This document shows positions 1-64,000 of a stretch of DNA of 64,000 nt, one piece after another. Numbering within the stretch: position 1 is the first letter of the stretch; every line of letters starts with the position of its first letter. The DNA is from Monocercomonoides exilis PA203. Its lineage: Eukaryota > Protista > Preaxostyla. The stretch covers positions 1,612,001 through 1,676,000 of the forward strand of contig LSRY02000006.1 in the NCBI GenBank assembly GCA_001643675.2, written 5' to 3'. The notes beneath the pieces were generated by a model, which was not told the DNA's origin, did no database searches, and saw nothing but the letters and a program-made list of their open reading frames with translations. A program made the translations under genes and the position numbers.

Positions 1-1
1 A

Positions 2-3000
2 AGCACCGAAGGTAGAGGAGCAAATAATGCAACAGTCGTAAACGTCGAGGATGGATCGTTTTTGCGCGTGTCTGGTGATGGAAACAGATGCAGTGTTGTT
101 GAAAGTGCACATGGAGACAATGTGCAACTGACAATAAATGGAACAGTTTTTGAGCAGTGCAACACAACGTTGTCAGAGAAAGGAGGAGGGATGCTGTTTG
201 TGCTTGATGAAGAGGGATCGTTTGCACTTCATGATTCAAAGGTCATTCAAACAAGCTGTTCTGTTGCGAATGGAAGAGGTGGTGGCGCATATATAAAGAG
301 TACACTGAGTGGAGAACTGAACTTCTTTTTTGATAATGTGCTGTTTAAACGCAACGTGGCACAGGTGGGGAATGATGTGTTTGTTGAGTGCATAAACATT
401 GAAAATCAGATCAATGAGACACAATTCAGGCTTGTCCTATCGCAGAAGGGATATGTCAAGGAAAATGCAATATATGGCATTGATAGTGGCGAGCATTCTG
501 AGACACTATTTGATTTGATCAATCTGATAACTGTGTATATGGCAGACATGATTGTTGTTTCCTCATTACCATCGAACGGAGGGAAGAATGACAGGCAGTG
601 TGGGCCGCCATCATATCCATGCAAGTCAATTGACTATGCAATAAGCCATTTGTCCCACGAATTTGTGAGTATGATGTATGTTGACAATTGTTCGCTGGTG
701 CAGGGAGAGACCGAGCTGAGTGATATGACGCTCTTGTCGAAAGGTTCACTTCCGTCCAAAGTGAATGTTTTTTCTGAGATTCCAGCAACACGAAATGAGC
801 TCGTGGTCACATCAGAATGTGTAACAATATCTCTCCTCAAATTCTCGTTTCCGTCACCATTTTCCTCAAAACACTCTTCGTTCATTCTCATTAAAAGCGG
901 ATCGCTTTCAATTCAGTCTTGCTCATTTTGTGCATCAGACTTGCCCTCCGTCTCCACTACGCCTGAGCTGTCGATGACGCTTATTGTTCAAAATGGAAAG
1001 CATCTTGCAATCTCCCGCACCAACGTTTCCGGTCTCTCATTTGCTTCTGGAAAAGCAATCATAGGTGCTTTTTCGCGAACTGCAAATATCTCGTTCGAGC
1101 AATTATCAATTGAGAATGTGGCTCTTCAGGATGGAAGCTGCATCAGCATCGTTGATCCACATGAGAATTCGATAAATTCTCAGGATGTATGCATTGTCGA
1201 TATATCTCAGTGTTTATTTTCAAATGTTTCGAGATATGGCTCAAACGTTTGTGCGATCTCCGCTTCCTCAAAAGAACTGATCAATTTATCGAACTGCTCA
1301 TTCAAAGCTCGCTCATTGTCTTCGACTCTTGGAAGTGCTGTTTTGTTTGCTTTTTGTTTGAATGTGGAAATAAAAACGTGCTCGTTTGTTGGAGAATATA
1401 GTGACCCAGATAGCCTGGAGGTATTGAACCAACAAAACGAAAAGAATGAAGGACTATGTTTGTGGAACGGATCTTTGGTCTGGACGAGAAATAGTTTTGT
1501 TGCAATGAAAGACACTGTGATTTCAAATTCATGTGAAGGAGGGCTGTCTGTATCTGGGGGACGTATGACGGTTGAGATGGGAATGTTCAAAGATAACAAC
1601 CCATCAATCAGAGGATATCCATCTGCTCGCCGCAATATCCTTTGTGGTGATTCGGGTGAGCTAATGGTTTCGAGTCTGAAAGGAGGAGATGGGCTGAGGG
1701 ACAATACATCATTGTGGGTATTAAGCGACGGGTGCACTCTGGATGGGATAGCAGCTGAGAGGTTATCGCCGTTTTTCATCCCAATCCTTGATTCTGTAGA
1801 AATGGAGCTGGATGAAAACAAAGCACAATTAACATTTGTTGGAGCTCTTTTCCTTCCCTGCAATCTGCAACTTCAGCTTATATATGCAAGATTCGATGAA
1901 GAAATGATTGAGAAGTATCCATTCGAAGGTGAAGGCTTTGTGAATGAGTCAGTGCTTTGTTCAGACATTTCTGCAGCAAAAGTGAGAGACATGTCAGATG
2001 ACACAGAACTAATTGTTGCAATTATGTTTGGCGAGGCACCAAACTTTCATTCTACATCGGAGATTGTGCTAAAGAATGCCAGCAAAAAAAGAGATGACAG
2101 CAGCCCCACAGATAATATGAGTCAAAGCTCCAATGAAAAGAAATCGTCATGGACAATGATTGTAATTGTGGTTTTTGCAATTTTGTTTTTTGTTGTTCTA
2201 ATTGTATCCATTGTTGTCACTATTAGATGGAGGAAGCAAAAGAGAAGGACAGAAGAGCTGGAGGTGATTGTGAATGATAACATCAGAAAGGACCCGAAGG
2301 CGTTTGAGATGGTGACGATGGAGATGTCGCCTGAGGCGCAGTGGAGGAGAGCAGAGGAGGAGGCAGAGAAGAAGAATGAAGAGAGGATCAAGAAGAGGGT
2401 GTATGAGAAAAGCTTGGGACACTCGGAGTCATCAGAGCATCTTCTGTCTGAGAGTGGCTCCACTGAATACATTCTTGGCCAAGACTCAGACAAGATTCCC
2501 AAATGGATGCTGGAGAAGGTTGATGAGAAGGAGGAAGAGGAAGAGGTGAGAAAGAGATCTCCTTCACCTTCTATCCCATCCACTTCAACAACAGACACTT
2601 CGGTCACAGAATCCACATTTGTTCGAGGGGAGGATATGTGCCCAACCACTTCATCGATGTCGAACTTGGTGGATGCAATGGCCTGCTCCTCGCCTCACGA
2701 GAAGTTGATTGTGGATCTGAGGGATTCGCTGTTCATGTTGTTGCATGGGCGGAATGAGAAGAAGGAGATGGTTATTGGAACCCTCCAACAGAGGGAGCAG
2801 ACAGCTGCTCAGATCCTGTTCTGGGTGGCGAATGGAGCACTCCATTCTTTCGACGAAATGGAAGTTCCGCTTCAGTCACTGGACAATGTGAGTCCGCACA
2901 TTGTTCTGTTCTCGGAGCATATGGTGATCACCATAGCCATGCACTCTGACTGCTCAACAGACTCAGACTCATCATCCATTTCATCTTCTTCCACCATCAT

Positions 3001-3508
3001 CACCTCTTCCTCGGACATTTCTGTGAAGAGTGAGAGGTTCACCAAATCACCACCTCCATCTTCCGCTTTTGAAGATGAAGACGATTTCAAGAAAGAGTGT
3101 CTGAGGTGGATGGCTCCGGAGCTGTTGAATGGAGCAAAGAAGCATGCAACGAAGAAGACAGTGGCTTTCTCGATCGGGATGATGCTGTGGGAGTGCTTGA
3201 CATTGATAATCCCCTTTGGAGAGTATGAAGCTGTGATAGCTGGAGAGAAGATTGAAAAAGGAGAAAGGCCAGACATGATAAAGATTGAAGAAAGTTCGAT
3301 GAAAGAGCTGGCAAAGTCATGTGTGCAGCACTGTTCAAAAGGAAGATTGAGCTTGATGGATTTAAAGAGAGAGTTCATTACTCACTTCCCAAAGGGGATG
3401 ACGATATTGACCGTTTCTGATGCGATTGATTTTGATGAAGGAATGGAGAATGGCAGCGAGGCGAGCGGAAGCAGAAGAACTCAAATAGAAAGCAAACGAA
3501 GTTGTTAG
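2..3508 (+). CDS. Receptor-like transmembrane pseudokinase (Cys-rich beta-helix-like ectodomain, one TM helix, degenerate TK/TKL-like C-lobe); 5'-partial
   Basis: Frame open from base 2 to TAG at 3506-3508. Ectodomain has GGG-x-Y / N-x-A-x-x-GND-x-F motifs and a CG-x4-PC-x-SI-x-YA motif. TM helix WTMIVIVVFAILFFVVLIVSIVVTI at about 2150-2225 is followed by RWRKQKRR. C-terminal kinase subdomains VIII-XI (LRWMAPELL, FSIGMMLWECLTLIIPF, GERP) are present, but HRD and DFG are not. Confidence 0.75.
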   Translation, partial: STEGRGANNATVVNVEDGSFLRVSGDGNRCSVVESAHGDNVQLTINGTVFEQCNTTLSEKGGGMLFVLDEEGSFALHDSKVIQTSCSVANGRGGGAYIKSTLSGELNFFFDNVLFKRNVAQVGNDVFVECINIENQINETQFRLVLSQKGYVKENAIYGIDSGEHSETLFDLINLITVYMADMIVVSSLPSNGGKNDRQCGPPSYPCKSIDYAISHLSHEFVSMMYVDNCSLVQGETELSDMTLLSKGSLPSKVNVFSEIPATRNELVVTSECVTISLLKFSFPSPFSSKHSSFILIKSGSLSIQSCSFCASDLPSVSTTPELSMTLIVQNGKHLAISRTNVSGLSFASGKAIIGAFSRTANISFEQLSIENVALQDGSCISIVDPHENSINSQDVCIVDISQCLFSNVSRYGSNVCAISASSKELINLSNCSFKARSLSSTLGSAVLFAFCLNVEIKTCSFVGEYSDPDSLEVLNQQNEKNEGLCLWNGSLVWTRNSFVAMKDTVISNSCEGGLSVSGGRMTVEMGMFKDNNPSIRGYPSARRNILCGDSGELMVSSLKGGDGLRDNTSLWVLSDGCTLDGIAAERLSPFFIPILDSVEMELDENKAQLTFVGALFLPCNLQLQLIYARFDEEMIEKYPFEGEGFVNESVLCSDISAAKVRDMSDDTELIVAIMFGEAPNFHSTSEIVLKNASKKRDDSSPTDNMSQSSNEKKSSWTMIVIVVFAILFFVVLIVSIVVTIRWRKQKRRTEELEVIVNDNIRKDPKAFEMVTMEMSPEAQWRRAEEEAEKKNEERIKKRVYEKSLGHSESSEHLLSESGSTEYILGQDSDKIPKWMLEKVDEKEEEEEVRKRSPSPSIPSTSTTDTSVTESTFVRGEDMCPTTSSMSNLVDAMACSSPHEKLIVDLRDSLFMLLHGRNEKKEMVIGTLQQREQTAAQILFWVANGALHSFDEMEVPLQSLDNVSPHIVLFSEHMVITIAMHSDCSTDSDSSSISSSSTIITSSSDISVKSERFTKSPPPSSAFEDEDDFKKECLRWMAPELLNGAKKHATKKTVAFSIGMMLWECLTLIIPFGEYEAVIAGEKIEKGERPDMIKIEESSMKELAKSCVQHCSKGRLSLMDLKREFITHFPKGMTILTVSDAIDFDEGMENGSEASGSRRTQIESKRSC

Positions 3509-3546
3509 CAGAGTGTTTTCAATTCAAAGTCAACTTTGTCGTTAAA

Positions 3547-3570
3547 AAAAGAAAGAAAGAAAGAAAGAAA
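3547..3570. repeat. (GAAA)n microsatellite
   Basis: aaaagaaagaaagaaagaaagaaa just 3' of the stop; a second poly-A/(GAAA)n run lies at about 3817-3842. Confidence 0.7.
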
Positions 3571-4236
3571 TTGAAAGCTAAAAATAAATTCGTCACAAAC
3601 GCATTGAATCATCAAATAAGCGGGGGGAAAAACAGCAAAACACAAATGAGAAGTGAGCATAACAAAGTCTTGTATTAACATAATTTTTGTCAGAATTCAA
3701 TAACACTCAAAGAACAAGAGAAAGAGAAAGCGTGTACATGTGCGTCGTGTGCGTGGGTGCGTGAGCTTGTGAGAAAATTGAAAAAGAAAACATTTCAATT
3801 TAATAAACAATTTGCTAAAAAAAAAAAAAAGAAAGAAAGAAATAGATGAGAAAAATGAAAAGCATTGCAGGCACTAATAATATTTTCATTTAAGCACTCC
3901 ACTTTCATAATCGTCTTTTCGATAAATAAACTTATTTTTTCATCCATCTTTTTGTGAAACAAATAATAAAACGGTAAAAATGACTTTAGAAATTAAAGAA
4001 CACAAATAACAAAAAAAAAAAACATCACAGTATTTACACCTGCCCAAATAATATCTATCCATATTCAAAGTATATTCTTGGTGTTTTTGATTCGTTTATT
4101 ATAATAATAGTTATTATCCTGAAATTTTGTTTTAAAAAATTGTCTCAAGCAAAATACAGAATTATATCAAACAAATCATATTCATGATCAATTTTTAATT
4201 TTTGAGTGTCTATCCAAATATATACGCAGTCTTAAT

Positions 4237-6144
4237 CGGATATTATCACATCGAGTTTTGCACAACTTTTTGTGACTATATCAGATTGTGATAATATACG
4301 ATGCTGATTCACACAGATAAAAAAATAAAGATAAATCAATTTATTTAGGGTGCATATTTTATCTTGACCTCAAAATTTTATCTCAACCCTGTTTTTTTGA
4401 AACTTATTTTTGCTTTTTTGATTTGTGAAAAGGCTTAAAACACAAACAAAATATATAAACTTTCTGATATTTTTGTTTTTCAGAATTCTGTTAAAAATTT
4501 TTTTGAGATTTTTATGTTCAAAAAAATATTCAAAATTTTTATTATTTTAGGACCCAGATCAAAGACTTGCTGACTTTGAAGCGAATATATCATTCGGAAC
4601 GTTAAAAGATACATAATCATAATTCTACACTCCTATATTATTATTATAACTTATTTTTAACTTTTTCAATATAATTTTTGACCTTTTTTTCTCATTTCAC
4701 TGTTTTTACTTAAAACACGATTTTTTATATAAACAAGTATTTGTGTCAAATTTTATTAAAATGAAAAAATTATATAAAGTCTTTTTTATCGTTTCTTTGT
4801 TTTAAGCATTGAAATGAAAAGGAACTTTTCAAGAATTTTAACTGAAAAGCAAGTATATATGATTTTTTAAAGTTTCAAATTACCAAACACTCACAAATAA
4901 ATTATCGTTTTAACATACAAGAATCGTTTTATTTTAATAATGTTTATTTGTCATTTCAATAAATTTTAAAACAAATGGATGCATGTCTCTGAAATCGTGT
5001 TTTTTGAAAAAATGTGTGAAATGAGAAAAAGTGTAAAAAAAACATGTTGAGAAAGTTTTGAACAAGTTTAGCTTATAAAAAAGAAACAATGTATTATGAT
5101 ATGAAAGCTGAAAACTTCTTGTAAAAAATATTCGCTGAAATAGCAGCAAGTCAATGATCAAAACATAAAATTATTATTATCCTCGATCTTTTTGTGAAAC
5201 ATGAAATATTGAAAAAAAAAATACAGAATAAGGAAAATAAAACATTTCAAACATTTCTGGTTATTTTTTATTTATCGCAGTCTTGTGTAAAGCCAAAATC
5301 ATGGCAAAAAAGAAAAAGGTCTAGATAAAGAAAAAAGGTCAAGATAAAATTATAACCCTATTAATTTTGGGTCAATTTTTCCATTTTTTATAATTCTACA
5401 CAACCACACATTTTTCTATTGAAAAAATAATTTATATCATAAATGGACTTAACATGTGTTACTTTGTGACTATTGACAGATAAAATTGGTTTCATGACGG
5501 ACCGAGTAAAAATGTTCACGTCAGAACCTCAATTATTAGAACAAATATTTTTATATGTAAATATTGTTAAATATTTATTCAAATAAGCGAAGTATGAAAA
5601 TGCATTTCTCAATTAAGGATATTGACAAAAAATCATATTTGAAATGAATTGATCATCGGACCGTCAGTGAAGTCAGTGACTGTTAATGGAGTCAGTATTC
5701 TTCAAGGAAATCGTTTTTAAATAATTTATGAAACAAAGAAAAGTTCGAAGAATAAAATAAATTGAATGTATTAATATAATTTGATATATATTACGAAAAT
5801 TCCAAAAATCAGAGAAAATAATATTTTTTTCAAATATAAATGCTGACATGGATTTTTAATTACTGACGGACGCGGCAAAAATTTTTATATCTGTAACACA
5901 TGTTTAAAATGGACATTATAATGACTAATTCAAACATATTTCTGAAAAATCAAAAAATCGAAATTTATGATCAAAAAATCGATTTTTCAATGAAAAATGA
6001 ACTCATAATAAAACAAAAGTTATTATATATATTCAGCCTTGTGATTTTATGCGATGAAAAATGAACGAAAAAAAGGAAAAAATATCGGTGCATCGAAAAT
6101 GTGATTATTAACGATGTTGATTATATTCGACGTGATAATATCCG
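4237..6144. repeat. Nested inverted-repeat block A[B..B'][C..C']A'
   Basis: A 4237-4254 (cggatattatcacatcga) vs A' 6127-6144, 17/18 match. B 4356-4370 vs B' 5336-5350, exact 15 bp with weaker flanking similarity. C 5451-5462 vs C' 5893-5904, exact 12 bp. Confidence 0.55.
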
Positions 6145-6460
6145 GTTTAGGCAGTATATATTTCTTTGAGTTATAAGGTTAAATTTTCGCTGTTATTTTT
6201 GTGTAGTCATTATCCACAGTTTCGATAATTCGTATATTCCCGATTTTCCGCTTCACATGGTGCAAAATATTACGCTTCAGGCATTTTCATAGAAAATTAT
6301 TATCAGAGAATGAACTTATTGTGATCAAAATATTCAACTAAAATGTGTTATTTCTTTGAAAAAAAAATATGAGGTCAGAAAGCATGAAGTAATTTTGTTT
6401 ACGATATTTGTTTTCGGATAAGGAAATTCTCTTAATTATGATTTATGAGAAAGTTGAAAA

Positions 6461-6708
6461 ATATGTCAAAATTTTTTTGAAAAGTTCCTTTTGTCTAATT
6501 TTCTAATAAAATAAAAATTTCATTTTTCAATCAAATTTCTGTTCCCACTCACCAAATTTTGCTGTCATGAAAACACAATCTTGACGATGTTATAATTTTA
6601 TTTAAAGTGAAGTTTCGTAAGTGTGAACAGAAATTTGATCGAAATATGAAGATTTTATTTTATTCGAAAATTAAACAAAAGGAACTTTTCAAAAAATTTT
6701 TGACATAT
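6461..6708. mobile_element. MITE/foldback-like element with ~89-bp imperfect terminal inverted repeats
   Basis: Arm 6461-6549 is the near reverse complement of arm 6620-6708 (shared gaacagaaatttgat ... caaaaggaacttttcaaaaaa ... tgacatat), with a ~70-bp spacer and no ORF. Confidence 0.7.
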
Positions 6709-6847
6709 AATGAGTGAATCAAAAATTTAATGTGAGTTATGAAAGCTTGAAAGTCTGTATTTTTCCCCATTTAATGAAACTACAATATTTCGTTTGAATT
6801 GTTCATTTTAAAAGGAAGTTCGTTCTTTTATTAAAGTCTCATCACTT

Positions 6848-7949
6848 GAACAAATACAGATATCGCATAAAATACCGGACAAGATCCTTATCTCAATAAC
6901 CGCAAGAAGAAAAATTCTGATAATTTTCCTCAAAATATATCTCATCAATACAAACTCGCGTGACATAAAAGACTTTCATGACTTCCTCGTTTATGTTCAG
7001 AATATTTTTTTTTAAATTTGGAAAAATAGGATTTTTAGTTTCTCCGAAGTTTTAAAAATACTTTATTCTATATTTCTGTGACCTGACAAATTGCTTGAAG
7101 CCTCGTCTGTCAAAAAAAAAAAAAAAAATATTTTTTTTCAAAATTAATATAAAATAAACTATTGCTAAAACTTCTCAAGACTTTTCAAAGCAAATTGGAA
7201 AAGATTTGTTGATAGAATCTGTAATATCTTGTAGTTTTTTCTCTTTTGTCAGTGACCGTCAGTGACTGTCAATGACAAATTGTGACAAAAATATTCCTCA
7301 ACTGACATTTCGTGTCAAATAAAATAAATATTTGGAACCTGATCATTTCATTTTTATTATAATTTTTTCAAAATAATAAGAATTATTTCATGAAGATTTT
7401 CAAATTAATTATTATAGTAATTAAGAATCATGAAATCATTATAAATAACCCTTTTTGACAAGTCATAAATATCTTGTCAGTCATTTTGTCATTTTTTCAA
7501 TTTTCTCTTGTCATGTCACAGATGTATACTTTATCCTAATCGCAAAAGAAGTTATTTTGAAAGTTTTGTATATCAAAATGAGTTTGGTTTAATGAGATAT
7601 ATTTTGAGGAAAATTAACAAAATTATTCCTCTTGCAGTTATTGTGAAATCTATATGGGTGATTATTTTTGAAATCATATTATTTCAGACAAAATTTTTGG
7701 TTCTGAAAATAATCTTGAATATTATCAGATGAACATTGAAAAGTGAAAAGGCTTTTTGAATTCATTTTAGTCGTTGATTCCGAAAGACCATTTGTATTTA
7801 AAAACAATTATCATGCTTTTTCACTTTTGAACAAATATTTTTTCTTATAAAACTAACAATTAATGAAAACCAACACCCCGAAAAAAGTTATGATTTCAAA
7901 AATAATCACCCATATTGTCCTGTATTTTATGCGATATCTGTGTTTGTTC
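6848..7949. mobile_element. Nested MITE-like elements E[F..F']E'
   Basis: E 6848-6882 vs E' 7915-7949, 33/35 inverted identity. Inside it, F 7652-7678 vs F' 7889-7915 is a perfect 27-bp inverted repeat (atatgggtgattatttttgaaatcata). Confidence 0.65.
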
Positions 7950-8544
7950 TCAGTCATAAAATTCGATAAGAACAAAAATACATTTTTGACTGTGTTATCT
8001 TTTCTATTCAAATGAAAGACATTGAGTTGGAACAGTGATTAGATAAAAAACATATGATTTTTTTTAACCAAAAACATCACGAGAGAAACTTTTTTTTTTA
8101 TAAAACTATTTGATTAAAGGTTGTTTTGGACTTTCAACAAACATTCACATTGATAAATTTCGAAACAATGAAAAGACTATCTCTTCCATTAAATAATGAT
8201 GTTTAAAAACTTTTTGTGCATTTTGTTTCTATGTAACTTTATTGCTTTTTAAAATTTTTTTGAATAAGAAAAAAATTGTTGAAATGAAATTATGTTATTG
8301 TTATTAAACAAAAATTCAGGCAAAATCCAATTATAACATCTGCCTTTAAAAATTTACTTTCTTTAATTAAGAAAAAGAGTACAAAGATTTGTAAATAAGT
8401 TGAAAAATAAACATGAAAAAAAGGATCCAATTAGAAAATTCTATCCAAAGACTGATTAAGTGCACCTAGAATTGAAAATATGTAAAACTGAAATCAAAAA
8501 AGAACATCTCGATTAGAAAAAGTTTCATTTTTTTTTTTTTTTTG

Positions 8545-11500
8545 CTAATGATCTTTCAGCCGACCCGAATCTTCCACTCTTTGCCTGATTAATTCTATTA
8601 GTTTCTTATCTCTAAGCAATGTCTCAATGTTGCAGAGGATGCGATATTTCCAATAATGCTTTCTATTTGAAGGCTGATTGATCCACTCCTCCCATGGATT
8701 ACTATGAAACAGTACGCCCTTGCGCTTCTCGCCTCCAATTGCAACAATATCTTGAAATGGAAAAATAGCAAGCATTGCGGGGGAATAGAAATGCATATCA
8801 AGGAGCCTTAAATGCTGTGAAGTTGGAAGATACCGAGGGACTCCTGTTGGGTATGTATAAGGAGGAGATATTGACAAAGGTTCTTCCAATGCGTCTTCAT
8901 TTTCGCTTTCACCATTAGAATATTCTTCTAAAAATTCGTTGTTTTTAAAATAATCATGCTTTTTTATTGATTGTGATTCACTCCTTTTAAATTCATTCGC
9001 ATATGAAGAATTGAGAAAGGTCGATTCATCAATAAAAGAATTGCCTAAAAGTCTGTACCAAACATCAGTTACAATGGACATTCCCGCTTTTCCTTCAGGG
9101 CTGCTGATATATTCCTTGAAGCGTTGTTCTCGTTCGTAATTTCGCTTTGATTTTCTTTTTTCTAGTTCGCTTTTTACTGATGATAATTGCATAGAAGATA
9201 AAACGGATGATTGAGAAATAGATACAGATTCATCACAACTTTTTGCATTTTCAGCCAAAATTGCACCCTTTTCTTTTTCACTATTCTTTTCGTCTTTTTC
9301 TTCGAAAACTCCATGTCTTTTCAAACTTTTCTTTTTTCCCCTGTATTTATTTGAATCATCTAGATCGCAAAGTTCCCACCAGGCACGAAGGGGAGGCATG
9401 TCGTGTGTTGATGTTGTTGCAACAACGCGCTCAGAATAGTCACTTGGATGCATGCAATGCCCTTCAATCCCATCAATTACTGATCCAGGCGCAAGGATCC
9501 CTTCACTTCTTCTTTTTTCTCTCTGTTTTTCTTCCACATCAAATGATGGCATGCGCTGCACTCGCAACCCTAAAATGTTGAATTCGTTCATAACATGAGG
9601 TACACAATGCGCAACATGCCCCAAATCCTCTCCACACATTAACATTCTCGATGATTGCTTTAACCACGAAAGTTTCCGATGACCAGATGAGCGAAATTCT
9701 TCTTCGTGCCATCGGTAAAAATAATCATCACAAAATGACAACAGTTTCTCCTTGCAATTCGCATCCAGCCGCTGATAAGATAAAGATGAGCCTATGTTGA
9801 AACGTGGCACATAATAATCATTCCCATACTTGTATAAGCATACTGAATTTTTGAGTGCCCAAAACTTCTTCATGTGCTGGTCAAATTCTCTCACTCTTTC
9901 GGCAGGCGTATCATCATTTATGCCCCACTTTGAAGCTTCGTGTGCTTCAATGGCGGCTTCTGTTTCAAACTCAGCTTTGAAAACGAAATCTCCTTCTTCA
10001 ATAGTCGGATTACCTTGCTTTAAATACTCTTCAATTACTTCTGCTGAAGTCATCTCAATTGGATCTTCAACAATTTCTTCTTCTTCATCTTCTTCCTTGG
10101 CATCATTTCTGTCTGTGATTGGTAAAGTTTGTGTAACAGAAGGAATTGTCGAATAAGAAAATGTACATTCATTTTCAGATGCGTGCGACCCGAGACATCT
10201 TCCTTTAGCCTTTTCTGCTTCAGCTCGCTTTCTCTTTTCACTCTTCTCAATTCCAAACAGGCTCTCTACAAACTGTCTGGTGATATAAGGTTTTGTAAGC
10301 TTATCGTTGTCATCCGAAACTCCTTTGAATGCTAGTCCTGTTTTATAGACCATGGAGCCAGGAACAAATCGTGCATGAAGCCCTGAACGGCATTGAAGAG
10401 GAATCTCCCAAATACGGAAAAAGCCCAAAATGTGATCGATTCGATAAGAATGGAAAAATCTGCTCATAACCTTCAGCCGATTAGCCCACCACACAAAATT
10501 GTCTTCCATTATGTTATCCCAGTTGTATGTTGGGAAATTCCAATTTTGACCTGAAACAGCGAATGCATCTGGGGGAGCACCAGCTTGTGTGTTGAGACGA
10601 AAATATCGCCTGAAGTACCACGTATCAGCAGAATGAGCATCCACTCCAATAGGCACGTCTCCTTTGAGGAACACACGAAGCTCAGCGCACTTTGCGCTGG
10701 CCTCTCTGAGCTGTTTGTCCAAAATGTACTGCACCCACATGTAAAACCGAACCAAAGGCCATGCTGGATCTTCGTTGGACACAACCTTTTCAACAACAGA
10801 TTGAACCATCTGCTCAATTTCTTTCTCTCTTTCTCTGATTGCTGCTGGAGTTTCAAGTGAAGCCGTAGATGAAGAGAGTGCGCTGTCTTCATTTTTCAAG
10901 GTATCACTTTTCTCTCCCTTCAAACTGTATGGCCACAAATGCCAATTGGTTGTGTGTTGTATTTCACTTATAGCTTTGAAAGCAGCATACGAAGGAAGCC
11001 AATACTCACTCTCCTTTACAAACTGTTCAAATTCTTCATTTCCATCGACTAGCCCTTTAGCTAAGTGATACTCGTATATTTCATGAAGCCATTTTAACTT
11101 TATCTTCAATGTTTCTTCATAGTCCATAAACTTTTTGTTTAAGTGTTTTCTTTTTGTTTCAATCTCCTCAAGTACAGATGCAGGTAAAGGATCAATAGAA
11201 TCAATATTCACATAGATTGGATGAAGCGCAAAAGATGACACCGAAGAATATGGATAAGAATCCACCCATTTTGTCTCGTGCACCATCGTGTCTGTCACCG
11301 GAAGCAACTGAATACAGCGCAATCCACACATCGAGCACCATTTAGCAAACAGAGGAATATCACAAAATTCGCCACAGCCAACAGATCTCTTTGATCGCAG
11401 AGAAAAAACAGGAATCACCACCCCAGCAGCTCTGAAATGCGGTTGAGATGGATATGTAAAGGTTCCGCATTCAATAAATAAAAATTGTGCCTTAATTTTT

Positions 11501-12577
11501 GTTTTATCCATTGGAAAAGAATTTGATGAAGAAGCAGAAGATTGAGACGACGATGCAAATGATGAATTTTGATTTTCTGGTCTTAAATCATCGTCACAAA
11601 CTTGCTGAAACAAATCATCATCTTCGTCATAAATTTCTGGTGTAGCCTTTTCTTTTACAAAATTAGTCTTTAGAAGGCCCATTTTTATTGCTTCGGTTAA
11701 TTTGATTGGAGCCAAAGCTCCGGTCCATAATTGCGCTTGACTATTTTCATCAATGCATACAATACTTGGAGCTTCAACATGCTTAACTTCTTGTTCTGTT
11801 GTGTCGCAATCACGGCCTTCGTCGTGAGTCAATACAAATTTAAAATGCAATGGAAACTCATCCTCACCAAAATTGCGCATGCACTGAAAGAGCGGAAACT
11901 CCTTATCGTGAAGTCCTTGAGCCGAGTGACAAGACCAGAAAAAGTTTTTCCTTGTTCCTCCAATCAAACGAACAGTTTCTTTTGGCGAAATAAGAGGAAC
12001 TGGAACTTCAAAAATAACAGAGTTTTGACCAACAGGTGGATTATCTAAATGTGGAAGCGATGTCGGATGCTCCCGTCGTAAGCAGACATCATGAAGAGCA
12101 GTTGTCGATGAAACGTCTTCAAAGAAATTTGGAGCCAAATGCCAAACATCTCTAACTTCCACAAGTTCTTCAAGCAAGAAATGCAACAAAACAAAGAAAA
12201 TAGATCATTTGTAAATAAGAGATTATTAATAATATGATTTCTTTTCAAACCTCCTTCAGGAATAAAAAAACAACGTATTCGGTTCACTCCATTTTCCCAT
12301 TCAATTTGTCCATCTCTTTCAACAAAATACTTTATATGCAAATAAATATATATAAACAGTACATTTAAACAAAAATATAGCAATTTTATACCTTATATTC
12401 AAACTTTACACCAGCATCGACAAGAACAAATGCTGACCATATCTCTCCATTGCAAACGCAATGCACAGCAAAGTTAGGTTTCCATTTCCCGAGAGACGTA
12501 TTGGAACCACTTATGCATATATTTTCTCCCCATTTAGTTCGATATTTCACCGAAAAAAGAACAACAATTTTTCCCAT
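8545..12577 (-). CDS. DPE2: 4-alpha-glucanotransferase, DPE2-type (N-terminal CBM20 + GH77); exons 12577-12392, 12329-12251, 12167-8545
   Basis: The spliced N-terminus gives a CBM20 (TKWGENICISGS..LGKW..FEYK|YFV..WENGVNR..VRDVW). GH77 motifs: GVVIPVFSLRS, IQLLPVTDT, SYPYS, GDVPIGV, GAPPDAF..GQNWNFPTYNW, YRIDHILGFFRIWEIP, GEDLG, LRVQRMP, TSTHD, INQP..HYWKYR. The catalytic D/E/D residues are intact. Confidence 0.93.
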
Positions 12578-12732
12578 TAAAAAGGGATAAATACAAATGG
12601 TTAAGATCAGTTTGAAAGTCAGATTATTTCTGTGGATTTTCTTTTTTCATTTAAAAAACTTACTTCTTCATGTAAAATATTTTATTTAATTTCGTGGGTA
12701 TCATTTATAATTGTGGAATGATTTCTTGTGAC

Positions 12733-12833
12733 GAGCAATGATGTAGTGTATTTTTCGTGAAATTCTTGACTCTTTTGGAAATTGTTTCTTTTATGAGTCG
12801 GATTAGTGATTTACACACTTGATCGCTGAGCTC
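12733..12833 (+). ncRNA. Candidate box C/D snoRNA/scaRNA, predicted 2'-O-methylation guide for U2 snRNA
   Basis: Terminal stem GAGC (12733-36)/GCTC (12830-33); box C ATGATGT at 12738-44 and box D CTGA at 12826-29 in kink-turn register; internal GACTC/GAGTC stem. Guide ACACTTGATC (12815-24) is the exact complement of conserved U2 GAUCAAGUGU. Confidence 0.7.
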
Positions 12834-13178
12834 AAACACAATTTTAATCATTCAAATATTCGAACCATTTTGAACTTCGGCAATAGAATATGATATCAAA
12901 GTTTTCTGTGTGACAAAGAACAAAACGAATCTTCCAAATTTTTAAATGGAGATATTAATGTACAATGTTATTTTAAATTTCGTTGATTTTTTTTCCTAAA
13001 GTTATTTTTAAAACATAAATCAATTCACACAACATTTTTCTCTGTATTTTAAACAAATGAACGCAACGCATTCATTACGAAAATTATTTAAACAATTTGC
13101 TTGATGCATATATCAAATTATTTAAATAGGTTAATAAAACAAAATTGCCATTTCGGAAATGGGCATTCATTGATCAAA

Positions 13179-15402
13179 ATGATAAAAAATGTTATTATTG
13201 TCGTTTATTTATTCACATTTTTTATTGATATAAGTATTTGCAATGAAACACCTCAACAATATCACTTTACTGTGTTCCACACAAACGATGGTTTGCTGGA
13301 AAGATCTTTTTTAGAAAATATTTGAATATCTTTAATTTGACTCACTATTACAGTGCATGGCTGGGCTAACGGTAAACCCCATGAAAAGTATTTTGATGGA
13401 TCTTTGGCGGATTACGAAAATTTGATTTGGCATTCAAAAAACAAAGCAAATTCTACTCATATTGTTCTTTCATTCGATTCTGGAGATTGGACAGTTGTTT
13501 GTTTTCCAATCATAAAATTTATGTATTGTCACGTTATATATATTTCTATTTGGCGATTAAACTAGGGAACAGGATTGTCTGACGGAACGCCTATTCCTGG
13601 CTCTTTTATGTTTGAACTTGCTTTCAACATGTCACTTGATGCTTGGTCAATGGGAACTCATGAATTTTACAGCGAAAATACCGTACGCTTTATAAATCAA
13701 AATGTTACAAAATTGCTTGGAGAAAGGTTGAGTTATTTGTTTATGAAGAATGAGTGATAATCATTTTAATAAAAATTTAAATAGGTATCTTGCTGGAAAC
13801 ACAAAAATGAAAAATACATCTGCACCGATTGCAAATACTCACATCATAAAAGATTTTCCAGGATTTGGCAAAGTTGCTATTTTTTCTTTTATGTATACGT
13901 GGAAGCCTCCAACTGATGTTGCATTTATTACTGATATGAAAATTGCTTTAACAGAGAGTCATTATGTGGATACCATACAAAATAAAGAAGTGAAATTTGC
14001 AATTGTTTTAGCGCATCTGGATCCAGGTTTTGAAGAAGCAACACAAATAATTGACGATATTCACTCAAAAAGACCAGATGTTCCTGTGCTTTATCTTGGG
14101 GCAAACACCCATTTCGAAAACGTGACGCATAAAGGAAATGGGAAGCAGCTTCGAATACAAAGTGGAGGATTTTTTTACCAAATTGGTAAGATTGACTTTG
14201 ATCTGATTCCTTCAAAAGATGCTGATGAAGCTCAGTTTTCAATAGCAAATGAAAAAGTTGTATTTATTCCAACAAATGTGGCTGAAATGAAAAAAGCAGC
14301 AGGATTTGCTGAGCATTCCAATTCGTCCCCTCAATCATCTCAAAAAGAAGGACTGGCAGCTTATTCGGAAGATGAATGGGAAACAGAAAATGGAAAGAAG
14401 ATGAGAGAAGCAACAAGAGCGCAGGTTTCGCAGCTTGGATTAGATGATGTCATGGGCTGTTCTCCACAGACATACTACAAATTCCAGAATGCAAGTTTAA
14501 ACGAGTCACTGTACAATTTGCTGTTGAACACGGTGTATCCAAGCATAAACCCATATCCGAGGAGCCTTGACAAAAAGGAGGATCGGATGACTTATGAACA
14601 GTGGCTGGAGTGGAATCGGACAAACGGAGAAACTTCACCCGCCGAACAAGCTCCAAAGTGCACGATTACTGTTTATGCGTCAAACTATGCAACACAGCGG
14701 ACTTCAATGTTTGAAGGAAGTGTTTCTATGGATGATGTTATCTCTATCGATCCATTCAATTATAAGCTGTGTTCGTTCAGAGATCTCAAACACTCCCATC
14801 TGCAGATGATGTTCAACTCAGATATTGAGTCTGCAAATAGTGCAGAGTGCGAAGAGGAAGATATTCTGTGCCAAAACAATTCACCTCACAAGCATTCTTT
14901 CTCTTCATCTGGCATTACTCGCTCTCCTTCTGATTCACATCATTCATCTGGGCTGTTTCAGCAATTTAGACATTCAAATGACATTCTGCCATTTGTCGAC
15001 CGAATGAACTATTCAAGATTCATTCATACGGATGTCTGCGAATACGACATCATATCTTCCACATACGACTGCAAGAGGATGCAAGATATTCTAAATAAAA
15101 TTCTTCCATCACAATATTTCTATTTGACCCATCCAAGTCAAAAAAGAACAAGAGAAGTGTGGTTAGAATACATGAGGTCTTATATGCAATGCCCACTCAC
15201 TCGAAAGGGCGATCATAAGCGCGCTGCTGGATATATCGGATCCGGAATCGCTTTATTGATATTAGTGTTTTTATATTTTGCAAGTCTTTGGATATATTTA
15301 GAATTAAAAAGATATCACAGAAAAATAGCATATCACAGATTGAAAAACAAAGAAGGATCGATGATGACTGAAATTCGAAAGAATTCAATAAAATTATCTT
15401 GA
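13179..15402 (+). CDS. 5'-nucleotidase-like calcineurin-type metallophosphoesterase with signal peptide and C-terminal TM anchor; exons about 13179-13290, 13354-13496, 13566-13726, 13785-15402
   Basis: Spliced motifs FHTND|VHGW, DSGDWTV|GTGLSD, MGTHEFY, GER|YLAGN, LAHLD, LGANTH, IQSGGF and DPF match the fungal YHR202W-like nucleotidase pattern. Hydrophobic N-terminus; TM helix IGSGIALLILVFLYFASLWIYL. Confidence 0.8.
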
Positions 15403-15764
15403 GCTCCTTTTTATCTTTTTGTTAAATTTCATACTTCATATTTGTTCAACATTTTTTTAATTCAATTTTCATCTTTTTGTTGTATAAATGTTGTTCTGTT
15501 CAATATATTTTCTTTCTTTAATGTAATATTGGTTTTGAAATCTGTAATATTTTCTTTTTCAAACAGTTTTTGAAAGATTATGGTTTTCGTGTTTATCATT
15601 CAAAAATAATATATCCCAATATTACATTTTTTAATTTTTATTTTGCTGTTATTCTTGTTTCAGTGCAGTAATAGCTGCTTTTCTTTCACAGTTTTAATAT
15701 TTTCGTTTCTTGATAAAGTTTCTGTCATTGATTTGAAATAAAACTTGTTGAAGAAAAGAGACTG

Positions 15765-18700
15765 ATGTCAAGTTTTCCATGTTCTGGAGACTCTTCACCA
15801 AGATCATTTGAAATTACAAAACAGAAAAATGAACAGCTAGAAAAAGAAAACAAAATGCTGAAACTTTCTGTTCAGGAACAAAAACAGCAAATTGAGCGTC
15901 TGACAAGCCGAATTCATGAACTTGAATCGAAAGTTTCATTTCTCCACGAAGATTATCTTGTATGACTTATATTTTTGTTGTCCTTTGCAATTAATGTCAT
16001 TCCCTTTTAATAGATGAAAATACAAACGCTTAGAGACAAAACAGATCATTCAAAGGATATTTTTTCAAATAATAATTCAACATCCACAAACTTGCCATCC
16101 TTTGCTGTACAGCGTGGATTATTTGGATATTCAGACAGCATGCATTCTCGTCGCATGTCATTTGATGCTCGTGCGTCTCATGATATGTTTGTTCCATCGA
16201 CTTTGTCTGCACTGCCTTCTCCCGCAGCTGAAGAAGAATCGTCAATAATTCAACAGAAAGAAGCCACGCGTCTTGAATTGGTGGGAACAGTCGAGCCTAC
16301 AACGTCTACAGTTGATGGTTACGTGAAAAAACGCAATTTTGATTCCGAAAGGGCATGCGTTTTAGGTGTTTGTGTGATGGACAAAAAAGCCACTTCAAAG
16401 CCAATGCACGAAATACTGAAGCGAATACAAGAGCATGGAGACATAAAAATTGTCCACTTTGGGGAGCAAGTTATCAAAGAGCGTCCAGTGACAGAGTGGC
16501 CGCATTGCGACATCTTGCTATCATTCTTTTCTGGTGGGTTTCCAATTGAAAAAGCAATTGAATATGTGAAATTACGTAATCCGTTCCAAATAAACGATTT
16601 ATGCGGCCAGCTGGATCTCTTCTCAAGAGATAAGATTTATGAGCGTCTAACACAGCATAACATTCCAGTCCCTTCGTATGCTGTGATTTATCGGGATGAG
16701 TTTGGTAATCCGAATCCTTTATGCAATGTGGAAGAACACACAAACTACATTCTCATCGGAACCAAAAGAATCACCAAGCCATTTGTTGAGAAGCCGCTCG
16801 ATGCAGAAGACCACGATGTGTGGCTGTACTACCATTCTGATCAGGGCGGTGGAGCGCGAAGAATGTTCCGAAAGAAAGACAACAAGTCGAGTGAGTTTGA
16901 TCCGTCAATCACGCACATCCGCACTGATCGCTCGTATTTGTATGAGGAGTTCATCCCGGCGGATGGGTCGATGGACGTGAAGGTGTATGCTGTTCTGCCA
17001 GACTACGTGCACTGCGAGCTGCGGAAGTCGCCTACAGTCGATGGGATTGTGGAGCGCGATGCAAACAAGAAGGAGATACGCCGAGTGACACAGGCAACAG
17101 AAGCAGAAAGGCACTACGCGCAGATTATCGGGAAGGTCTTCAACCAGCGTGTGTGCGGGTTCGACATGCTGAGGAAGACGCGGAATGGGAAGACTCAGAC
17201 GTACGTGTGCGATGTGAATGGCTGGTCGTTTGTGAAAGGCGACCCGAACTATTACGAAGGCGTGTCTCGTATCCTGCGCAATCTGATGCTGCAGGCAAAA
17301 GCAAGGTTGAAGCAGCCAAAGCCGTTGCTTCACCCAGCAATTAGCGAGAACGACCGGAAAAGCGCGACTCTTAAACGTGTTTCTGCATACTTCAAAAGCG
17401 GAGAAAATGAGCCAAAGCAAAAAGTGAAAGTGCTCATCAGCTCTGAGAACTTTCCTCGATTAGTTGAGTTTTTTTCCACTTTAGCTTATCTTGTTTCTTT
17501 TGCTTCCAATGAATACATTTTCGGTGGAACATGTCCGTCGCTCCGAGGTGTTGTTGGGGCGTGCACCAGCTTTGAGGGATGGCAAGACGATGACGACGTT
17601 GCAGATTCTTTTGAGATTCTTGAGCATCGTCGGTCACACATTCATTTTGCTTCTATAATACAGGAGCTTCGTGCTGGAGAGAAGACAGTTGCCGACGCTT
17701 CTCAGTGCAACTCCCAAGCATCTTTGTTGTCAACATCCGTTGAAGCTCAACCGATGCTGCCGAATGCATCTGTACAGCCTTCTTCGTCATCTACAGCAGA
17801 AGAAGACGCACAGTGCCAATCTGATGAGTTGCACACAGATCGAAGTATTTCTCCGTATATTTTCGGAGGACAGCACATTTCACAGCCGATTCCAACCCTG
17901 GCGCCACTTTCTGAAGGCGCATCTGATGACAGCAACGCCCAGCGCCCTTCTTCCACTTCTCCTTCTGTTACTGCATCACAAACTGCAGCAGATGAACCGA
18001 AATCATTGCCTTCTGTACAGCTTCCTGAACAGATGTCATCTCCTATGACCAATATGGCATTAGCATTAGATGCTTCTATTTCTTCTCTTTCAACAGAAAA
18101 TGGTCGGACAGCATCGTCTTCACCACATGCTTGGACGCTGCCAGTATCGCCAAGAAAAATGGAGGCGACCACTTCAAACTTTGCTGCACCTGATCCTTTG
18201 ATTCAAGAAGATGAGTTATTTGTTGCAGAAAATGACATATCAGATGCAAGTGTGTGTTCTGACCAGGCCTCGCTGATTGCCGTGTATTCGCCTCCGTTCT
18301 CTGCCCATCGACATCGCTCTTCCTTTTCGAGCACTTCGAGTGTATCGTCAGCTGAATTTGCACCGCCTTCAGCTGTTCCCATTCAAAAGCCTGCGTCAGG
18401 TGCGCTGTTGCCACCCACCACTTTCCGCTTTTTGCCGTCTTGCGTGCATGCCAATCTCCCGTTCCCTGCCCACGAGACTTCCTTCTCACCACCAGAACCG
18501 ATACCGTTTGCCGGCAATGAGTCTGCTCCTCTCAGATCTGCCTCTGCAATCAGCATGAACAGCAGCTTGTATCGCTCAACGGCTGGCAGCCCTTCCCAGC
18601 TCTTTTCAAATTATTTCCAGTCAGATACGCAATTGAAGGCCAAACTGCGGAGTGACAAGAAGCGGAAGAAAAGAGACCGCAACAATGGATTTTCCATCTC

Positions 18701-21700
18701 AATCAAAAGCAACCCTGAGATTTTCAGAAAATTCTATACTATTTTGAAGGAGGAGCTGGAGAAAGCGTTTCTTCTTGCTGCGCAGACAGGATCAGTTGGA
18801 GAATCAAAAGAACAAGCAAATTCGTATTCTCCGTCTCAGAGTTATGTAATGCCATCTCCGCTGATCACAGCCCCAACCTCTGTTTCTTTGGCAACGCCAT
18901 CAACCGTAATTTCTTCTGCATCATCTTCTTCTGCTGCTACTACTACTTCTACTTCTTCTTCAATCTCTGCAAATCCTTCTTCGACTTCATCTTCTGCTTT
19001 GCCATATCCAACAAACAATGCTTCATCAGCACAGCCGACTTTCATCCACCCAATAGCTTCGTCTCCTGTGCTGTCGCATCCGCCATTGGTTTCCTTTGAG
19101 CCTCAAAGCAAACAATTGCTAGCACTTCGCAGACAGCAGCAGCAAACAAGCCCAATGCCCTCTCATCCGTGCGACCGCCAATCGAAAAAGAGTACAGCTG
19201 CAACTTCTCAAGCGAACGGTGTGTCTTCCCCAGCACCTTCGTCCCCATCTTCCCATCCAACAGCGTTTGTCAGGCCCCAATCAGCTGGGCAGTCATCTCG
19301 CAACTCAGTTGCCTCTGATCGGATGTCTGTTGTGCACTCCGTCGACGAGGAAGGCGACGAGCGCAACGAAAACAACTACAACTTCCGCTTCCGCCTGCGT
19401 GTGATGGATGTGGCGACGGGGAGCGAGGATGTTCTGGAAGCATTGCAGGACATACTGGCTGTGATGGAAATGGGGAGAAGAGGGCTGAAGATAGAGGCAC
19501 GGACTGCGAGGCTGACGCCAAGTGGAGATCTGTGCGGATTGTATAAAGAGCCAACGTCTAAGAAAAAGAGCAAGACGAAGAAGATGCAGCAGCCAAAGAA
19601 GAAGGGTGTTGAGAAGAAAGGCGAAGATGAAGAGAAGACGGATAGCTACACGCATTTGACTGATATGGACGAGGAAGGAGAAACAGACCAGCTGGAAAGC
19701 GACATTGGCAGCGATGTCGACGTTTCAGACACTGCCTCTTTCTTGTCTTCTGCCTCGTCTGCAATCAATGCCCCTGACAATCTGTTTCCAAACGAGCCAG
19801 AAGAAGTCACATACATCGTGCTCACCTGTCGCTGGGGTGGTACTCTGAGCCATTCTGGCTGGCGCGCATCGCAAATGCTGGGGCAGATGTTCCGCTCGAT
19901 CTTCTTGCCGTCGTCGCAGCTGTCTCCGGTGCCTTCGCCTGAAGCAGTGGCCGAGTGCGATGCGAAAGACGGTACCGAGTTCGTCCGCTCTGCCACCTTC
20001 CACACGACCATCCAGCGACGCTCGCAGGCATCGGCAGTCGGCTTTGCGGATGCGTTCTACAGTGGAACCATGAACAAAGACGCAGACCCGAGCGATTTGG
20101 CTGACCCGGCGCAGCTCATCACGCAGCTACCGTGTGTTTCTGAGCTGCAGAAGAAAGATCACATTCTTGTCATCGACTCTCCGCTGCTCCGTGGTGACCA
20201 GCACGAAAACGCGAGGATCCGGCTGTGGGACATGAAGAGCAAGCTGAAGAATGTGCTGATTGTGAACAGGGAATACGGCTACGAGCCAGAAGACTACGAC
20301 AACCCGATCATCGCAGCGCTGCTGTCGTGCGGGCTGAAGAAGCTGGGCAATCCTCACGCGCGTCTGGTGGCTATTCATTCTTCGATGCACTCGTTTATCC
20401 GCCGCCTGGAGAGCATTGAGAAGGGCAACAAAGGAAAGTCCTGTTTGGACTTGACAGCAGAACTGGAAAAGGAAAGAGCCAAAACGAAAGAGAAAAGAGA
20501 GAATTCTGTTCCGAGTCAGCTGTCTTTGTTCCAACAGACAACAAGCTCCACCGCAAATGCTTCGACAAATACAAACACGGATTCTGTTTCAGATGAGTTC
20601 GGAAAGATGACTATTATTTCTGCTTCGTCTGCTGCTTCAGCAGCATCGCCTTTTTCGAGTGAAGCATCTCCAGCCACATTTTTTTCTCTGATTGGTCCAT
20701 CATCCACAACAACAACTACTACTACTACTTCTTCTCCTTCTCCTTCTTCTTCTCCTTCATCATCGTCTTCTTCTTCTTCAACAACTACCAACATTATTAC
20801 ATCCTCTTCTGCTTCCACTTCTGCTGTTGTTAATGCTCCCTTCTCTGTGTTGGTGCCAACAGATCCATCATATCATCAAGATACTTCTCTGTCATCCTCA
20901 TCTTCCTTCTCTTTCTTGCCTCCGATTGCTTCATCTACTTCATCATCATCTCTATCATCAACTACTCCTGAGCCTCCTTCATCTGCATTCCTCCCTCTTC
21001 ACCACACCCGCTCTGCCCCAACATCTCCTGAGGTTCGGTCGATGGGAGACCCAAATTCACCTCCACATGCAGACACTTCGCTTATCCTCAGCACAAAAGT
21101 GCATTCGCACCAGCAAGACACTTCGGCTGATTCCGCTTTTGCACAAACAGACAATTCAAACGCTTATCCGTTTGCTCCTTCGTCTGAACTGAATGTTTCT
21201 GTGCCGCCAAATAAAAACGCACCCACTCTTGAATTCCTATCGCCTATCACTTCTTTGTCCAATTATCCTGCTTTGTCTACTTCATCTGTTCAAATGCTTC
21301 CAACATTTTCAAATTTATCAAGTTCAACTTCGTCATCATCCTCCTCCTCCTCCTCCTCATCATCATCATCATCATCAACTCCAGTTTCTTCCTTATCAAC
21401 TGCACCAATTATACGCACGCTAACTACAAAGAACTCATCTCCTTCCAATTCTCAGACGACTTCCTCGCTTTACAAGCAGTCTTCAACAGATGTTCTGGAT
21501 GGCTCATTTGTCGGATGCGGAGGAGAATCGCTCTCGTTAATCAAGCAGCGGTGGAAGAAGTTGTATCACTCGCTGCGGCACGAGAATGGCGAGTGGAACA
21601 CGTCAATCATCATCAACATCTATCAGAACTTGAAGTGGGACATCACCCATAATGCTCCCCTGGCTGAGCTTCTGAGCCCGCTGTATCAGACAATCGCTCC

Positions 21701-24620
21701 GCTGGCTTTCTTTATCCAGCCGTTGGAGTATGGAATCCTGCTGCGACATCGCATTCAGATATCAAGCGACTTTGCTGGGGAACTGATGAAGCGCGAGATG
21801 AAAGAGCTTGTTGGAACCGACCAGTCATCTGCACCAAAAGCAGAGTTCTTCTTCACTGACGATGCAACCATCAACTCGCTTGTGGATCAGATCATCCTGT
21901 CGGGGCTGCCTGGATTCCATCTCGAGTCTGCCAGCACACTGGGCGAAATGAACTACTCTTCCTTTGTGCTCTTCAAGACATACGCATCTGCCACAGGCAA
22001 AGTGTGGACGGATGTTGAGGTGTCTGCAGGAATCAGCGAAAATCCGTTCCAGATGGTCGGTCCAGCACACACACTGCCTCTGAGCCAGCCAGTTGCATTG
22101 CGCGAGGCTATCTGCAAGGAGGATGCAAAGGAGTGCTTCTTCGGAAGCAGCATTCCGATGGCAATTGTTCCGCGACACGAGACACTCAAAGGAATTGTTG
22201 CTGTGTTCCGCCACGGTGATCGAAAGCCCAAGCAGAAAATGAAGCTGAATGTAACGAACACGAAAGTTTTGGACTTGTTTTTCCCGCTGGAGGAGATTAA
22301 CCTTATCATAAATGCACAATCTCTTCCAGATTCTCTGAAGAAGTGCGTGATAACTGCTTCTCGTTCCTTTGATAAAAAAACATGGGCACAAACATTTGGC
22401 AATCCTGAGGACGCGATGTCTTCAACAGCCTCTGTTGGAGCTGCCGGCAAAGAAGCTGCGCCTCGCTGGCCTGACTCCATCCTTCTGAAACAGGAATACT
22501 CAAACGAGCAGTTTGAGTCGCTGATTAGTCTGCTTGTTGAAGTCATTCACGACAGCAGCAGGAAGCAAGAGGACGAAAAGCACAAGCCAGTTCTGTCGAT
22601 GCGGCAGAGGCAGAACGATGAGTATGAAGGATACATCAACCTGCACGCTGTCCTCTCAAAAAGCTATGTCGGCATGAAGATCCAAGTGAAGCCCACGAAA
22701 GTTCAGCTGCGAACTGTTCGGATTCCGCAGCCCACTCAGAAAGCAAACACTTCCTCTTTCAAGCCAATCGCAGACACGTCGCGAAGGCAGCGCTCCACTT
22801 TCCCCAGGCTCAAAGCAAAAGTGGACGAATTCCTTCGCTTCCTGCGGACGGCTGCGGCTTCTCCTCCAACTGCCTCTGGCATCGGTGACAGTAGCAATGC
22901 AAATCTCTCTGCTTCTCAATCATCCCTCTCTTCAGCATACCCCCACTCATCGTCTGCCCCTGCTCCGATTGTTCCTGAATATCGAGAAAAGCAGATCGTT
23001 GTTGTAACTGAAGCATTGCTTATTGTGAAATGGGGTGGCAGCCTGACACATGCAGGATATCATCAATCGAAGCAACTGGGAAGCCTGTTTCGTGAAACGG
23101 TGCTTCCGCTGGACAGGGGAGAGTGCAGAACATTCCTGGACAATGTGCATGTGTTCACGAATGGCGAGAGAAGAGTGGAGAGAACAGCAAGAGCATTCAC
23201 CGAAGCGCTGTTTGGTTTGGATGATCATGAGCTGGTGCAAATAACTCTTGCCTCTCAACTGCTCGATACGGTGCCAGACGAAGCAAGAGACTTTCTTGTT
23301 CAAACCAAAAAGAGGATGCAAAAGATTATGCTTATGAACTATGATTTTTCTATCTCGGGGCAGCCTTTGATAACTCCGGAATCGGAAAAGAATGTATATC
23401 TCAATTCTTCGTCTTCCTCAGCATCTTCTTCTTCTTCCACAAACTCTTCTGCAAATTCAAATTCCACAACTAATCTATCTTCAGCAGTTAATGACACATT
23501 TTCTGCTCTTCAGCCTTCGCATTCAGATTCGCTTTCGTCTCTCACACAATCGCGGGCAGCATCGTCTCCTATATCCACATCTCCGTCTGCTTCATCTCCG
23601 ACTTCTTCGTTCACATTTCGATCAACACTTTCTAATTCTTCTTTGAACATGTCTTCATCTCCATCATATGTGCCACATCGCTTCCACGCAAACATCGAGA
23701 AAATCAAAAATTCACTGCGTGTTTCGGAAGAAGAGCGCAACGACTTCAAAGGAACAACAAACGAGGCTGAGTTTGGGAAGCTTGCGAAAGAGTTTGTGGA
23801 TGACATCATGCGGTGCAAGCCATGGGGCCTGGCGCAGATTGGAAACCCGCTTGCGCGTCTGGTGCGTCTTGACAGAGGGATACAGTCGTTGAGGGATGAT
23901 CTGGCACAGAAAGTGGATCAGCTTGATCCCACACAGTATTATGCCCCAATGTGCGAGCATGAGTCATTTCGCACCATGCAGCATCGATGGGAGAAGGCTA
24001 CTGTTGATCTCCATGACCCAACGACCAACATATGGGATGTGACTAAGATTGGAGATATTTACGATTCGATCCGGTTTGATGTGATTCACATGAAGGACAT
24101 CTTGTCGCGCCTTTCTGTTCCAATGAACGACCTGCTTTCGAATGCAAAGGCATTGGCAGACTTCTGGGTGACACAAGAATTTGGCATTTCACATCAAGAT
24201 AAATTCAAAATAGGAAAGCTCATTGCTGGCCCACTGATGAGCCATATTGTGTCGAATATTGAAAATGCAGCGTTTAATTCCGCGCCATCAGTTGATCTGT
24301 ACTTCACCTCTGAATCTCATCTTCATGGGCTTTTGAACTTGATCATGCTTTCTGGGATTGACGGACTGATGTTGGATCGGGAAAGCATAATGGGGTTGGA
24401 CTATCTGACACACATTATTTTCAAAGTGTATGAAGCTGAACAGTCAAAAACATTTAGAGTCGAATTGTACATCTCAAGTGGAGCAATTCCATGCAATCCA
24501 AAAATGGATCTTGGTCAGACTCATGCTCTCCCTATTGAATCTCCATTCCTTGTTCACGAAGGCTTAACTCTTGTTCAGCTCAGACAAATTTTAGAATCAT
24601 TTGGTCCTGTTAGTAAATGA
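15765..24620 (+). CDS. VIP1: Inositol hexakisphosphate/diphosphoinositol-pentakisphosphate kinase (PPIP5K/Vip1) with tandem histidine-phosphatase domains; exons 15765-15959, 16014-24620
   Basis: Phase-0 intron 15960-16013 (GT..AG). ATP-grasp kinase motifs: LGVCVMDKKATSKPM, WPHCDILLSFFSGGFP, KPFVEKP..EDH, GGGAR.MFRK, YLYEEF, DVKVY, RKSPTVDG, VCGFDMLR, VCDVNGWSFVK. Phosphatase motifs: RHGDRKPKQKMK, LLIVKWGGSLT, LYFTSESH, LDYLTHIIF. Confidence 0.95.
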
Positions 24621-25118
24621 AGATTGTGTTATTGATTAGAAATGTTAATCGATTACAATAATCGTTTTCTTCTATATTTATTTATATATATTTCGCATTT
24701 TGTTTTATAAGTTTTTATGATTTCGTTTTGCTCTGTATGTTTTTTTGGAGCATTACTTTACAACATTTCAGTGTACGCGAAGAGCATAACTATTCATTCA
24801 TTTGGCTTTATTTGTAAAAAATTTTTTAAATTAAAAAAAACAGAAGAAAAGTTCAATTTTATCTGCCTGTCAATCTCCCTCATTTTTTTATAGAAAACAG
24901 ACTTTTTTCTCATACACTGTTTCATATGTTCACACACGTTGATAAAATGATGGTTGAATTTCAATTTAATGACACTTTTTTCATGAAATTGAGAATAGTT
25001 GTCATTAATAAAAATGTGAGATAAATAATACAAATTTCATTATGATAATACAAAGAAAAATTTCTTATAATTCAAAAAGATTAAATGGAATTGAAATTCT
25101 CATACCCATAAGAAACGA

Positions 25119-25803
25119 ATGTCGATAATATCTTCATCATCCAGCAATGACGGCGATTCTCTGTGGCATTCAATGCCCAAGGTGAATGCAGAATTATTTT
25201 CAATGACATACGGGGCTATTGTTGCGCAAATATTAAAAGATTACGAAGAACCAGAAGAAGTTAACGGAATGTTGTTTCGAATGGGTCAGTTCATTGGACG
25301 AAGGCTTGTTGATGAATTCTTTGCAAAATCAAAAATACCAACTTGTGGAAGCATTAGGGAAACAGCAGATAATATCGCTAAAGTATTTGTTTTTAATTCA
25401 TACGATAAATGTTTTTATTTTTTCTGTTGTTTTAAAAATCAAAAGATTGGATTCAAAATGTTTCTTGGAATTCAAGCGCAAACAACTTTTCCTGGTCCAG
25501 AAAATGTGTTTCATATTATTTTCAAAGATAATCCAATGACAGAATTTGTTGAAGTTTGCAATATAATAATTATTTCTTTTTAAATTGTAAAATCAATCAA
25601 ATGCTTTCATATAGCTACCCGAAAAGTTGCAATCCATTTCATATTGCAATGTTTTGTGTGGTGTAATTCAAGGTGCTCTCGAAATGGTTCACATCACATC
25701 AGCGTGTACTTTTGTTCAAGATCAACTGAAAGGAAATGAGGTTAATGAAATGAGAGTCGAGATACGAGGAACATTAAAAGAAGGTTCTGGTGCAGGAGAA
25801 TAA
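25119..25803 (+). CDS. BET3: TRAPP complex subunit Bet3/TRAPPC3; exons 25119-25382, 25446-25553, 25615-25803
   Basis: KVNAELFSMTYGAIVAQILKDYE, MGQFIGRRLVDEFFAK, TADNIAK|IGFKMFLG, NPMTEFVE|LP, YCNVLCGVIQGALEMV, FVQDQLKG; TAA at 25801-25803. Confidence 0.95.
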
Positions 25804-26240
25804 ATATGTATGCATTTCATATTGGCTTTTTTTTAAGAGAGATTTTTATACAATCTTTCAAGATAATATCTGTTCAATAAATCATAAACAAATTCTTAAA
25901 TTTTTTTCACAATAATATAAAATTGGAGAACGAAGAAGAAATTAGGTAAAATATACAAGTTGATTGGAAAATTTGAGTTCAGTAATAAAACGACAAAACA
26001 TATAAAATTACATGAAGAGGATAATATCTGTTTAAAAAGGAACTATTTTCTTTTTCTAACATCCAAAAAAGATTGAAGATCCGACCAGATCTTGCAGCAA
26101 ACAAAGGAAGAACGATTTAAGTTCACAAAAGAGAAATAGAAGATCATCTAACATTTACACCACGATACTTACAGTTTACGTTCCAGAACACTATTTTACA
26201 TTTTGTTGAATAAAAAATAATTTTCTTGTTAAGCATGCCT

Positions 26241-28945
26241 TCAAGGATGGATAGAGGAAGTTATTAAAATCTGCTGATGTGAATTTGATGGTGTGTGTTG
26301 TGTGTTATTAGAAGATGAGATGATTGTCGGAACAGTTGGTGTAGACTCTGTCGAAGGAATAGAATCAGGCGGCGACGAAAGAGAGTTTGGAATGAAGCTT
26401 GAGGAAGGAGAGGCGGTTGGCGGGATGGATGTAGGCAAAGTGAGCGAAGTGCTGATGCTCTCAGTGACTGCGGGTGTGCAGCGAGCAGATGAGTGCGAAG
26501 AGTGCGGAGAAGAGGCAGTGAGAACTGGCGAAGTGGGGTTGGATGAAGTGCTTAGAATAGAAATGGCAGAGGAACTGCTAGAGCTTCCAGTTGAATTAGA
26601 AGATGGAGAAGTAGAAGATGAAGAAGAAGTGCTTTGAAGTGACAGCTGTGAGAAGTATGATGGTTGCCTAGCAAATACACTTGGCGGAGAAATGAATTGA
26701 GCGCGCGACGAGGCAGCCTTTGGCGATGGGGCAACAGGAAGAGGCGAATATGACATTGACAGAGAAGAAGGCTTCCGTTGAAGTGGCGGAGTCTGCTTTG
26801 ATTTCCCGTATGAAGAAGTCGATGGAGAGAGAACAGACTTCTTTCTGCTTTCGTCGCGCTTTGAAGGAATTACAAACTGCTCTCTGGGAACAGACATGAA
26901 GTTGGTGTTATCCTGCTCATTAGGCTGAGAGCTGCCATTGTGAGTGGTAAGATGAGAGTAAGAGCCAGAAATAGACGAGGAAAGTCCTCTTTGATGTGTT
27001 GTGTGTTCAGAGCCAGCATTCAGCGGAGGCTTGCAGAGCTGAGACGCCGATCCTGAGTGAAGCGAGAAAGCACTGCCTCGTCGCGGCAAGATGGTGAACA
27101 AAGGAGATGACGGAGATATTGCCATTGTTGATAGAACAGCCTGTGTCTTGGATCTGTTTCCGAGATGAGATACAGATGGTACGGGAGAAGGTGAAGGAGA
27201 TGTGGCAGAAGAAGATCCCGTATTTGAAGAGTCGAAGCGAGGAAATACAGACATAGAAGCAGAGGCAATTCGATTTGGGGTTATTGCCTGTGAATTCATG
27301 AACGAAGATTGCTTGTTTTTCTGCACCAGTTGTGAAAGCGAGGAAGAAGGTAAGACAGGCAATGGCTTTGAGGCAGCATTTGGAGAGAAGATAATGGAAT
27401 GTTGATTTCTCCCTTTCATAAAAGATGAGGATTCTTGCTCTTGATCATCAAGGTCATTCTTTCCTTCTTGCATCAAACCTTCGTTTCCGGCTTTTTCGTG
27501 CCCTTTTGTTGGTTTCTTGTTCTTCTTCCGCCTTCCATTTGAGTCGTACTCTTCTTCGCTGTCTGACTCCTCTTCATCAGACTCCAGCTCATCCTCGCCT
27601 ATCCCTTCCACTCGCTCTTCAGTTGCATCAATCCCAATTTCGTCCTCTTCTCTTTCATCGCTGTCGCCATTCCCTCCTTCAGCCCCGTTCATCTGAAGCA
27701 GCATTTCCCTCACCTCTTCAGGCAATGTCATCTCGTTCTTCACTTTCTCTGTGATAATCATTGAGTCTTCGCGAAACTCAAAATTCAGCCTTGACATCTC
27801 AAAAAATGGGACAACTGGCACAGGAGTGTGAACTGACTGGACAGAAGATACTTTCGAAAGAGAAGGTGCAGGATGAATTGAAGAGGCTGGTATGTTATTT
27901 TTGGATCCACTGGAATTGTTTGAAATGTTGTTCGAAGTGCTGACATGGTTTATTAGTTCATTTGACAAATTGGATGAAGAAGAAGTTATTGTTGAATTAG
28001 TTGTCCCGCTGTCTAAAAGTGATGCATGCGAATTTGCGGCTGATGTTAATGAGTGCTGAGAAGGATGTGAATCGCTAGATTTTGGTACTTGCATTGAAGA
28101 AATTGAGCCTGTTGTGGATTCTGAAAAACTTGATGAGTCATTGTTTGAAAGAGGTACCGTTGTTGGAATATCTGTTGGAACAGAAGACAATGGAGGTATC
28201 GCAATAGGTTGTGAAATTTGTAAAGTGTTAAACTGTGTTGATTCCGTTGATAGTTTATCTTGTTGTAATACTGTCTCTGTTGTCATTGCATGCGTGCAAT
28301 CAGGAGAGATATCGCAAGGGGAATGCTGCGAACTCATTGCGGAGTTACTAATTCCTACACTCTCTGCACCAACCTACAATGCAATATGCAAATAACAAAA
28401 AAAATTGACTGTTCTCAATTAAAAATCAAATATAGTCAAACCATTGGCGTCATATCTGAATGTCGATCTCCAGATGGAAATTGTCTTGTTAATTTTTCAT
28501 AGTGATATATCTGATAATGATGAATATAAAGAAATGGAAAGATTACGAATGATATCACTGTTCCAATCGATAGAAAAGTATAATATGTAATTGGATTTGA
28601 ATCTGTCATTCCAGATACAAAATCAAATATAACTGCAAATAATTCTATTATAATGCAATATAGTGGTGTTCTAATTCAGTTGATATAAATTTTAAATTTC
28701 AATTGTCAAGTAAACAAAATAAAAATTAATAAAAACCGTTTGATTTTTGTGTGTTCAAATTTATGCAGAGGTTGATACAACGGAAGTGCAAGTGCCAATG
28801 TTAGAAAGTGTATGGCAAATGGTATCCAACAGGAAAATATGAATCCGACAATAATTCCAGCAATTTGAGCTATTAATAGAACTGTTGTGAATATTAACAA
28901 TCTTGAGTTTCTAACTGGTGACGAAATAGTTGGAGTATGATTCAT
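26241..28945 (-). CDS. Hypothetical protein with about 4 N-terminal TM helices and a long Ser/Thr/Pro-rich tail; exons 28945-28737, 28670-28442, 28373-26241
   Basis: Two GT-AG introns join the 80-aa hydrophobic ORF, an unlisted hydrophobic exon (TPLYCIIIELFAVIFDFVSG..YYTFLSIGTVISFVIFPFLYI) and the 698-aa ORF in frame. Confidence 0.7.
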
Positions 28946-29616
28946 CAACGTTTATTTTGTATTACAGCTATTGAATCGACGTTGTTATCCGTTTATTTAA
29001 ACTAAAAGAAGAAATGTTAGATCTATTTCCCATTACTTACTTTTGATTGATAGATTTTTAACACTTTTATGTATTCATTCAATAAATTTTTCGTCAACGC
29101 AAAAAATGAAAACATAACATATGAAGCAAATGAGATGACAATCCTTCATTATTATTATTATCAATTGACTTTTTCAACAAAAACAAAAATATTGTTGCAC
29201 CAAAAATAAAAAAATAATGTATATTTAACAAAAATGGTTTTCTAAAATAAATGACTGCTCTTAAAAACAAATTTTATTGATGAAGTTTTTCGGTTCAAAT
29301 TTTAATAAAGAAAACATGTTAAAGAAAACTGATTATTGAAAATTCCATTTTTTGAGAATTTTGAGCTGAATCAATCTCAAGTATTTATTTATAAAATGTT
29401 GATTCCCGTTTCACATTTGAATGAAGATTTTCTTTCACAAAAAAATAAATTTTTCAAAAAATCAACACACTGACATAAATAATGAGTTAAATAATCATTA
29501 TCTGATTGACAGATCAAGAATCATTTTTGAAATTATTTTGATTTCAAAATTGTTGTGGTCTTTCTTTTTAAAAATTAGAAAGTCTTCATTATCATTCATC
29601 ATTTAAATGAGATATC

Positions 29617-29712
29617 TTTCTTTCTTTTTTCTTTTTTCTTTTTTCTTTTTTCTTTTTTCTTTTTCTTTTTCTTTTTCTTTTTCTTTTTCTTTTTCTTTTT
29701 CTTTTTCTTTTT
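29617..29712. repeat. Polypyrimidine (T5-6C)n tandem array
   Basis: About 95 bp of alternating ttttttc/tttttc units. Confidence 0.85.
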
Positions 29713-29887
29713 GTTTTAATTTTTTGTATTTTTGAATAAATATTTCACTCTATCAATTGAAATCTTTTTATCATCATAATTTTTCCATAAAAACGGTTAG
29801 ATCAAAGAATGTTTTGAAAATCTTTGTGTAGAATAAAATTTTTATAATAATAACATTGGAGACTATTTGAAGAGAATTGTGAGGTAA

Positions 29888-30533
29888 TAGTCGATTAGAT
29901 CGACACCCTAAAAAATCGATAAGTCAACTTAATATTTGAATAAAATAACTTGTTTTGCTGATAGAAGTTTATTGACAAACTTTTAACAAAGTTTAATTTC
30001 CATGTTTTTTTAACCTAAAAATGAGGAATTATATATAAAAAAGGGAATTATGATCATTAACATTACCTTTCAAGAATACGATTTGTGAAAAAAATAGGAA
30101 TTCACAACCTATTTTGAAGTTTTCACATTGAAGAAACATGATAAATATGATTAAAGAAAAGAAATCTCCCTATAGAAATGAGAATGAGAGGAGTGAAAAG
30201 CATTTGTTTTTTTCTATTATTGTGAAAATATTAATAGGGGAGAGCTGATCGAATTAAGAAATCAAAAATAAAAAGAATCTGAAGGCACAGTTGATTTATT
30301 CTTTGATTAAACAACGAAATATCGTTTACTAAAACTGTTAAAAAAGAAATTTTGACGAATGAGATACCGAAGTCAAACCCAAAGTGGTATTAATTAATTG
30401 CTCCTTTTTCCGCTTCAAACCCTAATTTCAAAACTCAAATGCTTTAAAACACATTTATTATTATATGTTTGTTATTCCTATCAAAAAGAAATCCAAAAAT
30501 TTGAATATTTTTGGGTGTCGATCTAATCGACTA
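29888..30533. mobile_element. ~646-bp MITE-like element with perfect 21-bp terminal inverted repeats
   Basis: tagtcgattagatcgacaccc at 29888-29908 and its exact reverse complement at 30513-30533; AT-rich non-coding interior. Ends are compatible with a TA or AAT target duplication. Confidence 0.7.
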
Positions 30534-31188
30534 ATGCCAATTGTGCAATTCAAACATTTTATGGATATACAGGCAAAACCTGATGCAATCACATCAAATA
30601 TATTTTGCATCGAAAATAATCACATTCTTCTGTTCAGGAACATTTTTAGCCTTTTTTCATTCATTTCACTTTGTATGAAATCACATAGAATAACAGTATA
30701 ATTTCATTTTATTTCTTGATAGGTCTTTTTTTAGAAAAATATCGACATTTTGAATTTGAATTAGAAAATTTTTCACATTTTCGAAAAACTTTTTAAAGAA
30801 CGCGTAATAATAGATGCAAATGATGAAAATGGTTTTTGCAAGTGATTCATGCGAATTCAAAATTAAAATACGAATATCGAAAAATGCTATCAATAATTCA
30901 CATTTTCTGAGTTTTATTTTTTTCTGTGTTCATTCAATTCTCTTTCAATTTCAATCAAAAATAATTACGATAAGTTAAACAAAACCCAAAGTGATTATTT
31001 CCCGATTATGACTGTTTTGCAGTTAATTTTTAACAAAGGTTTCATTCAATCAATATTGATTTCGAATCAATCACAATTTTTCGTTATGTTATAAACTTGA
31101 TGAATTATTATGCACGTATTTCAAAATAATCATTTATTGTCTCAGTGTTTAGCAAGAATCCAATATTTCACAACAAAGATTCTTCGAA

Positions 31189-31237
31189 ATGGGTGATTAT
31201 TTAAGAAATCATAACTTTTTTCGGAGTGTTGATTTTC
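31189..31237. repeat. Dispersed copy of the F-element end from 7866-7914
   Basis: atgggtgattatttaagaaatcataacttttttcggagtgttgattttc matches the reverse complement of about 7866-7914 with 4 mismatches. Confidence 0.75.
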
Positions 31238-32042
31238 CAAAAGTTTTATATCTTTGGAGAGGAATTATTCATTTAAAAAAAAAAAACCTGATAATTGTTG
31301 AAAATTTCGATAATTGAGATGATATTCATCAAAAAATTATCTTTGAAAAAAGAAAGGACTTTTCAGTATTTAATTGTTATTTCAGCAAGTCTGTCAATTC
31401 TTCAAATTTTTATTCTTCAAGTCCATCAGGAACACAGGCTTCATTTAAGTGAAAAGACAAACTATTTTAACAAGATTCAAAAAAGTTGTCAAAATTAACG
31501 AAATAATAATTCTGCCTAATTTCAAAATGACATCAATTCAAAAACGTTAAACAACAATTTGATGTTGAATATTTAAACTCATAATATTGTTTTTTTAAAG
31601 AAAAAAAGAATTTGAATTGTTGCTATTTTATATAATTGTCAAGGCAATTACTTTTTGGCTCACAAAAATAATAATATTAATTATAACAGGTGATTTTCAC
31701 GAAAAATATGATATCAGTATCATCTAAATTGGATATAATTACAAAAAACCGTGCTAAATTGAAAGAGATTATAACAGATTAAAGGTGCATTCAACAAATA
31801 GAATTTAACAAAGTGTTTTAAAAACCAAAAAATTCATAAAAACGAAAAAAATAAAAAAATTTTTTTCATTAACAAAATCTTTAACTTTTTGAAAGAGATA
31901 AGCAAAGGTATAAATAATGTGTGATTTATAATTGGCAAAAGTAATTTTTGGTGGATAAACGATAAGTCATATTTGAAGGTTCCACTCAATTTGATGAAAT
32001 AAAAAGAATCTCTCTTTTAAAATTAGATAAAATACTTGTGAT

Positions 32043-35000
32043 TTATCTTTTTTCCAAAGAAGCATTATCATCCGTTGTAGAGTCAAGATCAGATAAGTCG
32101 CTATCTGATGATTGATGATTTTCACTTGTTAATTCATCAAAATCAATCATCTGTGTGGGAGTTTCTAAATGATGATCCTCTCTGAATTCCAGCATCTCCA
32201 CCCCATCACTCATCATCACAGAAGGACGTGCCTCATCTTTACGCTTCGTCAGTTCTTCATTCTGCTCTTCAGCATCTTCAAGAACCCTTTTTGCAAAGAC
32301 CTGGTCAACAACAGTAAAATGTTCATCAAATATACTACTTAGTACACGTTTGCAACCCATTAGCACAGCTTCTGATCCACTATTCATTGTATCGTACAAA
32401 AACGTTAAGCGCTGAATAATTTTTGTGTGATCTTGCTGATGAGCTCTAAATTCTGCAATGCTCAAAAAGTCAGTTTGCTCCATCTCTCTTTCTTCGCTTC
32501 TAAGGACAAGAACACAGAGTTGAATGAGCGTTATCATTCCTTGTGCAATGACGCTACTATCACCACCTTCCTTAATATCCTCAACCACAAGCTCTCCGCA
32601 CATCATCATCTTCTCGTGATTTTCGTCCCAATGTGATATGTATGTTCGCATTGATTGCAGAAGAACCATTTCTCGCTCTCCTTCTTCAATCGGCAACAGA
32701 CAGCGCAATTTGTCTGTTTGATGCTCATGATTTAGCGCTGAAGATCGAATGGGCAGCATAACGATAAAAAACGACAGAATCACTACAACACAGCAAATAA
32801 TACTTATGATCATTATCATCTTTTCACTGGAATTGGCATTACTCACGTATTTGTCATAAAGAGCCTTGGTGTAAGTTTGAAGCCCTTCAACAATGTCATA
32901 TTCAAGAGCAGCATTGATATATTGATAGAGAGGAGATGTTGCATCAATAGGAAGAGGATATTCTTCCATATTCTCGAATGAAATATAAAGGATATTTAAC
33001 CGAAGCCGCGAGATAAGCGATTGAATTCCGTAAACATTTGATCCAACTCCAGGGATGCGATCTGTTATAGGCATATCGCAAAGTGTTTTATTATTGAACA
33101 CACACTGACTAGAATCAAACAAAATATCTGTCTTGTATGGATTAGATGTTTGCAATTCAATATAGTGATTGAGAAGCTCATCTCCTGTTCCTATATGAGC
33201 CACTTTTGAATAGTGTATTCCAGTATAGATAGCTTCAAAATAATCACTCAGACCTACCATAATATTCTTTAGTAAAGTTCTGTTGCTCGACAGATGAGAA
33301 TCATTTTTCCAGACTGGATTAGTTGATTCAGAAAATGTGATTGGTACTGGAGATGTGAATGACGCTGCAGCTGGATGCACCAACCGGAATGCGAAATATC
33401 GTATCATAATCAGCACTGGAACTTCAATACCCGATAAAAATATTGCATCAGGTTCTCTCCAATTAGCAAAGCCGCTAATGATTGCAGCAAGAAACAGCGA
33501 TAGCCAAAATATTATAAATATCAAAAGTGAAACTGTAATTCTGACCTTCATTGATTTGTCGAGCGGGGTGGGAAACTTACTGTACGATTCGGACAGTACC
33601 TTAATGTTATCTTCCAGTTTTCGTTCCCATTCGACATCTGGAACAACACCTCGAATAAAGCCTTTTCTGGATATTCCTCTGTTTTCATCGTACTCATCCT
33701 CCCCCTTTCCACCAGGCATCACACTCCGCACATCATCCTCAACACTGTTTTGAAATGGAAGAGTTGCTTCTCCATGAAAGTTTGTATCAGCAATGTTTAT
33801 GCCACTTGATGAAGACAAAAAAGGAGAAGTGATTGCTGGACAAGCAATTGCTACATCAGCTCCCGATTGGTCAGAGACGCTCATTTGTTTGTTTCTTTTT
33901 GATTGAGGCTTTAAAGCGTTCTGTAGCTTCTTCTCCGTAGATGTTGATGGATTGATAGATATTGACAAAGATGTTGGAGATAATGTCAGAGAAGGAGAAA
34001 GCGATTCAGATTCAGACTGAGATGAAGAGGATGAATGTGATGAGGTGGATGATACATAAGCGTTGTATATCTGGGCTTGCTTCTGTGATGCTGATGTGGA
34101 TGCAAATCCATGGTCAGCTGATGATTGAGTTGATTGAGATTCAAAAGATTTATCTGTGACTTCTGGCTTGACAGGGAATATGGAAGGTAACTGTAACACA
34201 GCCTCAGGAGTTTTGGATGATTTAGGTTTTCCTGTTGTTGAAGAAAATATTCCTGTTCCTTCTTCATTTTCTTTCTTTTTGTAAACATTTTTCTTTCTTC
34301 TCTTTTGCCTTTTTTGTGGACGGTCAGCTTTTTCACTTATGTTTTCTGATGTTGCTGATGATGTTCCTGGTGAAGTTTGATGAGAAAGATGGAGATTAAC
34401 AGTTTCATTGCTTTGTGCTATAGAAATACCAGATGGTTGAATGGATCCATCTTTACTCTGACTGTTATTAGCATAAAAAGGAAACTTTGAAGGATCGTTG
34501 TGAAATGTCTGAGGAAGAAAAGAATTTGATATGTCAGGAAGAGGAAGTGATGGGAAATGAGGTGAAGGCTGTGAATTGAAAGGGGCGGTGCTGTTCAGCA
34601 AAGCAGGTGGACGAAGTGAGTACATTCCGTTTGAACTGTCATCAGGTACATTACTTTTTCTAACATCCATTCCTGTGCCAAAAATTGGAGGCTGCCAAAG
34701 CGCTGAAGAACCCATTAGATGTGGATCTGGCAAAGAAGGATTTTGAAGGGAGGATGAAGTGACAGGCAAATCTGTTGGACCCAAAGAAGGTGAAATGAAG
34801 TGGGATGGCTGAAATGAAGGAGTGGTGAAAAGATCTGTTGACATTGCCATTCCAGACTGCTGCAACTGGAGCTGCTGCAGCTGGCTTTCCTGGATCTGTT
34901 GCTGAAGTTGCAGTTGGAGCTGCTGGATTTGCTGCTGTTGGAGGATTATTGTGAGTGTAGTATTCATCTTTGGAGATGAAGACAGAGTTGGACTTGTTGG

Positions 35001-38000
35001 AGGAGCTGTCTTTCCAGTTAAAGAGGTTTCTGTTTTTATTGCCTTTGATTCAGAAGAGGATGAAGGAGAATGCGTTGTATGACGTGTATCCTGCGTCTTT
35101 TTCAATGGAATTTCAGAGCTGCTGACGCTGTCATTGCGGATATGACTGGACTCAGCGCTTTTGCCATCATTTGCAGTGCTGCTCTTTGGTGATGATGGGG
35201 TTGAATTATGACTCGACAGCTTTTCTGAGGCTTGAGGCAAAAATGATCCTGTGGAGCTTTGAGAAGCACTGGGGTGCAGAGCCAAATCTGGTTTGCTGCT
35301 TCTTGAATGAGATGAGCTGCGAGAGTCGTTGTGGGAGAGTTCTTCATGAGTGTCCAAGCTGTTTGTCTCCCCTTTGAATTGCGATTCCGATGTTGTTTTG
35401 CTTTCATCGCTCAAATCAGGAACATCATTTCTGAAAGCACCTTGTGCATCATCCTCTTCCACTTTAGCATCAAATTCAGGTTCTTTTGTTAACATTTCAG
35501 GTGATTGATTGTTCACGTTTCGAAGTTCTGTCAGTTCTGGTTTCTGAAGAATATTTAGTGTGCTATCATGTTGTTCTTCTGGCTGAAGTGGCTGCTTATC
35601 GTTTGATGCTGCTTCAAAGAATTCCCGCTGCATTCGTTCTTCTTCGACCTCTTCTTCATCCGCTGAAATAGTTGTATTATTCATTGATTTGTCATTAGCT
35701 CTATCTAAATCATCTCCAAGTTTTATATCTCTCTTATAATTTTGATTGACATAACCATTTAATTGAGCTAATTTTTCTTCATGTAACGTGTTGCCCATAT
35801 TTTTTTGAACATTTGGATTTTCTTTGTAAATTGGTGTTCCATCAGATTTACCTGCAGAAGCATTTTTGCTTTGCTTTTCTTGTGACTCCTTTTTGCGTTC
35901 AACAAGCAAAGGATCAGAATTCCAGCGCAGTGGGCAGTGAACAAAGCCAGATGTTATTACCTGAGGATCAGATACATTTTGATTATCAGCAATATAACGT
36001 TCACACGTATGATCGCCAGTTGCAGATAGATCAGTGTCAATGGTAGACGTAAATAGAAGTCGATTTTCTGTTGACAATTCTTCTGCTTTTGGAAGGCCGC
36101 TACCTCCACCGAACGCAAAATCGTTTTCACCTGAACCTTCTCTTTTGTTTGAGATGTCTGATATTGTACTCTCAAATGTATGAATGTAGTTATCAAAGCC
36201 ATCTTCTGCCTCCGCTTCAATCTCGTTATTGTCAATTGTTTCATTTTGTTTTGATTCCAAATTGTCTTTTTGGTCATTATTGCTTGAATAAGCATTCATT
36301 TTTACTTGGTTAATATCAACAAACCTGGAATGAAAACCTTCTTCCTCAAACTCATCAATATCGTCAATGTCATCTATTGAACTTGGGAGAGTCAGAGTGG
36401 AGCAAGTGAGTTGTGTGCTAGCTTCAGATATATTCGGGTTTGTCCTATTTGGAAACAATAACATTGTTGGTGGTGCAAGATTTTGTTTGATGTTGCCTGA
36501 CGAAAGCGATTCGTAATTTTGTGATTGTAACATCTTTGGATTGAGCAAGTAGCTTTCATAGCCGTATATGTCAGTTGAAGCTGACGTGGAAGCTGAAAGT
36601 GAGGAAAGGATAGTGGATGTTGCTGTTGTGGGACGAGAAATGCTCAGGTTGAAAAGCGAATGAGCGTCGAGAGAAACTCCATCTGCACTTTCTGTTGAGG
36701 AATGCAAGAGGAGATGATGAGAAGAGTGCGGAAATGGAGCAGAACCTTGTTGAATGGCAGACATCGAACATGAGCCAGAGGGAGAAAAAATGGAAGGAAT
36801 CGAAGAGATTGTCCCGGATGCAGAAATTGAGGATTTTTGAGAGGAAGGCGAAAAAAGTGAAGCTTGCAAAACAGAATTCTGATTTTGAATTAGATTATTC
36901 AAAGGAAGTGAATGAGAGGATGCTGTTGTTGAAGAGGCAATTGTTAAGTCAGGAGACAAAGGCAAGAGAAATTCAAAAGTGTGATCTTGCGCAATTTGAT
37001 GGGAAGGCGCATTCTGAAAAGTTGGGCTGTGAGCTCGTTCCGATGCTCCCTGCACATTGCGGCTCACTTCTGTTTGATGAATTTTGCCCTCAAGCTTTTC
37101 ACTTGTCTTTTGAGGTGATAGCGTACTCAAAGAAGATGCATCACTTTCATCATGATCTTCATCTTTAACGATGCATTCACCAGATTTGTCTGCTTCTTCA
37201 TTTTTCACGTTACTCTCGCAAAGGTTATCACCGTTCTCCTGTTCCTCATCTATCGTACCTTCGTTTTCAGCTAAAAATAATTGCTGTTGATTGGATTGAT
37301 TGCCTGATGATTCATTTGCTTGTCCATTTGCCGCAGCAGATTCTGCATCTCTTCCGCCAAAGTGCTGGTGAAGATGACTTCTGCTATGCACCTGCTGATT
37401 CTGGCTGTCTCTGCTATTGAATGAGCCAATATTCCACTGAGCCTTTCTTATCATTGCTTCAGTTGTTATTGATGTTGGAGTGGAAGACATAGAACTCGAA
37501 GATGCACTTGATGATCCAGTAGTTGTGTCAACAGGAGTGAATGGTGATGACTTGAAGAGATTCGACTCCGAAGAGAATACAGCTGGCGTTTCAGGAGATG
37601 AAAGCTCAGTGTGACTTTGTCCATCTCCTTCAAATGATTCTGAAAGAGTACGATGCGACAAAAATGTTGCTGGCATTTCAAGCTTATCAAGGCCCATGTT
37701 GTCTGATGTGAAGCGAGATCCAGTTGACATGTGCGAGAGAGTCATTCCATCTTGCTCACTGCTAACATTTTCAGTAAATGCAGCATTTGGTGAAAGTGCA
37801 GCAGCAGAACTAAGAGGGAGTCGGGGATTATCCTGATACGAAAAATTGTCTTGTGACATTACTCGATGTCGATGTGGTTCTGAAAGTGGACTAGAAAGAG
37901 CACGAGATTGTTTTTCAACAACTTGCAGCGGTTCTACTATTTTTATCTCAGACTGCGACTCTGCATTTGCGAGATGTATTTGAGCTCTAAGCTGTTTATC

Positions 38001-41000
38001 TTCTTCTTTTTCTCTGATTTTTTCTGATTTATTCGAATGCCTTGATGAAATGCTTTTTGAAGACATGCGTTGTTTTTTGGACTGTAAGGATTCTTGCGAA
38101 TAATTCATATGCCTTGCATCACTCATTTCATTTTCTTCTTTTGTTTGTTCTTTGCCTTTTGTTTCCTCATTTGAATATTCTCCTTTAATAGTTCTTTCGT
38201 CATTTTTTTTGTAACTATTTTTCCTTCCCAAGTTTCTGTTTTTTCGGACAAGAAAAGAATCGGAAGTTTGCCTTTTCTGTGTCTTTTTCGACTGCTTTTC
38301 ATCACTTCCTGAACTTGTACAGAGCTTCATAATCTTCTCAGATTTTGAGTGCGACACTTTGTCTGCAAGTGCAAAAATGTCGATGTGTTTGCCAAGTGAT
38401 GCATTTCTGAATGACTTTCGTGAATTCGAATGATGCAGCAATGGAGTCCGATCGGCAAATATTTCACTGCTGTCCACGCTGTCTGAATTTGAGTTATTGG
38501 ATGACAAAGTTTCAATTGTGGGAAAATGCGAACGTGCTGTGTCTTGAGCCAAAGATCTCATCGAAAGAGTATTGTTCAGCGAGGGGAATATTGACTGGGA
38601 AAGAGATCGAACCATTTCGCTTTTGCTGGCTGAGCCAGATCCATGCGATTGGAGCAAAGTTGGCACGAATGGATGCCCAGTATGATCGGCAGGGGCATGC
38701 TTCGTCTGTTCTTGCTGGGCCATAAGCTGGTTTGTAGTCAAAAATGCAAGCGGAATTGTCGAACGGCTTCCCTGGCGAACAAGTGGCTGGCTTTCAACAA
38801 GAGCCATTGGAGTTGTGTTCTGCTGGTTGGTCAACATTTGCAGTGTGTCCTCTGAGCGTGTCTTTGAATGTGTGTCATCGTCGTTATCTTTGTCTCTTTG
38901 GAGAAGACGCCTCAGCACATTTTGGATTTTAATTTTCGGAATGTCCAGAAGTTGCACCATTGATTCATGACGTCGTTTTGTGAGGGTAGACACCATGTAA
39001 ATGTAGAGCATGCTTAGACTTCCAAATGCCAACAGAGTAAGAAATGAGATGCACACAAGATAAACCACATATGCGCTGAAGTATGAATTATTCGCCAAAT
39101 CAACATAATCTTTCATGATCAGTTTTTCCCCGTCAAAAATCGGAAGAAAACTGTTAAACATCAACAAAAGAAGATGCTCTTTGTAATATGGCACATCAGT
39201 CTCCAAATTAACCGAGCTTCCAACCTGTGACATTGATTGCGAAGCTAAAGTGATTGCAGAAAGCATTGTCACTTGCTCCGGAATCATCTGGCTTATTGTT
39301 GTTGTGCTGTTGTCCATGTCAATTATGTGGAGAGACACGGATGCACTCTCCCAGCTCGAGGAGTCCATTGTTGATAAGTAGACATCCGCGAAATGTGTTA
39401 TGAATTCTTCAGAACACTTCTTTATGTGCGAAAGAATATCAGCAAGCGGCTCAATTGCCAGTGCAGCTGATCCGTTGAGAAGGGCGTTGTTGTAATCAGC
39501 AGAGTGAGCCAGAACCTGAATGGAGTCAACAGCAAACATCGCTGTGATAGCAGACAGTTGGCACATTCCATACAAGTTTTTAACACAAAGAAGGTCTTTA
39601 TTTCTATTCTCAATGAACAAAAACAAAAGTCCAATAACTCCTCCGCAATACAAAATCATCCCAGTAACAATTGCGATAAAGAATTTCTTGTCGTTCATTC
39701 TGAGTTGTGAATGCTTTGGACCCATCGAATCAGCTAGTTGCATAATCAAAGCCTGTTGCGCAGCTGCTTTGTTTTGCAGCAACTTGTTCTTTTTCTTCTT
39801 CTTCTTCTTTCTCTTTTTCGATTTGTCGTGACTATGCCCCTTTAACTTCACCCCCAATAGTTTTTTCGAACTATGCTTCTGCACATCTTCAGCGATTCTG
39901 GTTGAGTGATATTGCTTTATCGTTTGGGTGTGCTTTTTCTCGTTTGCACCAGCAAAAAGAAGAGGCACTTTATCCATTTCCACATTGTCGTCTTGAATGT
40001 CACTGTTACTTTCAGTGTCTGTTTCAGAATGGCTTTCTTCCAAAGAAATAACCTCATTTTTCGTCACACTGGAATTCTCATTTCTTCCGTTTTTGAATCC
40101 CTCTTTGACTTCATTACTGGAGAACTCAGGAGAAGAACCCATTGCTTTCCCGTTAGCATTTACAATTCGATTTTGAGTGTTCTCTTTTTGATGATTACAA
40201 GGATTATTCTCGTTATTGGCATGACAATACTCCTGAAATGCGCTGTGCGGAGAATTCAATATCCTCATATCGTCTTTGTTCACCAGATTCCCATCGGGAG
40301 CGCTACGTAAATTATCCTCATTCAAAGAAGCAGCCGCACTGACACCATTTAGCAGACGAGCCCTTTCGCAAAATAGCGAATCTGTAATCGCGTTCGAGCG
40401 TCGGGAGCGCGAAATATCGTCATCCGAACTGATTGGAGTGCTGCTTGGGCTCCTTGACTTGCTGCTCTCAAACGGAGCCTGCGGGTTGAATGAAGCTTCT
40501 TTCTGGTCCTGCGATGTGGGTGACACAGCTTCTCCTGGCTGTGAAAGTGTGACTGTGAGCGTCGGGGTGAAAAAACCGACTTCGCGTGACTCTTCTTCTT
40601 CGATCTGATCGGCGTGCAGAAAGATCAGCGCGGCTGTCTCGTCCTCGCGGTAGATGTCCATCAGAAGCTGGCCATACATCCGAAGCAGCTGCACATTCAG
40701 AGGATGCGCCCGCAGCAGCTCCTCAAAGCAGCGCCGGGACTCAGCTTCGCTGGCGACCACCTGCCGAAGCTGCGACGGGTACAAATTGAAGTTTGGGTGC
40801 TGCTGGATGATGTTTTCCCAGAACTCGCTGAGTGTCTGCTTCGCTTCGGCGTGGTGCTCCATTGCTCGGTAGAGCATCGACTTGAAGGTGAGCGTGGCGA
40901 CTTCCGAGTCCTGCTCGTTGTTGTCCCCTCGCTCGCTTGTGCTGGAGCTCCTGTCAGACTCCGCGTTCTTGCAGAAGAGCACAAAGCGAAGAGATATCGA

Positions 41001-42631
41001 TGCGTTGCTATATTGGATCTGCCGGAACACAACACTCGCTTTGGCATAGTTCTTTTTGAAGTACGACAGAAAACAGCCATATTGGAAGAGCAGCTGTGTG
41101 TTGTTTCGGTGGCGCTTAATAGCCAGCTGATAGACGTAATCGACGTATTCCATGTACTTTTCGTTTCGGAATCTGCGCTCCTGAAGAAAGCGGAGTGAAG
41201 GCTCGATTTCATTTGTGTATTTCAGTTTAAGGAAGTGATCTTGCTCGGGTGAAGTGACACCCTCTGAAATGACATGAGTTTCAGGGCTGTTAGGTGGATG
41301 TGAAAAAGAGAACGGTGATTGTGATGTGAAAGCTGGAGCAGCAGAAGAAGTAGACGGTGAAGGAGACGAAGGAGCTCCAAGCTGAAGCTGAGGATGGTTG
41401 TTTGAGTGCAGATTTGCAACATCACATTTGTTGTCTGGAATTTCGTGATTAGAACCAGGCAAAGGTATTTTTGACTTAACATCAATTAGAGGTTGCTCGT
41501 CTTTTGTCAGAAGCCACAATTTTTTCCTTCTTCTACCCATCCAGATACAAAATATAATGCTCAACCCAAATCCGCAAGCAAAGCCTATTATTGTTGACAA
41601 TAAATAAATTCTGTTAATAATTGTCTTGTCGCAACCATTAAAATATGTGTCTTCAAGTTCATAGCCAATTTCTCGGCTGATGTACATTAGCATAAACACA
41701 TTGTACCTCATTATGAATAAGCAATTGCCTGTCGTCCAGTAGAATGGTTGAATTTGAATGATGTATATTGTCAGAGATACGCAAAACCCTACAATAACAA
41801 CACCGCGTAAAAATGCCCATTCGCCACAAAGTTTTAATAGAAGAATCAGTGAGATAATAAATAGTCCATCTAAAGCATTAATCGTTCCTGTGGAAGAAGA
41901 TAATAATTTACCACCTTTTGGATTGTAATTATAAATAAACAATCTGTAGAAAATGCTCCAAACAGTTGAAATGATTAATAAAATAAATGTGCAAATAGCT
42001 GCACCTATCTGGTAACTGTTTGAGCCAAAGCATTCAAGTGACCCAACTCTTGTGATATACTTATTGTCAACTTTATAACAATTTATCGATTCCAAAGATA
42101 TAGTGTAAATTGGAATGAATAAAAATTGATCAAAAATTGTTGCGATAACTCTCTCTATGGTGATAATTCTTGGATGAGTAGTAATAATATTTTTGAAGAA
42201 AATTCCAGAAAGTACAAATATAATGACAACAACGATGTAGATGAGCAGAAGTACAAAAATTAGCACAGTAAAATTAGATTCCAGCAACATGGCATATTTT
42301 GTTCCTTCAATATAGCCTGCCATTGATATGTGCAAGTAATATATCTCAATTGATCCATTTGTTCGTATAAATGATAAAGAGCACAATTGAACCGTTTGGA
42401 TGAGCCATAAAATAAAAAAGGGTATGCTGCTGATAGGTTTTTTCTGTGTAATACATGCAAAAAATAAAATAATTAATAAAAACAAAAAATGATTAAGATA
42501 ATAGAAACCTGATTGTAAAATGGATAATAACTTTTAAAAATCAATGATTCTAATGGATTGAATTTTTGCTCTGGTAGCAAAGCAACGGCAGAAGAGCTTC
42601 CAAACGAAGAAAAGCTCTTTTCATCTTCCAT
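32043..42631 (-). CDS. Giant TmcB/TmcC-like multi-pass membrane protein with a C-terminal hemerythrin-like domain; exons 42631-42509, 42443-32043
   Basis: Phase-0 intron 42508-42444. N-terminal multi-TM block; TPR-like helical region (LSEFWENI..FEELLRAHPLNVQLLRMYGQLLMDIY); two TM-flanked extracellular segments, followed by LLDIP and CLLP respectively. C-terminal WDENH..SEEREM..HQQDH..EHFTVVD fits the hemerythrin signature. Confidence 0.8.
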
Positions 42632-42805
42632 ATATAAATGTTATAGTGGGTTTCATTTCCAAAAAATTTAAGAAAGGGGAGATCAAGATGAAAATTATTA
42701 TTTTTAAATCGTTTCAATTTTCTACAGTTGTAAATTATGTTTGGTGGGGAAAAAATAGTTATAAAAAAGCCATTTCATCATTTTTTAAAGAATGAACGTT
42801 AACCG

Positions 42806-45003
42806 ATGATTTCAAGAAAAAAGTTTGAACAGGAAAGTAATGAAAGTCAGAAAAGACAAAACGAATGCTCTGATGAAGAAACGTTTAAAACAGGTTTGAG
42901 ATTGTTGGTTGCATGATATAAAATGTTAATTTTAACTGATACTTTTGCTTTTATTGCAAATTAGAAGTTTCCTCGGAAAATATATCACTAGGAAAAATCC
43001 CTTCAAGGTTGCAAGAAACATGCTTGAATTTTCCTGATTCAAGCAATTTACAACAAGTAAATCTTGCGAATTTCAGACTTCCCGATCCGTTATATTTAAT
43101 TTCATCTCGAGTAGTTCCTGAAAGCCACTTTTCTCTTTCATCATCTTTTGAGAATGACGAAAAATCATCATCAAATTCAAATGAAATAAATTCTTCAAAA
43201 GATGAAACGAGAACATTTCCATCTACAAATCATTCCCCTGATTGTCATTCTCGACTTGAAATAAAAAAACGATCATTAAAATCTCTTTTATTGCCTCCTG
43301 AAACAAATGAGAATTTCAATTTTTTCCGTCGAATGAAAACGAATCGAATAAAAGAAACCGAATTTAAGGAGAACATAAAGCAAACACGTGAGTTTTCGAT
43401 TGAAAAGAACGCTCAAGAAGAAGGCAAACTTTCTGATAAAGATATTTTCAGTTCAGGAAGTATTGAACAATCAAACAAAGAAAAGAAGGAAAATTATTGT
43501 TTTGTTGTTTTGGAAGAGGTCATAATGCCACGTTCCATTGTTAGAGAAAAAATCGAAGAATATTTGGATTTTGGAGAAGAAACACAAAAGCTTAGAGATG
43601 AACTTTCTGAAGATGATCAAAAAGATGAAAATGCAATTTCAACAAAAAATAATTATGAACAAAACGGTACAGATAATGATTCTTTATCAATAAAAGAGAA
43701 AGGCAAATCAACTTCATTTTCTTCTTTTTCTCAGCTTCATTCATTTTCCAATTCTTATTCACCAAGATTTCAAACATCGTTGACAAAAAGGAAATCAACA
43801 AAACAAATCATTCAATTCCCAGAACTTCTCATATCTCCTCTTCTTTTCTTTGGATCAAGCAACATCGATCCATGCATTGTGAAGTTTCATGAATTGAGAA
43901 AATTGTTTGAATTTAAAGAACCCCAAACAGCTTGCTATCCAGAATCCTCGCAAAAATGCTCTCATACAAGTAATGAAGAAAATGAAAATGCTCCAATCTC
44001 AACGATCAACGCGGAGCGTTCGACATTATCTAGTGGCATTCCCCAACAAGACAATTTTTGTGAAATTCACTCTTTTTGGCTTCATTCTATCAAAATAAAA
44101 AAGGATTTGAATCTTCTTCGTCAACCGAAACATCCAATTTCAACTTTTATGAGTCCTTCATTGAATGAACTTGAGAAATTTCCTCACTTTTTCAGCAGCG
44201 AGTTTTTGAACTGTTTGCCATTGCTCCACGAAAGTGAAGTCAAGTGCTTACAAGAAGACAAACACGGTGCCAGTGCACATTTTTTGATCACAGCGTCTCA
44301 AACTTACTCCAATCAGGCAAAACCTTTGTTATTCTTTACACCTTTCAATTCATTTCAACACTCCAAAGAAAGTTCTCATTCAATTTCAAATGCTCAAAAT
44401 TCTTCATCAGCTCAACCATCAAAGTTGCCTCTCGCTTCTAATTGTGCTTCAACTTCTACAGATTCTTCAAAACTTAATCCAACGGATGAACATTCAAACA
44501 ATATCTTTTCGATAAACTCACCTTTCGTTCAAACGCTGAAGCAAATAACGTTTTCGAAGCAGATGTTTATTACACGCTTTCTTTCGTATTTGATGAATCC
44601 CCATTTTATTGCCACACACATAGCAAATGAAATTATGAATTCAGGCTCTTCTGCATCGAACTCAAGAACAGAAACTTCTAATGAAGCATTCGCAATCACC
44701 AGTCAATTAACTTTGGCAAATGCCACTCGATTTATTTACGCTCTTCCCATGTCAAATGCATTCACTCAACTTGGGAAAAAACCTCCATCTCAACTACAGC
44801 ATCCTCCATTTAGAATTTTAGAGCAAGAAAAACAAACTATTTACCTTCCTCGCTCAATGTCTCTGGATGATCTTTCCAAATTTCTTTTAAAAGAGATATC
44901 AAAAAGCTTTTCAACTCAAAAAGCCCACAAATTTTTTGTTATGACCATTTTAATTTTAACTTCTTATGGATCCGTCATCCAATCTTTAAATACAAAGCTG
45001 TGA
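42806..45003 (+). CDS. Hypothetical protein; exons 42806-42893, 42965-45003
   Basis: A phase-1 GT-AG intron (42894-42964) joins an ATG exon in frame to the 664-aa ORF. No domain recognised. Confidence 0.65.
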
Positions 45004-45134
45004 CTTTTCACTTTCTAATAATGCTTTTGTTATTTGCCCATTTATAAAAAATAGCTTTTTCATAAAAGTGCCTCAATGAATAAGTAAAAGCAAAAACAAA
45101 ATTGAGCGAGAAAGGCTAATATGTGCCTTTTCTT

Positions 45135-45901
45135 TTACATCTTGTTGATGCTTACAGTGTCAGCCGATTGAACCTCGTCAAATTCTTCAATTTGTTCCTG
45201 GATTTCTTCAGTAGATGGAACTTTTTCATCTTCAATGACAAATCCGATTTGCAGCTTCTTTGCTCCAAATGCAATCTCAACCAATTTGTCTGAAAAAATA
45301 TAAAAGAGTATCGTATGCAACATTAGTCATCATACAAATTTAAAAAAACTTCTATTTTCAAAAATCACAAGCAAAAATACAAACGCTCTCCCCATGTGAG
45401 TCCATCTTTTTGGATTGCTCTCACCTTTGCGGCAAGTTCTTGCAGATCAGTTTCATCATCATATGGTTTAACTTCCATGATGCACATTGACTTTGCAATG
45501 TCAACTTTTCCCTTTGCTTTGTTCTTTGCATCAATTCTTGCTTGAGCCTCCTTTGCTCTTCTATCAAAATCGGCCTCGCGTCTAGCTTCTTCCTCAGAAT
45601 CTTCATCACCAAAAAGATCGAAGTCATCTTCATCCTTTTTGGCTTCTTTCTTTTTGTCATCATCGAACAATTCAAAGTCATCATCTTTCTTTTCTTTTTC
45701 ATCCTTTGATTTCCAGGATGCACGTTGGCATGGGCAGAAGCTTGCAATATGGTTATACCAACGGCGAACATGGGCATGATGCTTCAGATCAGCAAGATTA
45801 ATTTTTTCGAATGTTTCTGCATCTTTCTTTGATGGGTAGCATCCCTCAAGATAGCTAGAGGTAGAGAGAGTAACGTTAAGTGTTGCAAGATCAACTGACA
45901 T
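45135..45901 (-). CDS. EEF1B: Translation elongation factor 1-beta (eEF1B alpha); exons 45901-45385, 45289-45135
   Basis: SYLEGCYPSKKD, HVRRWYNHIAS, DDFDLFGDED, IAKSMCIMEVKPYDDETDL, DGLTWGE|HKLVEIAFGAKKLQIGFVIEDEKV, VQSADTVSINKM. Confidence 0.96.
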
Positions 45902-46130
45902 CCTTACAGAGCAAATTTAATCAATCAAAAAATCTGTTAAAATGATATTTTTGTTGATCTAAGATCACACATAAATGATGATATGGTATCATTTTCTAAT
46001 TGTTGCACATTTTCAATTAGATCAATTGCATAAAAAAAATGATATTAAACAAAGAAAAAAATATTTTTATTTTTATTTTTTTGGTGAGGTGAATTTGCCT
46101 TCGTGAAATGATTTTTTATTTGATAAATAC

Positions 46131-49100
46131 TTAACTTTTGGTTTTCACTTTTTTTGTGAAGTGATATTTTGACTTATTTGAAGCCTTCTTCTTTTTTGCA
46201 AACGGGACGCTTTCGCTCGAAGATTCCTGAGCGTTTTTAATATCTTCTGTTGATTCAAATTCGTCAAGATTGTTTATATCAACATCAACCAAATCATCTT
46301 GGCTCAATTCAATTGATGTCTTTGCTGCTTCTAATTCTGCTTGTGCTTCGTTTCTCTCTTTCCAGAAAATCTGAGACGGAGATAAAGGCAAAGTCTTTTC
46401 TGAGGGCTTTGTTTTCGGGTTGAGCAGATGTTGTGTCAGTTGGGCAACATTGGATGAAGTGTGATGCTATGAAAAGTATAATCGCGGATTTTATTGATTC
46501 AAAATCGAGAAAGGATATTCACAAAATAAAAAAAAAATTTATAATAATATTAATAATAATAAAATAAATTTAACTTACAAATATTTTAATGACTCAAACA
46601 AACCAGAAGTAAAGCAACTTCCCAAAGATGAGCTCCTTCTGCTCCGCAAAAGTCTGGATCGTCCACATCAGCTCTGAACGGTACGCACAAAATCTCATCA
46701 GTCAGCATCGTTGCAGCAGATGGAACAAGCTAATGAAGATTGACGGAAGAGAGAAAAAGAGAAATCAAATAATAATAATAATAAACGATTATTATTTCGA
46801 GTATTCACAATCTGGAAGTTTAATTTGGAAAAAAGGCTACCAATAAATTTATTTTTTCAGAAATAATAGACATTTCATTCATCAAATCATCCGCCATACA
46901 TTAAACAGTCTTCTGACAGCCTGAACGGCAGCAGCAGCTTCAAAGCGGGGCAAGTTGAGTGCAGCCGAAAGAAGCCTCTTTGCAAATGCCTTCACCCTCA
47001 CCACAGACACAGAGCGACATCTGACACAGAGAATGTCCAAGCACCTGATCATTGCGAGTGACGCAGCAGACGGCTGGAGAAGGTCCGCCTGCGCAGCTGC
47101 CTCGTCAGAAGAGGCTACGCCTGAGAGTGCATCGCCCTTCAGCCCCAGCCACACGGCGCCTGTCTGCTCGTGCCACAGCGGGAGGAGGCGGTACATGGCG
47201 CGGTAGAGCGAACGGGCATCGATTTGGAGGGTGTCTGCGTGCAGCGAGAGGATCTCCAGACAGGACGCCACAAGAGACAGCGTCGTCTCAAACGACAAGT
47301 GCTTCTTGCTCCTTTTCTCGGGGATTATGCACGGCATACTCGAAAAGGCAGAGGCATAGCCAGCTTTTTTCTGCGGGTTTGGCTTGTTCTTTTTGCTCTT
47401 TCCAGAGCTGTCTTTGCTATTTTCTGACTGCGGCTGGCTCAAATTCTCTTCGAGATCTTCGCTGTCAAAGGCAACAATATGCCCACGAGGCTGATGAAGA
47501 GTAACAAGTGGCACATGAAGAATTGATGGAGTCGAAGTGAGAAGAGGCTTCACAATATCGCCTTTTCCATACTCCTCTTCAGCAGACTTCTTTCTAAGCT
47601 GCTTTTCATGCTGTTTGTCTTTGCTTTCTCTTTCTTTCTCTCTCTCTTTTTCTTTTTCTTTCTCGAAGTTTGCTTCATCTTCGTCTTCATCGTCGCCTGG
47701 ATTGGCTTCGTCGTCCAGCAAATCACGCACTCGCAAAACAAGATCTGACACCAACTCAATGTTCAGATGAGGAGAAATTCTGATTTACATTAAAAAAAAA
47801 AATCACATACAACGCATGATAGAAGAAAAAACAATTAGAGAAAGAAATTAAATTTGGCAAAAAGATATTTGAAAAAAAGAAGATTTTTAGTAAAATAAAA
47901 CAAATTGAGCGTAAATGATACATCACAAAAAAATTTCACTTCTTTTTTTCTCATAAGCACAATTTGATGAAACATTTAACATTCATTCATAGTTCAAAAT
48001 GTCAAAGGATGCAAAGTCCTTTTCTCGTTGCATACTTTGCAAGACCAGTCAATGCTGGCACCAGCAATGATGGAACACCTGAATCCAACGCAAATGTCAA
48101 AATTCGAACGATTGCCCTGAGCAACGTAGTTGTAACACGTGCTTTCTCTTCAATAGACGATGCAATCTGCCCTTCAGCCAGATCTCTCGAAAGATCATGT
48201 GTCATTTTCTCTTCCAGTCTTTCCATTCCTTCTTCTGCTCCTCCGCTTCCTCGATCGTTTTCTTGCTCATTTTCCTTTCCTCTGGAGAGATTACGCTTTC
48301 GTTTGTCCAACTTCACCTTCACAGGCTGCTCAACTCTTCCTTTCGCATGTTTAGGTGTATTTTTTATTCTTATCGAAGATAACACCGAGAAAAACTAAAA
48401 TGAATTTAAACGAATAAAATAATTGAATATTAAAAAGGAATAAATGCGCAATGACAAAAAAATAATAAAGTTGAATTTCATTGCAATGTATTCTCAAAAG
48501 AAGAGAAAATACCTCTTCTGGTACAGTTTTCTTTTTTATTTGCTTTTCGAGGAATCTTGACATAAACTCAACAACTGCAAGAGTTGCATATTGCTCAACG
48601 TCTGTTGTAAATAATTGCCTTAAATGATCTGTAACGATAGATGTCTTTTAAGAGAAAATAATTTAATTTAACTTTAATCCATATATATTGCATACCAGTT
48701 CAGACCGACAAATCAGAGGGATCACAACTTTGATCAAGTTAAGAAAGTAATTGAAATGAGGATGCGTAGAAAGGAGTGTACATAGAGCAACAGCAGCTGG
48801 CTTCACAAGTCCACTTGCTGGTAAAAAAAAATTGAAAAATGAAAGTTAATTAACGTGACACACTTGTCAAGGAAGATTCCAAAAACTTTAAATAGTGTTG
48901 ATAATACATAAGAAGTTTAAGTTCATAATCTCGAAGTTGTTTTACACCAGCGCTTAACTATGTTAACGTAAAGAGAAGCATAAATATCATGCCTCGGCAA
49001 AAATGAGAAGAATTACCAAACTTGAACTTTTGTTTCATCTTCGCTTTCTTGTCTGATTCTATAACCAGGTATAATATCTACAAAAACTAGAAGCTCAGCT

Positions 49101-49324
49101 CCAAGTGCAAGCTTTACAACATCAACATTTGGATGTGTGCAAAACTCGTGAATATCTTCCAATAAATCAATCTTAATTAAAAAATTGAATTCTTGCATAA
49201 ATTCAAAAATAATTCTGGACATTACCTGAAATTCTGGTTGAACTTGTATTTGTATAGCAAGCTCGGATATCCTCTCTTTTGCTTGATCAATATTCAGCGA
49301 ATGAATGTGGGTAGATTTGGACAT
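46131..49324 (-). CDS. NOC3: Nucleolar complex protein 3 (CBF/Mak21 family), multi-exon
   Basis: Exons give AKERISELA..QPE, LALGAELLVFVDIIPGYRIR, VKQLRDYELKLLMYYQHYL, LCTLLSTHPHFNY, PALTGLAK|ISPHLNIE, FETTLSLVASCLEIL and RVKAFAKRLL. Confidence 0.85.
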
Positions 49325-49539
49325 GTGAATTCTTGTTACTGTTGTGGGACAAGATCCATAATGGAAAATTGATATAAGTATCTTAAAGAGTGAAAATAGT
49401 ACCAGATGTTAACACAAGATGATTAAAAAATATTTTTACATGCATAAGAAAAAATAAAATAACAACAAAAAATGTGACATGAAAGAAGTTTAGCTTGAAA
49501 GAGATTAAATAATGTGTTGATAAGTTTATAAAAGAGGCG

Positions 49540-52513
49540 TTACTCATATTCATCCGAGAATTGTTGGTAAAGAGCTTCAATTTCATCTGCCAACACCCGC
49601 ACACACTATCAAATATAGAGATTCATTAAACATCAAATATTAGAAATATTCAGTTTATAAAAAAAATGCTTTAGAGATTGTGAGATAACAATAACAAACC
49701 TCTGTAAATGTTATAAGTTTTGAGGAATAAGGATCAGCACGATCGAGAAGGGCCTCAATCTCCTTCTCATCAACTTCTTGGTCGCAGTCTTTCTTCATCT
49801 GCACAACAAGTTGAATAAATCCATCTTCTGCTATACGGCCAGTTGAATAGCCATTGCCACTGGCTGCATTTTTCGAGCAAGTCGAAGTCAATTTTTGTGT
49901 GTTGACAGAAAACGATGCCGGCAACTTCTCTTTCATGGCATCTGACTGTGCCTGTGCTTCGTTTCCGGTGCAGCCATCTTTGGAATTGTCCATAGGCGTC
50001 TTTTCTGTGCAGCTATCACCCATCGTCAATTCATTCTCCATTGCAGAAGATGGAAGTTCATCTTCCTTCAGACAGAACTCTCGGAAGAGACGACGGAAAG
50101 GGCCTAAATAAGCAACATGCCGCTCAAGTTGGAAATCTTGAAGAATCTGTAAAACAAGAATCGCAGAGTAGAAAACAATGTATTTATGAAAAAACAAAAA
50201 CATTATGAAATGATATCCGATAAGTTAATAGAAAAGATAAATAAATGAAGAAAAAAATAGAAATAATCATCAAACTTTTAATAATGTGTTGTATCTGATC
50301 ATTGGCGTTTCTCGGATCCTTTTAGCAGCTCTTGGAGTCTGTGTCTTTTCTTCTCTTTTTGAGTGCTCTTCTTCGCTTCTCAACTTCTCCTCTTCAATCC
50401 CTTTCTCAATCAAAGACACAACTGCTTCGGCATCTTGTTTTTCATACATGAACTCCAAGGCCGAGCGCCAGGCAAGAGACGAAATCTTCCCGTTTTCTGT
50501 CAAAATCTTGTTCTTCCGCTCAATTATTGTACTTTCTCTTTCGCCTGGATTCGCTCCCCGCAGCTCAGCGTGGATGAAGTTGTCGAGCGTCTCCTTCACC
50601 TGCCTCTCCACAAAACGGAAGTCCTCGTCGATTTCATTCATCAGCGTGTGTGTGAAGACGCATGCTGCGTTGCTTGTCTTTCTGTAGTGCTGCGTGGAAA
50701 GCAGCAGCGAATTCTTCATTTCGTCGACAATTGAGCGTAGACCGTATTTTGTGGCCAAATAAGTCTGCAGATATTCATCCATCGTCTGCTTCGGTAAGTG
50801 CTGTGCCTCGCATCGTTGGTCAAATTTCTGCAAAGTCAATTTGCAGGACAAGTGAAATGGAAGGAATGTCAAATAAAAAGAAGAAGAAAAAGGCGAAGAA
50901 ATATTGTCATGAATTAAGAAATATAAAGGATAAGGAGAAAGAAGCACATGGCAAAAAAGTGTTTAAAAATAAGGAAAGCAAAGAGTAAAGATAGTTACAA
51001 AGAGAAAATAAATTTGAGCATAAAGAAAAAGCAAAACCATTTTTGTTTTGTAAATGTCTTCAATGGTTTCTTCCAAAACACGCAAAGGCATAATTCGGAT
51101 GTTCTGTATTTCATTTTGTATGTCTGATGAATGCTGTTCAGAAAGAGAAGAGGCGTTTAAAGTGCGAGACAGAATTTTAGCTGAAGTTTTTGGAGTTGAA
51201 GAATGTCGTGCCTGTGTTGAAGGTGTTGAAGCAGATAAAGGAGAAGCATTTGAAGGAGAGGAGGTAGTGGTGGAGGTGGAAGAAGAAGAAGAAGAAGAAG
51301 AAGAAGAGGAAGATGATGTTGATGATGATGATGAGAAGGAGGAGGGAGATGATGATGTTGATGAATTGCTTGAAGCTTTTTCAAAAGGCTTTATCTTTCG
51401 TACAATTCTTCCTTCATCTTTGTCCGTTCCATACAATTTCTCGATTTCTGCCTTTCGATTCAGCAATTCTTCATTTTCTTTCAGAAGCCGCTTTAATTCA
51501 TCCTCATCCTACAGATAGAGAGCAAATGTTTAAATATAAATTATTAAGAAGTTGGTTGATAAATTAATTTCAATCACTTTTAAAAAGGGATAATAACCTG
51601 TCTATTGCTTGAAGCCCTGCTAATTTTTCGATTTTCAAACCCTTCGTTTTTTGAAGAAAAACGCTCTTTTAAACATTCAATTACAAAAGAGTAATACAAA
51701 TACAATAATTACATATTTTATTAAAAAAATAATTCGCAGCAAACTATTTGTTGCCTCAATAATAATTTCGCCCAATAATGATCCTTTTTCTTTCGATGAT
51801 TGAGAAAGAGAAACAAGAAGCTCTGCAGCTTTTGCGCTAATGTTATCCGCAATTGGCGCAACTAATAAATCTTCCTGAATCTCTGATAATTCGTGAAGTG
51901 CTAAGGCTTTTAACACAGGAGCAGCTTTTTGATTTGTTGCTAATGAAAAATATTCAATTTTTAAAATCAATGACTTCTTATGCACAAACATGAAGCAATT
52001 CTATTCCACCGTTCAGCTGCTTCTTTAGCTGCCTGGCGGAATTGCTGAATCAAAGCAGACTTTTTTGCAGCAACAGTTTCAGAAGCTGCAGATAAAGATG
52101 ATTCAAAATTCTTTTGACACACTAAATTATCGGGCAGGTACATGTTTATTAAAAAAGCATTTAAACATAATTGCTAAGTAAATGTATTGCATACGTTTAA
52201 TCTCTTCATTGCTTAAAATTAAACCAGATTTATTCTCAGCACTTTGAACTTCATCAATAATGACAGATTCAAGACCATCTTCCAAAAGTTGTTGTCGAAT
52301 AGTTGGAACATCAACTAAAGGATTGCCCGATAAATTGATCTCTTTTAGAGAAGGTACGCAGTTTAAACGTGGAATTGTCTTTAATTTGTTGTTTGACACA
52401 TCAAGAGAATGAAGATGCTGAAGCTTTGCAAATTGCTCCAGACGAGGCTCTAAAGATTCAATTTCTTGCCCAGATAAATTAAGATGAGTGATTTGTGCGT
52501 CTTCCTGGGTCAT
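49540..52513 (-). CDS. LRR + coiled-coil + TSNAXIP1-like/EF-hand protein (probably flagellar), multi-exon
   Basis: N-terminal LRRs (LNLSGQEI, LDVSNNKL, INLSGNPL) and a coiled coil. Conserved-looking block IEDIYKTK|KFDQRCE..TMDEYLQTYLATKYGLRSIV..NEIDEDFRFV, then LQDFQLERH..FRRLF and ADPYSSKLITFTE|CV; TAA at 49542-49540. Confidence 0.65.
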
Positions 52514-52637
52514 AAATGTTGAACTTAAAAAGGATCCAATTTGCCATAAGCAGTTTCGCACGATCACATACCACAACCAGTAAAAATTTCTTTAGTAAAT
52601 TTTAAAATTTCCATCAAGCTGCAATAAATTACGCTAT
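52514..52637. promoter_or_regulatory. Probable bidirectional promoter
   Basis: Only 124 bp separate the divergent ATGs at 52513 (-) and 52638 (+). Confidence 0.5.
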
Positions 52638-55600
52638 ATGAATGAAACTACAGAATCACAACAAATGCTACTTGATATGCCACTTGGTGACTTTCTTCAA
52701 TTTGACAAATTGCAAGAGGTGCAACAGTATTTTTATCAACATGGAAATTCTCAACGCGAGTTGACAGAAGAACAAGTATGCAATTTTGAACGAATACGTT
52801 TTTATTATGAGTATTTAATTCAATTTTTGTTTTGAAATTATTCTTTTCCGATTTAAAAAAAGTTTATTGAATGCTTTCGGACAGTTTTACCTGATTTAGA
52901 AATAAATGAGAGGGCTTTGAAAATGATTTTTCGAAAAATCGATGCAAACAGTATTGGTAGAAGTGTGCTTATTTTTTTAAAAAATTTTTACATGCAATTT
53001 TGATTCTTAAATCAATTATAGTTCCTTGGGCAGAATTTTCAATGTTTTTTTTACAGCAATCAATGGTTGCTTCTGTTAGTGATTCAAATATTGTCTGCCT
53101 TCATTATGTTTATTTTGAATACGAATTTAGTGTTTTTTTTTTTTTTTTTTTTTTTTTTTGAAAAGGATCCTTTATACGCTCCAGTTGAAGTGTCTGTTTC
53201 CGTTCATGACGATAGCGCTTTGCGTGCATACCATCATCTTCAAATCACAACTTTCATTCACATTCCACGTTACGGAATGTTTTTTACGGGGAGGTTTCTG
53301 ACTTTTCAGTGATAAATTATTTTTGTTTAATGATTTTTTAATTTTTTTAACTTCACGCAATAGTAATGATGGGCAAATCAAGAGTTGGGAAGAAACATTA
53401 AGTTCCTTGCCACTTGGCACAACAGATCACACGAATGCCGTTCTGTCATTTATGGGAGTTGAGAGGACAGACGTGATGAACAAAGTTCGCACCCAGGAAG
53501 CAGAAATATTTGACCTGCAAAACAAATCAGGAATGTCCACTCAACAGTTCAATTCTCCTCGCTCTCCGCAGGAAATGACTCGACTCATTTCCATCAGAAA
53601 CACAAAATCTCCACTTTCATCAAAGTCAGTTATGCTGAAATCAACAAATCCTGCAAAATCTGCAACTCCGTCAACATCAGGAGCATTAAGCTCGCCTGCA
53701 TCATCTCCTCTTTCATCGCCTCACCGTAGCGAATTTCCAGCATCTTCTTCTCCTTCGAGCTCTCCCGTGTCCTTTAAGGATTCCTCTTTTTCTCCATCTG
53801 CATCTTCAGAAGCTTCACAAACACCCACCCCTTCATCTCCCTCATATCAGTCTTCCCTCTCTCATTTCCCCTCCTCCAACGGATCTTCCCTTTCGACCTC
53901 TGAAACCATAGCGCGGGCAGCAAACGACGTGACCTTCGCCCTCTCAATGAAAGCGAGGAGCCTTGCATACAAGCACTACAGCAACGCCCGCACTCGGAGC
54001 TCGTCGGCCGACGCCACACGAATGTTTTTCCCGATGGGAAACACAGCTGTGCAGTCGTCTCTGAAGGCCTTTGTGAACGGAGAGGACCTTCCTGATCCAG
54101 ACGAAGGGTGGGGCGGCGCATTCACCGAGCGCAACAAAGTGAAGATAAAGTCAGCGGTGTCTCCGATGGCACGGGCACTCAAACAAGGAGGCAAATCTCC
54201 GAATGATACGCAGCTCCGATCAAAGACGCCAACGAAGACAAAAAGGGGGACTGTTCCTTCTCCGCTCTCCTCGCTTTCATCGACATTTCGGAGCACTTCA
54301 TCATCGACAACATCGTTTGACAGAGAACGAAGTGCGACAATTGCAGTTGATAGCTTTGACGAAGGAGAGAGAAGTCTTCGCGAAGGCACGTTGAACACTT
54401 TGATGGGAGATGAAGCCTTTGACCTGATGGAAAGCGGAGAGGAAGAGCGGTCTGAGCGGAAGAGCAGAGGCGAAGAAGGAGGAGATAGCGGGGCACTTAG
54501 GCAGGAGGAAATAGACAATCCAGAGATTCTTGCAGAACTTGCGCGGCAGAATGAGCTTCTGGACGGTGGAAGGAGTGGGCGCCTGGCAACAGGGAGCGAC
54601 ATGTTTCTGCTAAGGCGGAAGCAGAAGAATAGGAAGTGGGGGCAGACACAGCCGCACAGCGTGCAAGTTGTCGAGAAGAAGAAGCCCATCCCGATTGTGT
54701 GTATGTGCTATCTCCCATACTCCCAGCTCATTGCTGTGTGCAGCGCAGACAGACGTGTCACTTTTTATCCACCGGGTGTTGGCGAAATGCGACCGAAAGG
54801 GCAGATCAAATCGGTGACAGCACTGCCAACATCCTGCTGCGGCATCCATCCTGACTGCACGAAATCTAAAAGGGAGCTTCTTGTGCTGGGAAAAGACGAC
54901 GGGTCGCTTGATGTGATTGTCATTACACCAGAACTGGTGAACTCGGCATTCGACATCCGGATAGAACGAGGCAAACAGGAGCTTGACAAGTTTCTGGGTG
55001 TCAAGACAGAAATGCGCCTTGATCTCCAGACACCAAAGCACGAAGCAGCAGACACATCTCCTCTGCTGTTAGACCTCGCCTCCACCACACGCGCATCCAC
55101 GTCTGCTTCAAGCACACGCCGCCTGTCTTCTTCTGCTTCAACATATCGCTCTGGATTCGGAGGAGGTGCTGGAACTGGAGCAAGCAACACACCCACACGG
55201 CTCAGTCGTGCTTCTTCGATTGCCTCCTCTCCTCAGACACACCGCCACACCTTTTCAGATCCATTTCACTCTTCTGCTTCAGCCAGCCGCTCTCCGCTTT
55301 CCACTCTTTCTCGCACAGAATCTGATGCTCAGGTATTTGGCGACGGTTCGACTTCATCTTCACCAAAGATGGGTCCATCTACTACGTCTTTTCCATCCTC
55401 TCCAAAATCACCATTGATTTCAGCAACTTCCTCTTCTCTCTTGTCTGTCACACCTGTGCTGGGAAGATCCAACAGACGGTTCAGCACACATGATGCGCAA
55501 TCTCCATTGAGTATGTATGCAGCTGCAGAAGGATCATCGCAATCACCTTCGCCTTTTTGTGCCACGCCTCGTAATTCTTCTCCCATTGCAACGCCTTTCA

Positions 55601-58600
55601 TATCGCCTTTGACTTCATCATCATCATCACTGGCAGCAACGCCACTTTTACCAGAGGGGGAATACAGCGAAGAGCAGGATGACTCTGCAGATGAGCTGAT
55701 GGAGCAGCTGAGAAAAGGCGAAGCAATCAACCCAGTTGAATCATCTGGCATGAAAATCCCATTTGCTTCACTGACATCGGCATCATCGTCAGCATGCCAG
55801 ACAGAGCGCAAGATGCTGAACCAGAAGAAAAAGAAAGGCCATCGCTCGGTTCATTCGAATCAGTCGTTGCACTCGTCGTCGAGATCGTCTTCGAATGAGC
55901 GTGCCATTTGGGGAGGGCAAAGCAGCCAGGCATCTTTGGGAACAGAAAATGAATCAACAACCAGCAAATCAAACACGAAGGAATCAGTTGATGAGTTCGA
56001 CCTCAACAGTTCTGGAAAGGATAAGCCAGTTAGTGCCCCGCTGTGGAAGGTAAGCAGCCCTCATGAGAAGATGAGGCACATGACATCAACTGCTAACATT
56101 CCTATATTGAAAGCGAAAGGAATTGGAGGTTCGCTTTTCGGTGATTCTTCGTTAGGTATCGAATCAATTCTGACAGGAGATAACTTTGGTGTTGAAACAG
56201 AAGGAGACATGAAGCTTGTGGAAGAAGAGCAGAAAATCGGAGTGCTTGACTCTCTGAAGAGTGAAGCCGGAAATGCCCCGCCTGGACTTATTGAAAGTGG
56301 CAGCAAGCTGAATCTGGAGGATCCATTCCAGTCACCCACATTTTCATCTGCTGACAATTCTTATTTAGCAACAACAAGAAGAGTGCATGCGGAAACTTTG
56401 CCTGATATTCGAGAAGTTACTCAGATGCACCGCAAAACTATGCACCGACCTTCCACGGGTGGCAAGTCAATCATCCGCGGTGGTCTTATTTCGATGCCGT
56501 CTGGGCAGTCAATCGTCAACCTAAATGACTCGTCGCAGGCATCACCGCTGATGAGAATAAAACCGCACAGATTCAAACATAGACAGAATGTGAATACCAG
56601 TCCAAGACTGGGAAATGTGAAAAGAAGCCCTCTTAGCAGAACAAGAAACGATAACAGTCCTCTTTCTGATACTCTGAACTCGTCATCGTCGATGTCGGGA
56701 TATCGCAGAGCAAAAGTTCCATCGCTGAAGCTGAAGTTTCCCTCGGCCAATGAGCCAATTGCAGAAGAGGATGGAAGCAGCAACTCTGTTGATTATGATG
56801 AAGAAAAGGAAAGCCATTGGCGTGAGAAAGGATATTCCAGCAAAGCGTTAAATGAGGAGCAATATGAACTGGATGAGCAAGATGGTGACGAAGAATTCGA
56901 ATCGAATGAAGAAGAATACGAAGAGGAAGAAGACGTAGATTCTTCCGAACAGAACACTTCAGCCGATCGAAAGCAGCGCAGCCAGACAGCAGACAGCAAT
57001 TCTGGGAGCCGCAATGCATCTGCAGCATCTCCTGCGCGAACAAAGCGCCAAGGCTCAGAGACACAGCGAGGGTACATGACATCACGCGATCCGTCTCTGA
57101 CTGATGAGCATACATACGAATATCCTCATCTCAGCGGTATGAACCTCTCTGTGAAGAAAACGAACAAAGTGATACTGAAAACACTCAGATCGATGGTTAA
57201 TCCGAAGCTTCCTGCGGTGAGCGATGCATCAGAACCTGTTCTTCGTGCAAGAGAAGGGCTGTGGAGTTGTCAGGCACACAACAGCAATATTGTCCAAGTG
57301 GAGTATATTTCTGAACTACAAGGGATTGTAACAGCGTCTTTGGATTCAACGATGAAGCTGTTTGACATCGATCGTCTGAAGGAATTGACTGTGTTTCGAT
57401 CACACACAAAGGGTGTTCGCTGCTTCTTCTGGTCTAAAAGGCACAAAGTGTTGATCAGCGGTTCGATGGACCACACAGTTGCCATTTGGAATCCCATCGC
57501 GAAAAAGCTTCTCGGAAGGCTGGTTGGCCATGCTGCTCCAGTCATCAGCGTCGCAATGGACGATGGCCTCAAAGACGCCTCTGCAACAACGTATGCTGCA
57601 AACATCATTCCATCTCCACCTTCTACTCCTTCTCAAAAGGCATCAAAGGAAGACTCTCCGTTTTCTGAAAGCGCTGATGCGCTCTCCACAGATGCCGGAA
57701 CAGGAATTGCATCTGACTCAACACAGGTTTCGCCAGAAGCTGCCAAATCTGGAAAGCCTGTGAAAATTGCGGCAACAGGGCGGATATTGTCGCTTGGAAT
57801 GGATGGGTGCATCAGAATTTGGGACTACCAGTCTCAGAGATGCCTGCAGGTTGTTGCCAGTGTTGATCCTCTTAATCTCACCCGGTTTGGCTCTCTGTCG
57901 TTCAATCCCAGAAATGGACTTGTTATTCTGGGAAGCAAACGACTTGTTGGCTGGAAGCATGTTGCACGAAGCGAAAAGAACTCAATCGCACACCGCTCTG
58001 ATGTCGAGATGCTGCTGTACAACAAAGCATTTGAGCAGCTGATTAGCATCGATCTGAACAACGTTATCAACATATGGACAGCCAGAACAGGACGCAATGA
58101 ATTTCGCTTTCGTGCAGACCACAGCGACAGCATCACAGCTGCCTGTTTAGACAACACTGGCCGCAAGCTGGTGACTGGATCGCTGGACGGATTCATCAAA
58201 GTTTGGAATCCGAATCGGGGGCTTCTCCTCAAAATGTACAAGTCGAATGGGCAGCGCATACACGTCTCAGCAGCAATTGCTTCTGCATCGTCTCGTGCTG
58301 GTTTGAGTGACAATGATTTGAATTTTTCAGATCTTCATGCTTCTCAAACAAACAAAGAGAAAGGAAAGGAAAAAGAAAAAGCTGACACTGGAAAGGATTC
58401 TGATGGAAAGTCGCTTCCTCCTCTTTCACTTGGTTCTGTGTCTTCTGGAATCGGTGGAACAATGTCGTTTGGCAGTTCTTCCTCGTCTTCATCGTTTGAA
58501 TATCCAGAAGCGGGAGCTGTGCATCATCTGTGCTATTGCTCCTCTTCTTCCACACCTAACATTATTGTGGCAGTCGGATCAAGAAAAACAATCTATGCAT

Positions 58601-61600
58601 TCGATGATGGAATGACCCCATTCAACAATGATCGATCTGTTCACTCAGAAAATGGCACTGTGCATGGAGATAACATCATGTGCGCCACATTCCAGAAGCC
58701 GAACCTTTTGGTTGCTTCAGCCGATGATGGGTCTCTTGCTGCTTGGAACATCGAGACAGGAACATGCCGTGCTCAGCTGAAAATGAACGCAATCAAAACT
58801 GCTCAAGCTGCACAGCTTGCCCGTGTTACCAGTGCTTTAAATCGAGGAGGCTCTATCCATGGAGCAAACTCATCCAACAGTGGAGATAAAAGCAATACTG
58901 CCAATGGCTCAAGTAATAACCAGCAGAGCTCCCAAAATTCAGGCGCAAATGCTGGACAAAGCTTTGGGTCATCCGTTCGAGCCAGCTTTGCAGGAGTTGG
59001 AAATGAAAGAGGAAATGCATCAGTTTCTGGAAACAATGGAGAAGGGAATGGCGATGCGGGTGGGCAAGGAATGACACAGTCTTCGACGGCATTAGCAACT
59101 TCTGCATCTGTTCTTTCTACGCCGCATGGAGACAAGAATGCAGAAAGAGCAAACAGCGAAGCTGACACATCCTCTGCTTCTGCTTCAACTGCATCAAACG
59201 CTCTGAGTTCATCTCCAAGTACTCAAGCAAAAATGCCTAATTCGTCTGCGCCTGGAACACCTCCTTCTTCTATTCCTTCTTCATCTTTCGGTGCAATTTC
59301 ATCGAGTCCTCCGTTGGCATCAAACTCCTCTACGGTTTCTTTAATGGCTTCAAGCACTTCAACTTCCACATCGAGCATAAAGAATTTGGAGGAAATGGAT
59401 TTGCAAGTTATAACTCAGTGTCTGTTTGTTCCGTTGCATCCGGACTTGCTGATGACCCACGGCATCGATGGGAAGCTGCGCTTTTGGAGTGTGACGCGTT
59501 CACAGCTTCTGCTTGCAGTGCAGACGTATCAAAGCACTGCATTTTGTGCGTTTGATCCGTCTGGCACATGGATGGCCCTTGGGAATAACGACGGTGTTGT
59601 GCAGGTGTATCGTGTTTCTTCATTCACAAATGTGATTGAAAGGAATTATGGCATAACGTCAACTAGTAAAGGAAGTACGGCTTCTCTTTTTGCATCGCCA
59701 AATTCAGCACATACTTCTCTTCCACCAGCAACACTTCCTACGATGGATACAACATCTCCTTCTTCCTATTCCGCTGTGCCGATGCCTCTAACTCCACAAA
59801 TGGCAGGTGTTGTGGGAACATATGCAGCGCCTTTGGTACCGCATACGAGTCAGGAAGGGCAAGTACAGTCAGATCAGTCGATGGTCAATTCATTTGAGAA
59901 TAGTTTCGATGGAGGAAATTCAAACAAGTTTGACTTCAAAGATTATTTGGCAAGTCAAGCAAATTCAACTCCATGTGCTAATCCAGTATCGACTTTTCAT
60001 TCTCAAGTCCCAATTTATTCACCTCTTTCCTCTCCGTTTCAGACGAGTCATTCAGCAGGTGATAGCAACGAATCTAACAATTCTCAAAATGGTGCTTCTC
60101 CTTCGAATCGGTCCTCACTCTCACCCATGGTGCCTCCATCGTCCATATCAGGGCAGGGCTCATCTTCGACACTTCGACGCTCTGCTCGGAACTCTTCAGA
60201 GCTCAGTGCAACTGATCTACTCTCGTTCCATTTCAGAGCATCTCTTGAAGAAATCAATCATCTTGTGTTCGTTCCTCTTGATGACTTGCCTTGTATCTCC
60301 AGCCCATCTTTTCACAAATCTGTTTATTCGCAGTTTGCAGTGGTTATACCAGAAGAGGGCAATAGTACTAGCGACATTATCCAGCCAGCATTATCTTTGA
60401 CATCTGCGTTTTCTTCCTCATCTTCATTACTCTCATCACCTGTCAGTTCACCAATCTCTTCTCCTTTCCACACGCATCCATCAAGTCAGCAAAACCAGTT
60501 CCGTATCAAATCACCTAAAGTATCTCTCCTCTTCTTGGCAATTGCTTCAGGCACTGTAATCTCGCTGAACACACTTGATGGATCACTTGTCGGCTCGTAT
60601 GGAGTGGCTGTCACACGAAACCAGCCGAAGTTGTCGAGCATTCTGAACAGCGTTCCTTTCACACCGCTTGGAGAACCGAATTCATTGCCTTTCACATTTG
60701 GAGTGGAAAAGCAGAAGAAAGAGCGAAAGAGAGTAATTCCTGCAAAGCAGAGATTTGGAATGAGCGGAACGTCCACTTCACAAAGCTCGTTTTTATCGGC
60801 ATCGGGCCAATCTTCATCAGCATATCCGACGACAGTATCGCCCCGCGGAGGTGGAGCAGATGCAGTGAAGAAGAGCGATGATACAGATGCAAGACAAGAT
60901 GAACATAATTCTGGCTCCAACGCAAAAGATGCTGATGATAATGCATCCGAAGATGAAGATGAGTTTGAAGATGCAGAAAAGCCAAAAACTACAAATAAAG
61001 TTGCTGGAAGTGGAGCGACTTCGGGAGGAAAAGCGGCAACTCTTCACAGACTGAATTCTTTGACAAGACGAAATTCAAAAGTGATCTCTTCCCATGGCCA
61101 TGATACTCTCAAAATGAAATCACAAAATAATCTCAAAAGCGAGAAAGACATACAAAAGGATGCGCTTGTTCATTCAACTGAGCACAATCATGATGCCAAA
61201 GCAGGAAGTGAGAGAAAAGGCTTCAATGAAAGCAAAGCACAGAGTTTTCAATCAAAACCATCTGGAACTGTGGACAATCGATTGTCGGTTGCAAGTTCAT
61301 CGGCACAGTCACCATTGTCTTCTCCATCTGCAACAAAGACAGCGCTATCAACATCTCACGTCAGCTCAAACACACAAAAGCTGACAGGTGCCACTTCAGG
61401 CACTTCACCAATGGCTTCGCACATTCAGCAGCCAGTTCGCTCACCTCAAACCCGCTCTCCTCAATTCACCACTCCATCTTTCATTTCACCTTTACAATAT
61501 CGTCAAGCTTCTGACTTATCAACGCCTCAACCTGCAAAATCTGAGCATGCCATTCAGCTTCTTCTCCAGCGGAGAGAGAAATTAAAGTCACTTAATTTAA

Positions 61601-62145
61601 CTCCGGCTTCTAATGATAATGATGAAGACACTTCAACCAGCAAATCGCAGAAGTCTCCCCAGACCCTCTCGAAAGCATCTAAAAGTTATGCAGACAACGC
61701 CAGCCTACCAAATGTGCTGAACTCTGATGAGGCAGGCACCGAAGCCAGAGATAGAGGCGATATTCGAGACAAAGACGAAGAGACGCTGAAAAGACCAGAA
61801 ACTGCTCATTCAGTAAACAGCCAGCAGCATCAGCAAAGTAGTTATTCACAAACAAGCAGACCGAAAGATGTGGAAGAAAAACGTACGAATTCCGATGCAG
61901 CTAAAGGAGGAATTGAAAGTTTGGGCCTCCGCGAAGATTTATCTCTCTCTGAGCAGATTGCTGCTCTTCAAAACAAAAAACTCGAAGCAGCAAGTGCGAC
62001 TAACGTCAGTGCTCAAGGCACGCTTCTTGGAAAAGTGACTCATACTTACACAAAGAAAGCATTGCTTAACAGAACACGGCAAACTCAAAAAGCATCCACA
62101 CTCCCTGATCCTCCGTCTTGGAAGCCTACAACAAGTCCATATTAA
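52638..62145 (+). CDS. EF-hand + WD40-repeat protein (WDR49/EFCAB8/WDR64-like) with extensive Ser-rich insertions; three short 5' exons, a fourth short exon, then a long exon from about 53364
   Basis: Spliced EF-hand loop IFRKIDANSIGR|IPWAEF and WD motif FFTG|SNDGQIKSW. Many WD repeats: VTASLDSTMKLFD, ISGSMDHTVAIWN, GHAAPV, SLGMDGCIRIWD, VTGSLDGFIKVWN, ASADDGSLAAWN, GIDGKLRFWS. Confidence 0.85.
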
Positions 62146-62600
62146 TTTCTGTAGAAATAATTAGTTTCGTTTATTTTTATTTGTTGCCTTTTTTTTTCCT
62201 TTTTTTGTTTATTTCTTGTGTTTTGATTTATGTGATTATGTATATAATGCTTTTTCAGTTGATGGACTCATTTACTTTTTTTCTGTGTGTTGTATTTTAC
62301 AATCAAAAATTATTTTATGTTTTTTACTTTATTGTTGATTGGATATAAAGTTAATGTGTTATTTCTTGAATCAATTCTTTTCCAACTTGTTATTCGCCTT
62401 TTTGTTCATTCAAAAAGAAAATGAAATACGGGAGAAAAGTGTCTGTGCAAGTGTAATTTTTCTAAGCGAGAAAGGAGAGAAAGATAAATATGCAAAAATG
62501 CAACATTCATAATTATTTTGTAGAATATTTCTGTTTGAAAAGTTAGCGTTGTCAATAATGCGTTAATCAATTTTTTTCAATTTATAAATAGAAAAATACC

Positions 62601-63471
62601 TTAAAATACTGTTTGAAGTTTATCTGGGAAAAGAATTCCTTTCATTTTTGGAAGGAGGTTTTCATAGGCAATCTTCAGTCGAGCTTCGAGGGTATTGTTA
62701 AGTCTAATTCGTCCATCGTGGCATGTTAAAATCACACCTCCAGCGCTATGATTAAAAATTTCTTAATTTTAAGAAAAAATGAATGTTTAAAATCACATAC
62801 CAGAATTGACCGCTTTTAGATTGATCTGGTCCTGAGGGGAGTGATTCGCTTTCATCAACAATTACGTGAAATTCCATTTTCTTTGGAGCAATTGATTCTT
62901 CTGCTTTTTTAATTGCTTGTGGAATAGATTCTTTTACAAGTGCGATATCTTCTTTGCGGCACTAAAAAATAAAAAAAATTTTTTATATTTCCTTAATATT
63001 AACTTCAAGCTCAAGAATTCAAACCAAAATTGAAACATGTGCTTCAAGAAGTTCTGTGAGGCCCTGTGAAATGAGGTTAACAAGCAATTGCTTGTATTTG
63101 TCGGTGTTTTTTGATTGCTCTGCAGAGCTTAGTTTTGCCTTTTCCAACAATGATTCGAGCATTTCGTTTCGTTGTTTTTGAATATCAAGCAAAATTGTAT
63201 TTGTTCGATTTGAAATTTCACTAATAATTTTTAAAATGAAAATGAATTAATAGCATCTTAGAAACGCAAACATTCTACGCTTCACAGAGATCTGGGACTG
63301 TTTGCGTGCATATTCTTTTCTGATTCTTTCTTTTTCTGCCTCAAGTAATGAATTCTTTTCTGTGTAATAATCTTCCTCTGCATTGGCAGTAATTTCCTCT
63401 GCTTTTTCGTTAGCTTCTTGGATGATGAAGCTTTTCATCTGGTCGATAGATTTCTGAACTTTAGGATCCAT
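62601..63471 (-). CDS. VMA4: V-type H+-ATPase V1 subunit E, 4 exons
   Basis: IDQMKSFIIQEANEKAEEI..AEEDYYTEK, YKQLLVNLISQGL, L|CRKED, C|AGGVILTCHDGRIRLNNTLEARL..LLPKMKGILF; TAA at 62603-62601. Confidence 0.95.
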
Positions 63472-63619
63472 TTCTTTGTTTTGCTCAATGGGTAAGATCA
63501 TTAGTTGATGAATTTTTCTGTATATCACTGGAATCAATAAGAGAGTAATATCATCAGAGACAATTGTTTTCACAAAAAAACTCTATCAAAAATCGTTTAT
63601 GGTGGTTAATTAGATCAAA

Positions 63620-64000
63620 ATGGAAGATAATAAAGATAAAATTGAAACACCTGAAAATTCGAGTAACTTAACGACTGATACTGATAATGATAAACAATTA
63701 TTAGATTCAAATCAAAGTTTGCTCTGATTTTATTTAATTTACTTTTTAATGAAAATGTTTAATTCAAAAAAAGCTGTGGTTCAGACTGAAGTCGTTGAGG
63801 GTGAAAAGAAATCAGATGAAATAGCAGCAAATGAAAGTGATGAAGAGTTATTTGAAGATGACAATGAACCGAAAAAGCAATTAAAAGACCCGCAATCAAG
63901 TGAAAATAAAGAAATTGAGAACCTCGAAGAAATTGAAGAAGAATCTGAAGATGAGGAAGATGACGATGAAGAAGATGAAGACGATGATGCTTATAAGCCA
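63620..64000 (+). CDS. Hypothetical protein with acidic N-terminus, 3'-partial; exons 63620-63716, 63774->64000
   Basis: ATG exon, phase-1 GT-AG intron, then an open D/E-rich frame running off the window end. Confidence 0.6.

What the first reader, a model, noticed from the sequence alone, without database searches (positions are those of the whole stretch)
12733..12833. Free-standing box C/D RNA whose guide targets U2 snRNA next to the branch-site pairing region
Seen: GAGC-AAT-GATG ... CTGA-GCTC gives an exact kink-turn register, and the 10 nt just before box D (ACACTTGATC, one spacer base) are complementary to GAUCAAGUGU. Established: that is conserved U2 sequence (human nt 25-34), and the D+5 rule puts the methyl group on C28. 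From memory this position is methylated in Drosophila and plant U2, which needs verifying. A hairpin (GACTC..GAGTC) lies between putative D' (GTGA, 12757-60) and C' (GTGATTT, 12806-12) boxes, as in scaRNA-type guides. Inference: snRNA-modifying guides exist in this divergent lineage and U2-C28 methylation may be ancient. The ORF track cannot show this gene.
Basis: partly seen in the sequence, partly recalled or inferred. Interest (0 to 1): 0.75.

Follow-up and report, generated by a model that had tools for sequence, protein, structure and literature searches.

The report
Oxymonad guide RNA for U2 methylation
Between two protein genes of the mitochondrion-less protist Monocercomonoides exilis lies a transcribed 101-base sequence with the full layout of a box C/D guide RNA, predicted to methylate the splicing RNA U2 at C28 as known guides do in fruit fly and Arabidopsis, which would extend this modification to a third major branch of eukaryotes.

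Summary
The window is Monocercomonoides exilis. The 10-nt D guide complements the Rfam U2 consensus at 25-34, and D+5 falls on C28. The terminal kink-turn alone is commonplace (2 in the window, 1.43 expected); none of 61 look-alikes from metagenomes and prokaryote genomes has both kink-turns. RNA contigs cover it in 4 of 4 runs of one study, and DNA depth is single-copy. Cm28 is mapped in Drosophila (MeU2-C28) and, as Cm29, in Arabidopsis (SnoR101); vertebrates lack it. The best Rfam hit is the U2-A30 guide snoU2-30, below threshold and offset by 2 nt. Not shown: the organism's own U2, the mature RNA and its strand, a promoter of its own, the methylation, Cajal-body signals, or a homolog. Whether the site is ancient or arose by repeated guide sliding is open. 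Verdict: new member of a known kind; interest 0.4.

The parts
12733..12833 (+). Predicted mature box C/D guide RNA, 101 nt
   Evidence: Sequence; Rfam snoU2-30 full-model match, 24.2 bits, below the gathering score of 60
12733..12744 (+). 5' strand of terminal stem (GAGC), 3-nt bulge and box C (ATGATGT, 12738-44)
   Evidence: the non-consensus last base U can wobble-pair with spacer G12825 (read from the sequence)
12745..12756 (+). D' antisense region (12 nt); no established target; partly complementary to the RNA's own D guide
   Evidence: only a weak fit to the fungal 5.8S site printed in the PMC2780460 supplement
12757..12765 (+). Box D' (GTGA) and 5' strand of the internal kink-turn stem (AATTC)
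12768..12799 (+). Apical hairpin (GACTC/GAGTC) with a U-rich top; no known Cajal-body signal
12800..12812 (+). 3' strand of the internal stem (GGATT), bulge AGT and box C' (GTGATTT, 12806-12)
   Evidence: 94 of 20,000 shuffles give such a register with a stem of 5 bp or more
12812..12824 (+). D antisense element: 10 perfect pairs (12815-24) to U2 consensus 25-34, plus 3 pairs (12812-14) to 36-38 with A35 bulged; G12821 lies opposite C28
   Evidence: Rfam U2 consensus; duplex -16.6 kcal/mol
12825..12833 (+). Spacer G, box D (CTGA, 12826-29) and 3' strand of terminal stem (GCTC)
12695..13069 (.). Stretch covered by RNA-run contigs that include the element (12695-13069, 12696-12952, 12739-12941, 12705-12951); likely the precursor
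   Evidence: 4 of 4 RNA runs, one study; contigs give neither strand nor ends

Best explanation
This is a single-copy, transcribed, intergenic sequence of Monocercomonoides exilis with the complete two-kink-turn layout of a box C/D guide RNA, and it likely directs 2'-O-methylation of U2 snRNA at the position equivalent to human C28. Shown: the boxes, both kink-turn registers, complementarity to the U2 family consensus, RNA cover and single-copy DNA depth. Inferred from established C/D snoRNP biology: a longer precursor (about 12695 to 12950) is trimmed to the 101-nt core that the terminal kink-turn protects; Snu13/15.5K, Nop56, Nop58 and fibrillarin assemble on it; the D guide pairs with U2 25-34 (possibly also 36-38 around a bulged A35); fibrillarin methylates the base opposite the fifth nucleotide before box D, C28, five bases upstream of the branch-pairing GUAGUA. 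The D' region most likely guides nothing and instead pairs with the D guide when no substrate is bound.
For: Anatomy verified. Internal kink-turn in 94 of 20,000 shuffles. Of 40 metagenome and 21 prokaryote-genome look-alikes that share box C, guide and box D, 2 and 0 have the terminal stem, 1 and 0 the internal one, and none has both. The guide complements upper-case positions of the Rfam U2 consensus. The top Rfam hit among 4227 families is a U2 guide for the same segment (snoU2-30, E 0.02 on 391 bases). The predicted base is a mapped methylation site elsewhere: Drosophila Cm28 by scaRNA:MeU2-C28 (PMC6770171; 100% by Nm-VAQ, PMC13228274) and Arabidopsis U2 C29 by SnoR101 (PMC8053127 Table 3; the +1 offset to human numbering is my inference from five shared sites). 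RNA contigs cover the element in 4 of 4 runs while the same runs skip five neighbouring introns. DNA depth at the element is 124 against 121 and 129 in the adjacent bins. [quoted passage not shown]
Against: The M. exilis U2 sequence was not seen, and the segment is not invariant (Drosophila U2 has one extra A in it). No Rfam match at gathering score (24.2 against 60 bits). Box C ends in U and C' is degenerate. No homolog was found in any collection, so there is no covariation evidence. A 6-bp terminal stem with this guide arose by chance inside a bacterial ArgR gene (L029). All four RNA runs come from one study and are contigs, which give no strand, ends or mature size. The statistics are post hoc. 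rRNA and other RNAs of the organism could not be screened as alternative targets.
Confidence: 0.78

Rival explanations
1. It is a real box C/D RNA with two jobs, like Neurospora CD29: the D guide acts on U2 and the D' guide would methylate the conserved 5.8S rRNA adenosine (Am42/43; plant A47).
For: CD29 is also 101 nt, with a D guide to the same U2 segment, a long D'-C' hairpin and a D' guide to 5.8S-Am42, both sites mapped (PMC2780460). Aligned at D', our 12-nt region matches CD29's at 6 of 12 positions, and D'+5 falls on the same A (comparison by eye).
Against: Against the fungal 5.8S site printed it gives only 5 contiguous pairs (one wobble), a mismatch, then 3 pairs (two wobble). U-rich guides fit A-rich motifs easily: the complement of its last 10 nt occurs twice more in the window. 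The paper itself says other fungal cognates keep only the U2 guide. M. exilis 5.8S was not available.
Confidence: 0.12
2. It is a real box C/D RNA but its target is not U2-C28: an rRNA or other RNA of the organism carries the complement, or the RNA is an orphan or inactive because M. exilis U2 has diverged or the guide is sequestered by the 5' arm.
For: The organism's U2 and rRNA were not seen. The 5' arm pairs with the guide (-8.3 kcal/mol; predicted in the minimum-energy fold).
Against: Pairing to the U2 motif is about twice as strong (-16.6 kcal/mol). The register hits a base methylated in two other supergroups. The self-pairing that uses box C is incompatible with the kink-turn register.
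Confidence: 0.12
3. It is a chance arrangement, or an imperfect inverted repeat or mobile-element end, inside an untranslated region or promoter transcript between two divergent genes.
For: The terminal kink-turn alone is expected 1.4 times per window. The folding z-score is -0.77. The two ends resemble inverted repeats. L029 shows a chance match with a 6-bp stem.
Against: It needs the guide, both kink-turns, a known target base and an intergenic transcribed location together: about 0.002 expected per 80 Mb (assumed genome size) before counting the internal kink-turn. DNA depth is single-copy, unlike the repeat at 4234-7986. None of 61 look-alikes has both kink-turns.
Confidence: 0.08

Closest known systems
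Drosophila scaRNA:MeU2-C28 (FBgn0065057)
   Same: D-box guide for U2-C28, kink-turns at both C/D and C'/D', AG directly after box C (PMC6770171 text), similar size (about 95 nt by revised coordinates).
   Different: Intron-encoded in Stt3A and carries a CAB box; ours is intergenic and lacks the GUUAnUG motif.
Arabidopsis SnoR101
   Same: Assigned guide for U2 C29, the plant equivalent of C28 (PMC8053127 Table 3; the numbering offset is inferred).
   Different: Sequence not seen (one search found none in the supplement), so only the target is compared.
Vertebrate mgU2-30 / SCARNA9 3' domain (Rfam RF00493 snoU2-30)
   Same: Best Rfam hit; identical first 11 and last 9 nt of the consensus and the same guide core.
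   Different: 24.2 bits against a gathering score of 60. Two extra bases before box D move the target from A30 to C28. 101 against 70 nt. In vertebrates it is half of an intronic tandem RNA with a GU-repeat spacer (PMC4041459).
Neurospora crassa CD29
   Same: 101 nt, D guide to the same U2 segment, long D'-C' hairpin (PMC2780460).
   Different: Targets U2-Am31 (the A30 equivalent), is intronic, has a mapped 5.8S D' guide and a different terminal stem.

Membership tests
Box C/D methylation guide RNAs | Box C (RUGAUGA) and box D (CUGA) near the ends, forming a terminal kink-turn | tested here: met
   4-bp stem, 3-nt bulge, box C 6 of 7, box D exact
Box C/D methylation guide RNAs | Internal C'/D' boxes | tested here: met
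   in kink-turn register with a 5-bp stem; 94 of 20,000 shuffles
Box C/D methylation guide RNAs | Antisense element of 10 nt or more before D or D', complementary to a substrate RNA of the same organism | tested here: inconclusive
   10 perfect pairs (13 with a bulge) to the Rfam U2 consensus; the M. exilis U2 was not available
Box C/D methylation guide RNAs | Accumulates as a discrete small RNA | tested here: inconclusive
   covered by RNA contigs in 4 of 4 runs of one study; contigs show no strand, ends or mature size
Box C/D methylation guide RNAs | Bound by Snu13, Nop56/58 and fibrillarin; directs methylation at D+5 | not testable with these tools
   Needs immunoprecipitation and methylation mapping
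Box C/D scaRNAs | Cajal-body signal: Drosophila cgaGUUAnUg or vertebrate G.U/U.G wobble stem (definitions from PMC4041459) | tested here: not met
   no GUUAnUG and no (UG) or (GU) repeat of three or more; the two UGAG matches lie in a stem arm and over box D, not in a terminal loop
Box C/D scaRNAs | Localises to Cajal bodies, binds WDR79 | not testable with these tools
   No genome held; one search listed no paper on oxymonads among its 15 rows
Rfam RF00493 snoU2-30 | Score at or above the gathering threshold (60 bits) | tested here: not met
   24.2 bits
Rfam RF00493 snoU2-30 | D+5 on U2-A30 | tested here: not met
   A 2-nt insertion before box D gives C28 (alignment)
MeU2-C28 / SnoR101 (U2-C28 guides) | D+5 on U2-C28 | tested here: met
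   Against the Rfam U2 consensus; predicted only
MeU2-C28 / SnoR101 (U2-C28 guides) | Sequence homology outside the guide | not tested
   Their sequences were not obtained

The most novel reading that the evidence does not exclude
The C28 and A30 guides of U2 descend from one guide RNA of the last eukaryotic common ancestor whose target slides by two bases. The oxymonad copy keeps the ancestral C28 register and the terminal stem still seen in vertebrate mgU2-30, and it is also a dual guide for 5.8S rRNA like Neurospora CD29, working without any known Cajal-body signal.
Probability: 0.15. Interest if true: 0.62.

Novelty: new member of a known kind. Interest (0 to 1): 0.4.

Why it matters
If true, it is an snRNA-modifying guide in a metamonad; none turned up in my searches of the paper library. 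It would put U2-C28 methylation in three supergroups (fly, Arabidopsis, oxymonad). The comparative study of ancient snoRNAs that I checked has no occurrence of 'snRNA' in its main text (PMC3511168), so the age of snRNA methylation guides was not treated there. This locus makes it testable with one primer-extension experiment and a search of three related genomes. It also shows that the oxymonad spliceosome probably keeps RNA-guided fine-tuning, in contrast to the reduced diplomonad spliceosomes. The mechanism itself is textbook.

Tried and rejected
Whole genome: none held, so the organism's U2, 5.8S, U6 and WDR79/coilin could not be searched. Rfam at gathering score: 0 hits in the 64 kb, so no U2 in the window. 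Literature for the M. exilis U2: only 'data not shown'; I listed but did not read that paper's 10 supplements. Homolog scans: viral contigs 0 (single-gap pattern); metagenomes 40; prokaryote genomes 21. Only L025 and L029 had a terminal stem of 4 or more Watson-Crick pairs. L029 lies in a bacterial ArgR gene, so it is chance. L025 is a 59% GC contig with no internal kink-turn, no Rfam snoRNA hit and a weak AAA_25 hit (E 0.014) in the frame that overlaps it; unresolved, probably chance; its record is not held. The pattern required an exact 10-mer, one spacer base and a limited length, so it would miss guides from lineages whose U2 differs, such as Drosophila. A U2 motif scan of viral contigs gave 15 loci, of which 1 (L008) scored as U2; it was used only to print the Rfam consensus. 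Two 5.8S motif scans of viral contigs gave 0. Parts without RNA cover, which prove nothing alone: the depth table shows none for 12592-12682 in any of 4 runs, and no listed contig bridges the element to the DPE2 transcript (ends 12491-12502) or to the downstream gene (from 13203). As a silent-stretch control, the high-copy repeat had no RNA cover in the six bins 5485-7986 in 2 of 2 runs laid, though some in bins 4234-4650 and 5068-5484. This argues against DNA carry-over but does not exclude a long untranslated region. No second C/D pair in the covered stretch downstream (one C-like motif at 12890, no further CTGA). The sigma-70 promoter scan is not meaningful for a eukaryote. U6 and U12 were considered for the D' region from recall only and not tested. 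The identity of the terminal stem with the vertebrate U2-30 consensus was considered as a sign of deep homology, but Neurospora CD29, an A30 guide, lacks it, so coincidence is likely. Earlier-findings look-ups returned nothing.

Full report
Setting. The gene to the left (8545-12204 minus, with further exons to about 12500) is 100% identical to a protein named as a Monocercomonoides exilis glycoside hydrolase 77 (Pfam Glyco_hydro_77), so the window is from this oxymonad. To the right lies an intron-containing gene on the plus strand with RNA contigs from 13203. The element sits between these divergent genes. No genome was held, and Rfam found nothing in the window at gathering score.

Observation. 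The terminal stem GAGC/GCTC, the 3-nt bulge and boxes C and D are in kink-turn register. The Rfam U2 consensus printed carries the complement of the 10-nt guide at positions 25-34 in upper case; positions 22-24 are variable. The fifth base before box D, G12821, lies opposite C28. With A35 bulged the duplex reaches 13 bp, -16.6 kcal/mol.

Chance. The terminal kink-turn alone means little: 2 in the window against 1.43 +/- 1.37 in 100 local Markov simulations. Folding energy is ordinary (z -0.77, 42 of 200 shuffles as good). The internal kink-turn appears in 94, 183 and 435 of 20,000 shuffles for stems of at least 5, 4 and 3 pairs. Guide, box D, box C and a 4-bp stem together are expected 1.6e-6 times per window, or 0.002 per 80 Mb (assumed genome size). 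Allowing for some twenty other snRNA sites a reader might have accepted (my rough figure) leaves this small. As an empirical control, a pattern of box C, TGA, guide and box D gave 40 metagenome and 21 prokaryote-genome loci. Of these, 2 of 40 and 0 of 21 have the terminal stem, 1 of 40 and 0 of 21 the internal one, and none has both. One of the two (L029) is in a bacterial ArgR gene, which shows that a 6-bp stem can arise by chance. These tests use features read from the element and are post hoc.

Expression and copy number. In 4 of 4 RNA runs laid, all from one study, a contig without differences covers the element: 12695-13069, 12696-12952, 12739-12941 (starting 6 bases inside it) and 12705-12951. 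The same runs skip five introns of the neighbouring genes, so they contain spliced RNA. Contigs give no strand, ends or level, so this shows cover, most simply of a precursor of about 250 nt, not a mature 101-nt RNA. What lacks cover is told under Tried and rejected. A DNA contig spans 7889-15900 without differences, and depth at the element (124) equals that of its neighbours (121, 129), whereas 4234-7986 reaches thousands to tens of thousands (run X1 may be the window's source). The element is therefore single-copy and not part of that repeat.

Comparison with known guides. The best Rfam match in the region is RF00493 snoU2-30 over the whole model, 24.2 bits, E 0.15 on 3001 bases and 0.02 on 391 bases, gathering score 60. 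The alignment shows the same guide core with two extra bases before box D, which moves the target from A30 to C28. Drosophila scaRNA:MeU2-C28 guides C28, has kink-turns at both box pairs, is intronic, and C28 is not modified in vertebrates (PMC6770171: parts 1-3 of 4 of the text and the supplement). That supplement also shows that Drosophila lacks Am30 and has an extra A in this segment of U2. Cm28 was measured at 100% in S2 cells (PMC13228274, preprint: passages and supplement rows; one supplement file was unreadable). Arabidopsis U2 carries both C29 (SnoR101) and A31 (SnoR125, SnoR31) (PMC8053127: passages with Table 3; supplement search empty); the +1 offset to human numbering is my inference from five shared sites. 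Neurospora CD29, 101 nt, guides U2-Am31 from D and 5.8S-Am42 from D' (PMC2780460: passages and supplements 1 and 4), and Aspergillus Afu-191 is predicted for U2 Am32 (PMC2377427: passages). Tetrahymena snoRNAs were predicted to guide U2 modifications (PMC3273799: passages), so snRNA guides in protists are not new as such. Cajal-body signals as defined in PMC4041459 (abstract and passages) are absent. Passages of PMC6298559, PMC8522698, PMC6984369, PMC6461891, PMC2875012 and PMC3511168 were read and added no U2-C28 guide in a protist.

The D' region. 12745-56 has no established target. Against the fungal 5.8S site it gives 5 contiguous pairs, a mismatch and 3 more pairs, with D'+5 on the adenosine that CD29 targets. 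This is a lead only, since the complement of its last 10 nt occurs twice more in the window. 12740-49 matches the U2 target at 8 of 10 positions and pairs with the RNA's own guide at -8.3 kcal/mol. The AG after box C echoes the two bases found critical in shortened MeU2-C28. I read the region as a structural partner, not a guide.

Mechanism. Shown: anatomy, complementarity to the family consensus, RNA cover, single copy. Inferred from established box C/D biology: trimming of a precursor to the kink-turn-protected core, assembly with Snu13, Nop56, Nop58 and fibrillarin, pairing with U2 and methylation of C28. From recall, this U2 segment takes part in U2/U6 helix Ia and the branch-point-interacting stem-loop, so the methyl group would tune a region that changes partners during spliceosome activation. 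Candidates for all five snRNAs exist in Monocercomonoides but were not published (PMC6679479: passages), so the pairing in the organism itself is untested.

Novelty. Searches for Monocercomonoides with snoRNA (4 papers, one mention of snoRNA each), with U2 snRNA (3 papers, 2 listed), with spliceosomal snRNAs (3 papers, 2 listed) and two broader searches (25 rows each) showed no description of this RNA; most were seen as listings only. The library lacks most subscription journals, and unread supplements may bear on this. The class and the target site are known, so this is a new member of a known kind in an unsampled lineage. The patchy C28/A30 pattern (fly C28, vertebrates and Neurospora A30, Arabidopsis both) allows either an ancestral pair with losses or repeated 2-nt slides of one guide; one locus cannot decide. 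Interest 0.4.

Noticed in passing
window 4234-7986: High-copy, AT-rich repeat region: summed DNA contig depth of thousands to about 60,000 against about 100 in the genes beside it, with many diverged copies.
   Followed up: no
window 63497-63691 (+): A second terminal kink-turn-like C/D arrangement with a 7-bp stem, 195 nt long; within the number expected by chance, no target sought.
   Followed up: partly
window 13203-15402 (+): Multi-exon gene (introns 13290-13352, 13497-13565, 13725-13782 in RNA contigs); its long last frame has no Pfam hit. The first exons carry motifs recalled as those of 5'-nucleotidase-like phosphoesterases; not tested.
   Followed up: no
window 16014-24620 (+): Open frame of 2868 aa with PPIP5K2_N and histidine-phosphatase domains: a very long PPIP5K/VIP1-like inositol pyrophosphate kinase with serine-rich inserts.
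   Followed up: no
window 8545-12502 (-): DPE2-like 4-alpha-glucanotransferase with two 5' introns; M. exilis has at least two more paralogs and Blattamonas two.
   Followed up: partly
window 13062-13079: A 7-bp hairpin lies at the end of the longest RNA contig over the element (13069); may be coincidence.
   Followed up: no
L008 336-441 (-): A contig of the viral collection carries the first 41 nt of U2 almost intact and then diverges; it looks like a U2 pseudogene fragment in host-derived DNA.
   Followed up: no
L025 110-202 (+): Metagenome contig with the same box C variant, the U2-C28 guide and a 6-bp terminal stem, but no internal kink-turn and a weak AAA_25 hit in the overlapping frame; unresolved.
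   Followed up: partly

What the first reader, a model, noticed from the sequence alone, without database searches (positions are those of the whole stretch)
17367..24617. PPIP5K/Vip1 with a whole-domain duplication: dead phosphatase followed by an intact phosphatase
Seen: every phosphatase landmark occurs twice, colinearly. TLKRVSAYFKSGENEPKQKVKV (about 17367) vs TLKGIVAVFRHGDRKPKQKMKL (about 22183); LTCRWGGTLSHSGWRASQMLGQMFR vs LIVKWGGSLTHAGYHQSKQLGSLFR; LGNPHARLV vs IGNPLARLV; CGGESLSLIKQRWKK vs CEHESFRTMQHRWEK; IYQNLKWDITHN vs IYDSIRFDVIHM; LEYGI vs QEFGI; FFFTDDAT vs LYFTSESH; HTLPLSQP vs HALPIESP. Copy 1 has lost the RHGxRxP phospho-His motif and the second His. Established: yeast, plant and animal Vip1/VIH/PPIP5K have one kinase and one phosphatase domain. 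Inference: an old duplication kept in frame, with copy 1 acting as an allosteric or ligand-sensing pseudophosphatase, or as an intramolecular dimer partner, in inositol pyrophosphate signalling.
Basis: partly seen in the sequence, partly recalled or inferred. Interest (0 to 1): 0.8.

Follow-up and report, generated by a model that had tools for sequence, protein, structure and literature searches.

The report
Metamonad PPIP5K with tandem phosphatase domains
This gene of the mitochondrion-less protist Monocercomonoides exilis encodes an inositol-pyrophosphate kinase/phosphatase whose phosphatase domain is present twice: a catalytically dead but well-preserved copy, then an intact one. The same layout occurs in relatives including Giardia and appears not to have been described.

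Summary
ORF 16014-24620 (+) encodes 2868 aa with no stop codon. It has a PPIP5K/Vip1 kinase domain followed by two colinear Vip1-type histidine-phosphatase domains. PD1 covers residues ~449-2045 and PD2 residues ~2054-2864.

PD2 has every catalytic and structural landmark. PD1 reads KSGEN where RHGDR should be, so it cannot form the phospho-histidine intermediate. It still keeps:
- the adjacent substrate-binding lysines;
- the WGG hinge;
- all four zinc ligands;
- the core arginine.

PD1 is predicted to fold like yeast Vip1 PD and is under purifying selection. More than 1000 residues of low-complexity insert are threaded through it. RNA-library contigs run unspliced across the PD1/PD2 junction.

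The second M. exilis paralog has it, as do both Blattamonas paralogs, Paratrimastix, two Carpediemonas paralogs, Kipferlia and Giardia muris. Trees place all PD1s together and all PD2s together, which indicates one duplication before Preaxostyla and Fornicata split. Kipferlia and an unnamed diplomonad-like sequence keep RHxDR in PD1. The nucleophile was therefore lost at least three separate times.

I found no paper describing this layout, but I could not read Randall et al. 2020. PD1's function is inferred, not shown. My best guess is a non-catalytic inositol-(pyro)phosphate-binding or regulatory module.

The parts
16014..24620 (+). Whole gene: intron-less ORF of 2868 codons plus stop; metamonad-type PPIP5K/Vip1 (kinase-PD1-PD2)
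   Evidence: ORF list and translation. RNA-library contigs lie colinear with no joints over 16431-20695, 20795-21317 and 21389 to about 24604. All sampled words of 20200-24700 are held in run X1.
16311..17348 (+). ATP-grasp inositol-pyrophosphate kinase domain (residues ~100-445; PPIP5K2_N at 116-202)
   Evidence: PF18086, 119-122 bits against a cut-off of 35. 64-65% identity to Blattamonas and 47-50% to plant, algal and Carpediemonas PPIP5K kinase domains.
17358..22148 (+). PD1: complete but catalytically dead Vip1-type histidine-phosphatase domain (residues ~449-2045), interrupted by two large low-complexity inserts
   Evidence: The canonical PD HMM hits positions 4-40, 120-296 and 252-545 in order. 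PF00328 scores 27.7 bits. BLASTP against PD2. Orthologous PD1 is present in 9 other proteins.
17394..17408 (+). PD1 degenerate catalytic loop K461-S-G-E-N465, in place of R-H-G-D-R
   Evidence: Column-by-column mapping to ScVip1 R547/H548/R551. It is followed by the retained residues P467, K468, K470 and K472 (ScVip1 P553, K554, K556, K558).
17511..19394 (+). PD1 insert 1: ~630 residues rich in Ser/Pro/Thr/Ala, inside the GAF-like insertion domain
   Evidence: No HMM coverage. No similarity between paralogs or orthologs apart from short blocks. The P553-to-G646 spacing is 808 aa, against about 92-123 in canonical enzymes.
19395..19544 (+). PD1 remnant of the GAF-like domain (residues ~1128-1177)
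   Evidence: Block conserved with the C47 paralog (58% identity) and with both Blattamonas proteins. Predicted helix plus strands with pLDDT 70-81.
19794..20516 (+). PD1 core part A (residues 1261-1501): RWGG hinge, Zn-ligand His, core Arg, start of the alpha-helical insertion domain
   Evidence: HMM positions 120-296. pLDDT up to 97. Residue table.
20517..21503 (+). PD1 insert 2: ~330-residue Ser/Thr-rich low-complexity tract (residues 1502-1830)
   Evidence: pLDDT 25-36. The read tool's skipped repeats at 20696-20794 and 21318-21388 lie here.
21504..22148 (+). PD1 core part B (residues 1831-2045): rest of the alpha-insertion domain and the C-terminal core, with Zn ligands Cys, His, His
   Evidence: 28% identity to PD2, E = 7e-22. 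58-60% identity to the C47 paralog. pLDDT 92-96.
22173..24605 (+). PD2: intact Vip1-type phosphatase domain (residues 2054-2864), with RHGDR at residues 2066-2070 (nt 22209-22223)
   Evidence: PF00328, 100 bits. HMM positions 4-553. Every ScVip1 functional position tabulated except the variable Lys817 is canonical. Sequence match to ScVip1 PD structures 9GRN/9GRH/9GRO, E = 7e-37.

Best explanation
The gene encodes the Monocercomonoides exilis version of a PPIP5K/Vip1 architecture shared by Preaxostyla and Fornicata. It has an N-terminal kinase that makes 1-pyrophosphorylated inositol phosphates, followed by two tandem Vip1-type histidine-phosphatase domains.

Shown:
- The two domains arose by one internal duplication before Preaxostyla and Fornicata diverged.
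- PD2 keeps all catalytic and structural residues. It is the presumptive 1-pyrophosphatase.
- PD1 has lost Arg547, His548 and Arg551 of the RHxxR loop (ScVip1 numbering), each of which is needed for activity in yeast Vip1.
- PD1 nevertheless keeps the fold, the four zinc ligands, the WGG hinge and the lysines that contact 1,5-InsP8 in ScVip1. It evolves under purifying selection.
- PD1 sits at a constant distance from PD2, even though hundreds of disordered residues have been inserted elsewhere.

Inferred:
- PD1 is a pseudophosphatase kept for a non-catalytic role. Most likely it binds InsP6 or PP-InsPs without hydrolysing them and thereby tunes the neighbouring PD2 and/or the kinase, as a capture, sensor or regulatory module.
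- The ancestral tandem had two active phosphatases. PD1 was inactivated independently in oxymonads, in Carpediemonas and in Giardia muris.
For: Architecture and colinearity.

Organism: the genome is 82,301,135 bp in 101 contigs, which equals the M. exilis PA203 ONT assembly (PMC8767320).

One transcript unit: contigs from four RNA-library runs of one study cross nt 22164-22182 without joints. X2 record 10 is 3257 nt and runs from 21389 to about 24604.

Same layout elsewhere:
- M. exilis paralog on contig C47.
- Blattamonas P0001 and P0002.
- Carpediemonas P0132 and P0250, Paratrimastix P0251, Kipferlia P0254, Giardia muris P0400, and the unnamed P0255, P0257 and P0253.
- The M. exilis genome has only these two PPIP5K kinase loci.

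Single duplication:
- In the C-half tree, PD1s form a clade at 97/92 and PD1+PD2 form a clade at 95/90.
- In the full-domain careful tree, the PD1/PD2 labels need one change in 100% of bootstrap trees. All 22 metamonad rows sit on one side of a branch at 90/86.
- Both copies mirror the species groupings.

Residue states, mapped to ScVip1 through and interpreted with PMC11836120:
- Mutating R547, H548 or R551 to alanine greatly reduces hydrolysis.
- The RHR-AAA mutant still binds 1,5-InsP8 in the crystal.
- K554, K558, K644 and K732 contribute to binding.
- The Zn site is H651, C793, H836 and H1064.

Fold: the AlphaFold2 model of residues 1083-2050 has 283 residues at pLDDT of 90 or more. Its nine best Foldseek matches in the PDB are all ScVip1 PD, E = 1.5e-10 to 2e-8.

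Selection, M. exilis paralogs compared over 454 PD1 codons: pN 0.29 against pS 0.67. dN is 0.36, against 0.24 for PD2 and 0.17 for the kinase.

Junction length: 52-60 aa in 9 of 10 proteins.
Against: - No biochemical data exist for any metamonad PPIP5K, so ligand binding by PD1 is inferred from conserved residues only.
- The GAF-like lysines K623 and K627 could not be aligned by HMM in the oxymonad PD1s. By eye they read K..E..R.
- K817 of the outer site is Glu in PD1, although it is not conserved in PD2 either.
- The Carpediemonas PD1-PD2 model has pTM 0.54, so it gives no confident fixed interdomain geometry.
- ScVip1 kinase and phosphatase domains behave as independent modules (PMC11836120). 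Allostery between domains therefore has no precedent in this family.
- The RNA evidence comes from assembled contigs of an RNA library, which may contain DNA.
- dS is saturated, so dN/dS is only an upper-bound style estimate.
Confidence: 0.72

Rival explanations
1. PD1 is a purely structural partner. It would act as an intramolecular pseudo-dimer or scaffold that positions or stabilises PD2 (or the kinase), or docks other proteins, without binding inositol phosphates itself.
For: - The PD1-PD2 junction length is nearly invariant (52-60 aa) although intradomain inserts vary from about 100 to over 1100 aa.
- The fold and Zn site are preserved.
- In Carpediemonas the dead PD1 keeps the Zn ligands while PD2 has lost three of them, which hints at structural interdependence.
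Against: - The residues specifically retained next to the dead loop (P553, K554, K556, K558, a basic residue at K644, and K732) are ligand-contact residues in ScVip1, not obvious interface residues.
- ScVip1 PD is a monomer in solution.
- The tandem model has pTM of only 0.54.
Confidence: 0.2
2. PD1 is a decaying relic of a duplication, tolerated as a long linker and on its way to becoming low-complexity sequence.
For: - PD1 evolves faster than PD2 (dN 0.36 against 0.24).
- It has absorbed more than 1000 residues of disordered insert.
- The catalytic loop is degenerate, and degenerate in different ways in each oxymonad protein.
Against: - The structured blocks are retained in every protein from lineages as far apart as oxymonads and Giardia.
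- pN is far below pS.
- pLDDT exceeds 90 over about 280 residues.
- The four Zn ligands and the hinge are intact.
- There is no stop codon or frameshift in 4.8 kb.
Confidence: 0.04
3. The layout is an artefact: an assembly duplication, or two adjacent genes (a kinase with a dead phosphatase, and a separate phosphatase) that are merely read through in the same frame.
For: A Carpediemonas-like record (GCA_002919055.1) has the locus called as two ORFs overlapping by 4 nt. RNA contigs cannot prove a single full-length transcript.
Against: - The two copies are only about 28% identical, so this is not an assembly repeat.
- There is an uninterrupted frame across the junction in ten independent proteins from at least seven species and two M. 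exilis loci.
- RNA-library contigs of 2.6-3.3 kb cross the junction.
- Only about 15 residues separate the domains, which leaves no room for a terminator, promoter or start codon context.
Confidence: 0.02
4. PD1 is still an enzyme that uses a different nucleophile or chemistry, for example the Ser that replaces His.
For: An acid is retained at the Glu991 position, the core Arg is kept, and a basic Lys stands at the Arg547 position. Kipferlia and P0255 show that PD1 can be fully RHxDR-competent.
Against: - Three of the residues needed for activity in ScVip1 are changed at once in M. exilis.
- The replacement residues differ between closely related oxymonad proteins (S, F, P at the His position). 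A conserved new nucleophile would not vary like this.
Confidence: 0.02

Closest known systems
Canonical PPIP5K / Vip1 / Asp1 / VIH (e.g. S. cerevisiae Vip1; PD structures 9GRH, 9GRN, 9GRO)
   Same: - The same N-terminal ATP-grasp kinase (PF18086).
- The same Vip1-type phosphatase domain, with RHxxR, a GAF-like insert, the KWGG hinge, an alpha-helical insertion domain, a Zn site and the FTSESH motif. PD2 matches at every tabulated ScVip1 position except the variable Lys817.
   Different: - There are two phosphatase domains in tandem instead of one.
- The kinase-proximal one lacks the nucleophile loop.
- Very large low-complexity inserts make the protein 2868 aa, against about 1000-1500 aa.
Other metamonad PPIP5Ks in public records (Blattamonas nauphoetae x2, Paratrimastix pyriformis KAJ4460437.1, Carpediemonas membranifera x2 including KAG9393072.1, Kipferlia bialata GIQ81227.1, Giardia muris TNJ28398.1)
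   Same: The same kinase-PD1-PD2 layout. PD1 and PD2 are each orthologous across species, and the junction length is the same.
   Different: - The state of the PD1 loop differs: RHADR in Kipferlia and RHGDR in P0255 (both intact), RHGDI in Paratrimastix, RYADR in Carpediemonas, RSGDR in G. muris, and KSGEN / QFAEN / SPCER in oxymonads.
- The Fornicata proteins are compact (about 1450-1900 aa), while the Preaxostyla ones are inflated by inserts.
Receptor-type protein tyrosine phosphatases with tandem D1 (active) and D2 (inactive or weak) domains (own knowledge, not tested here)
   Same: A duplicated phosphatase domain kept in one polypeptide, with one copy catalytically impaired and serving regulatory or binding roles.
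   Different: An unrelated fold and chemistry (Cys-based PTP against His-based acid phosphatase). The order is reversed here, with the dead domain first. The substrate is a small-molecule messenger, not a protein.
OCA-clade pseudophosphatases related to the PFA-DSP (Siw14) inositol-pyrophosphate phosphatases (review PMC13573052)
   Same: Catalytically dead relatives of a PP-InsP phosphatase retained in protists and fungi. They are proposed to modulate the active enzyme.
   Different: They are separate genes of the cysteine-phosphatase fold. The review's summary table lists pseudoenzymes only for that family, not for the histidine-phosphatase (PPIP5K) family.
Histidine-acid-phosphatase-fold pseudoenzymes (e.g. 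flea acid phosphatase pseudoenzyme, PDB 8GDL)
   Same: A branch-2 histidine phosphatase fold that has given up catalysis. It appears among the structural matches of the PD1 model, rank 13, E = 0.025.
   Different: A stand-alone secreted protein of an animal, not part of a bifunctional signalling enzyme. The structural match is only weak.

Membership tests
PPIP5K / Vip1 family (whole protein) | N-terminal PPIP5K-type ATP-grasp kinase domain (Pfam PF18086 plus a RimK-like ATP-grasp) | tested here: met
   PF18086 scores 119-122 bits against a cut-off of 35, at residues 116-202. There is a weak RimK hit at residues 304-403. Kinase identity to named PPIP5Ks is 47-65%.
PPIP5K / Vip1 family (whole protein) | C-terminal histidine acid phosphatase domain with an RHxxR catalytic loop | tested here: met
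   PD2 scores 100 bits on PF00328 and has RHGDR at residues 2066-2070. It matches ScVip1 PD structures at E = 7e-37.
PPIP5K / Vip1 family (whole protein) | Dual-domain layout: one kinase domain and one phosphatase domain | tested here: not met
   There are two complete phosphatase domains. The literature describes a dual-domain enzyme (PMC8024741; PMC11836120).
PPIP5K / Vip1 family (whole protein) | 1-kinase activity on InsP6/5-InsP7 and 1-pyrophosphatase activity on 1-InsP7/1,5-InsP8 | not testable with these tools
   This needs recombinant protein and NMR, CE-MS or malachite-green assays.
Catalytic branch-2 histidine phosphatase (PD1 considered alone) | Sequence membership in His_Phos_2 (PF00328) | tested here: met
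   27.7 bits against a cut-off of 23.6 on residues 440-2050 alone. The canonical PPIP5K PD HMM covers positions 4-545.
Catalytic branch-2 histidine phosphatase (PD1 considered alone) | RHGxRxP loop with the nucleophilic His and two substrate-binding Arg | tested here: not met
   PD1 has K461-S-G-E-N-E-P467, so Arg, His and Arg are all replaced. Alanine substitution of each greatly reduces ScVip1 PD activity (PMC11836120).
Catalytic branch-2 histidine phosphatase (PD1 considered alone) | Histidine-phosphatase / Vip1 PD fold | tested here: met
   The AlphaFold2 model has structured blocks at pLDDT above 90. The nine best Foldseek PDB matches are ScVip1 PD (E = 1.5e-10 to 2e-8), followed by phytases and glucose-1-phosphatases. 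This is a prediction, and it lacks the beta-1 strand, which lies more than 600 residues upstream.
Pseudoenzyme (pseudophosphatase) | Homologous to an active enzyme but lacking residues essential for catalysis | tested here: met
Pseudoenzyme (pseudophosphatase) | Retained under selection rather than decaying | tested here: met
   pN is 0.29 against pS 0.67 between the M. exilis paralogs. Orthologous PD1 blocks are found from oxymonads to Giardia. The Zn ligands and hinge are intact.
Pseudoenzyme (pseudophosphatase) | Demonstrated non-catalytic function (ligand binding, allostery, scaffolding) | not testable with these tools
   There are only indirect hints: conserved ligand-contact lysines and a constant junction length.

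The most novel reading that the evidence does not exclude
The metamonad ancestor would have built a three-module inositol-pyrophosphate switch, with one kinase and two active phosphatases. The kinase-proximal phosphatase was then converted at least three separate times (in oxymonads, in Carpediemonas and in Giardia muris) into a non-hydrolysing PP-InsP/InsP6 receptor. This receptor would feed the messenger level back onto the kinase and PD2. If so, these anaerobic protists carry a built-in sensor domain that no studied PPIP5K has. They would also offer natural 'RHR-dead' and 'RHR-live' versions of it (Kipferlia, P0255) for direct comparison.
Probability: 0.3. Interest if true: 0.75.

Novelty: new variant of a known kind. 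Interest (0 to 1): 0.58.

Why it matters
PPIP5K/Vip1 is treated as the textbook case of one kinase and one opposing phosphatase in a single protein, and that pairing sets the level of the nutrient messenger 1,5-InsP8. If a whole eukaryotic lineage, including the Giardia genus, runs the switch with an extra, mostly dead phosphatase domain, three things follow:

- It is a natural experiment on how this switch can be regulated.
- It shows repeated conversion of an enzyme into a pseudoenzyme inside one polypeptide.
- It marks a feature absent from host (animal) PPIP5Ks that is worth examining in parasite biology.

It also gives a shared derived character linking Preaxostyla and Fornicata. The practical cost of testing is low. 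The compact Carpediemonas, Kipferlia and Giardia proteins should be far easier to express than the 2868-aa M. exilis one.

Tried and rejected
1. Word-indexed protein search with residues 1826-2868. It was swamped by low-complexity words and gave only 10 hits, so it could not be used for a survey. I replaced it with kinase-region searches and the exhaustive profile search.

2. Kinase-based ranking. It did not bring close relatives to the top, because the kinase is about 47-50% identical to nearly all eukaryotes. Only Carpediemonas surfaced.

3. hmmalign in glocal mode lost the PD1 N-terminal strand in oxymonads because of inserts of over 600 aa. I used local hmmsearch hits mapped to HMM columns instead.

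4. dN/dS. Synonymous sites are saturated between the two M. exilis paralogs, so I quote only pN/pS and dN.

5. Intramolecular pseudo-dimer. The tandem AlphaFold2 model of Carpediemonas PD1-PD2 gave pTM 0.54 and no interdomain read-out. This neither supports nor excludes the idea.

6. Folding the complete M. exilis PD1. It spans about 1600 aa, over the 1200 limit, and would have required joining non-contiguous pieces. I left that step out and folded only the contiguous residues 1083-2050.

7. Literature. Randall et al. 2020 (Adv Biol Regul 75:100674), the main phylogenetic survey of PPIP5Ks, is not held. I cannot exclude that it mentions the Giardia layout.

8. A second reads call to lay a silent intergenic control was not possible, because the cap is one call.

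9. Assembly artefact and two-gene readings were considered and rejected (see rivals).

Full report
**What is in the sequence**

The window belongs to the 82,301,135-bp, 101-contig genome G000. That is exactly the size and contig number of the Monocercomonoides exilis PA203 ONT assembly (PMC8767320).

A single open frame runs on the + strand from an ATG at 16014 to a stop at 24618-24620, 2868 codons, in a GC-richer island between AT-rich spacers.

**The duplication is real**

- Pfam finds PPIP5K2_N at residues 116-202 (119-122 bits against a cut-off of 35).
- It finds His_Phos_2 both on residues 2051-2868 alone (100 bits) and on residues 440-2050 alone (27.7 bits against a cut-off of 23.6).
- BLASTP of the two halves gives four colinear alignments with E = 7e-22, 2e-9, 1e-3 and 0.014, at about 28% identity.
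- I built a 570-position HMM from 17 single-domain PPIP5K phosphatase domains of other eukaryotes. It runs through the protein twice in order. PD1 takes positions 4-40, 120-296 and 252-545 on residues 449-2038. PD2 takes positions 4-553 on residues 2054-2864.

**State of the two copies**

I mapped columns to yeast Vip1 numbering through the PDB alignments. I used the 2025 ScVip1 PD structure paper (PMC11836120) for the meaning of each residue.

PD2 is canonical at every tabulated position except the variable Lys817:
- R-H-G-D-R and P553.
- K554, K556, K558.
- the K-x-Q-x-K strand of the GAF-like insert.
- the KWGG hinge.
- the Zn ligands His, Cys, His, His.
- the core Arg, K732, and Glu at the 991 position.

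PD1 reads K461-S-G-E-N465 in place of R-H-x-x-R. Each of these three residues, when changed to alanine, greatly reduces ScVip1 PD activity. PD1 is therefore catalytically dead by the family's own criteria.

PD1 nevertheless keeps:
- P553, K554, K556 and K558 immediately after the dead loop.
- a basic residue before WGG, and both hinge glycines.
- all four Zn ligands.
- the core Arg and K732.
- an acid at the 991 position.

[quoted passage not shown] Its loss says little.

**PD1 is a folded domain threaded with disorder**

An AlphaFold2 model of residues 1083-2050 used an alignment of 30 homologous segments. Its confidence along the sequence is as follows:
- pLDDT 70-81 over residues 1128-1177, a remnant of the GAF-like insert.
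- pLDDT up to 97 over residues 1261-1501.
- pLDDT 92-96 over residues 1831-2045.
- pLDDT 25-36 over the Ser/Thr/Pro-rich tracts between these blocks.

The nine best Foldseek matches in the PDB are all ScVip1 PD chains (E = 1.5e-10 to 2e-8), followed by phytases and glucose-1-phosphatases.

The spacing between P553 and the hinge is 808 residues in PD1, against about 92-123 in canonical enzymes. The spacing between the hinge and the Zn-ligand Cys is 559 residues, against about 160-200.

The complete PD1 spans about 1600 aa and exceeds the folding limit. Joining its pieces was not attempted.

**Expression and gene structure**

Four RNA-library runs of one study hold 96-100% of the sampled words of 20200-24700. 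Laid on 16400-22390, their contigs are colinear with zero differences and no joints:
- One 4325-nt contig covers 16431-20695.
- Contigs of 2.6-3.3 kb start at 21389, cross the PD1/PD2 junction (nt 22164-22182), and by their length reach about nt 24000-24610.
- The only breaks are at low-complexity repeats that the tool skips.

This supports an unspliced message carrying both domains. It does not prove it, because contigs cannot show transcript ends and an RNA library can contain DNA.

**Relatives**

The M. exilis genome has exactly two PPIP5K kinase loci. The second lies on contig C47 in a 4743-codon open frame and has the same kinase-PD1-PD2 order.

The best long homologues in the 5.8-billion-protein index are two Blattamonas nauphoetae proteins (2198 and 3258 aa), and both have orthologous PD1 and PD2. 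Carpediemonas membranifera P0132 (1508 aa) has two complete domains back to back, at residues 371-994 and 996-1498.

I then ran a profile of the C-terminal half of the domain exhaustively against 1.84 billion representative proteins. It returned 1181 hits. Among the 150 best, the proteins with two full copies were these:
- a second Carpediemonas paralog.
- Paratrimastix pyriformis.
- Kipferlia bialata.
- the Giardia muris cluster.
- an unnamed Logan protein (P0255).
- two partial records (P0257; and P0253 from a Carpediemonas-like assembly).

All other proteins examined have one copy, sometimes split by an insert. That is about 390 in all, spanning plants, animals, fungi, algae and other protists. 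Trichomonas is reported to lack PPIP5K altogether, and Giardia intestinalis to have one (PMC8024741).

**One duplication, several inactivations**

In a tree of the C-terminal half (38 rows), PD1s form a clade (97/92), PD2s form a clade (84/70), and the two together exclude other eukaryotes (95/90).

In a full-domain tree (66 rows, 512 columns, LG+C20 PMSF, careful search):
- The PD1 and PD2 labels need one change each in 100% of bootstrap trees.
- Both copies reproduce the same groupings: oxymonads with Paratrimastix; the two Carpediemonas paralogs; Kipferlia with the diplomonad-like sequences.
- All 22 metamonad rows sit on one side of a branch (90/86).

The simplest reading is a single internal duplication in a common ancestor of Preaxostyla and Fornicata.

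The PD1 catalytic loop reads as follows:

| Lineage | PD1 loop |
|---|---|
| Kipferlia | RHADR |
| P0255 | RHGDR |
| Paratrimastix | RHGDI |
| Carpediemonas | RYADR |
| G. muris | RSGDR |
| M. exilis (both paralogs) | KSGEN |
| Blattamonas A | QFAEN |
| Blattamonas B | SPCER |

Intact loops are interleaved with broken ones on the tree, and the replacements differ. The nucleophile was therefore lost at least three times, in oxymonads, in Carpediemonas and in G. muris. PD2 is RH[GA]DR everywhere.

**Constraint on PD1**

Between the two M. exilis paralogs, the alignable PD1 blocks (454 codons) are 58% identical, with pN 0.29 against pS 0.67. dN is 0.36 for PD1, 0.24 for PD2 and 0.17 for the kinase. 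Synonymous sites are saturated. PD1 is thus more relaxed than PD2 but clearly under purifying selection.

The distance from a conserved Gly near the end of PD1 to the Arg547-equivalent of PD2 is 52-60 residues in nine of ten proteins (85 in Paratrimastix). The same proteins have accumulated inserts of hundreds of residues elsewhere. The junction is evidently not free to vary.

**How it most likely works**

Shown:
- It is a bifunctional PPIP5K with an extra phosphatase-fold domain, nucleophile-less and maintained, between the kinase and the active phosphatase.

Inferred:
- PD2 performs the 1-pyrophosphatase reaction.
- PD1 binds, but does not turn over, InsP6 or PP-InsPs. The residues it has kept are those that hold 1,5-InsP8 in ScVip1, and the ScVip1 RHR-AAA mutant still binds that ligand in the crystal.
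- PD1 could then act as a capture or sensor module, or as a fixed partner of PD2.

An AlphaFold2 model of the compact Carpediemonas PD1-PD2 pair folds both domains (mean pLDDT 71.6), but its pTM of 0.54 gives no confident interdomain geometry. ScVip1 PD is monomeric, and its kinase and phosphatase domains act independently. Any allostery would therefore be new for the family.

Two alternatives are very unlikely. Decay to a mere linker is contradicted by the conservation data. A gene-model or assembly artefact is contradicted by ten independent in-frame proteins and by the RNA contigs.

**Comparison with what is known, and novelty**

The protein is a PPIP5K by kinase and PD2 criteria. It fails the family's 'one kinase, one phosphatase' layout.

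Reviews and the structure paper describe a dual-domain enzyme. The 2026 review's summary table lists pseudoenzymes only for the cysteine-phosphatase (PFA-DSP/OCA) family.

Full-text searches found nothing describing this layout. I searched for PPIP5K with Giardia, for inositol pyrophosphate with Giardia, for 'two phosphatase domains', and for PPIP5K or Vip1 with metamonad names. Randall et al. 2020 could not be read.

The sequences themselves are in public databases under automatic names. What is new is the recognition of the architecture and of its history, not the genes. I therefore class it as a new variant of a known kind, of solid but not exceptional interest. The functional idea remains to be tested.

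**Procedural notes**

No spliced model was needed.

Noticed in passing
G000 contig C47:270564-284795 (loci L007+L008): The second M. exilis PPIP5K paralog sits in a 4743-codon open frame. About 1700 residues precede the kinase domain and have no Pfam match. A short stretch of them resembles the N-terminus of Blattamonas P0002, so the extension may be real and conserved.
   Followed up: partly
P0002 (Blattamonas nauphoetae, 3258 aa), residues ~2685-3146: A complete Phospholipase B domain (PF04916, 165-170 bits) follows PD2 in the deposited protein. Neither M. exilis gene has it, so it is probably a fused gene model of a neighbouring gene.
   Followed up: partly
P0132 and P0250 (Carpediemonas membranifera), PD1 against PD2: The dead PD1 keeps all four residues that bind the structural zinc in yeast Vip1. 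The catalytically intact PD2 has lost three of them (H651R, C793G, H1064T). Kipferlia and the Giardia-like proteins have lost Zn ligands in both copies.
   Followed up: partly
L010 = GCA_002919055.1 contig PPCM01001224.1, 680-5229: A Carpediemonas-like tandem PPIP5K is called as two ORFs overlapping by 4 nt. One carries the kinase plus a weak His_Phos_2 match (774 aa). The other carries His_Phos_2 (742 aa). The cause may be a frameshift or an artefact of the gene caller. The organism was not identified.
   Followed up: no
L009 = Logan ERR3333381 contig 252 (P0255, 2171 aa): An unnamed protein, sister to the Giardia muris one, keeps an intact RHGDR loop and the Glu in PD1. At least one diplomonad-like organism may therefore have two active phosphatase domains. 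The source organism is unknown.
   Followed up: partly
window 8545-12189 (-): A 1214-aa ORF with a strong 4-alpha-glucanotransferase (GH77) match (363 bits). It is much longer than typical disproportionating enzymes.
   Followed up: no
window 53323-62145 (+): A 2940-aa ORF with several WD40 / beta-propeller regions (residues ~1300-1650 and ~2000-2130). It has no other Pfam assignment.
   Followed up: no
window 13750-15402 (+), 26241-28337 (-), 43009-45003 (+): Three ORFs of 550-698 aa have no Pfam match at E <= 0.001. The first two flank the PPIP5K gene.
   Followed up: no
G000 contigs C8:806962-807687 and C64:160888-161403; C54:258516-258635 and C31:959138-959254: The genome also has two IPK-family (PF03770) loci and two weak SPX-domain (PF03105) matches. 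Other parts of an inositol-pyrophosphate signalling pathway therefore seem to be present.
   Followed up: no

Follow-up and report, generated by a model that had tools for sequence, protein, structure and literature searches.

A predicted bacteriohemerythrin-type tail on a TmcB-family membrane protein of Monocercomonoides exilis

Hemerythrins and TmcB proteins in signalling

In hemerythrins, H73, H77 and H101 are the ligands of one iron (Fe1) and H25 and H54 those of the other (Fe2), E58 and D106 bridge the two, and O2 binds at Fe2. Bacteriohemerythrin domains are defined by these seven ligands (PMC8846402). The described protein that best matches our domain in sequence (PDB 4XPW/4XPX; NF033749, TIGR02481) is a soluble, single-domain O2 carrier, which shares about 22% identity and the register of the motifs with the domain reported here, but differs from it in having a complete di-iron site. 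DcrH-Hr (PDB 2AVK/2AWC) is the hemerythrin of a Desulfovibrio vulgaris chemoreceptor, so that here too an anaerobe has the domain attached to a membrane signalling protein. In DcrH-Hr, H118 (equivalent to H101) is an Fe1 ligand, azide attaches to Fe2, and I119 (equivalent to I102) adjoins the site for exogenous ligands (PMC3947700). The two domains have the same fold (rmsd 1.6 Å over 124 aa, TM-score 0.83), but DcrH has seven ligands and an MCP domain, whereas our protein carries Val in place of H54 and Phe at the I119 equivalent, and is a eukaryotic TmcB protein with no known output domain. In VcBhr-DGC and Bhr-HD-GYP, too, hemerythrin switches signalling in response to redox state or O2 (PMC8846402), and there complete di-iron sites control an adjacent enzyme; the protein described here has no enzyme domain. 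Work on a hemerythrin-like protein of another subclass has shown that single His-to-Ala variants lose both di-iron absorbance and O2 binding (PMC12753109).

For the membrane portion, the nearest described proteins are TmcB and TmcC of Dictyostelium, which have a multi-TM N-terminus and TPR_TmcB repeats (PF25474) in common with our protein, a likeness drawn through the family rather than by direct comparison of the sequences. Unlike our protein, they are not reported to contain a hemerythrin. Dictyostelium tmcB has been linked with the formation of macrocysts and with cAMP signalling, and hypoxia induces it slowly (PMC12750705). We take the hypoxia induction as a hint only.

M. exilis is a mitochondrion-less gut oxymonad. 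Its genome paper places hemerythrin among the oxygen-stress genes, and the main text describes neither a membrane fusion nor a family of 60 genes and says nothing of absent ligands (PMC6759080). The Preaxostyla genomics paper, which reports that these organisms are without haem synthesis, makes no mention of a TmcB-hemerythrin fusion (PMC10703272). Literature searches returned no paper for TmcB and hemerythrin together, and nothing relevant for degenerate mononuclear hemerythrins. Automatic database annotation gives some members the label "putative hemerythrin" and others "TmcB/TmcC TPR repeats domain-containing protein".

Gene model, transcript and architecture

We analysed a 64-kb window, the whole stretch of M. 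exilis DNA to which all coordinates below refer, and searched the genome (82.3 Mb in 101 contigs) for related genes. The TmcB-hemerythrin feature under study lies at the 3' end of an open frame of 3480 codons (32043-42485, minus strand, as are all features of the gene given below), and every peptide quoted in an earlier, sequence-only reading of this DNA lies within that frame. A further open frame of 41 codons, running from an ATG up to a GT and in phase 0 with the long frame, is the probable first coding exon (42509-42631), joined across a probable 65-nt GT-AG intron (42444-42508) according to the sequence and a frame check. With this 5' model, the spliced protein would probably have about 3507 aa. 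The public record P0001 (3222 aa) begins at Met259 of the long frame and therefore lacks the probable first exon (with its intron, 42444-42631 in the window, minus strand) together with most of the N-terminal TM bundle.

At the other end, an acidic low-complexity C-terminal tail runs to a TAA stop (32043-32279), followed by a probable 3' UTR (31891-32042) in which RNA contigs of four runs terminate, at positions 31891-31926. Reassigned stop codons were considered and rejected, an ordinary TAA stop being followed by UTR. The RNA comparison was confined to 31700-37400. Contigs from the four runs, which all belong to one study, match 31891-37400 throughout, free of joints, gaps and differing letters; they tell of the presence of a transcript but neither of its level nor of its strand. 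A single contig spans 31911-37400; the contigs reach into the Ser-rich region described below as far as 37400, end 120-150 nt beyond the stop codon and do not enter intergenic DNA. Since no joints occur across the hemerythrin tail, the tail is not spliced out.

Elsewhere in the window, a 2868-aa PPIP5K/Vip1-like protein with two histidine-phosphatase stretches is encoded at 16014-24620 on the plus strand. Three other neighbouring genes seem unremarkable and without relation to the focal one. They encode a TM protein that weakly matches a kinase (62-3508), a GH77 4-alpha-glucanotransferase (8545-12189) and a 2940-aa WD40 protein (53323-62145).

The predicted protein begins with a multi-pass TM bundle of at least six helices (41544-42443), assigned, like all TM segments here, by a hydropathy scan rather than a dedicated topology predictor. 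TPR_TmcB repeats (PF25474) follow at aa 516-634 (40584-40940; E 3.5e-16; 59.7 bits, cut-off 27), so the assignment to the TmcB family proposed in the sequence-only reading is borne out. Next come a TM-loop-TM module (TM aa 939-957 and 1136-1154; 39024-39671) with three N-glycosylation sequons in its loop, a low-complexity, Ser-rich region of about 1750 aa (18% S; 33636-38888), and a second TM-loop-TM module (TM aa 2985-3003 and 3224-3242; 32760-33533). The above-cut-off TPR_TmcB match, the N-terminal bundle and the two later modules are the features of TmcB/TmcC proteins. The Ser-rich region, which is presumably cytosolic and disordered, accounts for the focal copy being twice the usual length of the family. 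In the loop ahead of the last TM helix a pair of Cys residues is conserved and four N-glycosylation sequons occur, which suggests that it probably faces the outer or lumenal side and that the tail is probably cytosolic. A helical linker of about 30 residues, kept across the family, then closes in an LLP motif (32667-32759) that we take to resemble the segment preceding class III cyclase domains. Directly after this linker comes the bacteriohemerythrin-type domain (32280-32666), as the sequence-only reading had it. A Pfam scan of the protein found no PAS, cyclase or any other enzyme domain, again in line with that reading.

The hemerythrin tail and its family

Four kinds of evidence (HMMs, PDB sequence matches, a family profile and fold comparison) identify the tail as a hemerythrin. 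It matched the bacteriohemerythrin models NF033749 (E 2e-10, 40.7 bits, under the curated cut-off of 84) and TIGR02481 (E 1e-9, 38.2 bits, under the curated cut-off of 51.75); Pfam Hemerythrin (PF01814), the model suggested at the outset for recognizing the domain, gave no match to the tail. All PDB sequence matches were bacteriohemerythrins, with the Methylococcus-type 4xpw at E 1.7e-5, and a profile built from 35 paralogue tails retrieved hemerythrins only, the best again being 4xpw (E 6.5e-18). The four-helix bundle that had been anticipated was predicted by AlphaFold with a pLDDT of 96, in a model that contains no metal. With Foldseek, the top seven rows were bacterial hemerythrins (TM-scores 0.71-0.83), with weak E-values of the kind usual for helical bundles. 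An unbiased fold search (VIA) ranked DcrH-Hr first (Z 17.2, rmsd 1.6 Å), ahead of 4xpw (15.9) and an invertebrate hemerythrin (14.5), while unrelated bundles scored Z 12.9 or less. When the last 250 aa are shuffled, the loose spacing of the six ligands arises in 0.6% of cases. By predicted fold and by descent as read from sequence, the focal tail is thus a true hemerythrin domain.

Six of the seven ligands are left in this domain: H25 (32616-18), which belongs to Fe2, and all five of the coordinatively saturated Fe1, namely E58 (32493-95), H73 (32439-41), H77 (32427-29), H101 (32319-21) and D106 (32304-06). The seventh is replaced. The segment VLRSEE aligns with HFKSEE of bacteriohemerythrin, which places Val (codon GTC, 32505-07) at position 54, and the domain contains no HxxxE; the sequence-only reading, which saw a full set of H, HxxxE, HxxxH and HxxxxD, was right about six ligands and wrong about the HxxxE. 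In the pocket, Trp97 is changed to Ile, Leu98 to Phe and Ile102 to Phe, whereas W97 is kept in 73/81 and I102 in 71/81 of the free hemerythrins found in the family search. The loss of H54 and the altered pocket residues thus all bear on the O2-binding iron. The alignment also places a Cys at position 51 (32514-16), one turn ahead of the missing His54; in canonical domains this position is often Thr.

The focal gene is one of many. In the M. exilis genome we found 64 frames with a hemerythrin tail and 69 TPR_TmcB matches, the two occurring together in one uninterrupted frame in 56 cases, and there are about 60 TmcB-hemerythrin genes; paralogue architectures were read from shared open frames and public proteins. 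One paralogue, L003, is identical in sequence to P0011, that is, MONOS_2207 (NCBI, EukProt). Two loci (G000:C47:219023-219397 and C25:860549-860821) have an in-frame TAG in the tail and are probable pseudogenes or contain introns. None of the four cyclase loci found in a six-frame search of the genome places a class III cyclase in a TPR_TmcB frame, and PAS_9 had no match in the same kind of search, in which introns could hide some.

A HMMER scan of 1.84 billion representatives with a profile of TM helix plus tail gave about 100 TM-hemerythrin proteins of the family type among its best 150 matches. All 28 of those that could be named among the matches listed are from Preaxostyla: M. exilis, Blattamonas nauphoetae, Streblomastix strix and the free-living Paratrimastix pyriformis. 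A feature search of the ESM Atlas returned eukaryotic clusters only. A one-off fusion was considered and rejected, given the 56 TPR_TmcB-hemerythrin frames in the genome and relatives in three more Preaxostyla genera. The focal gene is a real, expressed and undescribed TmcB-hemerythrin fusion, one of about 60. The novelty claimed for the architecture stands in so far as no paper describing the family was found, but the focal copy is no singleton.

The single TmcB homologue that our searches retrieved from outside Preaxostyla (P0156, a EukProt identifier), presumably a Cyanophora protein, ends just after the LLP linker with no tail domain. Because it ends there, a hemerythrin "appended to" a TmcB protein fits the sequences as well as one that "replaces" another module.

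We recorded the ligands of 87 TmcB-type hemerythrin domains in which all seven positions could be read. Nine are complete, 28 have lost just H54 and so share the pattern of the focal copy, and 42 have neither Fe2 His, while 81 keep all five Fe1 ligands. His was lost at 117/174 Fe2 positions against 7/261 Fe1 positions, counts that come from related sequences and hence overstate the number of independent events. H54 was lost in several separate clades, including Paratrimastix, whereas free hemerythrins from the same search have H25 in 76/81 and H54 in 75/81. A motif particular to the half-site clade, RQRL, follows H77; it is conserved and contributes no ligand.

Several members depart from these patterns. 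The Blattamonas protein P0003 (KAK2960695.1, 3353 aa) consists of two tandem TmcB-hemerythrin units, with His/Gln and Arg/Val at positions 25/54, and either is truly fused or reflects a gene model that merges two genes. P0074, P0075, P0057 and P0103 group as a clade of their own, in which residue 25 is Asn, residue 54 is mostly Gln and residue 59 varies; P0075 runs about 1500 aa beyond the hemerythrin, with no Pfam match in that extension. In L039 (G000:C30:943730-944098), H25 and H54 are kept and the Fe1 side is degraded (Arg73, Phe77, Asn106), and its close relative P0076 has a similar reverse pattern.

Readings of the metal site

The reading we favour, with about even confidence, is that the tail is a one-metal metal or redox switch, possibly with a labile second site, on a TmcB-type, receptor-like membrane protein, and not a classic O2 sensor. 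A degenerate bacteriohemerythrin would form the cytosolic end of the multi-pass protein, with E58, H73, H77, H101 and D106 holding one divalent metal, most likely Fe(II) and possibly Zn or Mn. The Fe2 site, which lacks H54 and is crowded by Phe102, would not allow classic reversible O2 binding, and a second site, with His25 and Cys51 nearby, would be weak at most. Metal occupancy or oxidation state may alter the packing of the bundle, which the short helical linker could couple to the last TM helix. As there is no enzymatic output domain, the signal would pass by partner binding on the TPR or disordered regions. We know of no characterised natural one-iron hemerythrin that could serve as a model. 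The ligand pattern is maintained at 25-40% identity over Monocercomonoides, Blattamonas, Streblomastix and Paratrimastix, which argues for selection on the Fe1 ligands; judged from sequence, this conservation would equally serve a purely structural metal.

We next considered an atypical di-metal site, a possible but rather unlikely arrangement in which a regained His25, with Cys51 or solvent standing in for His54, holds a labile second iron, so that the domain would sense redox state, peroxide, NO or iron level by gaining and losing Fe2. The ancestry of the focal copy lends this some weight. In a quick LG+G4 tree, rooted on family members, the focal copy groups apart from other His25 proteins and, with two M. 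exilis paralogues, nests in a clade characterized by Arg25, Phe98 and Phe102, several branches with 99% support separating this trio from the outside of the clade. A constraint uniting all Arg25 members without the trio was rejected (log-likelihood difference 55, AU p=0.0007); the constraint group was chosen after the first tree, and the ligand columns were kept in the alignment, a choice that opposes the nesting. His25 was thus probably changed to Arg once and regained in the trio, and its codon in the focal copy is CAC against mostly AGA in the relatives. All three His25 members have Cys51, which shares a helix face with E58 (i-7), and a separate large clade likewise keeps H25 without H54. 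On the other side, the two Arg25 sister genes of the trio share Cys51, which is therefore older than His25; this Cys is a full turn more distant from the site than H54; and the pocket has acquired Phe98 and Phe102 and lost Trp97. What is new here is that the focal copy sits, in this tree, inside the half-site (Arg25) clade beside a clade-specific Cys51. Its domain lacks one histidine of an O2 site and seems to be of half-site ancestry.

The preferred one-metal switch must also be weighed against a pseudo-hemerythrin, which we consider doubtful though worth keeping in mind. Here a single metal would be structural, and the bundle, as the output end of a receptor for an outside ligand, would serve for protein interaction or oligomerisation, with no sensing of gas or metal. 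Such a role would suit an expansion to about 60 genes in spite of loss of the reactive iron in most paralogues, the RQRL motif of the half-site clade, the two outer loops of the focal protein, which could bind ligands, and the absence of any tail domain from one TmcB homologue. However, a complete di-iron subclass persists in all or most of the four genera, tying the family to iron chemistry, and the three His and two carboxylates kept across genera suit an exchangeable metal at least as well.

Elements of these readings can be joined, although we offer the combination tentatively and think it improbable as a whole. Preaxostyla would have tuned a bacterial-type hemerythrin into several receptor classes (complete, His54-less and half-site), and the focal subclade would have rebuilt its second site. 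A further step, which we hold just as tentatively, is that His25 and Cys51 then made a switch of one fixed and one labile metal that sits at the membrane and reports on the Fe(II) or redox state of the cytosol.

An intact di-iron hemerythrin binding O2 or NO like DcrH-Hr, the function first proposed from sequence, is very unlikely for this copy. In both sequence and fold the domain is matched best by O2-sensing bacteriohemerythrins, M. exilis is microaerophilic and about 9/87 of the family domains are complete, but the focal domain has Val for H54, Ile for W97 and Phe for I102, and with one Fe2 ligand missing and the pocket changed the proposed site is not supported. Finally, a chance motif, a spliced-out tail or a decayed pseudogene, for which the PF01814 result and the sub-cut-off NCBIfam scores might speak, can be set aside as barely credible in view of the unbroken frame, the joint-free RNA contigs across the tail (four runs, one study), the confident fold, the family profile (E 6.5e-18), the fold search and the ligands kept across genera.

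The value of these findings lies mostly in the family, and less in the focal gene alone. The family offers a natural series of seven-, six- and five-ligand hemerythrins in a domain of 130 residues that should express easily, so that one-iron hemerythrin chemistry becomes directly testable, and the focal copy is useful in this series as one that appears to have regained a ligand. With only four cyclase loci, no PAS_9 match in the six-frame search and no haem synthesis, the approximately 60 hemerythrin-tailed membrane proteins are obvious candidates for how an oxymonad senses oxygen, redox state or iron.
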